A stretch of DNA of 64,000 bases from a virus: the IMG/VR virus record IMGVR_UViG_3300046616_000188; one strand, 5' to 3'. Within the stretch, counting starts at the first letter, position 1. Each line of letters begins with the position of its first letter. The position numbers were made by a program, and so were the translations under genes. Positions 1 to 64,000 of the stretch are shown piece after piece. The notes below the pieces were generated by a model. That model saw nothing but the letters and a program-made list of their open reading frames with translations, was not told where the DNA came from and searched no databases.

Positions 1-1
1 G

Positions 2-523
2 ATCGCACCAGCCGTAGTTAACAGTATCGATTAGTTCGAATTTGGAGACAGGAATTGTCGGTGTGTAGCTTAAAATACTGGTCGTATCCGCCGTGTTAGT
101 GAATAGGCAACCACCCGCCGTGGTCGAAGTCGATAGGACCCAACCAGCTGACGCTGGGTTAAATCCCGGCTTAACCGAGTTACGATTTTCAGTGATTGTG
201 ACTACTGTCGTGGTAAGTCCTGAACTGCCAATTTTATTTTCATTAACCGCAGGAGTGCCGAGCGCTGTGAGGGAAGCCGCGAGTTTAGCGGGCCAAGACT
301 TAGGCATGCAGCCGGTTCTCGCGGTGGCACCTGTGCCAGAGCCTTCACCAAACGTGGTACTATCTCCGATGCAAATGATTTTGCCTCGTCCCGTACCAGC
401 CGCGATGCGCGCCATGGCGGCTCGCGTCTTATTAAATTGCGTGGCTTTGAAATTGAACTGCCCCGGTATCAGTATCGCACCAGCCGTAGTTACTATTTTT
501 CTTTGATTATTACTTATAGCCAT
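2..523 (-). CDS. SGNH/GDSL-type hydrolase domain protein, 5' part (runs off the window edge)
   Basis: ATG at 523 read manually: MAISNNQRK...KIICIGDSTTFGEGSG (GDS block I-like). Open to position 2; absent from the ORF track because it has no stop in the window. Confidence 0.6.
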   Translation of the reverse strand, partial: MAISNNQRKIVTTAGAILIPGQFNFKATQFNKTRAAMARIAAGTGRGKIICIGDSTTFGEGSGTGATARTGCMPKSWPAKLAASLTALGTPAVNENKIGSSGLTTTVVTITENRNSVKPGFNPASAGWVLSTSTTAGGCLFTNTADTTSILSYTPTIPVSKFELIDTVNYGWCD

Positions 524-582
524 GACTAAAATGCCCTCAAACGCTTATTTTGAGGGCATATTAGCATTAAATGTTTAAAAAG

Positions 583-1311
583 TCAAGAAATATGCAGTTT
601 AGCCATTTCTTCGCAGATATCATCGCCGGGTACGAGCATTGAAATGCCAGTATACGAACCAATTTTCTGAGGCGATACACCTTTGCTAGGGTCGTCTGGA
701 TCATTAGGAACCATGGCATATCCGGCAGGACCATTAAGAATTGCGTCGTTCAGACCAATAACTTCACCGTCTACATTGAAGACTGGACCGCCGCTCATGC
801 CGGGGGCAACGGTTAGATCGGCGGGGAGAATATTATATTCTGTGAATGGATTTGATTCTTTGGGGCCAGCAATTTTACCAAAAGTCGTAATAAATTCTAA
901 GATAGTGGGGTTGCCCATAGAGATAATATCTTGGCCTAGTTTAACTGGCTCACAGGACAATTTTGCTTTCTTTAATGCTTTACCGGCTTTAATTGGCTTG
1001 AGAAATGCCATATCTTTTTCAGGGATAAGTTTGACGATTTCAAGGTCAAAAATCGTCCCATCAGGCGTTTTTCCGATAAATTTAGCTGATTTTGGGCCTT
1101 TTTCACCACCAAAAACGTGATTTACCGACAAAATTAGCCCATTTTCGATAAAAACGCCACTCCCATGGCCCATTTCTTCGTTTTTTTCATCAATTGCTTC
1201 AATTTTAACCACTGAAGTCATCATTTTGTCGTAATCTGGAGTCTTATTATCAAAGTAAGCGAAACTTGATAGGCCTATGATGGCTGCTGCCGCAACAATT
1301 GCAATTTTCAT
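583..1311 (-). CDS. Trypsin-like (HtrA-type, PDZ-less) serine protease with N-terminal signal/TM segment
   Basis: Triad motifs LSVNHV, DMAFL, PGMSGGPV; hydrophobic N-terminus MKIAIVAAAAIIGLSS. Start is uncertain (ORF extends to 1359). Confidence 0.85.
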   Translation of the reverse strand: MKIAIVAAAAIIGLSSFAYFDNKTPDYDKMMTSVVKIEAIDEKNEEMGHGSGVFIENGLILSVNHVFGGEKGPKSAKFIGKTPDGTIFDLEIVKLIPEKDMAFLKPIKAGKALKKAKLSCEPVKLGQDIISMGNPTILEFITTFGKIAGPKESNPFTEYNILPADLTVAPGMSGGPVFNVDGEVIGLNDAILNGPAGYAMVPNDPDDPSKGVSPQKIGSYTGISMLVPGDDICEEMAKLHIS

Positions 1312-1482
1312 AATGATTATGTTCCCATTTATTTCCGAGTAGCATGGCACATAATGCATAAAATGTCAAGAATTAAATCAATGGTCCAAAAAGTTAAAAT
1401 CTAAGTCATTGATATAACTTGTGGTGAAAATTTTTTTGGAGGGTAAGGGTGGACCCAAATTGGATAAAGGTACTTACACCCC

Positions 1483-1511
1483 TTGACAAAAATTATAATT
1501 TATGTTATAGG
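1483..1511 (+). promoter_or_regulatory. sigma70-type promoter of the HNH gene
   Basis: TTGACA-17 nt-TATAGG. Confidence 0.6.
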
Positions 1512-1544
1512 AGTGTATAAACTTTAATATTTTAGGAATTTTAA

Positions 1545-2126
1545 GTGAAAACAAAACAAATGTTAGAAAAGGAAGCTAAACTTCCTTACGAGTGGGCCGA
1601 GCAAGTTTTACGTTACGATTCTGATACTGGAAAATTATTTTGGAAAGAGCGTGATTCTTCGTTTTTTGCTAACTGGCAGCATGATGGAATCGCAGCCGCT
1701 AAATCCTTTAATGATATGTTTGCCGGTAAAGAAACTTTTAATATTGTTTCCCAAAAAGGTTATAAGCGTGGAAAAGTTTTTGGGACTCCTTACTCTGCCC
1801 ACAGGATGGCTTGGTTGTTGACATACGGCGTGTGGCCCGAAGGGGAAATAGATCACATTAACGGCGATAAAATCGATAACCGTATTGAAAATTTACGCGA
1901 TGTCACCACTGAAATAAATAATAAAAACAAACTACTTGTCAGTTCAAAGAACACAAGCGGTTATTCAGGAGTCAGCTGGGTAAAATCCAAGAAAAAGTGG
2001 AAAGCTGCTATTATGGTTGATAAAAAGAAAAAATTCCTTGGTTACTTCCACGATAAAGAAAAGGCAAATGAGGCTGTGCTGGCCGCTAGGCCTCAAGCCG
2101 GTTACACCGAGCGTCATGGTACGTAA
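1545..2126 (+). CDS. HNH homing endonuclease with C-terminal AP2-like domain
   Basis: AHRMAW...EIDHINGDKIDNRIENLR and SGYSGVSW..KKWKAAI...LGYF motifs; opposite strand to its neighbours. Confidence 0.9.
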   Translation: MKTKQMLEKEAKLPYEWAEQVLRYDSDTGKLFWKERDSSFFANWQHDGIAAAKSFNDMFAGKETFNIVSQKGYKRGKVFGTPYSAHRMAWLLTYGVWPEGEIDHINGDKIDNRIENLRDVTTEINNKNKLLVSSKNTSGYSGVSWVKSKKKWKAAIMVDKKKKFLGYFHDKEKANEAVLAARPQAGYTERHGT

Positions 2127-2307
2127 TCTCCGTATCACTTGTAGTGCCGTAAAAATTTTTAGGTAAGGGTAGCAATGTGCCGGGGAGGCTTTGCCACAAC
2201 TTGTGTTGTATACTCGTTACGGTAGTAAGGACGGATTCGAGGCCACCATGGGGTGTGGCCTTGGGTCCCTCCTCATTTTAAATCAATAATAGATTCAAGT
2301 CAACTCA

Positions 2308-2514
2308 TTAATGCATTACCTCATCACAATATGTTTCAACCATTTCAATATTTTCTATTTTAAACTCAATGTTCATAGGCGAGTCCGCCTTATTCACTGC
2401 GTCTTCAATGGTGCGACATGCAATGAGTGAGTCGTATGGTGCATAGGGCAACGTTACATCCATGTCTGTTACAGGGTTATGCAGGACAAGGAACAATGTG
2501 AATATCGTATTCAT
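2308..2514 (-). CDS. Small two-Cys hypothetical protein
   Basis: 68 aa ORF with SD (AGGAG); hydrophobic N-terminal strand, SxxxC and a late Cys. Confidence 0.6.
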   Translation of the reverse strand: MNTIFTLFLVLHNPVTDMDVTLPYAPYDSLIACRTIEDAVNKADSPMNIEFKIENIEMVETYCDEVMH

Positions 2515-2562
2515 TCGCGTTCTCCTATGGTGTGGCGCATGGCGTGGCGTGCATGCCTCGCA

Positions 2563-2763
2563 TCATCCCATTAAGTAAGTGAATACAGGTAGGACAAGCC
2601 ATGTATCAACGGCTTGCGTGTATGCGTTGCTACCTGCTATCCAATGCACAATGAACGATGACACGATGCATGTACCTGTCGCACCATAGGCAAGAGCAAG
2701 GCTTGTGCCGACTGCATCTATCACTTGAGCTTGCGCCTTGCGGTATGTGGTACGGTTAAGCAT
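2563..2763 (-). CDS. Small membrane protein
   Basis: SD AAGGAG, ATG at 2763, hydrophobic segments. Confidence 0.6.
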   Translation of the reverse strand: MLNRTTYRKAQAQVIDAVGTSLALAYGATGTCIVSSFIVHWIAGSNAYTQAVDTWLVLPVFTYLMG

Positions 2764-2911
2764 GTCGTTAACTCCTTTGTTCATACATAGACCATATAGA
2801 ACAATGTAAGATAACGCAATACATTATCTTACATCAATCATAATCTATTATATATTACATATCACTAATGAATATATAATGTATAATAGATTAACCTATG
2901 CAGCAGGTAGG

Positions 2912-2947
2912 CTATGGGCCATGCACCATATGGAGCATGGCCTATAG
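2912..2947. repeat. Near-perfect 36-bp palindrome
   Basis: ctatgggccatgc-a-ccatatgg-a-gcatggcctatag, just 3' of the 2954-3448 gene. Confidence 0.8.
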
Positions 2948-2953
2948 ATGGGC

Positions 2954-3448
2954 TTATACCTTGATAAGCGTGCGCTGATGCATGCACTGGATATTATAAC
3001 CGCCAGCAACGATTGTGTTGATGGTAACGACCTTGCGGCCCTTGTCAGTCATGACAACAAAAACCCCGTCAAAGCCGTTTGCAGAACGGGAATAATCAGA
3101 AGAAACAACTTCCAGAATTCCGGCCTTTTCCAGCTTTGCCGAAATGCTCGCATTGCGCTTTGCTATGGTCGCGGCGCAATTTTTCGTAACGAATTCTTCA
3201 ACCATTTTCGGGCTGCGACCGTAAAAAACGTTCCACCATGTTTTGCCGCCAGCAACGTTGAAAAGACCGTCATAATAAGCGCTTTCACCCATGGCGCGGC
3301 GCTTAGCTGAATTCTCGGCAACATATTCTTTGATTGCAGCAACGCGGCCCTTTGCCCATTCCTGCTGTCTAGCAACGAATTCTGCATCAAGCTCAACAAA
3401 GATGGAAGCAAGAGCGGTTTCGATGGCTTGGAATGTCTTGTAGGTCAT
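2954..3448 (-). CDS. Hypothetical early protein
   Basis: 164 aa, SD AAGGAAATACGGAAATG. Confidence 0.75.
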   Translation of the reverse strand: MTYKTFQAIETALASIFVELDAEFVARQQEWAKGRVAAIKEYVAENSAKRRAMGESAYYDGLFNVAGGKTWWNVFYGRSPKMVEEFVTKNCAATIAKRNASISAKLEKAGILEVVSSDYSRSANGFDGVFVVMTDKGRKVVTINTIVAGGYNIQCMHQRTLIKV

Positions 3449-3981
3449 TTCCGTATTTCCTTGTTTCGATGATTTAATTTCGCACGATTCGCTTTTTCTT
3501 ACAAGCGGAATCTTTCAAAAATTTCACTTTTTTATTGTTTAAGAATTTCGAACAAAATCACTTCATTGTTTACCGTGAACGGAAAGAGAACAAATCGCAC
3601 GGCGAAGTTTTCCGATACATGATAGCGCAGATGTAAGAAAACGCTTCTATGGCCTTCTATGGCGGTTTAAATCGCCGTGAACAAACGTTCTCTAAACGTT
3701 CCGTTTTTGTACCGAAATAAAAAGCGCGCAAGGGGCGCGTTCACATCCTACTGAATTAAAAATAGAATAAATAAAAAATTGATTCTTGGCAAGCCCCTTT
3801 AAAAATAAAAATCGCGCTCCACAAAAAGCCTTTTAGAGCCTTGTGGAACGCGTTTAACAGTTTTGGCTAGGGCAATCCGCCCTAACCCCTATTTGCTTAT
3901 CCTAGGCCATTCTAGAGCGGCCAAATGCACCATAGCAGCACGCAAGCCGCGATAAATCCCGCTAGTTGAAACAATCCGATT

Positions 3982-4221
3982 CTAGCTCCTTTTCGGCCTA
4001 GTTGCGGGAATGGCGATTCTTTGCCCATTAGCGAACCGGCAAGAGGCGAAACGCTCCTTAACGTCGTCTAGCGCGTCACTGTAAACGATTCGATTGGAGG
4101 GGCTGTTATTGATCGTTTCGGCCATGGCAAAGCAGGAGTCTTGCGTGCCAATGTCAAACCGCGACAATGTTGCGGTTTGATCGGGCGAATTGAGGATTAG
4201 AACAAGGATTAGCTTTTCCAT
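3982..4221 (-). CDS. Small two-Cys hypothetical protein
   Basis: Start MEKLILVLIL is coupled to the upstream TGA (TGACATG). Confidence 0.6.
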   Translation of the reverse strand: MEKLILVLILNSPDQTATLSRFDIGTQDSCFAMAETINNSPSNRIVYSDALDDVKERFASCRFANGQRIAIPATRPKRS

Positions 4222-4222
4222 G

Positions 4223-4819
4223 TCAAATTGCCTGAATAACTTTGTAGCCAATGGCTCTAAGGTAATTCAAGCCGGATTCGCGGAAACATGAGCTATAGCC
4301 GGTTTCGCAATCATCCGACATTTCCCATTCCCTTTGCAGCTTGAAAGCCGTTTCTTTGACTTCCTCCCATCTTGCGTTTTTCGTGTCTGCATCAGTGTCA
4401 GCGATTCCAAGCGCTTCATACGCCTTTTCATACCAGTCATTGCTGTAAACGGTTCTGCCGGTCGCCTTGCTGATACTGGTATAATTTGCCAGACTATAAC
4501 CCTTTTTGGGCTGATAGTCACGCGGATAAAGCTTGTGCCCTTTTGGCGGTTTCGGCGCGTCTTCACTGCTAGCGTGATTCGTCATCTTGTGCCCGTCAAT
4601 CGTCATTCCAGAAAGAGCGGCAGTGAATTTGTCATAGCCATAGCCTCCCGCCGTGGCATGCTGAAACTCGCCATTGAAATCATGCACATTGACAAGGCAA
4701 GTCCCGCCGTCGCTGAAATGCGCCTTGATCGTTGCGACATGTTCGCCTTTCTTGTTCAAGACGACATAGGCCGAAATGCTCTTGCCTGCTTTGGTATCAT
4801 GCACATATTTGGTCGCCAT
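4223..4819 (-). CDS. Hypothetical early protein
   Basis: 198 aa, SD AAGGAG; contains AGGYGYDK. Confidence 0.75.
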   Translation of the reverse strand: MATKYVHDTKAGKSISAYVVLNKKGEHVATIKAHFSDGGTCLVNVHDFNGEFQHATAGGYGYDKFTAALSGMTIDGHKMTNHASSEDAPKPPKGHKLYPRDYQPKKGYSLANYTSISKATGRTVYSNDWYEKAYEALGIADTDADTKNARWEEVKETAFKLQREWEMSDDCETGYSSCFRESGLNYLRAIGYKVIQAI

Positions 4820-4836
4820 GCTTAAAACTCCTTTGT

Positions 4837-4884
4837 AAGCATTTAGGAATGGCGCTATGACATAGCGCCATGGTCTAAAGGCTT
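4837..4884 (-). other. Intergenic long stem-loop, RNase III-site-like (copy 1 of 3)
   Basis: RNA AAGC-C-UUUAG-ACC-[11-bp stem]-UC-CUAAA-U-GCUU between a stop codon and the next SD. Confidence 0.65.
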
Positions 4885-5074
4885 AAGCTTTCACCTTGTA
4901 TTTAAGCGAGGCGAAAGAGTGGGATACACTTTCAACAAAAACGTTGTTTGTGTTGACAATAACCACGATACGAGACGTTACGGCGGATACAATGAATTCG
5001 CGGCGCTCCTCATTAACGAGAATCATGCCTTTAACAAACTGAATTCCCTTGTAATCTACATGGCCCATAAACAT
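4883..5074 (-). CDS. Hypothetical early protein
   Basis: Start MFMGHV after AAGGAAATAAGCAG. Confidence 0.65.
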   Translation of the reverse strand: MFMGHVDYKGIQFVKGMILVNEERREFIVSAVTSRIVVIVNTNNVFVESVSHSFASLKYKVKA

Positions 5075-5096
5075 CTGCTTATTTCCTTGTTTCGAT

Positions 5097-5131
5097 AGAT
5101 GTAAGTTAGAACATTTCCTTACATCTGGCAA
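5097..5131 (-). promoter_or_regulatory. Palindromic early promoter (short-spacing class)
   Basis: TTGCCA-17-TAACTT; 9-bp arms AGATGTAAG/CTTACATCT separated by 12 nt. Confidence 0.75.
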
Positions 5132-5140
5132 GAGGGAATT

Positions 5141-5452
5141 TTAAAAAAGTTGCAGAGTGTTTATGTAAACGCGGAAATAAATCAAGCGTCCTGCATCGCT
5201 ATCGGGATCAATACCGGCTTCATAGCAAGTATCTAATGCGTTTTGATCAGCTGAATCATGCTTCGCTTGTGTCGCCTTGCCGCGATAGTGAAGCGCGGTA
5301 GCGGCTTCATTGCGGATTGCCTCAAGCAATGCGGCAAAGGCTTTATCTTCCACGTTCCAAGCCTCAAGAGTTTGCGCATTATCGGCAATTTCCTTTGCAG
5401 CCTGATATGCGAGAAATTCAGCCGCGAAGTTGGTTACAAGCTCATTTGCCAT
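5141..5452 (-). CDS. Hypothetical early protein
   Basis: 103 aa, SD, dedicated upstream promoter. Confidence 0.7.
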   Translation of the reverse strand: MANELVTNFAAEFLAYQAAKEIADNAQTLEAWNVEDKAFAALLEAIRNEAATALHYRGKATQAKHDSADQNALDTCYEAGIDPDSDAGRLIYFRVYINTLQLF

Positions 5453-5473
5453 TGCCGTTTCCTCTTGTTCGAT

Positions 5474-5508
5474 AGATGTAAGTTAGAACATTTTCTTACA
5501 TCTGGCAA
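5474..5508 (-). promoter_or_regulatory. Palindromic early promoter (short-spacing class)
   Basis: Near-identical to 5097-5131. Confidence 0.75.
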
Positions 5509-5537
5509 GAGAGAATTTTAAAAAAGTGAAGCGCTCC

Positions 5538-6296
5538 TTAGAGCGCTTTAGGCCGATTAACGATTGTCGTCTTGACGCCTTTATAATCGTTATGCTGCTT
5601 TACCGTCGCTTTGAAAGAGATGGTATCTCCCATTTTCCCCATCTCGTTATTGAAGAATGAAACAATGTCGTTACCGATTCTAACTTTCGTGATAGTGTAA
5701 CCGGCTTGGAATTCCGTTTCCTGCTTTTCAATGAAAGCAAAAATTTCGCCTTTAAATTCGCGACGTTCGCCAATCGTGCCAATGAAGGAAGAAAGAGAGT
5801 CAACTGCGAAGCGTTCGGCGCGGATTGCCTCGCGTTTGGCAATCAAACCCTTTTCCAGTGCAACGCCTTGGCAAGCCGCAATCAAGGCATTGGAAACCAT
5901 GTTAGCTTCGCTCAAAGCTTGATCCGCAAAATACAGCACATATGAATCAGGAGCATCAACAATCTTGACGCCTTTGTGTTTACCGAACGGAAAAACGCCG
6001 CTTTCAATCGCTTCAATGTTGCGCGTGTCATAGATCGAAAGTTTGCCACGGCGCTTGTCAGCGACAAATTCAGGGCAATCATCAAGAATGATGACAAGGC
6101 TTTCTTGATCAGCAACGCGTTGCTGCAAACGCTCTACATAGTCCGTTGCCTTCTCAATTGCTTTTTCTTCCGTAGCAGCAAGATTGCAGATGTAGTTATC
6201 AAGAAAATGAACGTTGCCACGTACCGCGACTCGCAGTGTGTACATAGCATTTTTAGCGCCGGTCGAAATGTAGTAATTGCGAATCTGCTTTTCCAT
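5538..6296 (-). CDS. Protein with DUF3820-like motif and C-terminal OB-fold-like domain
   Basis: FPFGKHKG..I.DAPDSYV.Y motif; C-terminus FIGTIGERR...GDTISFKATVKQH..YKG. Confidence 0.6.
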   Translation of the reverse strand: MEKQIRNYYISTGAKNAMYTLRVAVRGNVHFLDNYICNLAATEEKAIEKATDYVERLQQRVADQESLVIILDDCPEFVADKRRGKLSIYDTRNIEAIESGVFPFGKHKGVKIVDAPDSYVLYFADQALSEANMVSNALIAACQGVALEKGLIAKREAIRAERFAVDSLSSFIGTIGERREFKGEIFAFIEKQETEFQAGYTITKVRIGNDIVSFFNNEMGKMGDTISFKATVKQHNDYKGVKTTIVNRPKAL

Positions 6297-6318
6297 TTCC
6301 GTATTCCCTTTAATTGCG

Positions 6319-6361
6319 TTGACCATGTAAGGAAGATACGACTCTTTCCTTACATGGTCAA
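6319..6361 (-). promoter_or_regulatory. Palindromic early promoter
   Basis: Perfect 16-bp IR TTGACCATGTAAGGAA-N11-TTCCTTACATGGTCAA; minus strand TTGACC-17-TATCTT. Confidence 0.85.
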
Positions 6362-6563
6362 TAGGCAAATCACGGAATTTTTAATAAAACCGCTTTTCGT
6401 TTCCGTCGCGCTTATCCGCCGCAACGAAAGAGAAAACGTTGCGCCTTGCGGCCTTATCACGTCTTGCGTTCTGGATTGCGCGCTTGTTCATTTTGTTCTG
6501 CGACATGCTCTTAACTCCTTTTGAGCTTATCCCGTTCCACCATTGGAACGGGAAACGTTGCGG

Positions 6564-6950
6564 TTAATATTCGATATCTGCACTCAGCGCGGAATGAAAA
6601 CATTCCGCGATGTAGTCTTTGATTTGGCGCTTGTCGCGTCCAGTGACGCGGATTGTGAAGCCATACACAAGAGAAGGCGTCACAATAACCTTGTGCATGG
6701 TCCAACCATCGTAATAGCCTGCATCGTTCATGTGATGAAATCCCGTTTCAAAAACGAGACGTTCCGGCTTGCTTTCATCATCGTTGAATTGCGTTCCAGA
6801 ATCGAAGCCGGAACCGGATGGCATAACATTTTTGCAAATGTCTGTAATGGCGTCTTCGTGCTTTTCCAGCCATTCCACATTGCCGGATTTCTCGCAATTC
6901 AGCATTGCTTGGAACCGATTCGCAATTTCCTGATAAACTTTGCGCTGCAT
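6564..6950 (-). CDS. Hypothetical phage early protein
   Basis: 128 aa; MPSGSGFDSG...FHHMN..GYYDGWT resembles, from recall, a phage family of unknown function. Confidence 0.75.
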   Translation of the reverse strand: MQRKVYQEIANRFQAMLNCEKSGNVEWLEKHEDAITDICKNVMPSGSGFDSGTQFNDDESKPERLVFETGFHHMNDAGYYDGWTMHKVIVTPSLVYGFTIRVTGRDKRQIKDYIAECFHSALSADIEY

Positions 6951-6955
6951 TTCCG

Positions 6956-7162
6956 TTACTCCTTAACGGGCTCGATTGAAAAGATTTCGGACATTGCGCC
7001 TTCATAGGCAAAAACGTCGAAATGGTCTGGATTGTCGCTATCCTCTTCAATGAACATATCAGAGAACATTGTGAGAATGAACGCCTTTGCCGCATCAACC
7101 GTTTCCACGGTCTTGAGCAGCTTTTTCGCGCCATTCGCGATTGTCTCGATTTTGTAGGCCAT
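6956..7162 (-). CDS. Small acidic hypothetical protein
   Basis: 68 aa with SD and own promoter. Confidence 0.65.
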   Translation of the reverse strand: MAYKIETIANGAKKLLKTVETVDAAKAFILTMFSDMFIEEDSDNPDHFDVFAYEGAMSEIFSIEPVKE

Positions 7163-7178
7163 TTCTTCAATCCCTTGT

Positions 7179-7221
7179 TTGACTATGTAAGGATATTAAA
7201 ATCATTTCCTTACATAGTCAA
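7179..7221 (-). promoter_or_regulatory. Palindromic early promoter
   Basis: 15-bp IR TTGACTATGTAAGGA/TCCTTACATAGTCAA; TTGACT-17-TAATAT. Confidence 0.85.
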
Positions 7222-7230
7222 TACCTTTTT

Positions 7231-7551
7231 TCACTTAAATTTCACTTTGACGCTATGCCAGCCAGCCTTAACGCTTACAACGCGTTTTCCAGCCGGAACA
7301 AACGTTGTGTTGCCTACCTGCTTAAACTTGCCATTCGACAAGCGTCGAATCACGTTGAACGGTTCAAAGCCTGTTACAGCGTTCCACGCGGTAAAGAATG
7401 CCGCATCTCTTGCAACGCTATCGCCACGCAAGTTTTCGCTTGTGGCATGAATGCACTTGCCATTGTGCCACAACGTAAACGCGTTAGTTTGCGTTTCGTA
7501 GCACTTAATTTCCACTCCCATTTTATAGCGGGAAAAAATAAGGTTCTGCAT
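7231..7551 (-). CDS. Hypothetical early protein
   Basis: 106 aa, SD AAGGAGCTAAG. Confidence 0.65.
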   Translation of the reverse strand: MQNLIFSRYKMGVEIKCYETQTNAFTLWHNGKCIHATSENLRGDSVARDAAFFTAWNAVTGFEPFNVIRRLSNGKFKQVGNTTFVPAGKRVVSVKAGWHSVKVKFK

Positions 7552-7555
7552 TGGC

Positions 7556-7774
7556 TTAGCTCCTTAAAGCCGTTTTGGCTTCATTCATGACACTGAAAAG
7601 CGCGCGGCGCGTTCTGGTAAAGCTTGCCGGAACCGATACGCGATTAAGAAGGCCTAGCGCCTTGCACATAGCGTTGTAACGCGTTTCATGGCAAACCGTA
7701 CCATCTCGGCTTTCAAGCCAGCGCAAGCGGCTTACAATGGCTTGAATCTCGTTTTTGATGTAAGTATCAGTCAT
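7556..7774 (-). CDS. Hypothetical early protein
   Basis: 72 aa, SD GGAGCTAAG. Confidence 0.65.
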   Translation of the reverse strand: MTDTYIKNEIQAIVSRLRWLESRDGTVCHETRYNAMCKALGLLNRVSVPASFTRTRRALFSVMNEAKTALRS

Positions 7775-7792
7775 GGCCTTAGCTCCATTGGC

Positions 7793-7838
7793 AAGCGTTT
7801 AAGAATGGCGCTCCAATGAGCGCCAAATTTAAAGGCTT
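7793..7838 (-). other. Intergenic long stem-loop, RNase III-site-like (copy 2 of 3)
   Basis: AAGC-C-UUUAA-AUU-UGGCGCUC-loop-GAGCGCCA-UUC-UUAAA-C-GCUU. Confidence 0.65.
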
Positions 7839-8016
7839 AGTTGTTTCGTTCAGCTTCGATTGCTTCCATTGCCTCACGAATAACGCGAGTCATGTCGGAA
7901 AAATCGCCGTGGTTTTCGATGAAAGTAATGGCCCACTCTTTCAGTGAAGGGGAAATGATTCCCAACTCAGTCAAGACCATTTTTTCCTTCAAAGCCTTTG
8001 TTTCTGCGTTTGCCAT
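7837..8016 (-). CDS. Hypothetical early protein
   Basis: Start MANAET after AAGGAAATACGGAA. Confidence 0.65.
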   Translation of the reverse strand: MANAETKALKEKMVLTELGIISPSLKEWAITFIENHGDFSDMTRVIREAMEAIEAERNN

Positions 8017-8032
8017 TTCCGTATTTCCTTTG

Positions 8033-8075
8033 TTGACCATGTAAGGAACTTAAACGCTTTTCCTTACATGGTCAA
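8033..8075 (-). promoter_or_regulatory. Palindromic early promoter
   Basis: Perfect 16-bp IR; TTGACC-17-TAAGTT. Confidence 0.85.
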
Positions 8076-8091
8076 TAGGCTTTTTAAAAAA

Positions 8092-8430
8092 TTACCATCT
8101 TTCGCCAGTAAGCCAAACTTTGAAGTTTTCAGGGAATTTCAAACCATAGGGCAAATCTTTGTTTGCGCGGCAGAACCTGTTATGGAGTGCAGGCTTTTCG
8201 CTATGCATCCATTTTTTGAAATCTTGATATTCCGGCAAAGCCGCATACATATCGTTTATCTTGTCGCGGTTATGGCAATAAACATAACCGCCAAACGGTT
8301 GTGCCGTAACGCCTAATGCAGACATGCTGGCGACATAAGTGCGATATTCAGAAAAGAGCGGATGCGACTCATCTGCTTTAGTCGTAACAGGCTGAATCGG
8401 AGCCATGGCGGCGCGTGACATATCAAACAT
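8092..8430 (-). CDS. Hypothetical early protein
   Basis: Start MFDMSR after AAGGAACTAAGCAG. Confidence 0.7.
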   Translation of the reverse strand: MFDMSRAAMAPIQPVTTKADESHPLFSEYRTYVASMSALGVTAQPFGGYVYCHNRDKINDMYAALPEYQDFKKWMHSEKPALHNRFCRANKDLPYGLKFPENFKVWLTGERW

Positions 8431-8446
8431 CTGCTTAGTTCCTTTG

Positions 8447-8489
8447 TTGACCATGTAAGGAAGATATGACTCTTTCCTTACATGGTCAA
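8447..8489 (-). promoter_or_regulatory. Palindromic early promoter
   Basis: Perfect 16-bp IR; TTGACC-17-TATCTT. Confidence 0.85.
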
Positions 8490-8497
8490 TAGGCTTT

Positions 8498-8782
8498 TTA
8501 AATTTTATTCAGCGCCAAGCGCAAATCATACGTGCGCTTGATATCTGCTCTAATCGCTGCAATCGTCTCAGCGCTAAGACCGTCAACAATCATGAACGGT
8601 TCAACGATATTAGCGCCGCTCAAGTTTTGAACCGTGATAATCACGCCGCTAGCCATATACTTATCGGTATTGGCCTTTCCGATATCCCTGTTAGCACTTG
8701 CCAGCGTTCCTATATCATGCGCCTTGGATTGCAACAAATCTTTCGCGAGTTGCGCGGTGCGGGAAAGTTTCTTTGCAGTCAT
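8498..8782 (-). CDS. Hypothetical early protein
   Basis: 94 aa, translationally coupled to the upstream gene. Confidence 0.65.
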   Translation of the reverse strand: MTAKKLSRTAQLAKDLLQSKAHDIGTLASANRDIGKANTDKYMASGVIITVQNLSGANIVEPFMIVDGLSAETIAAIRADIKRTYDLRLALNKI

Positions 8783-9021
8783 TAGCTCAAATCCTCTTTT
8801 GCGTAACGGATTCGACCGTCATCGATATATAGGCCGGTTTCGTGGTTATAACCATCTCTAACCCATTTATGTGCCGTGGTACGATGAATGGCCTTGTAGA
8901 GCCAAAAGCCGTTGCCTCCATCATCGTCACTTTCATAAACGAATCGATTGGCTTGCTCCATAGCCTTCTCCGACCTAAATTCAACAAGCATGTCGCGGCG
9001 TTGATCGATGGCATAAATCAT
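8782..9021 (-). CDS. Hypothetical early protein
   Basis: 79 aa, SD GAGGAGCTAAGCAG. Confidence 0.65.
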   Translation of the reverse strand: MIYAIDQRRDMLVEFRSEKAMEQANRFVYESDDDGGNGFWLYKAIHRTTAHKWVRDGYNHETGLYIDDGRIRYAKEDLS

Positions 9022-9033
9022 CTGCTTAGCTCC

Positions 9034-9384
9034 TCACATAGCCACTTTGATAATAGTTGCGTCTTCAAAGCAAGCCCGGTAAAGCTGACCGCGAGTCACG
9101 CCTATCATGCGATAAGTTGAAAGCTTGCGAGTAGAACCGGGAACGGGAACGCCGCAAATCAATGCGCCGGTTTCAGTTCCTTCTATCACATCGCCTTCGA
9201 TATCGAAAACGTTATATGTGACTCGCATTCCGCCGCGTTCAGGATGAAACTCTTTTTCGACAGTCACGGCGCGTTCCACAATGTTTGTAATAACCATTGT
9301 GCCGCGTGCATATGGCTGCATATCAAACTTGACGGTTTTTCCAGTCATGTTATGCGCGAAAGATTCGTTCAGAAAAGAAGGCAT
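9034..9384 (-). CDS. Hypothetical early protein
   Basis: Start MPSFLN downstream of a palindromic promoter. Confidence 0.65.
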   Translation of the reverse strand: MPSFLNESFAHNMTGKTVKFDMQPYARGTMVITNIVERAVTVEKEFHPERGGMRVTYNVFDIEGDVIEGTETGALICGVPVPGSTRKLSTYRMIGVTRGQLYRACFEDATIIKVAM

Positions 9385-9400
9385 TTGCTTAATCCCTTGT

Positions 9401-9443
9401 TTGACCATGTAAGGAACTTAAACGCTTTTCCTTACATGGTCAA
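9401..9443 (-). promoter_or_regulatory. Palindromic early promoter
   Basis: Identical to 8033-8075. Confidence 0.85.
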
Positions 9444-9478
9444 GCGTCCTTTCTCACAATTATGTGAAAAAGAACATT

Positions 9479-10066
9479 TTAAAAACTAATTTCGCAGTAA
9501 ACGAAACCGTCTTCATCGTACCATGTACTTGCCTCATGATAGCGGGCAATTTCGCTTAGCTTGTCGCCCAATGAAACAAGCTTTTTGCGTTCTGCTGGCG
9601 TTGCATCCCATTTAGGATTTCCGCGATTTTCAATCATGAGCGATGTTAACCGCTCATATTCTTCTTGATCGCTTCCGAATAGATCAAGTTGCTTGCGGTC
9701 CCAATAACCCACGCCGTGGCCTTGTGACGTGAACCACAAGTCACGACCGGCTTGCTCCGAATCATAATCCTCGCGTTCATAGGCTTGTTCAAGCAAATCC
9801 TTTGCCGCCGTTTCAAAGGCTTGGCAGAACGCAACAATTGTGGCAAGCGAATCAGGATGCAATTCCGCGAATCCTACATCACTTGGCAAATTACCGTCAA
9901 TTTGCCCCTCTTCCAAAGCATGTTGATTTTCATCCGAAAACCAATCATCTGAATCAACGCGATTGGCGCAGTCCGTGAAAAACATAGCTTCGATAAAGCC
10001 TTGCACGAAATAAGGCAACGCCTTGAATTCCGGCTTGTGCTTTCCATTCATCTGAAATTCTGGCAT
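9479..10066 (-). CDS. Acidic hypothetical phage protein
   Basis: 195 aa; AGRDLWFTSQGHGVGYWDR resembles, from recall, the AGHDFWLTRNGHGAGFWD phage family. Confidence 0.75.
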   Translation of the reverse strand: MPEFQMNGKHKPEFKALPYFVQGFIEAMFFTDCANRVDSDDWFSDENQHALEEGQIDGNLPSDVGFAELHPDSLATIVAFCQAFETAAKDLLEQAYEREDYDSEQAGRDLWFTSQGHGVGYWDRKQLDLFGSDQEEYERLTSLMIENRGNPKWDATPAERKKLVSLGDKLSEIARYHEASTWYDEDGFVYCEISF

Positions 10067-10094
10067 TGGCTCGATTCCTTGTTTCGATAATCAC

Positions 10095-10123
10095 AATGTA
10101 AGGAAAGATTCGCGCCGCGTCAA
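10095..10123 (-). promoter_or_regulatory. sigma70 promoter with CTTACAT motif over the -10
   Basis: TTGACG-17-TACATT. Confidence 0.7.
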
Positions 10124-10214
10124 CTGTAATTTTTAAAATAATTTGCCACTTTTTGTTCCACATATGTTCCGTTTTAAAAATATTGCAGCCTCGCCGTTCC
10201 CATCCCAAGGATTG

Positions 10215-10246
10215 AAAAAAGACTAGCGCGATTCGTCGCGCTAGTC
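10215..10246 (-). terminator. Intrinsic terminator
   Basis: Perfect 11-bp stem GACTAGCGCGA/TCGCGCTAGTC followed by T6 on the minus strand. Confidence 0.85.
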
Positions 10247-10419
10247 AAATTAAATTTTTCAATTAACCAAAATAGCGGCATATGTCGCGCCAAATAAACG
10301 CGTAACATGATTGCGCAGCGTGGCACTAGCTGCGCTATCCATAACGCCCATTCTGTTACGATAGGCGTTGACATAGATAGCAGCATTTTCCAAGATATGC
10401 GGATTCATTACCTAGCTCC

Positions 10420-10614
10420 TTAAAGCTCTACTGTTATCGAACGATTATGACGCGTTGCCATAAGAGCGGATTTCACAAACATGGTTTGTGCGTTAATCAT
10501 CACGTTACGAGTGAATTCGCGATAGGAAACGGCGCGCTTGTTGCCAATTACAGCACAGCGCAATTCCGCTCCTTTCCAAGTCTTTACGTCTCTAAAAAAC
10601 TCTCGCCTTGTCAT
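10420..10614 (-). CDS. Small basic hypothetical protein
   Basis: 64 aa, SD AAGGAGCTAAGCAG. Confidence 0.6.
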   Translation of the reverse strand: MTRREFFRDVKTWKGAELRCAVIGNKRAVSYREFTRNVMINAQTMFVKSALMATRHNRSITVEL

Positions 10615-10626
10615 CTGCTTAGCTCC

Positions 10627-10836
10627 TTAAAGCCCTAACGTTGATTTGATTGCTTCATATCTATAGCAAATCCCGGCAAGGCTTGCAATAGAGAAAATCA
10701 AAGTTATAAAAATTAAGCAATAGCACATCATTATTTCGGCGTTACGTTTCGCGATGAATTCGAACGCGTCAAGATTGATTTCCTTGACAACGTTTTTCGA
10801 ATTAATTTGAGAAACGTTATTGCGACGGTTTGTCAT
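10627..10836 (-). CDS. Small single-pass membrane protein
   Basis: TM IMMCYCLIFITLIFSIASLAGICY. Confidence 0.6.
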   Translation of the reverse strand: MTNRRNNVSQINSKNVVKEINLDAFEFIAKRNAEIMMCYCLIFITLIFSIASLAGICYRYEAIKSTLGL

Positions 10837-10900
10837 GGCTTTATCCCTCATAGCTTGATTGCTATGAGGGATAATGTAGCGAACAATTATGAAAGAAAGG

Positions 10901-11179
10901 TTAACGCAGTGAAGCTTTTCCCACGGCTCGTTTATAGACTTTAAGCGTCACTGCATCCTCGCCAGTCTCATATATGCCGCGCAATTCGGCAAGCAAGGGC
11001 GCATAGTCCGTTTCCGTCGCCCGCTTGCCCTTGGATAGCCAAATGGGGCTTGCGCCGCCGTGTTGCCCTACATGAGCGTAACACGTTATATCACCGCTCT
11101 TGTTCCATTTGTCAGTAGGGAAATAAGCGGTGATTTCACCTTGGTATTTGCGAAATATTACGGGCAATGTGTCAATCAT
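10901..11179 (-). CDS. Hypothetical phage protein
   Basis: VIFRK..GEITAYFP...CYAHVGQHG motif. Confidence 0.7.
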   Translation of the reverse strand: MIDTLPVIFRKYQGEITAYFPTDKWNKSGDITCYAHVGQHGGASPIWLSKGKRATETDYAPLLAELRGIYETGEDAVTLKVYKRAVGKASLR

Positions 11180-11577
11180 TCGCCTTGCTCCTCATCTTCT
11201 CCATATGCAGACGGAATTTTCTTGCCGGTATGATCACAAGTCAATTCCGTGTCTTCATAGTTGATATCAACCGCAACCACTTTCCAGCCGTCGCGGATAT
11301 CGTTAGCAACGCTATCCATAACGGTTCTAAGATTTTCCGTCACTGCGTCAAACGATAGTGCAGCGCCATCATTAGTGATGAAAAAGAGCGGATAACCGCC
11401 TAAGTCAGTGTAGCGACCGGCGCGCAGCGTGGCTTTCAAATCAGCCACGGTTTCAATCCGATTGTGACCGCGATTGTAGTTTGCACGTAGCGGCGGATTA
11501 AGACTCCAGTTGTCTTTCCGCGTGTCATACAACGCGCCGTCACTGGAAGAAACGAAAAGATGATTTGGAAGGGACAT
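11176..11577 (-). CDS. Hypothetical phage protein
   Basis: GGYPLFFIT.DG motif, SD AAAGGAG. Confidence 0.7.
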   Translation of the reverse strand: MSLPNHLFVSSSDGALYDTRKDNWSLNPPLRANYNRGHNRIETVADLKATLRAGRYTDLGGYPLFFITNDGAALSFDAVTENLRTVMDSVANDIRDGWKVVAVDINYEDTELTCDHTGKKIPSAYGEDEEQGE

Positions 11578-11642
11578 TGCGCCAACTCCTTTAGGCGTTT
11601 CGATTTTCTTACATTGAACCTATTAAAGATTCAAGTCAAGCG

Positions 11643-11891
11643 CTATTCTTCACTTTCTAGATAAAAATCAAACGATTTCCAGCAAGAGCCGGTCGCCTCT
11701 TTTGTATGCCGCGTCTCAGCGTAATATTCACCGCACCCGCAAGGGATATAACCATCGCTTTGATCAATCGTCAAATCGTTCGCCATGGCCCATTTCTTGA
11801 CATGAAATTCAGGATCAATTGACTCGTTTGGCGCAAGGCGGCGCAACAATTCTTGAGTCCCGCTTTGATTGTGATAGATCGAAATGAACAT
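11643..11891 (-). CDS. Hypothetical early protein
   Basis: 82 aa, SD AAGGAGCTAAGCAG. Confidence 0.65.
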   Translation of the reverse strand: MFISIYHNQSGTQELLRRLAPNESIDPEFHVKKWAMANDLTIDQSDGYIPCGCGEYYAETRHTKEATGSCWKSFDFYLESEE

Positions 11892-11905
11892 CTGCTTAGC
11901 TCCTT

Positions 11906-11952
11906 AAGCGTTAAAGAATCCTGCCCTAGCAGGGCAGGAAATTTTAAGGCTT
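11906..11952 (-). other. Intergenic long stem-loop, RNase III-site-like (copy 3 of 3)
   Basis: AAGC-C-UUAAA-AUU-UCCUGCCCU-GCU-AGGGCAGGA-UUC-UUUAA-C-GCUU. Confidence 0.65.
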
Positions 11953-12172
11953 AAAAGCCACAAGCCTTTAAGAAACGTGTTTCATCAAAGCGCGGATTAG
12001 TGCAGCGCAATTCCGCCGCGAAATGTTCTGCGACAAATCGCACGTCGTCGGCAGACATAGAACCTTTAAGGTTAAGAATGATCGACGCGATGTTAGCAAA
12101 ATGTCTATGCTCCATCGGATGTAGCGCGCCGATTGCATCTTTGCGCATTGCGGCTTTGGTGGAAAGTGTCAT
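11951..12172 (-). CDS. Hypothetical phage protein
   Basis: 73 aa; C-terminal NPRFD..RF..ACG. Confidence 0.7.
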   Translation of the reverse strand: MTLSTKAAMRKDAIGALHPMEHRHFANIASIILNLKGSMSADDVRFVAEHFAAELRCTNPRFDETRFLKACGF

Positions 12173-12264
12173 GGCCTAATCTCCTTTAAGGCGTTGATTG
12201 ACTGTGACCTAAACATATTCTTACATTCGAGTCACGTCAAGAGGCTTTTTGAATTTTTTATTCG

Positions 12265-12477
12265 TTACCATGTCCTGCCATGAAAATTGCTTTGCGACGT
12301 GTCGCCTTCAATCCATTCTTCTTGTAGAGTCTTTTTCTTTGCCTCTTTCATTTCCGCTTTGAATTCGCGAATCGCCTCTTTCTTAGTATAATCGAGATAG
12401 GAGCGGCGCACTAGATAGCCGTCAACTATCTCCGATATATTCCACGCGCCACTATGTGGCGAACGTTCTACTAGCAT
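12265..12477 (-). CDS. Hypothetical early protein
   Basis: 70 aa, SD AAGGAG. Confidence 0.6.
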   Translation of the reverse strand: MLVERSPHSGAWNISEIVDGYLVRRSYLDYTKKEAIREFKAEMKEAKKKTLQEEWIEGDTSQSNFHGRTW

Positions 12478-12590
12478 TTAAACCGCTCCTTTGTAATAGT
12501 TCCAGCGACCGTTACGACTCTGGATTCGGTATAGGTCGGAATTCTTCAATCCGCCAAGTTTCAGCCACTCGGCTTTGCTGATTCGCTGTT

Positions 12591-13187
12591 TCATCCGAAT
12601 CGTTCCCCATCTTCCGAAAACGTATATTCATTGATACGAATAATGTCATCAACATTTTCGTTGCTCATGAAATAGTCATAGGCGCGTTCTAGTTCGCGAT
12701 AGGTCCAACGCATGAAATCGCGCAACGATGCAGCGATTTCATCACATTGTTCATTTGTGGCATAGTCGCCAGTCATGCCGTTGTATGTGTCGATATCGGT
12801 GCAATTTTCATGCATGTAATGCCCGTTATGCTTTACCTTAGCAGTGAGGCGATAGAACGCCTTGCGCTGCGTTTCCTGCAAAGCGGCGGCAATGTTCTGC
12901 AACTTATCGCAACCGCCCGTATGTGCCGCAATGGCGGCGCTAGCGCCTTTCTTATAGGCGTAACTACCTTCAAAGCAAGCCCCATCGCCTTGCGAAGAGA
13001 ATCCGCTGAAATAGATACGATCAACCGTTATCCCAATCAATGCGCCGCACTCTTTCACGTCTTCATACGTGTATTCATACCAGTCATCGTCAGCGCTTGC
13101 GGATTTCCACCAATTGCGCGCCGCGTCTTTCGCGGACTCGCTCAATTCGTCAAACTGGTAAACCGTTGTCTCGATTGTTTCCGGCAT
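12591..13187 (-). CDS. Acidic hypothetical phage protein
   Basis: YQFDELSE.AK..AR...IYFSGFSSQGDGACF.G motif. Confidence 0.75.
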   Translation of the reverse strand: MPETIETTVYQFDELSESAKDAARNWWKSASADDDWYEYTYEDVKECGALIGITVDRIYFSGFSSQGDGACFEGSYAYKKGASAAIAAHTGGCDKLQNIAAALQETQRKAFYRLTAKVKHNGHYMHENCTDIDTYNGMTGDYATNEQCDEIAASLRDFMRWTYRELERAYDYFMSNENVDDIIRINEYTFSEDGERFG

Positions 13188-13289
13188 GGCCTTAACTCCT
13201 ATGTGAAAGGCGTTTCGATACACGCAACATAGATGTAAGAAAATATCGTGTCAAGTGAGAATTTTTATAAAATTAAATTATTTTCCCTA

Positions 13290-13443
13290 TTGACTTCGAT
13301 AGTGGAATCACTTAAATTAAAACTACATCAAAGAGAGCGGTAGCGGTAGCGGTAGCGAAGCGGGAGGTGGGGAGAATGAGGGATGGAATTTTTTTAAAAC
13401 GGAACAAAACGAGAATAAGCCGCCGCTACATTAGCGGCGGCTT
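13290..13443 (+). ncRNA. Candidate plus-strand (antisense-oriented) small RNA unit, copy 1
   Basis: TTGACT-17-TAAATT promoter, AGCGGT repeats, 24-bp G-rich box (13363-13386), 12-bp terminator-like hairpin at 13417-13443; no ORF. Confidence 0.45.
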
Positions 13444-13447
13444 TAGG

Positions 13448-13666
13448 TTAAAGTTTAGATAATTTCTCTGCTATCGCCAAGGCTTGGCCGGGCGACACTT
13501 CATAATTGCCGGAAAAATCCATGCAATTATTTTTGAATATGTCAAAGATTTTTTGTTTCTTAACATATTCAAGCGCCGCGCTTTGAGTGTTAAACGAATC
13601 TTGGAATCTGTCGCCAGACATGACAATCCAAGAACCTTTTCCGTTATACTCTACTGAGTAATCCAT
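13448..13666 (-). CDS. Hypothetical early protein
   Basis: 72 aa, coupled to the upstream gene. Confidence 0.6.
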   Translation of the reverse strand: MDYSVEYNGKGSWIVMSGDRFQDSFNTQSAALEYVKKQKIFDIFKNNCMDFSGNYEVSPGQALAIAEKLSKL

Positions 13667-13667
13667 G

Positions 13668-13886
13668 CTATTCGACCTTTGCAATCAAGCCGTCGCGCAT
13701 CGTGACCTTTGCAAAGAATTCCCTTCCGCCGATATGCGGATTGATTGCCGGTCTATGCGCCACAACGAAAGAGCCATTGGCTTTGAATTCTTCGCCAAAC
13801 ATAGATGTTTCGCGATACTTAAGCGGCTTGCCCGTCGCCTCTTTAAGCTCTTTCTTGCTCTTGTAGCCAGTTACCAAAAGTGTCAT
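13668..13886 (-). CDS. Hypothetical early protein
   Basis: YKSKKELKEA.G..L.Y.ETSMFG.E motif, SD GAGGAG. Confidence 0.7.
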   Translation of the reverse strand: MTLLVTGYKSKKELKEATGKPLKYRETSMFGEEFKANGSFVVAHRPAINPHIGGREFFAKVTMRDGLIAKVE

Positions 13887-14071
13887 GCCGTTTGCTCCTC
13901 TTGTTGATGCATACATAATGACATGTAAGGAAACGGAGTCAAGCGGAAATTTTTATAAAATTAAATTATTTTGTTCTTGACATTTATTTAAGCAAGCCGC
14001 AATCGAAGCTAGGAAGGCAAAAGAGATTGAATTAGGCTTCAATAAAAATCACGGTAGAACGAAATTAGCTA

Positions 14072-14170
14072 TTGACTTAGAATCGGAAATCACATAATCT
14101 AAAGCTACATCAAAGAAGCGATGGCGCAAATGCCAAAGTGGAGGTGGGGAGAATGAGGGATGGGGTTTTT
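14072..14170 (+). ncRNA. Candidate plus-strand small RNA unit, copy 2
   Basis: TTGACT-17-TAATCT, CTACATCAAAG and the identical 24-bp G-rich box (14140-14163) followed by a T run. Confidence 0.4.
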
Positions 14171-14761
14171 TCAAATGTGGCAAAATTGTGGCGGAAATAA
14201 GGATTCACGGTTTGTTCCGCTTGATTTTTAAAAAATTTTGAAATAATTTTAAATAAAATTGAAACGCTGGCGTGCCAAAAATCGCCGGTTCGCGCCAGAA
14301 AAAATGGGACATTGTGATGAGGGAAAAATGGGACAGCGTGATAAAAAAATTACGAGTCTGTGATGAATGAAAAAACCGGCTCTCTCGATCCGCGTGATGC
14401 GATAAGGAGGATCGCGTCATGGGAGAGATGAGCCGGTTCTTAGCAGCATTTGGTAAAGAGGTTGAAACCAAATGCTGTTTCTGCGATAAAGATTAAAAAT
14501 GATGCCACGTTCTAGGTGTATGAAGAGAAAGAGGTTACAAATCCAACATAGCAGGGCTTTAACCTGCGCACCAATTATGATTGAAAGTCTGTTAGGTTCG
14601 CCACCGTCAAGCCGCTTGTTGCAGTTCACGGCTTCCTAGAAATTGAACCATCATCATCTCATACGATGCCTCTATGACTCGTTACAATCACTAATGCTGC
14701 AAACATTAGTTAGAGGTTCGTTCCAATCATGCCACTTGTGTACTTGACCTAAATGATTCTG

Positions 14762-14977
14762 TCAAGCGTTAATTTTCGAAACGCGTCTCGCTTCGAATTC
14801 AGGATCGTTTACCGTCTCGCCACTGAGCCGAACCGCGACACGACGCACGGTGCAGTGTTCAGCGCCGGGATACTCCTTGAAGAAGTCTCGTGTTGCCTGT
14901 TTGATCTCCCGGTACGGCTTAGTTACTCTGATTGCGCCACCAGTAATGCCAAACGCGACATATTTGTTGTAAATCAT
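14762..14977 (-). CDS. Hypothetical protein
   Basis: 71 aa, SD GGGAG. Confidence 0.55.
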   Translation of the reverse strand: MIYNKYVAFGITGGAIRVTKPYREIKQATRDFFKEYPGAEHCTVRRVAVRLSGETVNDPEFEARRVSKINA

Positions 14978-15319
14978 CTTTTGTTCTCCCATAGATTAGC
15001 AAATCCTAAATCGTGATTTTCCTGTGTGACAAGTAGGCCCTTTCCAAATTTTCTGAGGGTCCCTGACCCTGACGAAATTTTTCATGGGTCCCTGCCTCGT
15101 CCATGACCTTATGGAACCTACCCCTAGCGAGCGAGCATGCCAGCACGACAAGCTCAGCCAGATCAAGGTCTGCCGTTTTGATGATAGTATTATTATCGCT
15201 GTCCCTCACTGAATACATTGGTCAACTCCCCCAAATACTGTTCTTCCAATTAATTGGAGGAACAATGCCACTATGAGTCGTTTTAACATATGTTAGATGT
15301 AAGGTAAAGTGAAAATCAT

Positions 15320-15350
15320 AGAAAAAGTCCGGTGGATTACTCTACCGGAC
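15320..15350 (-). terminator. Intrinsic terminator
   Basis: Stem gtccggtgga/tctaccggac with a minus-strand T tract. Confidence 0.75.
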
Positions 15351-15389
15351 CTTGACTTATTATATTGATTAACGCAGCGCCTGAGTGAT

Positions 15390-15641
15390 TCAAGCAACAG
15401 ACTTCCAAGACTTGCTCAGGTTGATCAGCTGCTTGCCGCGAGCCGTTGCGCCATAGACGATCTTCTTGCGACCACGAGTCGCGGCCTTGATAGCGTCTGT
15501 GACAACGCGTTCCTTTTCAGCGATGTAGCCGAGGTCGATCAGTTCCTGTTTAACCGCGTAAGGCACAACATCCTGATTGGTCAGGAGGGCCTTAAGCTGA
15601 GCCACGATGCCGGGGTTGGTGCGAAGTTCCTTGCGAGCCAT
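15390..15641 (-). CDS. Small basic putative winged-helix DNA-binding protein
   Basis: RGRKKIVYGATARGKQL resembles a MarR/PadR wing; own promoter (TTGACG-17-TAGATT) and terminator. Confidence 0.55.
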   Translation of the reverse strand: MARKELRTNPGIVAQLKALLTNQDVVPYAVKQELIDLGYIAEKERVVTDAIKAATRGRKKIVYGATARGKQLINLSKSWKSVA

Positions 15642-15756
15642 GATGTAATCTCCTTTTCAGTTGGTTGATGGACTTTCTTGTCCGTTTCAATGACCTTAAT
15701 CTAGTATTCTTTTCTTACTTCGTCAAGCGGTATTTTTAAGTTTTGTAGATTATTTT

Positions 15757-15969
15757 TCAGTCTTCGAAAACAAATGAGTCCAGTTCCCGCTCATCTATCT
15801 CTGCGTAGACAAAGGACTCGTAACGAGTGTGACGATCTTCTTTATAATGCTCCTCGACCTTCCTTAGAGCTTTGACGGCCTTCTCATTGGAGGAGAATAC
15901 ACCATGATTTTTTGTCGTGTCGCAATATTCATTGCGGGTATAATGAGCAGTTACGAGAAATATTTTCAT
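15757..15969 (-). CDS. Hypothetical protein
   Basis: 70 aa; HGVFSS.EKA motif. Confidence 0.6.
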   Translation of the reverse strand: MKIFLVTAHYTRNEYCDTTKNHGVFSSNEKAVKALRKVEEHYKEDRHTRYESFVYAEIDERELDSFVFED

Positions 15970-16160
15970 TCTTCATCCTCCCCAATCGGATCACGTGTTT
16001 CGCTGCTGTGATGCCAGCCCTTCACATCATCACGTTCGCGCCTAACGTAATATGAAGTCTCTCCGAAGCTGGTCTTATGATCGACAACGATGCCGTTCTC
16101 AAAATCCTTGGTAAGAGCATTCTTAACGCTAACTGGATCGCCAATCTTTCTGTCTGTCAT
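15966..16160 (-). CDS. Small SH3-like hypothetical protein
   Basis: KIGDPVSV...GIVV...YYV pattern; SD AAGGAG. Confidence 0.6.
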   Translation of the reverse strand: MTDRKIGDPVSVKNALTKDFENGIVVDHKTSFGETSYYVRRERDDVKGWHHSSETRDPIGEDEE

Positions 16161-16524
16161 GGCTCATCTCCTTCTGTAATCTTTAATAAATTCACATTAG
16201 ACGGATAGGACTCCCCTGTCAAGGGGGAATTGTAAGGAAAGTACCAGATTCTTACTGTTCAAAACATTACAAGTAAGAAAAAATTATTGTTAAATATCAA
16301 TAGGATATGAAGCATTTTAGGCGGAACTAAATTACGATTTGTTACATAGGAATTTATTCATGCGTATCTTTTAAGAAAAAGTGAAGTCTTGTGATGATAG
16401 ATATTTTCTTACATGGCAGGTGTCCTCTGTCCTAGGACCGAGGACAGATAGTGAGATTGCTATATGTCCAGACATGAATTGGGCCAGCGGATAGCTGGCC
16501 CTTGGTAAATCTGGAATGAGGCTG

Positions 16525-16740
16525 TCAGTCAGCGTTGTTGTAGTAATCAACTCCTTCGTAGAGCGAATCAAAACCGAAGGTGACTGAGCCAACCGTGACT
16601 ATGAAAGTCTTCTCGCCAGTTCCGACGTTGTAGCGGAATGTGAGTTTTTTAGAAAAGCCTCCGATGTGAGAAGAGGCGAGCGTGGTTTCAATTTCATGAT
16701 GTGCGAAGTCTTCAACTTTTACGGTGTGTGGCTTAGACAT
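16525..16740 (-). CDS. Hypothetical protein (paralog of 16755-16985)
   Basis: MSKPHTVKVEDFAHHEIETTLASSHI. Confidence 0.7.
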   Translation of the reverse strand: MSKPHTVKVEDFAHHEIETTLASSHIGGFSKKLTFRYNVGTGEKTFIVTVGSVTFGFDSLYEGVDYYNNAD

Positions 16741-16754
16741 TTTTTAGGTCTCCT

Positions 16755-16985
16755 TTAAAGTTCGTTGTAGCGGCGGATCGCTTCAGCCAGCGTGGCATAC
16801 TTTTCGTAGCCGTGGGCTTTGATGACGACTTCGTAATGAAAGTTGGTAGGGTCATTGGCCCAAATAAAAACTCTCAATTGTTTCATTGTCTGATCGCCTT
16901 GGTATTCAATGTCCGAGGCTGCAAGAGTGTCACTGATTAGATGGTGAGAGAAGTCAGCGAGTGTGACGGTGTGCGGCTTAGACAT
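16755..16985 (-). CDS. Hypothetical protein (paralog of 16525-16740)
   Basis: MSKPHTVTLADFSHHLISDTLAASDI. Confidence 0.7.
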   Translation of the reverse strand: MSKPHTVTLADFSHHLISDTLAASDIEYQGDQTMKQLRVFIWANDPTNFHYEVVIKAHGYEKYATLAEAIRRYNEL

Positions 16986-17044
16986 TTCATATTCTCCTTA
17001 TGTTTCGTGTAAGAAATACAGGCTGATTTAAACTTTATAAAGCC

Positions 17045-17073
17045 AATGTAAGAAAATGTAAAACGGTTGTCAA
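17045..17073 (-). promoter_or_regulatory. sigma70 promoter with CTTACAT motif over the -10
   Basis: TTGACA-17-TACATT at the edge of an AT-rich divergence region. Confidence 0.7.
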
Positions 17074-17426
17074 GCCCTTGATGCGCCAATTTTCAACTAT
17101 TTTTGATTTAATTCGGACTTTAATTTTTAAAAAATTAATAAAAAGGAGAAAGTTTACCGTTTGGCTAAGTATCGGAGGGAGAAAATTCGTTTTTTCTTAT
17201 AAAAATTAAGGGGTTACAAATCGAAGCCAAAGAATCTTTTTAAAAAATGAAAATTTTGGATCAAAAAATCTATTTTAAACTTTTAAAAAATTAAAAATCG
17301 GGCAGGTTTTATTCACTAAATGAAATATTGTAATTAGTGTAAGTTTGCACTGAGTGCAAAAATATTTTCGCCTTGACATTATAAATATGGTCAGCTAGGT
17401 AGGATCAACGACTTAGGAGAATCAAA

Positions 17427-26285: not shown

Positions 26286-26547
26286 TTGAGATATACTTAA
26301 TTAGATCGTTCATTACTAGATAGTTACCATAGGCATTGATACTATCAATTATATTTCTGTATAGTTCTACTACTTTAAAACTTTGATCGTCTATTACTTT
26401 ACTTAGTTCAGGTGTTCTGACATGATATGCCAATAGTAGATCGTAAGCTTCTGTGTGATGCTTGGACGCATGCGCAATATCTGCGACAAGTTCTTTAAGC
26501 TTTGCGTGATGTTCTTTAGGAAATACAGAAACATTATAAATGAACAT
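26272..26547 (-). CDS. Hypothetical protein
   Basis: 91 aa, coupled within the packaging operon. Confidence 0.6.
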   Translation of the reverse strand: MFIYNVSVFPKEHHAKLKELVADIAHASKHHTEAYDLLLAYHVRTPELSKVIDDQSFKVVELYRNIIDSINAYGNYLVMNDLIKYISNAKT

Positions 26548-27071
26548 TAGTCAGCAAGCTCGCCAATGAGAGTAAAGGGCTTTTGTAACTGATAACCAAG
26601 GGCGCAGAAACCATAGAAACTGATAAGTGCTGCTTCGGCCCTGCCATCATCCATCTTGCGCTTCCAAGCCGTGGCGCATTTAGGAAAGTATTGACTAGCT
26701 CTGTATCGAGCCGCATCTTTTTCAGCCGGAATTTTAAGCTGACTTTTCCAAAGTGCGGGACGTACCTGAGAAACAGGGATTTTCAAACCACCACAAGCTC
26801 CTAGGATAGTTCCGAAAGCTCTTCCGAATGTAAATGAGGAAACCACGCCTTCACCGGGTCTTGCTGAGACTTCCTCAATGTACAGGTGCATAATGCGATC
26901 ATCATCTAGGATGTTGCCAATACCTACGTGGTCCATTACGGTCTTTTTCTTTTGACCTGTCTTGATCTCGAACGTTGGCATGTCAAAGATTTCAATGGTG
27001 TGCTCAACCGGATCAAGTTTGGCAAATGCGCCTTTCGCACCCGGATCAGCGCCTACAATTATTCCTGCCAT
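26547..27071 (-). CDS. RuvC-like Holliday junction resolvase
   Basis: IVGADPG..GA, YIEEV, SFTFG..FG, DDGRAEAALI. Confidence 0.88.
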   Translation of the reverse strand: MAGIIVGADPGAKGAFAKLDPVEHTIEIFDMPTFEIKTGQKKKTVMDHVGIGNILDDDRIMHLYIEEVSARPGEGVVSSFTFGRAFGTILGACGGLKIPVSQVRPALWKSQLKIPAEKDAARYRASQYFPKCATAWKRKMDDGRAEAALISFYGFCALGYQLQKPFTLIGELAD

Positions 27072-27763
27072 ATTTCATCAACTTCTTTTTGGCCGCGCTT
27101 TTGTGCGTCTATCGCATCTTCAATGTTTTTCTCGTAAGAATAATGGCTAAATTTGCCATTGACTTTTACTTTGACCATATATAGGTTACGCGGCTTGTGA
27201 AAATACACACCTATGATTGGCGTTTCTTTTATGTCGTCTTCGCTGGTATTAAGGGCTGAAGCTTCGGTGTATGAAGCGTAAAGATTATAAAGTTTAAGCT
27301 GTTTCTCAGCCCATTTCTCAGCTATATATTTATTCTTGAAGCTCGATCCACGGTAGAAATATGGATGGTGCCACACTTTGACTTGCCACATGTCATCTCG
27401 ATAAGGAGCGATCAGGTAATTGCCTAACCTTTCCTTGGTCGTAGATTCAGCGACCATGTTTTCTTTATGCGTGTCGTACAAATCACCGCTTAGCGCAGCG
27501 ATAGGTTCTTTTGGCCAATCTCCGTAGCAGAGAAGCCAAGCAATATGAGGGACTTCTAGAAGCACGCCTTTGAACCGGCAAACATACCTGCCGGGATAGT
27601 ACATATTGAGGCGCTTGCAGACCTTCCATTGATCCTTGAAAACTCTGTAAACCCTACCTGTATCCTCATCGTACTTGAATTTTTCTTTTACCTGTTTTTT
27701 ATCGATAGTAGGATATAGGTCAAGATATTTATCAAAGTCTCTAACTACTGGTTTGTTCGCCAT
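27059..27763 (-). CDS. Degenerate HNH endonuclease-like protein with AP2-like domains
   Basis: FKYDEDTGRV, HIAWLLCYGDWP, but the HNH core lacks His (IAALSGDLYDTHKENM). Confidence 0.65.
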   Translation of the reverse strand: MANKPVVRDFDKYLDLYPTIDKKQVKEKFKYDEDTGRVYRVFKDQWKVCKRLNMYYPGRYVCRFKGVLLEVPHIAWLLCYGDWPKEPIAALSGDLYDTHKENMVAESTTKERLGNYLIAPYRDDMWQVKVWHHPYFYRGSSFKNKYIAEKWAEKQLKLYNLYASYTEASALNTSEDDIKETPIIGVYFHKPRNLYMVKVKVNGKFSHYSYEKNIEDAIDAQKRGQKEVDEIWQE

Positions 27764-27932
27764 CCGTCTTTTTCACTTTTTTCTTTTTTGTAACGACAAG
27801 CTCAGTAATTTGATTTTCTAAAAATTCAACTTTTAGATAAAGTTCTTCGACACACTTTTTCAGTGTTTCGAGGTTTCTCCGATCCATCTTAATTTTATTT
27901 TCTAAATTTTCAATTTCTTCGGAGTAGTTCAT
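27741..27932 (-). CDS. Small coiled-coil protein
   Basis: 63 aa with heptad pattern. Confidence 0.55.
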   Translation of the reverse strand: MNYSEEIENLENKIKMDRRNLETLKKCVEELYLKVEFLENQITELVVTKKKKVKKTDGEQTSS

Positions 27933-28472
27933 TTAATTATAATTCCGCCATCCGTGGGCATAAGGTTCAAACGCTTCATCGATCTTATCCATCAATTCGT
28001 CGGACCAGAAATCACCGGCTGGTGTCAGAGACATTCCTTGCTCAGTAACGATCCATTCCCATCCAAACTTCTGCGCCGTGATGCGGGCGTCAATCAAATC
28101 AGTGATCTTGTTTATGATCGCGTCTCTATCTTCATAATGTAGTAGTTTAGAGTTTAAATTATCTCTTAGTTTCCACTGTTCAACTTTGATATTTTTTACT
28201 TCAATGCTGTGTTCGTTCTCTAGTTCGTTAATTTCATTTAATAGTTTAACGTGCGCTACTTCGTACTCTTTAAGTTTTAGTTCTACTTCGGTAATTTCAC
28301 TTAATAGTTTTAAGTTTAATGCTCTATAATTCTCTTTTAAAGTTTCTACGTTCAATACGTCAATATTTAATTCGTTTACGGTTTGTTCTAGTTCAGAATT
28401 TACACTTCTAAGTTCAGCGTTCTCAGCTTCTAATTTCTCGTTTAATACTGCTAGTGCTAAGTTCTCGTCCAT
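27933..28472 (-). CDS. Coiled-coil protein
   Basis: E/L/N/K heptads; promoter TTGACA-17-TATTAT at about 28580-28610. Confidence 0.7.
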   Translation of the reverse strand: MDENLALAVLNEKLEAENAELRSVNSELEQTVNELNIDVLNVETLKENYRALNLKLLSEITEVELKLKEYEVAHVKLLNEINELENEHSIEVKNIKVEQWKLRDNLNSKLLHYEDRDAIINKITDLIDARITAQKFGWEWIVTEQGMSLTPAGDFWSDELMDKIDEAFEPYAHGWRNYN

Positions 28473-28937
28473 ACTTTGCTACTTCCTATTTCTCACTGAC
28501 TATTCAGGACGCGCCGCATCGAAGGGACCGCGATTTTGATAATGTATACTTCAGAGTTAATAATTCAAAATTTAAATATCATAATATCATAGCTTTTCGA
28601 GTTTGTCAAGCTTTTTATTCATTTCATATAAAAGATGGTGATTTTCTTGGTTCACTATCTTCATTTCCGCTATCTGACCTAGCATCACCAAGACCATGGC
28701 CCATATTGAAAGCAGGAGGACGTCTTTAAGCATTTTCACTTTCTTTCGTTACCGGCATGAATCCTTGAACCTTTAGAAAACTTCCTCTCGGGCCGAAGTC
28801 AAAGGTAGCTAATCCCTTATTTACAAGGGACCAGCCACAACGATTTCGCTGTGATCGGCCAAAGGTGACACGATGCATCACAAAGCCTTCACGCTCCAAC
28901 TCTTCCAAGAATGCGATTTCACCTTTAGTGAGTTTCA

Positions 28938-29120
28938 TCAAGGTTTGTATTCCTCGCAAATGTAATCAATATCGACGCCGACAGTTTTGTGATGATCGCG
29001 GATGTAACCTTCAGCAAAATCTAAACACTGAGACATAGATTCGGTTGGAAGTAATGAGGCTGATCGGTTAGGATCGGGCTCACCATTTACGAGCCAAATT
29101 AGCGTTAGGTAAACTATCAA
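28938..29120 (-). CDS. Small two-Cys hypothetical protein
   Basis: TTG start after GGAG; SMSQC...YIC. Confidence 0.55.
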   Translation of the reverse strand: MIVYLTLIWLVNGEPDPNRSASLLPTESMSQCLDFAEGYIRDHHKTVGVDIDYICEEYKP

Positions 29121-29236
29121 TACATTTCTCCCTTGACGTAGCAGCCTGATCGGTTAGGATCGGGCTCACCATTTACGAGCCAAATTAGCGTTAGGTAAAC
29201 TATCAATACATTTCTCCCTTGACGTAGCAGCCTGAT
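29060..29236. repeat. Exact 86-bp tandem duplication
   Basis: 29060-29145 equals 29146-29231, plus 5 bp. Confidence 0.9.
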
Positions 29237-29382
29237 TGTACGATCACTTTAGCTGGATTGTCATAATTCTTATAGATGTACTCTTCTTGGTGCTTGCACT
29301 GCTCCAACGTGTCAGTGGTGTAGGTATAAAGCTTGGCAGGCTCGCCAGTGATACTAGCAATAATGATTAATAGGATGTACAT
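29203..29382 (-). CDS. Small two-Cys hypothetical protein (59 aa)
   Basis: MYILLIIIASITGEP...TLEQC...SGCYV, read manually; SD AAAGGA. Confidence 0.6.
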   Translation of the reverse strand: MYILLIIIASITGEPAKLYTYTTDTLEQCKHQEEYIYKNYDNPAKVIVQSGCYVKGEMY

Positions 29383-29393
29383 AATATTTTCCT

Positions 29394-30080
29394 TTAAATG
29401 GTGTATGGCACCCTGTCGCGGAAGCCGTTTTCTGATTTACATTGATTGATATAAGCATACACTTTATTAAATCTTTCGAAGGAAACATCCTCCAAACTAG
29501 GATCATACCTAAGAGCCGCGTCAATCAGTTCAATATTCTCAGCCGCAAATTCATCTCTGCCGCAGAGGCAATCGGGGATGCGGGCGTTATCAATCGCGAT
29601 ACGCGGCACGCCCAATGCTTCACAAATCTCAAGGATTGTGGACTTGTAAAGGGTCTGGATCGGCTGAAGCGAAACGGCGGTGCTAAGCAGGCTGTACTTA
29701 CCAAGCGCTTTCTCAGTCGCGTTCATGGTGCCCACGGTCCAGCAATTGAATTTCTTTGCTTCTTCGTGTAGTCTGGCCCAACGGTTTTCATCGTTGTAAC
29801 GCTCTAGGTAATAAGGAACAGCTAAGGTTGAATAATTATCGTGGAGCCACGGTAAAATTCGACACGCGAACCAGCCAAGAAATGGTACTTGTTTAACGAA
29901 ATTTATGCCGTATACCTTATGAGAAATTCCGAGTCGCTCCGCAGCTTTGTAGCAAAGGATATATGCAACGATGCTATCAGTCCCGCTCAGCCCTATCATG
30001 AAGCCGGGAACCGGGGTTTGGGAGCGTTCCATCTTATAGACCAAGCGATCCACGAGGGCGTCAAATTTGGGGTGAATCAT
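29394..30080 (-). CDS. nadE: NadE-like (NH3-dependent NAD+ synthetase / PP-loop ATPase) protein
   Basis: IGLSGTDS PP-loop, GTMNATE..LGKYS, PI..LYKS.I..I...LGVP. Confidence 0.72.
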   Translation of the reverse strand: MIHPKFDALVDRLVYKMERSQTPVPGFMIGLSGTDSIVAYILCYKAAERLGISHKVYGINFVKQVPFLGWFACRILPWLHDNYSTLAVPYYLERYNDENRWARLHEEAKKFNCWTVGTMNATEKALGKYSLLSTAVSLQPIQTLYKSTILEICEALGVPRIAIDNARIPDCLCGRDEFAAENIELIDAALRYDPSLEDVSFERFNKVYAYINQCKSENGFRDRVPYTI

Positions 30081-30193
30081 TGACTATCATCCCAAACGTA
30101 ATTACCAATCTCTTCGGAATAGGTGCCAGCGAGATAAACTGTAGCAGTCACCAAGAGGACCAAAACTATAAATGTTCTAAACATGCTATTTCC

Positions 30194-31416
30194 TCACTCA
30201 TCATTTAAACTAATTTTAGCTTTTTCAAACGCATCTTTGACAACCTCTTCGGCTTGTGCCCAAGACATACCTGAACCGGGGCTAAAAATACGATAGCCAG
30301 TAACAAGAAGTTGATATAGCGTCTCCGAATTCAAACTATCGCAAGCATTGAAGACGGATTCTCTAATAAGCGTTTCGCGCCACTCTTCTTTCCGCCTGTG
30401 CGTCATTATTCCAACCCCTCCACACTTGATTTAACGCCGCGCTCGAATCGTTGCTGCGCCGCATAAGAATAATAACCTACCTTGCCGCAACCTTTACACT
30501 TATAGCGGTGCGTGTCAATATCTTCGTTCAGCGAAATGCTTTCCCAATCTTCAACAACTTCCCAATCGCCATCATCGTTGCGGAAGCCGTGTTTGACACG
30601 TCTAGTGGTGTAATGATCACAACTCACTCAAGAATCTCCTTGATCAACGTGACACGAACCAGTCGAGCTTTCATCTCAGGATCGTCAGGGAACAGAGATA
30701 GGAAAAGCTTCATGGTTTTACGTGCCGCCTTCACCGTATCTCCGATACTAGCACCAGAATTCCAAACCTTCCATTTGCGCTCGCCGGTATGAGGGTTCTT
30801 GTAATAACCTTCAATGGCGTAATACGTTTCAGTCTCTATCACTTCTGCCATTAAATCTTCTCCCTCATATCTTCCATCACCGACATAGCGGCTTGGGCAT
30901 GGCTCAACTGCTTCAATATGTCTAGAATAGCTTCGCGCTTCTTCAGTATCCGCCGTTCAAAATAATCAACTGCATCAGCTTTCGTAGCAATGGTGCATTC
31001 ATCCATGACAGTGGTATGGCCTACCGTGTTGTTCTTCATATCATCGAAACCGAGAATGGTTACGCGATGGTAAGGCTTGCCCTCATAATCACCATCAGGC
31101 TCAATCTCTACGATCTTGCCATGAATGTCCCATCCGCCCATGTAGCGATCCGCGATCCAATGGACATACACACCTTCTTGAATATCTTCAAACTTCATCG
31201 TCATTTAATTTCTTCTCCTCATCACCACGTCGTGCCGACTTCTACGAAAGAGGTGTGACGTTCCATCAGTTCCTTGATTCCTTCAACCAACATCACTGCG
31301 TCACTCTCAGTGGGGCAGTTGTAGGGGAAGCCGTTGAGGATAACGTTAAACACTTCCGAACCGTCTGTCAAAGTCTCTGACACGATCCACAGCACGAGAT
31401 TATCTTTGCCACCCAT
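30194..31416 (-). other. Run of five small hypothetical genes (30194-30406, 30406-30627, 30624-30851, 30851-31204, 31222-31416)
   Basis: Mostly coupled ORFs with SDs; promoter TTGCCA-17-TATTAA near 31460-31488. Confidence 0.65.
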
Positions 31417-31738
31417 TTTGAAACTCTCCCTTCTAATCTGAATCACTTTATCTGCACTCTTAATAGCATAATGATTTAGTCATGGCAAGCCCCCCTAACG
31501 GGGGCGACCATTAGGCATAGGATTATTTATCGGGAGACCATCGTTCCGTTTGACGCAAGGTTGACATTAGACATTATTTTATTCGGAGCATTTGCTGACC
31601 TGTGTCACAACGTCCCTCCATTTTTAATGGAAGGACGTTAACGCCCTCGCTCCGCTACCGCTATTCTGTGTGTCACACCGGGTTCGAAAACGTTCCATTA
31701 CTTCTAAGTTTAATAGCCTTTTCTTTTTCTAAAAATTC

Positions 31739-32075
31739 TTGTCAAAGTTCTTAGCAAAGCGTTGTTCATAACTCGATTGTTAACTTATATTATATAATAA
31801 AAACAATAAGATAAATAAGTTAATAATAAAAAATAGAGAGTCAAAGTTTCAGTTAATTTGAAAAACGATAAAAACCGCCTCCCAAAAAACTCAGAAATCT
31901 TCACACAGGCTAAAATCACTTTTCACAGTAAGTGGAACTTTGACTCACTTTTCATTTTCTTATCATATTGAAATCATTGATAGAACATACTCAAAGATCG
32001 AGTTATGAACAACGGTTTCCTAAGAATGTTGAAACAGCGAAAAAATCGAGTTAGCGTTAAATAGGGGCTTGACAA
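31739..32075. repeat. Nested inverted repeats in an AT-rich intergenic region
   Basis: 18-bp perfect IR 31760-31777/31997-32014; 11-bp IR 31838-31848/31936-31946; 10/11 IR 31804-31814/31960-31970. Confidence 0.8.
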
Positions 32076-32130
32076 AGCGATTTAGTTATGTTAAGCTGCG
32101 TTTTTAATTGAGCTGTTAAGAGTAAATACA

Positions 32131-33051
32131 ATGACAAGAATTAAGCACGAATTACGCTGTGTCGCGCCGGGATGTGGCAAAGTTTTTCTCGCCTCCAAAC
32201 CCAATAAAGAGACGTGTAGCACCACGTGTCACATGCGATTGACACGCTTGAGGACCAAACCTTCAGCCGCTAAAACGAAGTGTCTCCTGCCTCGCTGTGA
32301 AGAAATCATCTCTGCCAAGATCAAAAAAGGTAGACCTAAACTTTATTGCTGCGACGACCACATGCGTCGTCATTATTACGATCAGAAATTTGGTATGACC
32401 GATAAAGAGAAAATTGCGGTCTGTCCCAATCCCTATTGCGATGTACAGAATTTCGTTAAACATCACGGAAGGCAAATTTATTGCACCGATGATTGCCGAA
32501 GGGAACATGCTAAGATCAAGAGACTTCCTGCCGTGACGGAAGAACCGAAAAAGTTGCCTCACTTAATGGCGTGTCATTACTGTGGCACCGAGTATAGATC
32601 GGCCCGCACCTCGTCCAAGTTCTGCTCCACCAGTTGCCGTGTCACGTTCTATGTCCAGAACAGGATGGTAGAATGGGTCAATAGAAGGCGGACCTATACC
32701 GAAGAAGATTATATGGAAGATGTGCTCGATGGAGAAGTCTATATCGAGTGTGAATTCAATGACGTTGATTTTTCCGGCAAGAGTATGACCAAGGCTAAAT
32801 TCATAAATTGCGTCATTAATAATTGCTGCTTCGATAAGACATTCTTTGACGGCGTCGAATTAATCGATACCGATTTCGAAGGCCATAACACCTTTAACGG
32901 CGCGATGATTCGCTTCACCAAGTTCCCCGCCCTAATCGAAGAAGTCCTTGACCTACGTGGCGCTATTGTGTCTAAAATGCTGCGCCGCGATCTTCTCGCC
33001 ATGCATCGTGACAAGTTAGAGAACAGAAAGCTAACTCATTATGGATACTAA
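32131..33051 (+). CDS. Zn-ribbon repeat protein fused to pentapeptide repeats
   Basis: Four Cx2-4C...(Y/F/T)C(S/T/C)xx(C/H) units, then ECEFNDVDFSG....AKFINC....CCFD...FDG..L..TDF; promoter TTGACA-17-TAAGCT. Confidence 0.7.
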   Translation: MTRIKHELRCVAPGCGKVFLASKPNKETCSTTCHMRLTRLRTKPSAAKTKCLLPRCEEIISAKIKKGRPKLYCCDDHMRRHYYDQKFGMTDKEKIAVCPNPYCDVQNFVKHHGRQIYCTDDCRREHAKIKRLPAVTEEPKKLPHLMACHYCGTEYRSARTSSKFCSTSCRVTFYVQNRMVEWVNRRRTYTEEDYMEDVLDGEVYIECEFNDVDFSGKSMTKAKFINCVINNCCFDKTFFDGVELIDTDFEGHNTFNGAMIRFTKFPALIEEVLDLRGAIVSKMLRRDLLAMHRDKLENRKLTHYGY

Positions 33052-33625
33052 GTACCAAGTCCTGAGTGGCAATGAATATCTTAAAACGGGGCAGATCGTA
33101 GCCCCGTTCAATATCACTAGCCGTGGCGCTTACATCGATAATTGCGACATCATTGTTACGATGCGCCATTTAAGGCCATTAGGTGAGGGAGATAAGTTAT
33201 GGTCCGTGAGCCAATGTTTGACCGAGTTTTATAAGAATTGGAACCTTGGACCACTTCTAAACTATGCCAAATATAGTACCATAGATGGTGCAGACTTGAC
33301 CGGAACTAGGCAACACGACGTGAGGATGAAAGGTGTAATCTATAATAATTGTAACCTGAATGATGTATCGTTCCACGGCGGAACATTGAACAAAGTCGTG
33401 TTTCTCAACTGCGACATTGATATTCTTGACCTGAGACACGCCGCCCTTATCGATGTCCTGTTCCTACATTGCAACAAGACTTATGGCATTAAATTAGACA
33501 ACGTAAAACCGAGGCGGGTCATCTTTAAAAAGACCAGCCACCCTAAAGATTTAAAAAGTTTAGGTTTTACCATGGTAAAAAATGAGTCACAAGATTATTT
33601 CTGGCTCAAGAAGGAATACCGGTAA
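33041..33625 (+). CDS. Pentapeptide-repeat-like protein
   Basis: IDGADLTG...YNNCNLNDVSFHGGTLNKVVFLNCDI..LDLRHAALIDVLF. Confidence 0.65.
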   Translation: MDTKYQVLSGNEYLKTGQIVAPFNITSRGAYIDNCDIIVTMRHLRPLGEGDKLWSVSQCLTEFYKNWNLGPLLNYAKYSTIDGADLTGTRQHDVRMKGVIYNNCNLNDVSFHGGTLNKVVFLNCDIDILDLRHAALIDVLFLHCNKTYGIKLDNVKPRRVIFKKTSHPKDLKSLGFTMVKNESQDYFWLKKEYR

Positions 33626-33818
33626 TACCAAAACCCGTTCAGCACAACCACATCACTGATACAGCCGCCCATCTCATCCACCGTTCTATAGAACCGATCT
33701 ATCTCGGCGGCATAGAAGAGTGGATAGGTGCGGCACCAGTTCCGGTTCAAGGTGAGGCTGACACTGACACGACTATTCCTCTCATTGGCTCGAATCAGTG
33801 TGAACCTTGCGCCATGTC

Positions 33819-34031
33819 TCATGACTTATTTCCTCTGGCATACTCATCCCTTGTGACGCAGCGGGTATACATTCCTGTATTCTTGCCTTGCTCCATCAGT
33901 GTCTTATTCAACTCGGCGCTAAGTGTCAAACACTGCGCCATCGAGTCAAGCTCTACGTGGTGCACCTCGTGGGCCGGGTCCATCCCAAGAAACGAGACGA
34001 AGACGAGATAAGCCCCAATCATGTTAAGCAT
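33819..34031 (-). CDS. Small two-Cys hypothetical protein
   Basis: MLNMIGAYLVFVSFLG...DSMAQC...TRC. Confidence 0.55.
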   Translation of the reverse strand: MLNMIGAYLVFVSFLGMDPAHEVHHVELDSMAQCLTLSAELNKTLMEQGKNTGMYTRCVTRDEYARGNKS

Positions 34032-34035
34032 TGTG

Positions 34036-35964
34036 TTACTCCTTCTCAAACATAAAAACGAGGCGAGGATACGCCTCGTCATGAATATCAGCCGCGATAT
34101 GTTTAAATGTATACCTTGCCCCATCCTTCAAGACCACGACCTTTTTAATAAATTCCATCTCATCCGTATCAATAGATTCCCTATCGACATGGAGATTTAG
34201 GTTGTTATAGTATTGTGTCATATCGTTCAGCCTGAAACGGCCCAAGGCTTCCTCGATATAGAACAAGACAGGCGCGACATATCCCAGCCGATGCTTTTGT
34301 CTGAAGTTCTTTTCCTTATTAGCTTCGTACCATTCCGACGTGACGTGGTCTAAATTGATAACTAGGCTCATATCTATTCCTCCACATATCCATAACGAGA
34401 CATGGTTTGGTCCGTTTCGATCCAAGTAAAGGCATGAACCGATTTGGCGAAGCTGATCGGCACCCTGATCCAGAATATCAAGGCGTAGCGCTTCTCCACC
34501 ATGTAAGTCTCATCACGGCGCATCGTAACTCTGTATCTGCTCATTTACTTAATCCTCCCCGTTGTGAAATACTCCAATTCATTAGCGATTTGCAACAGGT
34601 GAGCCGCGTTATACAACTGCTCCCCACCACTCTGAACATCGTGGTCCGCGACATATCGTAACGCTTCTATCGCCCTGCCGAGACAATCATTGGGCCACTT
34701 AAACGATTCGATATGGCGTGCCGCAGCTTCCAAGCCCTTCTCAATCCCAGCTTCATACGCGGCCCAATCAGACAGACCATGACACGATAACGTCGAATAT
34801 GTCACGTCAAGGTTGCGAATCTATTACCCTGATTGTTTCCAATGTCAATCCTCCTTATCTAGCAATGTACCACCTATAGGTGGTTCCGTGTTCCTTATCT
34901 TGAGACAGAGATTGAAACCCTGCCTCGTCAATGTTTCTAGATCGGCGGCGCGGTTCGGATTTCTATCCCCCGCCGCAGCGGCGATTCTGCCGAACAAGCT
35001 CTGACAATCTCCTAGCGCGATAAGGAGTTGCTTCCTAGTGTATTTCATCGTGACGGCCTCCACGCCTCAATAGCTTCGCGCCAACGGTTAACCTCATTCA
35101 TAAGGTCAAGCATGGGCGACACGGTAGAGACGATGTCCACGTTAGCGATATGATCGGCAAAGACATGGATGCGAAACGTTGTACCATCTCGGTTCATCAT
35201 GGCCGTGCCATAAAAATTTTTGTGACGGTTCAGATGCTCGAAATACTGATGCACGTTAAGTGAATAAGTCGATCCATTACTGAGAGACATGACGTTCTCC
35301 TATGTTGAGGAATAATGTTTTTCTATTATCTTTTCTTACATCCAAATTAAAACAAAGTCAACATTAAAAACGCTTCATCGCGTAACTAATCATTCCAGCC
35401 ATGGAATGCCTGCCACGGTCATAATCATCTAGTATAGGAATGGTTCTCATCTCATCCATGAGTCTGACCACGTCGGCCCGACTCAGATTATTCTCCTCGA
35501 TAATCTTAATCACACGTTTCGCCGTGACATACTTACCGATATTGAAAGGTTCCGAGGAATATATGCTGCAAACGTCGTCTCTAATTTTTTCAATAATTTT
35601 AATCACGTCAAACCCCCAAAATTTCTTTACGCGCCGCGAGATAGCCCCCGACATAGCTGGCTCTATACTTCGCGAAAATGATTTGAGCATCATCAGGACC
35701 AGCCAAGTGGACCAAGTCACTTAACATGTCTCCATGTCGTTCCCTTAATTCATCCATCTTAGGCACGAACACTGTGTCAAAGTCACGACCAATTTCTTCC
35801 AACGATTTCATCTCAGCTCTCCCCCGGCAAACGTTGTTCCGCAATCCTAATAATATCTTTGGCATAATCCATGATCCGCACCGCGTCATAGATAATATCC
35901 TGAGCCCAATTACGATCAGACATATTCTCGGCCAAAGCAGCGATGAGGTCAGCCATTGGATCAA
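34036..35964 (-). other. Cluster of small hypothetical genes (34036-34371, 34545-34805, 34845-35048, 35045-35290, about 35364-35600, 35608-35811)
   Basis: Co-oriented ORFs with SDs. Confidence 0.55.
35333..35361 (-). promoter_or_regulatory. GATG-TAAGAA class promoter
   Basis: TTGACT-N13-GATG-TAAGAA. Confidence 0.75.
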
Positions 35965-35973
35965 TCGATTCTC

Positions 35974-36372
35974 TCATACCTTATTACCCTTCTCCACGTT
36001 ACAGGTGAAACACATGGTTTGGTAGTTATCCATATGATTAGCTCCACCCTTCGACTTAGGAATGATATGATCCTTCGTGATCATAACCTCTTCCCCGTCA
36101 CTATTCATGCCGTAAAGATTAAAGTGAAAACCTTTCGACATAGGAGTAATGCTGCCATCCGGCCTGCGTTTCACAGTCCGTTCCATGGCGTAATACAGAC
36201 CAGCCGTGCCACAACTGACGCAGCACCTATTCTTGGCAAAAAGCTTATATCTGTCACTACCAGTTTTCACTGTTGCGCCATCTAGCACAACTTTTTTATC
36301 GGGGTTGTCATAGGCAATCAGTGAAGTGACATGCTCAACACTATATGTCCCGCGCCGTTCATACATTCTCAT
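35974..36372 (-). CDS. HNH endonuclease (HNHc type)
   Basis: CCVSCG ... TKDHIIPKSKGGAN.MDNYQTMCFTCNVEKG. Confidence 0.88.
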   Translation of the reverse strand: MRMYERRGTYSVEHVTSLIAYDNPDKKVVLDGATVKTGSDRYKLFAKNRCCVSCGTAGLYYAMERTVKRRPDGSITPMSKGFHFNLYGMNSDGEEVMITKDHIIPKSKGGANHMDNYQTMCFTCNVEKGNKV

Positions 36373-37742
36373 TCTCAGTAACCTTTACATTATTTAAAAA
36401 TTTGGAAAACATCTCGGTACGAATTTGATCCAAAGGTTTAAAGTTCAAATGATTATAACTAGCAAAAGGATTTTTACCAATCTCCGCAAGGCTGAGATAG
36501 ATATGACCCATATGCACCCCACCAGTACCCGGATTGATCGCATTAATGGTGTAGATTTTATTTATTACCGGAACGTCAGCACCAGTCTTCCTAGCTATAT
36601 CATATGTCTCTTCGTCAAAATGTTTGACATATACCACTTTCTGACCCACCACAAATTTACAATCCATGACACTTAATCCTCTATCTTAACCGTGACAGCT
36701 TTTTCTGTAGCGCTGTAGAACCTAATCCCGCCGATATCAATCAGGCCATCGATCAGATTATCAACGACTGTAACAGCCATTTCCCTCGTGTCACAAACTT
36801 CGTGACACATCGCGCCGCTGCTTTCACGCCACGTAACGATGTAAACCATACTACTTCCGCCTCCCGTCAAAACCCATTTCCTGAGCCCAACGAACCACGA
36901 CGTAATGAAATCCGCGATGCAGGCTGTCAACAGCTGGTTGCATATTAGCCTTCTCCTTATCAGAGAGGTCGCGCCACGCATCATCGAAGTGCCTCGACGG
37001 GTCACAAACGTTTTGGTTCCGAAGATTGTGAAGGTCCAACTTGTCAAGCAGGGATTGGTACTCAGCCTCAGTGATTACGTATTGTCTCGCCATTACATTA
37101 CTTCTCCCAATACGGCTTCAGCAGATTACCGGCACTATCCAGAACGTCACGAAGATCATAGAGCTTGTCAATAATCGGCTGAGCCTCTTCTTTCATCCTA
37201 ATTTCGAGTCGGCGCTGCACCTCGGCCTCAATGTCTTTATAATTTTCTCTGATCTCACTCTCAAGACTTTTATAAACATCCTGAAAATAATTTTCAACAA
37301 TGTCGAACCGAAGCTCTACCCCGTTAACAGTCACTTTAGCAGTGAGGCTTTTGTTATTTACCCAATCAGGAGTATTGCCGATAGCTTCAGCCGCGTCATT
37401 GTCACACAGCATCCAATGGTTAATGATCTTATCCCGATCATCAAGGCTAAATTTAAGCTCTTTCGCCATGTTACTTCTCTCCCGTACTGTACGATGTTTC
37501 ATTGAAGAACTTTGTACAACCTAAATCACTTAGTGTCAATCACTATCTGTTTCGATCCAATGCGTAGCCTCGCCATAAATCGAATTCATCGTTTCGCATT
37601 GCTTCTCGGCCCACGCCTCCCGATCCACAGTGGCATGAAATTCATAGTTGACGATTTCCTGCCTCCCTGACGGGAGAGTATATCGCCCCGCCATCACAGG
37701 AATATCGCCCCAGCACAGATAATATTTGATGTTGAAGTTCAA
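36359..37742 (-). other. Small hypothetical genes (36359-36667, 36851-37093, 37098-37469, 37536-37742)
   Basis: Co-oriented ORFs. Confidence 0.6.
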
Positions 37743-38143
37743 TGTTTCATCCCCGCTTCTAACTCATCCGCCAGCGGTTGGAGCACTTTGTCCCAAATCT
37801 CTTCACCAATCTTATTGGCGATATAATCCGACACAACGTCATGGCCATCATTGCCATAGATCATGCGGAACCAGCACACATATTGATTCTTATCGTTCAT
37901 GACATAGACCACATCTTCATCCGTGCTAAACATCGCGGCGAGGATAGCTACCTTATCACCAGAGTTATCGATGGCAAGCGCTCCACCATCATCGATGGTA
38001 ACGAGATAGCCGCGATCCAAAATTGCTTGGATCAGCGCGTCAGCCATTTTGCCTTCGACCCGGATACGCTCAGCCGTACCATTATCGCCACGTTTCGTTG
38101 CTTCGCGTGCCGCTTTGTTGAATGGGTTAACTGACTTAGCCAT
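37739..38143 (-). CDS. Hypothetical phage protein
   Basis: GY.VTIDDG...MFSTDED...IYGNDG.DVVSDY motif. Confidence 0.7.
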   Translation of the reverse strand: MAKSVNPFNKAAREATKRGDNGTAERIRVEGKMADALIQAILDRGYLVTIDDGGALAIDNSGDKVAILAAMFSTDEDVVYVMNDKNQYVCWFRMIYGNDGHDVVSDYIANKIGEEIWDKVLQPLADELEAGMKH

Positions 38144-38175
38144 GTCGTTCTCCTTTTAATCAGTGACTATATCTT

Positions 38176-38204
38176 TTCTTACATCTGTTTCAAGACAATG
38201 TCAA
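38176..38204 (-). promoter_or_regulatory. GATG-TAAGAA class promoter
   Basis: TTGACA-N13-GATG-TAAGAA. Confidence 0.75.
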
Positions 38205-40821
38205 GCCCCACTCCTATCCATTTCTTTCCACCAAAGCGGATAGCCATTATATTCACTCATATCGATTTCAAGAAGATCGATGTACCACGAATAACTGGAC
38301 GAACTGCCAGTGACGCGGCCAAAATCTCTGGTTGAATATCGATTCACGCCCATTTGATCCTCGATAGTCTCATAGATAGTGCCTTCGTTATGAATTTGAA
38401 TTATTGTAACCATGGTCCCGTTAAGGAGTTTATAGCTCTGACCCAACTTGAACGGAGAGGGTAAGAGACAGGCAGAAAGAAAATTACGAAGATCGCTCCT
38501 CGCCTTCTTCACCGTGGCGTGGTTATGATCGAAAAGAGTGTGAAGCTTGACCAAATCATTACTCAATTCAGCAAATCTCGACTTCTGTTCCTCAATGTTT
38601 AGCACGTTGTTCTCCTTATTGTTAGGAACTATGTTTAACAATTCATATCGACTTGAGCCATTTCGGTCATCACTTCGTCCCAGCTTAGAACCGTGTCAAC
38701 GTTCCAGCCCCGAACCACAAAGCCATTGCTAGGCCCAAGTTCAGCGAGCCGCTTCACGTCTTCTTCTGACTTGACCGCGAAGGTAAGTAAATTGGGATAG
38801 CCATCATACATGATTCGAACGGCGTAGAATTTGTCAGTCATTTTACTTTTCCCTTCCAATGTTTGGATGATCCGCGAGCCATTGTGTCCAATGCTCAGGC
38901 TTTTCACTGCTGCGATCCGTGACACGATGGCCCGCCGATTCGTAGGCCCGGTTATAGCCCTTGCTATAGAGCCACGGCTTGCGACGGTTGTAACACGCAT
39001 CGGCGCACATGTCGCACTGCTTGTGATACGCGGAGCGAGGATTGTTATTGGCATAGGCGCTGAGCCAAACCATCTGCTCCGTCTCTTCCACCAATTCATT
39101 GTCCGTCATGGCTTTCAGCTTCGTGGCGTATTCGTTAAAATCGGTCATATCAACCCTCCTTAAAATCACTTGAGGACTTATTCTTACATCCACACCATTT
39201 CGAAGTCAAGCATCAAGTGTCACAAATTCTTTCCGAAACTCCGACACGTCCCACTTTTGAAGCGGCTTGAACCTAGAAATACGAAACGCCTGTTCCGATT
39301 CACCCATAACTCTGTATATAATAAGTGGGTTAGTGATTTCCATCAATTTTATACAAGCATGCCAGCCTAGCTCGCCGGTGTACCATTCAAGAATTTCTCT
39401 TACGGTATAGACAATCCCCCTGACGGGGAAGACCACTCCTCTATCCGCAGTCACCAAGGCTCTGCCGCTGTCCCAACCAGAATCATTTATAAGTTTAACG
39501 TGTTGACCTATTTGCATCAGTCATAACCTCCTGTCAAGGGATAATAATTTCATCCCTAAGCTCTTCATAGGCCTTTAACGCAGCTTTATAGAGTCGTTCA
39601 CGTTCAGGCCGTGCCGGTGCATCTGTGTCGCACCAAGCCAAGTCATACAAAGTATCATCTACCTCTGACGCGGCTTGATCCAGCCTCTTAATTTTTTCTA
39701 TCAACCCACCTAAAGTGATCATGTCAGTTCTCCTTAACAGGACGTGGAATAATACCCTTTTGGATCAATTTGTTCCACGCCATACGTTCATAGACATAGC
39801 CGATGACGAAGCCGATACTGAACGTGGCGATGAAGAAAATAGTGACAAAAAGAATTTCCACGTCACAACCCCCACTTTTCCATGACACCAATCATTTAAA
39901 TCTCCAATTTCCCCATTGAACTTAAAGAGAAGGCCCACGCCGTAGGTCCCTCCCGCATCTCTTTAAACATTTCCGCCGCGATTCTGTCAATATTATCCGG
40001 TGTCAATGTTTCACCACAATGACAAATAAGGATGTGACGAATCGTAAATTCTTGTGTCGCGGCGCGGTTATTCTGATCAGCCATTAATTATCCTCCTCGA
40101 TATTATTTTTATCAAACTTAGGATCGGGACGACGGCCCGGTGCGAATCGTGGATGTGTCACATAATCCGAAACCGGGCCGAAATAGTATTGAGGCACGGC
40201 GTTGTTATAATAGACACGGCTGAGCCAGAAACCCATATAGCGAGTCCCAAGCACCAAACCTTTCCGCCGAAGCCTTTTGCAACTTTTGCAATTGCAGAAC
40301 CTACCACTCATCAGAAGTTCTCCTACAAATCAATCATAATCGTCATAGTCATCGTCAATATCACTAAACATTTCTGTGAATCTGGCGTGCCACTCCCTAA
40401 CGCTCTGGATATAGCGCTCATCATTCTTCAACTCATCGCTGTAACGCATCGCGATCATCTTGTTAGTGAAAGCGTAATGGCACGCATCGGCTGAGCTTTC
40501 GATGTTATAACTCCCAAGAAGCTCACCCTCTGCATTTTTGCGCCCCGGTCCCGTTCCATCATATTCACTGATAGTATTCGTGACGCAATAAAACTCAGGA
40601 CCGGAACACAGCACGGCGTAGTCGCGGCGAAGAACTTTTGGCTCGCGCAACACGGATTTCGAAGTGATAAGGAAAGAGGAAAGATAACCACTCTGTGTCA
40701 CGGTCCAGATACGAACCGGTTCCATCTTAGCCTCTTCGATGAGATGGATAATTTCGGCCCGATACTTGATTGAACCGGCAGGTGCGGGAGCATCGCTACG
40801 GTCGGCGCGGTACTGAGTCAT
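38201..40821 (-). other. Small hypothetical genes (38201-38641, 38635-38841, 38843-39148, 39206-39517, 39534-39722, 39896-40084, 40084-40311, 40330-40821)
   Basis: Co-oriented ORFs with SDs. Confidence 0.6.
39181..39209 (-). promoter_or_regulatory. GATG-TAAGAA class promoter
   Basis: TTGACT-N13-GATG-TAAGAA. Confidence 0.75.
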
Positions 40822-40857
40822 TTTAAATCTCCTTAATCAGTTGATCTTATGAGTATT

Positions 40858-40886
40858 TTATTACATCTAAAATTGTCACGTGTCAA
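40858..40886 (-). promoter_or_regulatory. GATG-TAATAA class promoter
   Basis: TTGACA-N13-GATG-TAATAA. Confidence 0.75.
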
Positions 40887-41664
40887 TCACTTGTTTCAGA
40901 ATTTAAATCACGGCCCTGAACATAAGCCTCTATAGCTGCATCAACCGCTTTTCTAAGCGCTAAGGCAGAATACCTATAATCAGCTGGAACAGCTGCTTCA
41001 TAAGCTGCTACGGCGGTGTCATGCACCCTCTGGTTACTCTACCGGATCGTTAATTACTCTCTCACTCATTAATTTTCCTCCTAGGTCACGACTCAGAATT
41101 TAAATGATAAGCCCTATTGATCAACATCGAAAGCTGAAAAGCGCTTAGACCAAACATGTGAGCAATTTCAGCCTCAGTTCTACCGAGACGGAGCGCCGCT
41201 CTAAAACCTTTCATCCTCGCGTCAAGAAAGTCGGACCACCACGTCATTGATTCTGCTTCTTCACGAGTCATTCTGACACCTCTGCCGTTACGTCTTGACC
41301 AATAACGATATCGCCATAACCGTAGATTGCGCTGGTATGAAGTGTGACCTTCTTCATCATAGGATATCTTTCAACCAGTGAAGCAAGGATCACCTCTTTG
41401 ATTTCCTGAGCCGTTAGTTCAATTTTTAAACGAGCCATTACTGCGCATCCCTCACTTCAACAACGGCGTGCTTGATTTGGACCGCAATCCCTTTGGTCCA
41501 ATCCACCGTAGCACTAGTGTTACACACTAAGCAAATGACATAAATGAAAATTCCGAATCCTAAAACATTTCTAATCATATAAAACTCCTTAAATTATCAC
41601 GAGCCAAAGGACGTAAAGAAAAATCCCTAGTGCTAAAACGCTTCCAAGCATAACAATCCCTTCT

Positions 41665-42141
41665 CTAATATTGATACCAGATCATACCATAATCAATGAC
41701 ATAATCAATCCAGAATTGCTCCATCAGCGGCAAAATCTTGGCCGTTTTCGTCTCGAATTCACTTAGAGCTAGGTCCTTAACCGTTAAAATTTCGGTAAAA
41801 GTGATTATGTCACAACGTTCACCTATTTTCAAGGCGTAATTTGAATGATAATTCGGGAGAAGCAGCTGCTCGGAGTGATGCTCAGGACTGAAAAGAGTAT
41901 CTTCAAGGTCGTAGTTTTTCGTCTCAGAGAGAATGTGCCACAAGATATGCTGAGCCGATTCGATATTTTTTGTCACAGTATCAGGAATTTCCGACACAGT
42001 GCCGCCGCATGTCTCACAATATTTCCCGAGTCGAGACGTATCGCAACGGGCGCAGATTCGCCTAACCCCCTTTTCTGTCACGGTGAGCGGGCCGGTGAGA
42101 CGGAGATAAGGACCGATATAGGTATAAGTGCTATGGCCCAT
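41665..42141 (-). CDS. Zn-ribbon-containing hypothetical protein
   Basis: CARC...KYCETCG. Confidence 0.65.
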   Translation of the reverse strand: MGHSTYTYIGPYLRLTGPLTVTEKGVRRICARCDTSRLGKYCETCGGTVSEIPDTVTKNIESAQHILWHILSETKNYDLEDTLFSPEHHSEQLLLPNYHSNYALKIGERCDIITFTEILTVKDLALSEFETKTAKILPLMEQFWIDYVIDYGMIWYQY

Positions 42142-42142
42142 C

Positions 42143-43668
42143 TCAATACTCCTCCACTTCAATCTCAATCGCTGGCTGATGAGCATTGAATCTTGCCACC
42201 AACCTCCAATCATCTTCATCAACATTTTCGAATAGTGTGAAGTATGAATATGTTCCGAACAAGGCTCTAACAATTTCTAGAGCTTTAGTTCTGGCTTGGT
42301 CCACATCTGAAGCGTTACAGACAACGTCAAGAACCGGCTTAGTGATGTTGCCTTGGGCACGCAAAATGAATTCTTTCATACCTACTCTCATGTCAAATCT
42401 CCTTTGATTTAAGAACAACCCTGTATTGCTTCAACCAGCCATTATCGTTACGCATCTCATTGATTGTAACAATCCTATCTCCATATAGAGCGAAAAGGGT
42501 GTCACAGTCTTGATAGCTAGTATCGGTATAATCGAAATAGAGGATTTCACCGTCTACCGGCGTTTCCAAATTGTCGCTCAGTGTGCGTGCCACGTCACGA
42601 GCAATGGCGGCGATATGATCCACATCAAATGCATCATTATCTTTCCATGCCCGTAGAATCCGGTACACATCGGCAGGATTGACCACGGCATGTTTCATCT
42701 CGCCCCAGCGAGACAGATTGCGATTTGGTGCTACTGGTTCCATATCTTTACAGTCACAGAGTTTTATTGGTGAGTGTGAGAAATTACATCCCGGTTTGTG
42801 GTAGCTGTTCGCCATTTCAATCCCTCCTTACCACTGCGCCGTCGATTTGGCGGAAATATGTATTTTGAACCGGAACCCAATCTTCAGGATTATTAAAGGG
42901 CCATGAAGAGTGTAGCGTAACTTCGCTAATCATCATGCGTCGGTCGTACATATCTGTAAATGTTGCAGAGATATACTTCTCAGCCGCCTCAAAATTATCG
43001 AAATAACCATGGGCACCGGGAAGCATGACGTAACCATACTGATCCACTTCACACACTGCGAAAATTCTCTGAGACATATTAACCTCCTTCAAAACCTCTT
43101 TTGATGACTTATTATTACATCAGCATTGTGCCAGTGTCAATGCTTTAAATAATCTTGATACACCTCTGGAAAAACTGGCCAAGATTCTTCTAACGCATTG
43201 ATTTTACGAGTCAAATATTCAAGGATGATGCGTTTTTCAGAGTTGGCGACATGAGGTTTTCCAAATTCATTAAATTTAAACAGCCGCCTCAGTCGAATAT
43301 ATTCTCTAAAATTTGAATGCATTTCTTCTATTCCGACAGGCCCGAAATACTCCCGCACCGGTTCCGGTTCACGTTCGAAATTTTTAAATTTGGACCAATC
43401 AATCATGCTCTACGTCCCTCGTATGTTTAAAATAAAACATGACCCATTTATGCCGGTCCCATGGATCACCGTCATAATCTCCCGTCACATATCCGCACCG
43501 GCTATGCCTGACATAGACTTGATCGGTGATAATATTGTAACCGGTAGGGGCGTATCCCATACCAGTATCAGCGATGTACAAAAACTTAAAATTCTTTTTG
43601 AATCTGTACCAGAACAGGATTCTTTCTATCATGTCAACCCAAGCCTCTTTCCCATTCTCTTTTTCCAC
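42143..43668 (-). other. Small hypothetical genes (42143-42391, 42393-42815, 42817-43077, 43137-43406, about 43399-43630)
   Basis: Co-oriented ORFs. Confidence 0.6.
43112..43140 (-). promoter_or_regulatory. GATG-TAATAA class promoter
   Basis: TTGACA-N13-GATG-TAATAA. Confidence 0.75.
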
Positions 43669-44030
43669 GCCAGATAGACCTCGCGGCCCCTTTGAGTCAC
43701 TGTGATACGAGTCCTATTGATGGTAGGGTTTCCGCCATGAACATTATTATGACTCTGATACCTTGACAGTGTAACTTCACCATCTCTGATCATTTTCTTA
43801 ACAACGGTGTCGAGTCCGAAACCGCCTTCGCAGTTCAATGCAGCCTGCCCCGTTCCGCCACGCCTCGTGCCACGATACGAAGACCATGACGGGTAGTCGT
43901 CAAAGCCTTCGATCATGAACATTAGCATGTACATCCGCTTCGGCACGAGAGTTCTGATCCTGCTCCACCGGTTCAGAAATTCATCATATTGATTCGGCTT
44001 CGTTGTTATGACTTTTCTGAAATAGACCAT
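43629..44030 (-). CDS. Putative winged-helix protein
   Basis: VVKKMIRDGEV...RTRITVTQRGRE wing motif. Confidence 0.45.
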   Translation of the reverse strand: MVYFRKVITTKPNQYDEFLNRWSRIRTLVPKRMYMLMFMIEGFDDYPSWSSYRGTRRGGTGQAALNCEGGFGLDTVVKKMIRDGEVTLSRYQSHNNVHGGNPTINRTRITVTQRGREVYLAWKKRMGKRLGLT

Positions 44031-44291
44031 ATCAATCCCTTTCAAAAGCTTGGCGAAACTCATTCCTTACACTAATGAGTGTGTCTACCTCTTCCATCGT
44101 GAAGCGAACGATGAGAACTTTGTGAGAAGGAGTATCCTCATCATCAGACGGAACAGGTATCGTAACGCTGAAGTGCTGATTCCTAGGCAGTCCCGGCACG
44201 GCATAATCACCCATGCCAAAGCTAGGATCGCCAAGTGCCAACATCTTTTTCGAACCTGTCTTATGTATCACAGCCATTTCGTTTCTCCTTT

Positions 44292-44909
44292 TTAACAGAA
44301 TTTATAAATTCCTTGATGCAGTTCCATTAACTCATCCAGCATATTTCGCCGCGCCTGTCGCTCCCATACCGGATGGTTCCAATAAATCTGAGGTGCATCG
44401 AGCATCCCTTTGAGGAACTTGGTCCGACCCTCAACGAATTGATCCAGTGACACAAAAGGTTTATATTCTTCCCAAATCTTCTTCCCATTATCTCGATAAT
44501 TTAAACCGGCAAGGCCGGATAAGTCATAGTCAAGGAAATTTTTGGCCCAATGGGGAAGGGCGTCGTTAGACATGGCACAATGATTCTTTGACGCCTTGAT
44601 AGCTTCAAATATATGTTCTTCGGCAGGACTGTGATAACCGTCACCGCCAACGCTCTGACTCCAATACACGTCAGCGCTTAGCTCTTCGTTATACCGACAA
44701 ACGGGGTAGTACACAATGTCGTGGAACAGGATCGCCGTCATAATCGGATCGGTGATCCCATAACCATGATGCATCGCTATAGCGATCAAGTCTTCGATAT
44801 GATCAATGTTGTGATACTTGCGATGCGGCTCGCTATAAAGATCGATGATCATATCGATGCAATGAGAGAAACCATTCTGTTCCGCGATTTTCTTGATTAG
44901 TTCTGACAT
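44292..44909 (-). CDS. HD-superfamily phosphohydrolase
   Basis: Y.EPHRKYHN..HI...AILFHDIVY...NEE.SA...FLDYDL. Confidence 0.85.
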   Translation of the reverse strand: MSELIKKIAEQNGFSHCIDMIIDLYSEPHRKYHNIDHIEDLIAIAMHHGYGITDPIMTAILFHDIVYYPVCRYNEELSADVYWSQSVGGDGYHSPAEEHIFEAIKASKNHCAMSNDALPHWAKNFLDYDLSGLAGLNYRDNGKKIWEEYKPFVSLDQFVEGRTKFLKGMLDAPQIYWNHPVWERQARRNMLDELMELHQGIYKFC

Positions 44910-45195
44910 TCACTGACTCCTCAAATATTTGACCATAGCATCGATCAGTTCATTCTCTTCCGGCGTATTGCTGACATTCTTGCAATCTTGTTCCAATCGA
45001 TCAGCAACGATATAGACATTTTCGCTACTATACATACTCCCTAGGGCGAAGAACCGCGTGGCGCAGTCGTAGAGCACAGCGCTTTCGAACGTGATAGGAT
45101 AATTCATTTTGAAACCCTTCTCCCTCCTTATAATTTCTTTTTACTTTTTATTACATCGTGATCAATGTGTCAAGTGATTTTAGCACGCAGCCTTA

Positions 45196-45522
45196 TCATG
45201 CCGCAGGATTATGGTTGAGCCTTATCATGCACCAAGGATATTCTCGATTAACAACGACATAGCCTCGACGTTCCAGATAAGGCACAAGCCTATTGTTAAA
45301 AATGTTCTCGACATAGAAAATGTGATCCGGTTCGTACCGATCCAAAAATTTAGTCAATGCGCCGCGCCCCGGAACATCAGCCGTTATGTTAGCCAGATCG
45401 ATGGTGTCGCAATTTTCTATCCGCCACGTCTTCCTGACATAGATATGCAGTCCCGGTTCTTCGATCCAGTAATTAGGCCAAGGACTGGCTAGGAATTTTT
45501 CAAACGATAGTTGTCCCATCAC
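45196..45522 (-). CDS. Possible GNAT-fold protein
   Basis: LANI.ADVPGRGALTKFL...YVENIFN...YL.RRGY. Confidence 0.45.
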   Translation of the reverse strand: MMGQLSFEKFLASPWPNYWIEEPGLHIYVRKTWRIENCDTIDLANITADVPGRGALTKFLDRYEPDHIFYVENIFNNRLVPYLERRGYVVVNREYPWCMIRLNHNPAA

Positions 45523-45809
45523 CCTCCTCCCTTCTTCCTAACAACACGTACCGGCTTCAACTCGAAACCCAACATCCTATAAGCCATCTGCATCGTCACG
45601 CCTTGCGGTCTCCTAGTCTTACCGTCAATGATATGTTTAATCGTGGCTGGTGCCAGCCCTGAACTATTCGCCTTGGCGTGATACGTGCGTTTATCCATGA
45701 CAAGCGCGGCGCGCAACTCGGAAAGCAGTGGATCAACATCAGGCCTCTTGGGCCGATCCTTGGACCAGAGCACTCTTTTGATTTTGCGGGGTTTGTTAGC
45801 CATGTCCAT
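45519..45809 (-). CDS. Cro/XRE-type HTH protein
   Basis: AKANSSGLAPATIKHIIDGKTRRP...LG. Confidence 0.7.
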   Translation of the reverse strand: MDMANKPRKIKRVLWSKDRPKRPDVDPLLSELRAALVMDKRTYHAKANSSGLAPATIKHIIDGKTRRPQGVTMQMAYRMLGFELKPVRVVRKKGGG

Positions 45810-45810
45810 A

Positions 45811-46188
45811 TCACCTGTCTCCGACTTGGTGGCCCAATACGATAACGACGTTTTGCAGCGAATCTATCTTGGTATGAGCGTCTTCCAACTTGGCCAGCAG
45901 TTCGTCCCTGACCGAGAGGAGGGCCAAGACCTCAGCCCTAGCATCCCCTAGTTCGTCTCGGACCAATGCTTTACCATTAGCGATATGAGGAGTGACGGTA
46001 TCGCCCCCGCCCCTCTTGGCCCTAGGCCTTGCCCCGCCAAATTTGTCGTGATACTGCTTCACCCAATATCCAATAGTGCTGGCTGGAAGGCCAAGTTGTT
46101 CCGCGTATTTCTCTTGACTCATGTCTGACTCGATCTGAGCCTTGGCATGTCTCATCCTCTCTTCAAAGGGTAGACTGGTTCGTGCCAT
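45811..46188 (-). CDS. HTH plus coiled-coil protein
   Basis: SQEKYAEQLGLPASTIGYWVKQY; C-terminal heptads. Confidence 0.7.
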   Translation of the reverse strand: MARTSLPFEERMRHAKAQIESDMSQEKYAEQLGLPASTIGYWVKQYHDKFGGARPRAKRGGGDTVTPHIANGKALVRDELGDARAEVLALLSVRDELLAKLEDAHTKIDSLQNVVIVLGHQVGDR

Positions 46189-46455
46189 ATTTCAAACTCC
46201 TAAGACTCTGGTTACGAGTCCTAGGAGTATAGCAAGACCAAGAGTTATGCAAGCCCCTGCTATTTCAGGTGATCCCTCAGACTGTTACTAGTGGTGTAGA
46301 ACAACAGAAACCCAATGGCGTAATCTATCCGCGACGTACCATGATTTGCATACGCGGCGATGTCACAGACGGCGAGGACGATCCACGAAACTATCATAGC
46401 CATGACAAATATAAAAACTTCTCTTAAAATAGTTTTTAGCACTTCAATTCCCCTC

Positions 46456-46659
46456 CTACTTCTTCTCCATCAGCCCTTCATCAAGAAAGTCATCATCGAT
46501 TTCTGCCCCGATATCGGTCAGCACATCAACCATTTCGAGAATCAGCAAGCGGCGAGCGTTGTGCTCTTCAGCGCTGAGACTGTCATCGTGAATCGATTCG
46601 CAGCAGTAGCGAAAATCGCTGAGCGTGTTGCGGAACTTACAATAAGACATGTTAGCCAT
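46456..46659 (-). CDS. Small acidic phage protein
   Basis: MANMSYCKFRNTLSD motif. Confidence 0.65.
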   Translation of the reverse strand: MANMSYCKFRNTLSDFRYCCESIHDDSLSAEEHNARRLLILEMVDVLTDIGAEIDDDFLDEGLMEKK

Positions 46660-46660
46660 G

Positions 46661-47047
46661 TTACTCTCCCTTCTCCCAAACCACTTCACCAGTTTCGATC
46701 AAGCGGTTCAGCGTGTCAATCGCTTCAGCCCTTGTAATATCCTTCCAAGATTTATGGCTTGGGTAAAAAAGATCATAGGAAAGCGTAGTATCGGTTACGA
46801 GCCCCATGAAAGCTCTTGCGACATCAAATCCACAAGGTTCTGGATCATTGCCGCTAAGATATGTGGCCCAACCGCTGATGCAGGCCGGGGTGCCACAATT
46901 TGGAACAGCGATAGTCCCGAACGCTTCTTCCCAAAGCTCCATATCTCCTCCGAAAGGCTTTGGATAAACATAATCCGTAACCATTGAGAAAAAATTCTCT
47001 TCATCCGCAATAGCAGCAATAACCTTTTTGATATTTTCGATGTTCAT
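46661..47047 (-). CDS. Hypothetical phage protein (CGT.ACI.GW motif)
   Basis: NCGTPACISGWA...LFY...W.DIT..EAI..L. Confidence 0.7.
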   Translation of the reverse strand: MNIENIKKVIAAIADEENFFSMVTDYVYPKPFGGDMELWEEAFGTIAVPNCGTPACISGWATYLSGNDPEPCGFDVARAFMGLVTDTTLSYDLFYPSHKSWKDITRAEAIDTLNRLIETGEVVWEKGE

Positions 47048-47078
47048 GTCATAACCTCCTTCAAAATTTCATAATCTT

Positions 47079-47107
47079 TTATTACATCAATGAAGACAAT
47101 GTGTCAA
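47079..47107 (-). promoter_or_regulatory. GATG-TAATAA class promoter
   Basis: TTGACA-N13-GATG-TAATAA. Confidence 0.75.
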
Positions 47108-47445
47108 TAATTATCTTCAAAATACTTAATACCCTTATCGGCGCGAATCGTGTCAAATTCGGCACGGCTTCCATGCGTAACACTGGCTAGGCCGCGCTGC
47201 GCCTCGGCCAGAACATCGAACCATTTATCATGCTGTGTCCCACCATAACTCAGAAGTAGCGCAACAGCGACTTGCATCTCAAGAGCTTTCTGGCGAATCT
47301 TTTCGCCTTCATCTGCGACAGTGGCGAGCCTGACCAACTCTTGCCGTGCCATGTCCTGACCTTCGCCAGTGCCGTTTTCTAGCGCGATAAGGATGAGAGG
47401 CATGACGCCTTTCCAAGTGATCTTGACATCGATAGGCTCGTTCAT
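47104..47445 (-). CDS. Hypothetical protein
   Basis: Start MNEPI, SD GAGGAG. Confidence 0.65.
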   Translation of the reverse strand: MNEPIDVKITWKGVMPLILIALENGTGEGQDMARQELVRLATVADEGEKIRQKALEMQVAVALLLSYGGTQHDKWFDVLAEAQRGLASVTHGSRAEFDTIRADKGIKYFEDNY

Positions 47446-47476
47446 TTGAAATCTCCTCTTAATTGAACTAAGTATT

Positions 47477-47505
47477 TTCTTACATCTACGCCAAGCCCTT
47501 GTCAA
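47477..47505 (-). promoter_or_regulatory. GATG-TAAGAA class promoter
   Basis: TTGACA-N13-GATG-TAAGAA. Confidence 0.75.
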
Positions 47506-47963
47506 GCGGGGGCGTTATTTCCCGCCCGCAGCTAGTCGTTCGTCCCATATATCGAACATGTGTTGAACATATTCCTGAGAAATGTTTGAACCATTCTCGG
47601 CAAAGACGTAATCCCCGGTATCGAAATCAACGGTACAGGAGATTACATTTTTGGAAAATGGTGATGTTACTTCGGCATAACCATCTTCCTCGGAATTGGC
47701 TTTGCAGATAAGATCGATGGCTTTAAAGTTCTTTACGTAACGCATCTTCGATTCTCCTCCTCATACTCGGATGAGCTATTATGCCATAACGTGTTTGGTA
47801 CATGCAAGGAACTTTTTTGAATTCAGAGCCAAATCGCTTAATTAACTTTTTATAAATTCTCTTGGACCTGTGACGACTTGTTGGGAAATTACGTACCTCT
47901 GTGTCTTCCATGGCGTGGTCAGAAAAAGTAATTTTCAGGCCATTGAATGTATTTGGATAGGTA

Positions 47964-48413
47964 TTAAACACTCTTCACCTTCCCGTTCCAAAAATCTATC
48001 AATTCAGTTACCTTGGTACGCCTAATTGAACTATTAATCATGCCACAGCATCTCAAATACCACGACTCAGCGCTCATTGGAGGTGCGCCGACCCAACTCC
48101 CGACAAACTGAAGCTCAGGAGATTTTTTGCAAAACGGGCATGGCAAGACTTCATAACCTGCGACCTCGATGCAGGCATAATCCCTAGTCCCTAGTTTTCT
48201 GTCCCGTTCGCCCAAGCTTAATATTTTGTATCGTACATCTTTTGGAACCGTGACCCGAAATCCGTCCCAATGATCAAACTCAGGGCTGAGTACATTCGCA
48301 TATCCAGCCCCTCTGACGCGATTCTTGGCCAAGAACGACAGGTTGCCGATGTTCCAACGATAAACGCCTTCAGGGAGAGAATTTACGCCTTGATAGGGGA
48401 GGTAATCATCCAT
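47964..48413 (-). CDS. Protein with C-terminal Lar-like Zn finger
   Basis: LPCPFC...WYLRCCG. Confidence 0.5.
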   Translation of the reverse strand: MDDYLPYQGVNSLPEGVYRWNIGNLSFLAKNRVRGAGYANVLSPEFDHWDGFRVTVPKDVRYKILSLGERDRKLGTRDYACIEVAGYEVLPCPFCKKSPELQFVGSWVGAPPMSAESWYLRCCGMINSSIRRTKVTELIDFWNGKVKSV

Positions 48414-50838
48414 TCGCGGCACACTCTGCCTTAACTTCATCGAACAACGGCCCGCCGATGAGATGGACCGTTGTCCCGCCGTGGGCAAAGCCACTACTCG
48501 TAGCGTCGGACGAAACAAATTCGTAACCCCAACTATCTACGACTAGGTCATCCTCTTCCTGTGTCACGCCTAGGGCACACTGAATCGAGATACACTGAGC
48601 CCATGACACAGTCCTATCGTGAGCCTCGGAAGAATATAGGCCGGGGAAAACGAAACGGTTTCCCCTCTTATCAACGAACACTGGAAATTTGAACATTCAA
48701 AACCCTTTCTCTTTAAGTGAGTCTCTTACCGCCTCAACCAACGTATCACCTATTCCTAATTGGTTCAGGTGTTTCGCCGTAACTACGAATTGATCCTGCT
48801 CCTCCCATATCACGAAGGAGCCTTGATCTTGGCTTAACTCAACGATGCAGCCGTTGACAACATCTAGATTGACATACTTCCCGAACATGTTATCCCGCGC
48901 TTCTTCATACACCGATTCGACCATTTCTGGTACGGTTACATAAGAATCATTGTTCCGCATCTCGTAGCACTCCTCTAGCTATTCGAGACTGTACCAACCA
49001 TTACGTTCAACCAACGTTCCGTAGCGGCCAAGGTTCCACTCATAGTGGCCAATATCTATCAGGACCGGATCGGGAAGATCATCGACGGTGAGACCAGCCC
49101 TCCCCAAATCAGCCATGAATTGAAGGTTCGAGTGCAGCCCCGATTTGTTCCTGATGCTGATGAATTTTTTAATTTTTGCGGTAGAAATTGACATTACGCC
49201 GCTCCCTTTGCGTTATCCAATGCCTCGAAAATTTCATCCATCTGCCTCTCGAAATGCTCACCATCGAACGCGTCGATCAATGTATCAAGATCACTATCAA
49301 CCGACTCCATGTCATTGATAGAATTTTGAGACGCTTCGCCCCGTTCACTGTTTTGCAGGCTTTCGGGCATATTATTGTATGCCTCACTCTCAGCGTCATT
49401 AATTTCTTGAAGCTCTGTCCTGATTTCATCCAACTCATCGTGGATGAAAGTGATATGATCTACGTGTTCTTTCAGCGCAGCGATGCGATCCTGAAGTTTA
49501 TCCAGTGCGGCGCGACGTTCCTTGTTCATAACAATCTCCTTCATATTGATGATGAAATCAATTTATCTCAATGTAAGGAAATGTCAAGTCCAAAGAGAGG
49601 TTCTTATTTTAACAAGACGAATAAGCATTTCATCCTCTTCTCTGTTAATTTTCTCTTCCAGAACGCCAAGTTCCTTATACAATTCCTCAACGTTATTCGT
49701 TCCGGTATAAGGAGAAAGACGCATCACATGCCCCTCTGTCTCAAATTTTCGCTTGCCGTAAATTTCGCTCATAAGCTCTTCGCGGCGCTTATGATCAGCT
49801 GGTCTAACTTCGTTCCACCAACGATACAACGTAGCAGCTTCAAACTCAGATTTACCCTGACCTGTCTCAACACCCAAGTCATCGGCCCAACGCTCAAGAT
49901 CATCCACACCGTCACGCTCCTCATCAACATATCGATCAAGGAGCTTGAACATGCCATGAAGCATGACTGTGTCAATATCGTAATATCCCGGCGCTAGATC
50001 GGTTCTGATCATGTGATATTGATGCCCGCTGTCGTAGCGATACCTGACCCACCACTTGGCACGATGCAAGATACGGTAAAATTTCCAACCCGGAACTATC
50101 AGGAATTTGTGCCACCATTTATCCCTGTTCTCACCATAAATCGAAACCCCGAAAAAACAGGACATAGAGCCGGTACAATTAAACCACATCAAATTTCACC
50201 TCCGCTACCTGCCTAGCCAATTGCTTCACCGCTGTCATGAATTCGTTCCGCTGCTCATCCCTGCCATGACTGAATTCCGTGTCAATGGTATGGCAAAAAT
50301 CTTCAACACTGAGACTACCATCCCCGATCCGACGCAACTCATCGCTGATCCATTGGCTCAAGGCGTGGCCCCATGGAACAAGATTTTCAGTTGATGCCAT
50401 TCATTCAGACTCCGACAAGAAGCTAGCAAGTTCATTGAACAAATTAGCAGTTTCTGTCAGCGTTTTAACGTCCCACTTTCTATTGTCGCGGATCATAATC
50501 GTCAATGGATCGACGGAACAGATTTCAACCACGCCATACGTTCCGGGCTCAATGTGTCTCGTTGTCACGGTTTTCTCAAGAATTGGAGATTTGTAGTAAG
50601 AGAAAGCATTATTATTACCCTTCTCCACTATCTCAAAGTCATCGATGTGATAGCTGTGAGGATCGGCATGGTTACTAGAAACTTGGTATCCCGAATCATC
50701 AAACAGATTCATACGATCATTGGAAATACCTTTAACGGTGTAGGTCGTATCCCTACGAACGTTATAATATTGGTCTCTGTATTTTGTAAAATCCAGCTGA
50801 ACCTTATCACCTACTTCAATCTTTGTCATGTCCAGCAA
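48406..50838 (-). other. Hypothetical genes (48406-48696, 48697-48960, 48979-49194, 49194-49544, 49584-50192, 50179-50400, 50401-50838)
   Basis: Coupled ORFs; 49194-49544 carries a YNNMPESLQ.SERGE motif. Confidence 0.65.
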
Positions 50839-50975
50839 CCTTTCTGCAAATCTTTAAAATTAATTCAACCTTTTCCGTTTCGCCCCGCTCCATGGCCCAC
50901 ATCAATTTATCAGTGATAGAGCCGGGAAGGTTTTGGATCGCGGGACGTGAATTAGTTTGTCTCCCTGTAAGCAAC

Positions 50976-51440
50976 TTAAATCCTCCTACCATCTGGTTTC
51001 AACCTAACACCCTCATCCGAACCGTCGCAAGGGTGATGACCCTTCGTGGCGAAATACTTATCCCGCTTAATGATTTTCCCACCTACGAGAAAGCCCCAAC
51101 GCTGAATCGGAGCACCAGTGATAAGGAAGGTCCACGTATTGGGACGAACGTTTTGGACCGAATGCATATGCTCAGCGGGACGATATCTAATCATCCCGGC
51201 CCGCATCTTCTCAACGTCTTTGACCAGAACCGCGCCGTCATCGACGTAATAGGTCACATCGACATATCCGCCCCACAAAACGAAAGTAATGAACCAGTAT
51301 GGATGGTTATGAGGAGCGCGATGATCATCATCTCCTAGCCAGTTATGAAGCCTTACGCTCCACTTTTTAAAGATTATGGCCCATAGTCGGAAGTATGGAC
51401 ATTCTGGCAGTCCACCGGCGCGATTCCAAATCAGCTTCAC
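50976..51440 (-). CDS. Cupin-fold protein
   Basis: LHNW...DD.RAPHNHPY.F...VL.GGY...HMHSV. Confidence 0.75.
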   Translation of the reverse strand: MKLIWNRAGGLPECPYFRLWAIIFKKWSVRLHNWLGDDDHRAPHNHPYWFITFVLWGGYVDVTYYVDDGAVLVKDVEKMRAGMIRYRPAEHMHSVQNVRPNTWTFLITGAPIQRWGFLVGGKIIKRDKYFATKGHHPCDGSDEGVRLKPDGRRI

Positions 51441-51661
51441 GTATTTTCTCCCCAGCCATGAAAGTACCAAACGACCTTTGTCGTAACGTGCCTCCGAACA
51501 TTCAATTGAATCTCGTTACACGATGCTTCATACACCGCGTTGATAACTACGTATATGTCTTCGCCATGTCGGACCAAATCATCACGAGACGGAACGGCGG
51601 GAAGATTAACGAACATGTCGTCACAGTCTTCATCGTTAACATTTAAACGAAAATTAATCAT
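51437..51661 (-). CDS. Hypothetical protein
   Basis: 74 aa, coupled. Confidence 0.55.
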   Translation of the reverse strand: MINFRLNVNDEDCDDMFVNLPAVPSRDDLVRHGEDIYVVINAVYEASCNEIQLNVRRHVTTKVVWYFHGWGENT

Positions 51662-52269
51662 ACTTTATCCCCTTTGTCCCAAACGATTATCACAGATTCA
51701 ATGTATTCATCATTAAGGCTAAACGTATCTCGTGGCAAGTAATATTTTCTTACATCGGGGAGGAAACTTGAAATTTCATCGGCATATCTGACATGGATCA
51801 GTGCGACGAGTCTTCCACCTTCTCTGAGCAGAGCAGCAGCTTTCTCGATATGCGTGACGCAGTTCTTGTGAGGCGGATTCATGACGACGCGGTCAAACAA
51901 CACGCCGCAAAAATCGTGAAGCAGGAAATCCCTGTTGAGACAAGTAACGTGCTCGCCATAAAACGCGCTCAATCTGTCATAATTTCTTTTGTTAAGCTCA
52001 ACAGCCGTAACGGCATGGTTCCATGACAAATGTTCCACGATAGCGCCAGTTCCAGCGCTTGGTTCAAGAACATTATGACGTGGCATGATACCTGCCAGCG
52101 CAATCATATCTTCGGCTAACCATCTAGGAGTATTGGTCGCTGGAAGATTGGTGCGAAATTTGGTCCGGTGGGATAGGTTCGAACTACCGACACCTGCGTT
52201 TTCATCCCTTGTCCCTGTCGTGTCCTGATAGACGTTACTCAGTTCTTTTCTTGGATCAGCTTCACCCAT
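51658..52269 (-). CDS. SAM-dependent amino-methyltransferase (probable DNA N6-adenine MTase)
   Basis: VLEPSAGTGAI (motif I), AVEL, FDRVVMNPPH (motif IV). Confidence 0.82.
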   Translation of the reverse strand: MGEADPRKELSNVYQDTTGTRDENAGVGSSNLSHRTKFRTNLPATNTPRWLAEDMIALAGIMPRHNVLEPSAGTGAIVEHLSWNHAVTAVELNKRNYDRLSAFYGEHVTCLNRDFLLHDFCGVLFDRVVMNPPHKNCVTHIEKAAALLREGGRLVALIHVRYADEISSFLPDVRKYYLPRDTFSLNDEYIESVIIVWDKGDKV

Positions 52270-52351
52270 TACTTGGTTCCTTTCGATCTAGCATTTCCTT
52301 CTAGTTCATTTGATAATCTAGGACGGATCAGGACTTCAATTATCAAACGGG

Positions 52352-52383
52352 CCGCAGTGCTCTACCAACTGAGCTACCACCAG
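52352..52383 (-). pseudogene. 5' half of a tRNA (acceptor strand plus D arm) in the MTase leader
   Basis: CTGGTGG-TA-GCTC-AGTTGGTA-GAGC-A; no T arm or 3' acceptor strand follows. Confidence 0.6.
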
Positions 52384-52432
52384 ATTAAAGACGACTTAGT
52401 TTCGCCGTCTCATGATTATTTATATAATCTCT

Positions 52433-52699
52433 TTATTCCGTTTCGTCAAGCAGTTTTTTCTCTTTCTCTGCTTTTCTTTTCTGAACCTGTGCCGATAAAA
52501 TTTTACTAATGATCCTTGAATTATCTTCAAGGCTTTTGGGGCATTTTTGATTGATCCAGACCGCATATTCGTTCATTGGATAAGGCGTTCCATCTTCATA
52601 GACCACACCATCAGCAATGTTATTTTCAAGGCAGAAGAGTCGAAATTCATCGATTCGGAGAACTTCTCCATATGTCACGTGAAGTTCGTTATTAGCCAT
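52433..52699 (-). CDS. Hypothetical protein
   Basis: 88 aa, coupled. Confidence 0.6.
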   Translation of the reverse strand: MANNELHVTYGEVLRIDEFRLFCLENNIADGVVYEDGTPYPMNEYAVWINQKCPKSLEDNSRIISKILSAQVQKRKAEKEKKLLDETE

Positions 52700-53336
52700 T
52701 GATGTGCTCCACCGCTACGCCGAGATAATCCTTGTAGATATCACGAGTCGCTTGAGTCGAGCCGTCGTCATGAGTTATCATCAAGCTAACATAATTACTA
52801 AATTTGGCCATAATATTTTCCGGCCCTTCGATAACAAGCTTTAGAATTCTAGCCACTGCACCTTCTGGTGTGTTATCCACATCGGCCCATTCCATGCTGA
52901 ACAAGAAGGACCAGGGATTGGAAAATGTTGTTAGACCAAATGTCTCGAAACTGTAGGTTTCCCAATCCATGTGACGTGTCAGCTTGCCAACGCCGTGATA
53001 CGCCGCAGTGCCAATGGCGCAGCATGACGTGCCACAAACATTGACTTCCTTGAGTGACTTAACAGCGGCGGGAAGCGAGACGTTTCGACAACCATCAACG
53101 TTATCCAGTACGATCTTGGGATATCGCGCGTCATTTTCATATAGACTATCCAGCACCGCATAAGTAGACATGTCAAAAGCGGGCGGCGGACTGTTTTGAA
53201 TCACAGCGGCCATGTCAATCAGATTTTTAATCTGCTTCAGCGTGGGCTTATAATATTCTACCGTGTTAGGATCACCGAACGCATCGGGAACCTTGAACGA
53301 AACGCCGCGATACGTGTAAACCTTCTTCTTAGTCAT
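52692..53336 (-). CDS. Hypothetical protein (CGT..CAIG motif)
   Basis: AFDMSTY...CGTSCCAIG; resembles 46661-47047. Confidence 0.65.
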   Translation of the reverse strand: MTKKKVYTYRGVSFKVPDAFGDPNTVEYYKPTLKQIKNLIDMAAVIQNSPPPAFDMSTYAVLDSLYENDARYPKIVLDNVDGCRNVSLPAAVKSLKEVNVCGTSCCAIGTAAYHGVGKLTRHMDWETYSFETFGLTTFSNPWSFLFSMEWADVDNTPEGAVARILKLVIEGPENIMAKFSNYVSLMITHDDGSTQATRDIYKDYLGVAVEHING

Positions 53337-53737
53337 AACAAACCTCCTTCTTCTTGCATGTCTCGGATCAAAGCAGCTTTCATGACAGGGTCTTGAATTG
53401 CTTCGATGCGTTCTCGTTGCACCTTAGCATATGCGCGGGCCTCGTCAATCACTTTGTCTCGCATTTCCTTGAGATGAGGCGGCATTTCATAAGGCTTAGA
53501 GCTTTTAAGGATAGGTTTTGGAACTTCAACAGTCATGGGATAGGCTTCAATAACGACGTATTGCCCGTTAGGACCACCAGCGACCCACTCAATCAGTTCG
53601 TCATAGGTCTTAATAAAATAATTGACGGCATTATCGCCGTTCCACCATCCATCACCGTCACATCCAATGCCATGATCGAATTTAATGACGGCGTAATGTT
53701 TTTCTCTCGGGAAATCAGCGTAATTTACTTTGGACAT
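53333..53737 (-). CDS. Hypothetical protein
   Basis: 134 aa, coupled. Confidence 0.6.
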   Translation of the reverse strand: MSKVNYADFPREKHYAVIKFDHGIGCDGDGWWNGDNAVNYFIKTYDELIEWVAGGPNGQYVVIEAYPMTVEVPKPILKSSKPYEMPPHLKEMRDKVIDEARAYAKVQRERIEAIQDPVMKAALIRDMQEEGGLL

Positions 53738-54096
53738 TACAGCGGAACCACTAGATCATAATCCTTGGCATATTCTTCAAGTTTATCCCGCATATCTTCA
53801 GGGCTAGTTGCTGAGTCATGAGATGATTGAAGTTCCCTAATGAAAATTATTACGTCGCCAGAGAAATTAGTATTGAAGTAATCTACACCATAAACATTAC
53901 TACCTTCAAAGCCACTGTCATAACTGCTATCGGGAAGAATATGTCCAGCGGCACACCGACAATCGAAAGCGCCGCGATATCTACAGTCCACAGTGTTTTC
54001 CCACATCGTAGCGACACGGTCGTCAGCGACAGATTTAATAAAACCTTGACCCTTTAGTCCTAGATACGCCTTGTCAAAAATTTCTTGCATCGTCAT
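53737..54096 (-). CDS. Hypothetical protein (paralog of 54409-54783)
   Basis: MTMQEIFDKAYLGLKGQGF...CRYR...CAAG...ELQ..HD. Confidence 0.7.
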   Translation of the reverse strand: MTMQEIFDKAYLGLKGQGFIKSVADDRVATMWENTVDCRYRGAFDCRCAAGHILPDSSYDSGFEGSNVYGVDYFNTNFSGDVIIFIRELQSSHDSATSPEDMRDKLEEYAKDYDLVVPL

Positions 54097-54461
54097 TAAA
54101 TCATCTCCATCCATTGTGTCACATCATCTAGTTCTAATTGAAATTGGTCATCTAGGCAGACCCAGCACCAACCCTCGTATTCAGCGGGCGAGATAGGTGT
54201 ATCCTCGGTCCAGCCACCCATGTCCCAATGACCAGACACTACGCCTGTTTTAGTTTTTAAAAGATATTCCCTGCCATCGAAGGGCGCACCATGTGGGAGC
54301 AAAATTTTATGTCTCGTCTCGTCATAGCCGTAACTAACATCGTTCCACGACAGCGCAGCTTCCATAGCTTCGATAAACCCCGGTCCCGGCCCGATGCGAT
54401 CCTTGTGTCTAACTTTCCACGCCGCCCAAGCCTTGGCAATCATTATAGTAGATATTGTCAT
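54096..54461 (-). CDS. DUF551-like phage protein
   Basis: APFDGREYLL...W...VTQWM. Confidence 0.5.
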   Translation of the reverse strand: MTISTIMIAKAWAAWKVRHKDRIGPGPGFIEAMEAALSWNDVSYGYDETRHKILLPHGAPFDGREYLLKTKTGVVSGHWDMGGWTEDTPISPAEYEGWCWVCLDDQFQLELDDVTQWMEMI

Positions 54462-54783
54462 CTGGTATCCTTAATCCGTGCTCACAGCCCAATTTCTGCA
54501 ACCGCCATCGCATCTCTTCAATCATCATTGATTCGTCGTGGAGGTATTGAAGTTCATCAATGAAATCAAGGTGTTCGTGATTGGCAAAGAAAGATAATTC
54601 ATGAATTGTGAGGCCTTCCATTTTACGAGCGTTATATTCTTGATCAGGTATGAGCCAGCCAGCGGTACACTTTAATTTTTTCCTCTTATTTCTGTACCGA
54701 CAGTCAAAACCTTTAACGCTCTGCCTAAACCCTTGACTTTTCATCCCGAGATAAACGGTGTCGAATATTTCTTGCTTAGTCAT
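54409..54783 (-). CDS. Hypothetical protein (paralog of 53737-54096)
   Basis: MTKQEIFDTVYLGMKSQGF...CRYR...CTAG...ELQ..HD. Confidence 0.7.
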   Translation of the reverse strand: MTKQEIFDTVYLGMKSQGFRQSVKGFDCRYRNKRKKLKCTAGWLIPDQEYNARKMEGLTIHELSFFANHEHLDFIDELQYLHDESMMIEEMRWRLQKLGCEHGLRIPDDNIYYNDCQGLGGVES

Positions 54784-55212
54784 TTAAACAAACTGACACG
54801 TTTCGTAATTAAAGCGGAGCATTTTCTCGCCTGTGGTATAACGGCGAGTTTTGCGATCAAATCCAATGAAATCATAAAAATCATAGAGAGTGCCAACGTC
54901 GTCAACAACTTCAAAACTAACTTCAAGGCCGTCATTTATGTATTTTTTCCAAATTTCCAATTCATTAAGATCGAATTTAATTTGAAAGGATCGAATATTC
55001 GTAACATTGGGGCGCGGCGTGCTTAATTTTTTATTTCCGCCACGGCCTGCGGTAAAAAATGCGTTTAGGCTTGTCGTCATGCGGTAAAAGTGCTGACCCG
55101 GAACGGTAAAGCCGATATATCTTAGGTCACCAAGCTCACCAAAAGTGTGCTCGCTGGCGTAATATTTGCGATCAGGCATCATCAGTCGCAATATCCCATG
55201 TAATAGGCCCAC
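54784..55212 (-). CDS. Hypothetical protein
   Basis: 142 aa ORF; start uncertain. Confidence 0.55.
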   Translation of the reverse strand: MGLLHGILRLMMPDRKYYASEHTFGELGDLRYIGFTVPGQHFYRMTTSLNAFFTAGRGGNKKLSTPRPNVTNIRSFQIKFDLNELEIWKKYINDGLEVSFEVVDDVGTLYDFYDFIGFDRKTRRYTTGEKMLRFNYETCQFV

Positions 55213-55332
55213 GTCACGTTCTTACCGTAGAAAATTGATTTGGCAAAGCCACAATGATAAGAGGCTTTACCCTGAGCGTATAAGCCAAAACCGGCTAAAA
55301 CAATAAAAACAAAAATTCCTAAAATGTACAAA

Positions 55333-56214
55333 CTACTTTTCATAGGGTTTAATAATCCCTTCTGCTAATGCGGTTTTGAACCGGTCCACATAATCGTCTC
55401 GGTACATGTTTAACACTTTAAAGTAGTTTTCCCAAGCGTACTCGCGCCACCATCCCGACGCGATACTGGTGCAAACCTTCTCCAGCGCCATCGTAAATGA
55501 CTTAAACGGGTCTGGCTCAAAGTTGAACGGGATTTGGCTACGCTCTAGCGCAAGAGTCAGGCTCTCCTCTAGAACTGTAGCTAGCTTAACTTCTTCCGGC
55601 TGAGCCATGAATTTTTGCTTGGAGCAGAACACTTCAGCCGTGTCTTCCTTAATTAATTCAAACGCGGGTGTGCTGAAAGTTTTTACAGATTCATGAATCG
55701 TGTCATGGTCGTAGATGTAAGGAACTTCGTCATTGCTGAAGAAAGTATCTTTGTTCCTACGAAGACTTGGATGTGAGTAATCGTAAGTCACTTTGGCACG
55801 ACGCTTTACCCAATCCGTGAGGAAGTCATTTAGAACTGCGCCCTTACCTCTGAGATAATTAATATCATTCATTGTCTTCAGGAAGTGAGGGCTGTTCTTT
55901 AAATATCTGTGAGACAGCTTGAGCGCGAGCAGGACAGGAGGTGTTGCGACGATATGCCCTGTGTCAAGCCTAACGCTCATGTCGTAGTCTTGGTCAGCCG
56001 CGAACAGCAGTTCTTGTCCTGTCTCGGAGATATCGAATTCGATTGGATCAGAGCCCTGCATGAACACAGTCTCTCCAAACCTTGTCGGCTTAGTTAGAAC
56101 GATTTTATCCTTGTTAATTTCTTTAAAAAGTTCCAATTCGCCGGGAGTAGCGATATAATCAATATCGCTAGGTTCCCGACCCATGTCAAACGCGCCTGAT
56201 CCAATCAGCATCAT
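55333..56214 (-). CDS. Pol-beta-like nucleotidyltransferase-fold protein with helical C-terminal domain
   Basis: LIGSGA...SDIDYI (GS...DxD); LKLSHRY, YDHDTIH. Confidence 0.65.
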   Translation of the reverse strand: MMLIGSGAFDMGREPSDIDYIATPGELELFKEINKDKIVLTKPTRFGETVFMQGSDPIEFDISETGQELLFAADQDYDMSVRLDTGHIVATPPVLLALKLSHRYLKNSPHFLKTMNDINYLRGKGAVLNDFLTDWVKRRAKVTYDYSHPSLRRNKDTFFSNDEVPYIYDHDTIHESVKTFSTPAFELIKEDTAEVFCSKQKFMAQPEEVKLATVLEESLTLALERSQIPFNFEPDPFKSFTMALEKVCTSIASGWWREYAWENYFKVLNMYRDDYVDRFKTALAEGIIKPYEK

Positions 56215-56225
56215 TGTCGTATTCC

Positions 56226-56366
56226 TTACCAGCAATTAGAGCTTTCCCAAGCTTCCCAATCATCATCGATTTCAGCATTATCAATTGCTTCAGCGATTTG
56301 GACGCGCTGCTCTTCAGTTAGCTCTGTGCCGGAACGGAGTAGTTCAAGTGCTTCAGTCTTTGTCAT
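56226..56366 (-). CDS. 46-aa acidic peptide ending WESSNCW
   Basis: Read manually with SD AAAGGA; partial paralog of 56394-56684. Confidence 0.65.
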   Translation of the reverse strand: MTKTEALELLRSGTELTEEQRVQIAEAIDNAEIDDDWEAWESSNCW

Positions 56367-56393
56367 AATATTTTTCCTTTTAATAAGTTAAAG

Positions 56394-56684
56394 TTAGCAG
56401 CTATGCGACGATGAAACCCAACCACTGGAGCGATAGTAGTTATCGTCATCCTCGTCAATGATTTTTGCGATATTTGTACGCTCTTCCTTGGATAATTCCT
56501 TACCAGAGCGCAGCAGTTCCAAAGCGGTATCCTTAGACATCTTCTTAGGATAATAAGTTCCACCCATACCATAGGAAACATCAAAATCAAATGATTCACC
56601 GGTACTGTCTGCGATAGCTTCCGCCTCTGCAATCAATGCGTAGGCCTGAGTGATTAATGCATCAATTTCTTTATTCGACATCAA
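56394..56684 (-). CDS. Small acidic protein ending GWVSSSHSC
   Basis: AYALIAEAEAIAD..GESF.FDVSYGMGGTY ... GW.SSS..C. Confidence 0.7.
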   Translation of the reverse strand: MMSNKEIDALITQAYALIAEAEAIADSTGESFDFDVSYGMGGTYYPKKMSKDTALELLRSGKELSKEERTNIAKIIDEDDDNYYRSSGWVSSSHSC

Positions 56685-57661
56685 ATAATTCTTTCATAAC
56701 TTTTAAAACATCTTCTCTCGGATACTCAGCGATTATCGCGTCATAATCCATCATGTCGTCCACCCTGTCTTCAAGGGAATATGATAGGAGCACGGCTTCA
56801 TAACCATTTTCGCAAGCATTATTCCATGAATCTTTTACTAATTCTAATAAAGTCATAAATTATTCCGTATCAAAACATTGTTCACATAAAATTTTACCAG
56901 TAAGTTCCATTACTTCGACCTGAGAACTTTCTATCCAATATCCACAATCGGAACAGCACTCAATGCTGGGACGGCAGTTCAAAAGCTCGTCTTCCCAATC
57001 AATACCTTCGTCAAGATCAAGGGCGTAGCAGGCCTGAGTAATGGTGTTACAAGTGCCTTCTAGAAAGCTGGCCATCAGTTCCCTATCATCACTCAGCGCC
57101 ATGATTTTCCGCCCCGCGATAGGCCAGAGCTTTTTCTTGCTGTTCCGGTGTCAATGTGGCCCAAAAACCCGATGGCTCCTCGGTGCCTCTCATGATGATG
57201 GCAATCATGTCATCCCTGATGCGACCGCTGCAATAGGTTCTGATCAAGAGCCACAGGTCAGGTATGGTGAGCTTATCCAGTTCTTTTGGGCTGATTTTCC
57301 CATCTAGACCGATGATGACACGCTTACCGCCAATGGCGATGGTATGGCCCCAATAAATTTTCTTGAACGCCATGATGTATCACCAGCTACCTTTTTTACC
57401 AGTTAGCTTTTCGACGGCGTATTCCTTCCGTGCCTCGTCGTTGGCAGTGATGGAACACACCTCGTTTACTTCATATGACAACATCTGCTTCTTATACTTG
57501 GGAAGCTCTGTGACGCAGTTGTCAAAGATGTGTTTAGCAATTGCTGCTGTTCTACCCGCCTCGGTCTGAGGCAGACCCAAGCTGTCGCGGAAAATGTAGG
57601 CCGCAGAGATAAGCAGTGGTACAGCAAAAACAAGAAAAGGCACAATGGTTCTTCTGTTCAT
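56671..57661 (-). other. Small hypothetical genes (56671-56856, 56860-57102 Zn finger, 57089-57373, 57380-57661 with N-terminal TM)
   Basis: Coupled ORFs; CSDCG/CEQC in 56860-57102. Confidence 0.6.
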
Positions 57662-57662
57662 T

Positions 57663-58010
57663 TTAAGTCCTCCTATGGTGATTCAAAAATTCCATAGGAT
57701 TACTAAACACACTTTCCCTATCAGTGTCAAGTATTAAAATACTCGGATCGCGAGGATTTTTACAAACGTTCTTCCTATAAATAGCAAGACCAGCACACTG
57801 CTTGGTCAAAAGAGTGTGACATTCAACCAAGGATTCTCCATGAGCTATAGTGACCCATTGTTCCGGCGTGGCGCTACCGAGCCAACCTGATAGAGCGTTA
57901 CGGCTCCATGGGCAGTCGCTGCAAGGCTTCTTATGCTGAACCTTGCCAACGACCGCTTCGTCCGAAGATATGAGTTGACGATCAATATTCATTGATCTGT
58001 CGGTGTCCAA
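57663..58010 (-). CDS. DUF6283-like Cys-rich protein
   Basis: KPCSDCPW...ECH...CAG. Confidence 0.6.
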   Translation of the reverse strand: MDTDRSMNIDRQLISSDEAVVGKVQHKKPCSDCPWSRNALSGWLGSATPEQWVTIAHGESLVECHTLLTKQCAGLAIYRKNVCKNPRDPSILILDTDRESVFSNPMEFLNHHRRT

Positions 58011-58941
58011 CGCCAGCAGCGATGAGATCGCTGATCAGCTGATCTTTTGACTCGTAGCCCAATGTTGAAAACGTTTTATCTTGATCATGATCGATGATTT
58101 CAGCGGTAAAGCCGTGGAATTCTCCATCATCTTCGTTGAAATCAATCATCACGCTAACATCTTCGATGACGCAGTCAATTTCTCGGAACGCTTCTTCAAG
58201 TTCGTCAAGGTTAGCAGGCTTAGGCTCACCAAAGGTATTATACTTCATTCATCATTCTCCTCTTTCTCATTCAACTCATCAATCGCGTCTTGTACCGTGT
58301 CCATGGAATTATATTCCCCCTCCAAATATTCCCTAATAAATGGTTTGTACCACGTTTTGCACATAATCATGTATCGACGTGGCGCGACGACATGAATCAA
58401 ATATTTTACCATGATACGTGAAAAACGTAATGCCCTTCTTCGATCCAGCCCATGTTAGCGGCATGCCTCAGAATCAATTTGTAATTCGACTCTAGGCTAA
58501 AATAACCAGAGTTGAGAAACATATTCAAAACGGGAATATATTGACGTTCTATCGGCCCCTTCTTGACCTCGACGTAGTAATCTCGACCGTTTTCCGAATC
58601 TATGATTGCGACGGAGTTTCCAATTTTACTAGACAGATAAAGAGCTAGTTCAAACGCATCAACATAATAGGTAGCTCGTGTCTCCCAATTAAGTTCAGCC
58701 ATTAAGATTCCTCTTCCTTTTGAAAATCAAAATCCATGGCAGAGAGAAAGCCCTCTTCCCATTCCTGATATTCGATCTGTGACTTTTTGTAAGGATTATC
58801 AGTCACATCCGATCCGTAATGATAGGCATCATATCCTGATTCGTAGGCCTTATCCACTTCCATTTTCCTCCTGTTCTTCTCCTTCAACCGAAACAATTTG
58901 CTTATTTTTAGCAAAGTATCTGACACCGTTCGACAAATCAA
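57982..58941 (-). other. Small hypothetical genes (57982-58248, 58406-58702, about 58702-58863)
   Basis: Co-oriented ORFs. Confidence 0.55.
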
Positions 58942-59018
58942 TGATTATTCCGTCTGGATAACGCTTGAACAGGACGCCGTGATATTGGTGCCGTTCATAA
59001 GCGTCCCAAACGATTGCT

Positions 59019-59438
59019 TCAGCCACTGACTATCTCCTTCACAACTTTCGACGCCGTTTTGCCGTCATATGTGCCAGCGTAATTATCCTTAAGATACTTC
59101 ATCATGGCACCCATGTTCTTATCTGTACCACTTTGCGTGATAATGTCAAGGATTTCCTGCTCCGTGAGTTGCTTCGGCAGGAAAGATTCGATGATTTCTT
59201 TCTCCTTAAGCGATTTAGCACTATCTGGAACGATGTTCAAAAATTCCACGGTCTTCTTTTCAAAAGACTTTAAAACTTTAACAACGTCTTCCTCTGTCAC
59301 GACCTTCATCCCGTCAACCATCTTAGCGTTAGATTCGATTTCGCCAATGATGGTGGAAAGAAACGCGGCTGTTTCAGTGTCGCGGGCCTTGCGACGGTCC
59401 AAAAATTCGATACGAAGTTTGGTCAATGTCTCGCTCAT
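59019..59438 (-). CDS. yqeY: GatB/YqeY domain protein
   Basis: K.RD......L..I.GEI...EEDV..VL....KK...E..I.ESFLPKQLTE.EI...MG..M..L...Y.G..DGK. Confidence 0.85.
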   Translation of the reverse strand: MSETLTKLRIEFLDRRKARDTETAAFLSTIIGEIESNAKMVDGMKVVTEEDVVKVLKSFEKKTVEFLNIVPDSAKSLKEKEIIESFLPKQLTEQEILDIITQSGTDKNMGAMMKYLKDNYAGTYDGKTASKVVKEIVSG

Positions 59439-59842
59439 GATTCGTCCTTCCTAATTGTGTTTAAGTCTTTTAGATATTCGATAGCTAACCTCATTTTCTT
59501 TTGGTAGTCATAGGTTCTGTCGAAATCTTGATAAATATCCGGCTCAGAACCAGCATCGAAACCGAAAACGGCCCGCCACGTGTCTTCCAAGTCATTGATT
59601 GCGGTTTCTAAAGTCATTTTGTCATTACCCATAACGTTGCGCCAGCTTCTTAATGATCCAGAACACGCCGGTAAATGGCCCAAGCATGGCACACATAAAA
59701 GCGGGCATTATATAAAACAAGATGATTGCTGGACCTTCGGCGTGATGTGACGGCTCACCAACAAGCCAGAAGAAAATACCCATACCACTGCCACACCAAA
59801 AGACTAGCACAAAACTTAGAAAAATTTGGTACAAAAAATCCA

Positions 59843-60589
59843 TCATTTCAAATCCTCTCCATTTATGGGCTGGCACGACGCGCTCAGCAGATGTGGGTAG
59901 ATTTCCCAATTCCGCATCAAAAGCTTCAGCCTGAAACCGTATGACGTGGTTCGGCACTGGTTAAGGCCGGGAGGCACCGTAGCGCTTACGTAATCACTAT
60001 AGAACAGACCGTGGCCGTGCATCAAGCTCCACAAGTGATTGAAAGCAGTGCTCTCGACGCGGAAGTATATGCTATCCTCTTCGTCAAGCGGGAGACGTGT
60101 CGCGCCTTGGATCGAATGGACATTATTTTCAGAATCAATTTCCTGAGAATTGTGTAAATAAATAATTTCATCCACTTTAGCCGTGAGGGCGTAACTAGTC
60201 ACTTCACCGACGAACACCAACGAAGGCATTAGCAAGAACCAGAGAAAAACCACTGTGGCGGTTAGGAAAGCCCCGCCCCTCACTTTTGAGAAGCGAAGAT
60301 TCTCAAACTCATCACGTCGGTACACGACAAGGCTCCAAAGGCGTCTGTAACCGCCAAAGAGCTTCCAGAACGGCCATCGCACAACTTTCCATGTCGGAAT
60401 ACCAACATTGACAAAGCTCCACTGTGACGCTGCTATGACCTGAAGAATGAACCTGTGGAACATGGTAACATCTTCAGACATACGCGTGACGCGGGACTCG
60501 GATTTGACTTTGGCCCTGTCACGTTCGATTTTTTCTTGGACCTCGCGGGCCTGTTTAATTTTCTTTAAAAGATCATCTTCCATATCCAT
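59843..60589 (-). CDS. Membrane protein with weakly DUF1523-like C-terminus
   Basis: TM GGAFLTATVVFLWFLLMPSLVFV; YGFRL......IYPHLLS. Confidence 0.55.
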   Translation of the reverse strand: MDMEDDLLKKIKQAREVQEKIERDRAKVKSESRVTRMSEDVTMFHRFILQVIAASQWSFVNVGIPTWKVVRWPFWKLFGGYRRLWSLVVYRRDEFENLRFSKVRGGAFLTATVVFLWFLLMPSLVFVGEVTSYALTAKVDEIIYLHNSQEIDSENNVHSIQGATRLPLDEEDSIYFRVESTAFNHLWSLMHGHGLFYSDYVSATVPPGLNQCRTTSYGFRLKLLMRNWEIYPHLLSASCQPINGEDLK

Positions 60590-62580
60590 TACTCCACAAA
60601 AAACTGTTTCAGAGAAGGATTGTATTTAATCTGCACCGTCCCGGTAAATCCGTCTAGGACACGATCAGCTAGGATAGGCTCAAGGTTTGCAGTGATATAA
60701 CCGGGAAGGCCGCGAGCACCCGTTCTAGGATCATAGACCGCAGCGACGAAAGACTTTATTTCTTCCTGAGACATTGTGACATTTAGACCGTTATCGTGAT
60801 ACGCTTCATCTAGCGTGATCATTTCACGAGTCACGATTTTCTCAATTGAGTCAAGGCCTAGGCTCTTGAAGAACACGATGTTTTCACGACCTGCGAAACG
60901 ATTAAGAAATTCTGGACGATACGTAGCTATCAAATCTTCCATCGCGAGAGCTTCAGCCTCTTCGAAGGAAATATCGTTACGAAGGAAATGAGGCTGGCCA
61001 ATATTCGAAGTGAATATTAGAATCGTATCGTTGAAGGAAACTTCACGACCAACGTTATCAGTCAATCGGCTATCGCTTAGGATCGATAGGAAAATATCGT
61101 AGATGGATTCATGGGCCTTTTCGATTTCATCGAACAGGATAACCCTATTCCGATTCTTCAGCATCATATTTGTAAGAATACCACCAGCCTCATACCCTTC
61201 ATAGCCGGGAGGCGCACCACACAGCAAAGCCGTGGCGTGCTTTTCCTTATATTGGGCCATATCGAACCGTGTCAAAGCCTTGTCGCTGCCTAGAAGCTCC
61301 CAAGCCAGACCTTTAGCGATTTCAGTTTTACCTACACCGCTCGGCCCTAGGAACATCATAGCAGCCTGTGGCTGATCCTTCTTTCTCTTAATGACGCGAG
61401 CCGTCTTAACCGCGTTTGCCAAACGCTTCGTAGCATTAGGCTGCCCAAATACTCGACCGTTCAATGCGTCTTCCAAGTTTCTAAGCTTTTCACGCTCGTC
61501 TTGGTTAAGTGTATCGAGTGAAATGCCGCTAATTTTAGAAAATTCAGCTTCAACCAGTTCTTTGGTCAATACCAATCCGGCATTAACCACAGCGGTCGTT
61601 TCGTTAAAAGCCTTGCGATTTTCAGCTACAAGTTCTTTATACTTTTGAATCTTTGATTTGTTTTCAATAACGGTTTGCGGCTCCATAAGTTTGAAGTCGC
61701 TGTTTTCCTTACGCTTTGCCTGTTCTTCCAGAATAACTTCGTTTTGTTCTTCCAGTTCAGCAATGGCAATTTCACCGTCTCTCTGGTTACGGTAAAAATC
61801 CCTAAGCTTGACCGAAACTTCTTCTGGAATTTCTCTGTGCGCCGCGAGACGATAAGACGCAAGGGCACGATCAAGAAGCGTAGCGCTGCGCTCAGGCTGA
61901 GCACGGCTAAGACCCGGATCGTTGACTCGGTATTTATTTGTCAGTTCGATGGCCTTGGCCACCGCGTCATCATCGATCTTAATTCCATGATGAAGCGACA
62001 GGCCTAAAGCACCTTGGGAGACAATGTTTGACAAAACATCGTGTTCCGGCTCAAGGACATGCAGCAACGTGAAGTGTTCTCGTACATCGCTATGCATTTT
62101 CAGCACAAGATCAAGGTCATCGTCACGTGTTTCAAAAATGACTTGGTTCAATCCATTCTTGACCGTTGCCATAAGATCGTTGATGAAATGAGTGCTGCCG
62201 CTGTTGCGGCACGCCTCGATAAAGTCGCGAGTGTCTTCGATCATCAGAACCGAGTCTGGCGTAGCTTCGAGTCGATCAGTGATCTTTTTGAAATTTTTAT
62301 TAAGTTCAGATGTATCACCGTTAGAGAACAGACCATCAACATCGAGCCAAAACAGCTTCTTCGCTACGATATCGAACGGCGCGTCAACTTTCGCCTTGAG
62401 CGCCTGTAGTCCGTGAAGGATGGATGTGACACCAACACCACCGGCCCCTACCAGAATAACGGAATTTGCCTCTTTGCGCATGAGAATCGAGCTTAACCGC
62501 TCAAGATAATCATCGCGACCCACAAGCTTGAAATTGGGATTTGCACTGAGATAGACCGAACCGCGAATCAGATGATCCAA
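60589..62580 (-). CDS. ClpA/ClpB-family AAA+ ATPase lacking the N-domain, NBD1 degenerate
   Basis: NBD2 GPSGVGKT, GAPPGYEGY, LFDEIEKAH, DN.GR.VSF, GARGL intact; NBD1 GAGGVGVT / MIED. Confidence 0.9.
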   Translation of the reverse strand: MDHLIRGSVYLSANPNFKLVGRDDYLERLSSILMRKEANSVILVGAGGVGVTSILHGLQALKAKVDAPFDIVAKKLFWLDVDGLFSNGDTSELNKNFKKITDRLEATPDSVLMIEDTRDFIEACRNSGSTHFINDLMATVKNGLNQVIFETRDDDLDLVLKMHSDVREHFTLLHVLEPEHDVLSNIVSQGALGLSLHHGIKIDDDAVAKAIELTNKYRVNDPGLSRAQPERSATLLDRALASYRLAAHREIPEEVSVKLRDFYRNQRDGEIAIAELEEQNEVILEEQAKRKENSDFKLMEPQTVIENKSKIQKYKELVAENRKAFNETTAVVNAGLVLTKELVEAEFSKISGISLDTLNQDEREKLRNLEDALNGRVFGQPNATKRLANAVKTARVIKRKKDQPQAAMMFLGPSGVGKTEIAKGLAWELLGSDKALTRFDMAQYKEKHATALLCGAPPGYEGYEAGGILTNMMLKNRNRVILFDEIEKAHESIYDIFLSILSDSRLTDNVGREVSFNDTILIFTSNIGQPHFLRNDISFEEAEALAMEDLIATYRPEFLNRFAGRENIVFFKSLGLDSIEKIVTREMITLDEAYHDNGLNVTMSQEEIKSFVAAVYDPRTGARGLPGYITANLEPILADRVLDGFTGTVQIKYNPSLKQFFVE

Positions 62581-62651
62581 AACTTTTCTCCTTTGATATG
62601 AATAAGGCGCTATTTAAAGCGCCTTAAGTTACTTTGTCAAGCGTTTTAAGA

Positions 62652-63998
62652 TTAAATCTTGAACGGGTTGTTACCACTCGGCGTCACTACAGGCGTCCCG
62701 GCTTGTTCAGCAGCAGAATTTGCTTCTGAGTAAATCGCGCCTTGAGTTTTAAGATCATCTTGGAGCGAGGTAGCAATTTCCTTGAGTTGATCAAGACCGG
62801 CACGCATTTCAGCGACACTTTCACGTGTCACGTCAGTTGCGGCGCGAGTGACTTCCCCATAAGCTGCAAGGTCTTCCATGGCCTTCTGAATGTCGCTATT
62901 GATTTGCGTAGTTCCGAAAGCCACTCTCATAGACTCCTTCATCGCGATTTCATTCGTTTTATCATTCATCGATAGAATGGTTTCGCGAGCGATTTCACTA
63001 GATTCTCCGATAGCTGCGGCACCTACGGCCTGAAGCATGACGCTTAGACGATCCGCCGTACCAGCCACACCAGCCGTTGCCAGCTTCTGAACCTTATCCA
63101 TTTGGTTCTTATTGCTGTCCTTCATCGTTTTGATACGTGAAGACTGGCTGCTAAGATCGGCGTAAGTCAGTTCGGTATCAGCCGCGCTAGCAGCTAGCAT
63201 TGAGGTATGCTCATCAATGGTGCGAATCACATCGTCACGCTGCATCTTAGCGATCATGGATTCACCTTCGATGGACTTGACAACATCGTTACGCTTAGCG
63301 ACAATTTCGCCTTCAGCTTCTTTCATACCTTCACCAAGAATTGCATAAGCCGTGATCATGGTGTGATTAGCGTCAGTGAGATTGTCGATCTGACCGTTCA
63401 GGCCAGTGAGATGGCCCTTGATATCGTTAATACTGGTCTTAGAGGTTTTAACAAATTCAAGAGCTTTATCGACCGTCTTCTTCTGATTTTCCTTGTGCTG
63501 ATCCGAAGCAAGATCAAGCATCTTTCGGATCGTCTTCTTAGCCTCAACGTATTCCGCCGCACCCTCTTCAGCAGCGGCAGAAGTTGAAGTAAGGGTTTCA
63601 AGTTTTACCTGAAGATCGCTAAGCTCAGCCTTGGCCTTCTCAATTTCCATGTTGTTCACATTGATTTGCTGTTGCGCCTCTTTCTTGATCCCGCCAAAAC
63701 CAAATAGAGACTTTTCTTCCGCGAGGTTGGCATTGTCGTAGTTCAAATTGTCGATGCGAAGCTGTGCCGTCTTGAACGCGGATTCAATTTCTGCTCTCTG
63801 TGCATTCAAAGCCTCTTCGTTGCGCCGGTCGTTGCGAATATCGGAGAAGACATCAGCTGTCTTACCCTCTTTGCGTACCGTATTCATAGCGTCAACGATG
63901 TCTAGAATAGGCTGAAGCGCCTCGTTGAATTCCAGCATCCCGTTGTTCATGCTGGTATAAACTTGCTGGAGCCGAGCCATCGTGTCAGTATCGGTCAA
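62652..63998 (-). CDS. Long coiled-coil protein (TelA-like, tentative)
   Basis: 448 aa helical; KSLFGFGGIKK; start lies at the window edge. Confidence 0.6.
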   Translation of the reverse strand: MTDTDTMARLQQVYTSMNNGMLEFNEALQPILDIVDAMNTVRKEGKTADVFSDIRNDRRNEEALNAQRAEIESAFKTAQLRIDNLNYDNANLAEEKSLFGFGGIKKEAQQQINVNNMEIEKAKAELSDLQVKLETLTSTSAAAEEGAAEYVEAKKTIRKMLDLASDQHKENQKKTVDKALEFVKTSKTSINDIKGHLTGLNGQIDNLTDANHTMITAYAILGEGMKEAEGEIVAKRNDVVKSIEGESMIAKMQRDDVIRTIDEHTSMLAASAADTELTYADLSSQSSRIKTMKDSNKNQMDKVQKLATAGVAGTADRLSVMLQAVGAAAIGESSEIARETILSMNDKTNEIAMKESMRVAFGTTQINSDIQKAMEDLAAYGEVTRAATDVTRESVAEMRAGLDQLKEIATSLQDDLKTQGAIYSEANSAAEQAGTPVVTPSGNNPFKI

Positions 63999-64000
63999 AG

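Follow-up and report, generated by a model that had tools for sequence, protein, structure and literature searches.

The early promoters of phage N4 are DNA hairpins with a short stem and a 3-nt loop, lack -35/-10 boxes, and are read by the virion RNA polymerase. In other phages, repressor/operator arrays lie over the early promoters, as with the conserved inverted repeats of phiC31, the stoperators of mycobacteriophage L5, and the C1 operators of P1. Hairpins processed by RNase III separate the early genes of phage T7, and REP-type palindromes stabilize intergenic mRNA. Promoter-early stem-loop (PeSL) cassettes were described in the T4-type phages RB49/phi1, PST, and nt-1 (PMC2839356; PMC4122927). 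A PeSL stem-loop may overlap the -35 or the -10 box or be located between the two, and it serves both as a terminator and as a site of recombination (PMC2839356). Here we analyzed a family of palindromic promoters in a 64,000-nt stretch of DNA of an uncultured phage, called the window below, and compared it with these systems.

Results

Five 43-nt palindromes, called class A here, were located in the window at 6319-6361, 7179-7221, 8033-8075, 8447-8489, and 9401-9443, each enclosing a minus-strand sigma70-type promoter. On the minus strand, a TTGACY hexamer is followed after 17 nt by TATCTT, TAAGTT, or TAATAT. The -35 opens the left arm, and a GTCAA near +8 to +12 is its pairing partner; the -10 is located within or beside the loop, and the predicted start falls in the right arm. 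This agrees with the earlier note, which had placed five long palindromes and two short copies at the same positions and had described sigma70-type promoters nested in them, with the -35, the 17-nt spacer, and the -10 in the loop. The note had also called the palindromes perfect, which is true of the 16-nt arms of four copies (6319, 8033, 8447, and 9401; loop of 11 nt), but the 7179 copy, with a C>T / G>A double change, is paired at 15 of 16 positions. Because the 6319 and 8447 palindromes differ by one base in the loop, the five copies represent four distinct palindromes.

Around each palindrome, a cassette of ~81 nt is repeated, consisting of an A-tract, the promoter, a leader, a Shine-Dalgarno sequence, and an ATG. 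The A-tract, at about -40 to -46, resembles an UP element, and the leader, about 27 nt long and with the Shine-Dalgarno sequence, is followed by the start codon of a small gene whose function is unknown. All five cassettes are on the minus strand. Copy 1 (9382..9462, family D1; palindrome 9401-9443) has its -35 at 9443-9438 and TAAGTT as the -10 at 9420-9415, and its Shine-Dalgarno-led ATG at 9384 opens ORF 9034-9384, which has no family match. Copy 2 (8428..8508; palindrome 8447-8489) has its -35 at 8489-8484 and TATCTT at 8466-8461; its gene (ATG 8430, ORF 8092-8430) also has no family match and is absent from the compared relatives. In copy 3 (8014..8094), the palindrome is identical to that of copy 1, TAAGTT is at 8052-8047, and the gene is ORF 7837-8016 (ATG 8016). 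Copy 4 (7160..7240), the T:A variant with the 7179-7221 palindrome, has TAATAT at 7198-7193 and precedes ORF 6956-7162 (ATG 7162). Copy 5 (6294..6380; palindrome 6319-6361) has TATCTT at 6338-6333 and a leader longer by 6 nt; its gene (ATG 6296, ORF 5538-6296) codes for a protein of 252 aa of phrog_3628 and is the only cassette gene having relatives beyond the clade. A Pfam search of the cassette genes gave no match except one weak hit, for this 252-aa gene.

Two short versions of the element were found on the same strand. The one at 5476..5508 has TTGCCA as the -35 (5508-5503), the arm word directly behind it, a -10 of TAACTT, and a stem of 8-9 bp, and is preceded by a canonical terminator at 5529-5548. 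The other, at 5099..5131 (family D3), is 97% identical to it. Both copies (5099-5124 and 5476-5501) have TTGCCA as the -35, a distance of 12 nt between their 7-nt arm cores, and a right arm that overlaps the -10. In the orthologue of the 5099 promoter in two relatives, G1 and G2, the left word is kept and the right arm is missing.

The two further inverted repeats pointed out in the earlier note, at 2804-2834 and at 12198-12240, proved to be real. The latter (minus strand, W12240) is a promoter with a hairpin of different sequence, which spans 43 nt from TTGAC at its base to GTCAA at its end, contains a one-base bulge, and leaves the word unpaired between the arms. Its orthologue in relative G3 has 15-bp arms, with the outer half in common and the inner half different. 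These two promoters, W12240 and G3_2159, form 43-44-nt hairpins of -15.6 and -19.3 kcal/mol, respectively, with arms unlike in the inner half. The former repeat belongs to a conserved hairpin at 2802..2836 (minus strand), which has the outer arm cores of class A and no clear -35, precedes a small membrane-like gene, and in three lineages has G:U pairs that are confined to the sense strand.

The inner 10-nt word of the class A arm, ATGTAAGGAA, and its close variants were also found singly, in either orientation, in most other promoters. There are 32 copies against 3.6 expected (about 9-fold; shuffle maximum 9), nearly all of them within the -35 to +10 interval of predicted promoters, whichever way the word faces, and orthologous promoters with diverged spacers still keep the word. 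Pattern counts put the elements far above chance expectation: the 9-mer ATGTAAGGA with up to 1 mismatch occurred 40 times versus 13.2 +/- 3.1 in shuffles, and TTGACNATGTAAG with up to 2 mismatches 21 times versus 5.6. TTGAC-N33-GTCAA had 6 matches, all within 6.3-12.3 kb, and the reversed control pattern had zero hits.

A second promoter class occupies 35333..47505 on the minus strand, where TTGACA is followed by the word 14 nt on, or 11 nt on in a single case; the start positions of the -35 hexamers are 47505, 47107, 45173, 43140, 40886, 39209, 38204, and 35361. In these promoters, the single word sits in the -10 region, and the -35 is perfect and the -10 otherwise poor, of type TAAKAA. In class A, the word brackets the true -10 as an inverted pair. 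The arm cores are separated by 12 nt in the short class and by 16-18 nt elsewhere.

Four related uncultured phages contained about 20 more copies, all in the early block of genes of unknown function. Each genome has 4-6 class A copies plus variants, confined to one block of 4-7 kb. When conservation was counted on 17 aligned copies from four genomes, TTGAC of the -35 was invariant, and so were three bases of the -10, its first T, its A, and its last T (TAnnnT), the loop otherwise having at least eight alleles. The spacer was 16-17 nt, and the Shine-Dalgarno-led ATG came 55-65 nt after the -35. The arms were paired in 97.8% of cells, compared with 29-41% when the partner column was slid. The compensatory change noticed earlier in the 7179 copy does keep pairing, and it is joined by further cases: C:G, U:A, and G:C are all seen at position 6, and A:U and U:A at position 7. 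Arm positions 8-16 are sequence-invariant in almost every copy, more than pairing alone needs. This near-invariance, together with the single occurrence of the word in other promoters, points to recognition as sequence.

Three copies have uncompensated mismatches, and on the distant contig L036 two copies have lost the outer pairs but have added inner pairs. Among distant relatives, G005 has no such hairpin and G004 only one. In imperfect hairpins the sense strand is the more stable one, and G:U pairs are found almost only there, a bias which amounts to about 7 independent cases over a background of 60:40. Compensatory changes could stem from palindrome-correcting template switching instead of selection.

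As RNA, the class A palindromes were predicted to fold at -20.7 to -25.4 kcal/mol (z -7 to -8) with stems of 15-16 bp; a level of -15 kcal/mol is attained by only 4% of random 43-mers taken from this region. A terminator scan flagged none of the five; in other parts of the early region it did pick up canonical terminators, for example at 5529-5548 and 10221-10246. Since the sense strand has no U-tract after the stem, the class A hairpin is not a canonical intrinsic terminator. Separate upstream terminators were seen at 0 of 21 hairpin promoters versus 4 of 27 others, an inverse relation which is a trend only.

The earlier note had proposed that the repeats serve cassette shuffling, and comparison with four relatives bears this out. 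In six pairs, flank homology is one-sided and ends at the cassette. For example, the copies W8489, G2_2739, and M36_2537 have a common upstream gene and three different downstream genes. Palindromes identical at 43 of 43 positions lie between unrelated flanks (W7221 and G2_4231; W8075 and G1_9406), and, conversely, G1_10268 and G2_4231 have near-identical flanks on both sides with different palindromes. G2_2739 is a hybrid copy, with a left arm of one type and a right arm of another. As judged from these alignments, near-identical cassettes are shown to be sites of gene exchange, gain, and loss among related phages, and in this the family resembles the PeSL cassettes known from T4-type phages.

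At about 41% amino acid identity, the nearest matches to the large terminase are those of Microcystis phage Mwe-JY26 and of DSS3P8-like, Lacusarx, and CbK-like phages. A search of the complete 184,940-bp genome of a relative, run without a positive control, gave no match to the Gp23 capsid family. The phage that hosts the cassettes is thus not T4-type. The 64-kb window has no signs of lysogeny, its longest ORF codes for 672 aa, which leaves no giant polymerase gene, and no sigma domains were found in the relatives. As a candidate for a DNA-binding protein, the analysis turned up only an early protein of 83 aa (15390..15641, minus strand), whose PadR/LmrR-like winged-helix fold is weakly predicted; no link between it and the palindromes was found.

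Discussion

We consider it somewhat better than an even chance that these elements are ~81-nt early-promoter cassettes of a large non-T4 soil phage, PeSL-like in kind, in which the RNA hairpin acts as a boundary element. The host sigma70 RNA polymerase would initiate inside the right arm, so that the cassette's own transcript would not contain the hairpin. A read-through transcript from an upstream cassette would contain the whole palindrome, which would fold at the gene boundary with -21 to -25 kcal/mol. In our view, it is this RNA hairpin that selection would act on. As a boundary element, it might pause or attenuate transcription, shield the upstream message at its 3' end, or mark a processing site. 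The early switch proposed in the earlier note is a hypothesis.

The conservation of the word raises the question of a binding protein. If a phage-made or host protein bound the inverted word pair around the -10 and the start, it would shut off the early promoters; the word centers in class A are 20-22 bp apart, which corresponds to about two helical turns and places them on one face. In most other promoters, a lone word falls inside the footprint of the polymerase. The sequence invariance of positions 8-16 and the retention of the promoter-located, about 9-fold enriched word in orthologues with diverged spacers fit such an operator, and each of the four word-bearing relatives that were tested has the 83-aa protein. 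The outer arm, that is the -35 and its mirror, nevertheless pairs and covaries as well, and an operator of inner words needs neither. Arm core spacing ranges over 12-18 nt across the classes, and the fold model of the 83-aa protein is poor (pLDDT 66; Foldseek E 0.04). Pfam DNA-binding domains were found in 0 of the 138 ORFs of the window, leaving the weak PadR-like fold as the sole lead. Nothing in these results demonstrates the dimeric repressor or the cruciform that the earlier note had suggested. The known PadR-type operator has ATGT and ACAT about 8-10 nt apart (PMC3506622), whereas the distance between them is 23 nt in class A and 18 nt in the short class. That one sequence-specific operator accounts for everything is disfavored because two other promoter families form the same 43-nt hairpin with different or partly different arms, one of them, that of G3_2159, with the word unpaired in the loop. 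Overall, we regard control by such an operator as doubtful. There is also a slim chance that the word is the recognition element of a putative phage factor, an unusual -10-region element readable both ways, or both. In that case, one factor could turn the early cassettes off and the next class on, and hairpin potential would be a second layer above the factor switch.

It is improbable, in our estimation, that the palindromy has no regulatory role and is a by-product of the origin and spread of the cassettes, kept perfect by template switching or arm-to-arm correction and homogenized by recombination between copies, with only the promoter and leader under selection. Exchange between copies is frequent, as seen from the hybrid copy and from the palindrome swapped between near-identical flanks; some copies retain mismatched arms, and distant relatives use similar promoters without hairpins. 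Simple conversion tracts, though, would not be expected to leave at least eight loop alleles between identical arms. The gain of inner pairs where outer pairs were lost and the same 43-nt hairpin geometry made from independent arm sequences also argue against a by-product. A switch at the level of DNA, in which negative supercoiling extrudes the palindrome as a cruciform with the -35 in the stem and the -10 in a single-stranded loop, turning the promoter off or on according to the superhelical state of the injected genome, seems very improbable. Most class A arms are perfect Watson-Crick on both strands, the loops are AT-rich, and the single-strand DNA hairpins are stable (-12.9 to -15.4 kcal/mol), all of which would suit a cruciform. 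A non-palindromic center is known to disfavor extrusion, and we infer that the center of 10-12 nt would do so here. Moreover, hairpins outside class A depend on G:U pairs present on one strand only, and, judging from the geometry, the -35 and -10 within the hairpin would be too close for sigma70.

The boundary hairpin that we favor recalls T7 RNase III sites and REP elements, which likewise mark gene boundaries of co-directional early transcripts with stable hairpins that lack a U-tract but, unlike these cassettes, are not promoters. Operator arrays share the use of one short word at many promoters, in class A as an inverted pair over the -10 and start; they differ in that here no repressor was found, a long distance separates the half-sites, pairing and covariation extend to the outer arms, and the 64-kb window has no sign of lysogeny. 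The analogy with N4 hairpin promoters drawn in the earlier note holds insofar as the promoter coincides with a hairpin-forming inverted repeat, but the anatomy contradicts it: here the stem measures 16 bp and the loop 10-12 nt, the -35/-10 boxes are canonical sigma70 boxes, and a giant polymerase gene is missing from the window.

The earlier note's comparison with PeSL was apt as to stem-loop, promoter, variable block, and boundaries. The PeSL stems are short runs of G and C in variable positions, whereas the 16-bp stems here are mostly A/T, sequence-invariant, and take in the whole promoter, from the -35 to about +12. Unlike PeSL, the cassettes belong to a non-T4 phage, have no U-tract, and share their inner arm word with other promoter classes. 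In both, a strong sigma70-like promoter, here predicted from sequence, is combined with an AT-rich upstream tract and a stem-loop that may overlap the boxes. In both, about 80-100 nt are conserved per copy, and many copies lie in a variable block with genes of unknown function, at boundaries of insertion, deletion, or replacement between relatives. Crossover within the stem-loop is plausible, and the hybrid copy matches the loop crossover reported for RB49. Shuffling cassettes like PeSL, known from T4-type phages, would thus also be found in a non-T4 uncultured soil phage and its relatives.

The phage and its relatives

The window belongs to a large phage genome and encodes numerous small genes as well as tRNAs. 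Its large terminase (24128-25870, minus strand) reached only ~41% identity to the best matches from cultured phages, which were Microcystis phage Mwe-JY26, Ruegeria DSS3P8-like phages, Sphingobium phage Lacusarx and CbK-like phages, and no cultured phage shared near-identical DNA with the region. Judged from the terminase matches and a Gp23 test, the phage is not T4-type. A compact minus-strand run of small ORFs, from ~17.1 kb down to 2.3 kb, holds every element of the finding. In a Pfam search, the 138 ORFs of the window included HNH endonuclease domains, two pentapeptide-repeat proteins and a Lar-like restriction-alleviation protein.

Relatives, all of them uncultured phages, were obtained by pattern and protein searches. 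The IMG/VR contigs G001, G002 and G003 were recovered directly, G003 being near-identical to G002. More distant is the metagenome contig L036, and further out still is G004, a complete genome of 184,940 bp with terminal repeats; G005 is a 59.7-kb phage with one cassette gene in common with the window. The relatives are distinct from the window itself, and the DNA that they have in common with it is mosaic and 67-97% identical. The long palindromes (class A) amounted to ~20 copies in total over the window, G001, G002/G003 and L036, and beyond this clade a less strict pattern scan of viral contigs found nothing but chance single matches.

A predicted promoter nested in a palindrome

All elements listed in the earlier note were found in the window where it had put them. 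The five long elements (6319, 7179, 8033, 8447 and 9401, minus strand) consist of TTGACY, then ATGTAAGGAA, then an 11-nt loop, then the reverse complement of the first 16 nt. This complementarity is exact in four copies, and the right arm of the 7179 copy complements 15 of the 16 positions. The palindromes are not accounted for by chance. Each palindrome forms the core of an 81-nt direct repeat (family D1) with an upstream A-tract and a conserved leader carrying a Shine-Dalgarno sequence, and the -35 starts 59 nt (in one copy 65 nt) before the ATG of a small gene. The cassette genes had no Pfam match except a weak one on a 252-aa protein, and Pfam and PHROGs were uninformative for these genes and for those behind the second promoter class described below.

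The -10 hexamer of the five long copies (TAAGTT, TATCTT or TAATAT) starts 17 nt after the -35 and straddles the border between the loop and the right arm, which takes its final two bases. When 17 copies were aligned, no variation was seen in TTGAC of the -35, in the inner arm word or in three bases of the -10 (T, A and the final T), and the remaining loop positions had at least 8 alleles. A 10-nt loop goes with a 16-nt spacer, and the TA shifts accordingly. The invariant -35 and -10 bases in an otherwise variable loop support the proposal that a predicted sigma70-type promoter lies inside the palindrome. A bidirectional promoter was rejected: none of the loop alleles has a TA on the antisense strand at the place of the -10, so that the palindrome would be a promoter in one direction only. 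The palindromes matched no Rfam family.

Transcription is predicted to start 7 nt after the -10, at the A of an ATG in the right arm (9408, 8454, 8040 and 6326). In 4/5 copies this ATG shares its frame with the one that follows the Shine-Dalgarno sequence 24-30 nt downstream, so that a leaderless start is possible. The T:A variant has no right-arm ATG, and in G1_10268, a copy in a relative, the frames of the two ATGs do not match; the right-arm ATG is probably a by-product.

Pairing is kept between the arms

Across the alignment, 97.8% of the pair cells were Watson-Crick or wobble, against 29-41% when the 3' partner was slid by 1-3 columns. Position 6 was C:G in 11 copies and U:A in 4, and G:C in a further copy from L036, which also had U:A in place of A:U at position 7. 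The compensatory change that the earlier note had read as preserving pairing is borne out, and covarying pairs occur at two positions (C:G/U:A/G:C and A:U/U:A), through few independent events. In two L036 copies the outer pairs are gone and three to four inner pairs have been gained. Uncompensated mismatches in three copies are counter-examples.

Hairpins that likewise span 43-44 nt, with TTGAC at one end and its mirror at the other, are formed by the promoter at 12198-12240 and by the counterpart of this promoter in G3. The two have the outer arm in common and differ in the inner arm (-15.6 and -19.3 kcal/mol), and in both the word known from the class A inner arm is left unpaired in the middle of the hairpin. 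In the imperfect hairpins the sense strand was consistently the more stable, because the G:U pairs lie there. Random windows already showed a sense bias of 60:40, so this difference is no more than a hint of RNA.

Recombination at the cassettes

The cassettes, named here by contig (W for the window) and position, were compared by aligning their flanks and by mapping gene order. W8489, G2_2739 and M36_2537 have the upstream gene in common and three unrelated genes downstream, and homology ends at the cassette. Homology was also restricted to the upstream side in W9443 vs G2_1730 and W6361 vs G1_11088, and to the downstream side in G1_10268 vs M36_3563. Palindromes identical at 43/43 positions were found between flanks without detectable similarity (W7221 and G2_4231; W8075 and W9443 with G1_9406). 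Conversely, G1_10268 and G2_4231 have near-identical flanks on both sides (local scores 336 and 326 vs shuffle maxima of 26 and 23), but have different palindromes, with changes at the covarying pair and over most of the loop. G2_2739 combines a left arm of the G:C/U:A type with a right arm of the common type, exactly what a crossover inside the palindrome would give. One-sided homology, identical palindromes with unrelated flanks, the swapped palindrome and the hybrid copy together support the suggestion that the cassettes serve as recombination sites for gene shuffling. An integron-like system was rejected, as no integrase family was found among the 138 ORFs.

A word common to other promoters

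Arm positions 8-16 are almost unchanged across copies, and the window contains the 10-nt word of the inner arm at ~9 times the expected frequency. A second class of promoters, at 35-48 kb (35333-47505, minus strand; -35 hexamers starting at 47505, 47107, 45173, 43140, 40886, 39209, 38204 and 35361), has this word as its -10 region. These promoters have a perfect TTGACA followed 14 nt on (11 nt in one copy) by ATGTAA(G/T)AA, with G before the word. Their -10 type is TAAKAA, compared with TAnnTT in the early block. The class is conserved with fixed spacing in G001 and G002, and the gap is 11 nt in G004.

The reverse complement of the word, TTCCTTACAT, occurs as a single copy in non-palindromic promoters at varying distance from the -35 (10095-10123, 17045-17073, 13226-13254, 13915-13942 and 49560-49587). 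It provides the -10 (TACATT) in two of these five and sits in the spacer of other early promoters.

Possible roles of the hairpin

We favour the reading that the hairpin is an RNA boundary element in read-through transcripts, because different sequences keep the pairing, the wobble pairs are one-stranded, and the tight intergenic space lets a hairpin only overlap the promoter. It is also in line with a weak, non-significant trend for class A promoters to lack a separate upstream terminator (0/21 vs 4/27). Extrusion of a DNA cruciform is energetically possible, but two features speak against it, namely the length of the non-palindromic centre and the restriction of the wobble pairs to one strand.

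The near-invariance of arm positions 8-16 and the word enrichment, both read from sequence, argue against a purely structural role. Since the word is enriched and lies in the -10 or spacer of other promoters, a protein, perhaps a repressor as the earlier note proposed, or the polymerase may read it, and the relatives' orthologous promoters retain it despite diverged spacers. No DNA-binding domain was found among the 138 ORFs. The single candidate protein would be an 83-aa early protein (15390-15641, minus strand) conserved in G001-G004, whose AlphaFold model (pLDDT 66) gave weak matches to PadR/LmrR/MarR winged-helix regulators; ESM Atlas gave weak leads only. Against a PadR-type reader, canonical PadR sites are far shorter in spacing (PMC3506622). 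A search of the relatives for a phage sigma factor gave no match to Sigma70_r2 and only sub-threshold matches to r4_2. The genes downstream of the 2804 hairpin were rejected as regulators, since they look membrane-like.

Neighbouring features

The gene-free stretch at 2790-2950 holds three separate inverted repeats (2804-2834, conserved in all relatives; 2841-2893, with 22-nt arms; and 2912-2947), and may be a control region or origin. A ~110-nt non-coding module is present in two copies (13287-13398 and 14069-14175; 79-92% identical), each upstream of a promoter (13254 and 13942). The motif ATCGAAAC recurs in the leaders of many non-palindromic early promoters, roughly from +8 to +15 (e.g. 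10080-10090, 13205-13215 and 5085-5095; also loci L041 and L044), and is present even in distant relatives without palindromes.

Comparison with known systems

The promoter-early stem-loop (PeSL) cassettes of T4-type phages combine a strong sigma70-like promoter, an AT-rich upstream tract and a stem-loop that lies between the boxes, overlaps either box or stands just outside them (PMC2839356). About 100 bp are conserved per copy, and the copies are concentrated upstream of genes with unknown function; they were implicated in modular shuffling, with one crossover mapped to the loop (PMC2839356). The comparison with PeSL elements was apt, as the cassettes fit this description. The analogy to N4 hairpin promoters fails on anatomy. 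Unlike PeSL elements, the cassettes occur in a phage that is not T4-type, the stem is long, A/T-rich, nearly sequence-invariant and covers the whole promoter, and the sense strand has no U-run after the hairpin. Canonical terminators are used elsewhere in the same early region.

To our knowledge, published PeSL cassettes come only from T4-type phages. The same logic of a self-promoted gene of unknown function, a boundary hairpin and recombination at the repeat appears here in an unrelated large soil phage, in a form that is extreme because the entire promoter is a palindrome with covarying arms. This supports promoter/stem-loop cassettes as a general, convergent route by which large lytic phages shuffle accessory early genes. 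A system of 43 nt that has several natural loop alleles and clear positions at which to break and restore pairing is compact and easily mutated, which makes hairpin function approachable, and the word common to two promoter classes offers a way into the switch from early to later transcription in a group of phages that is unstudied. Among such systems, this case stands out by a promoter nested in a covarying palindrome and by a word that it has in common with other promoters.
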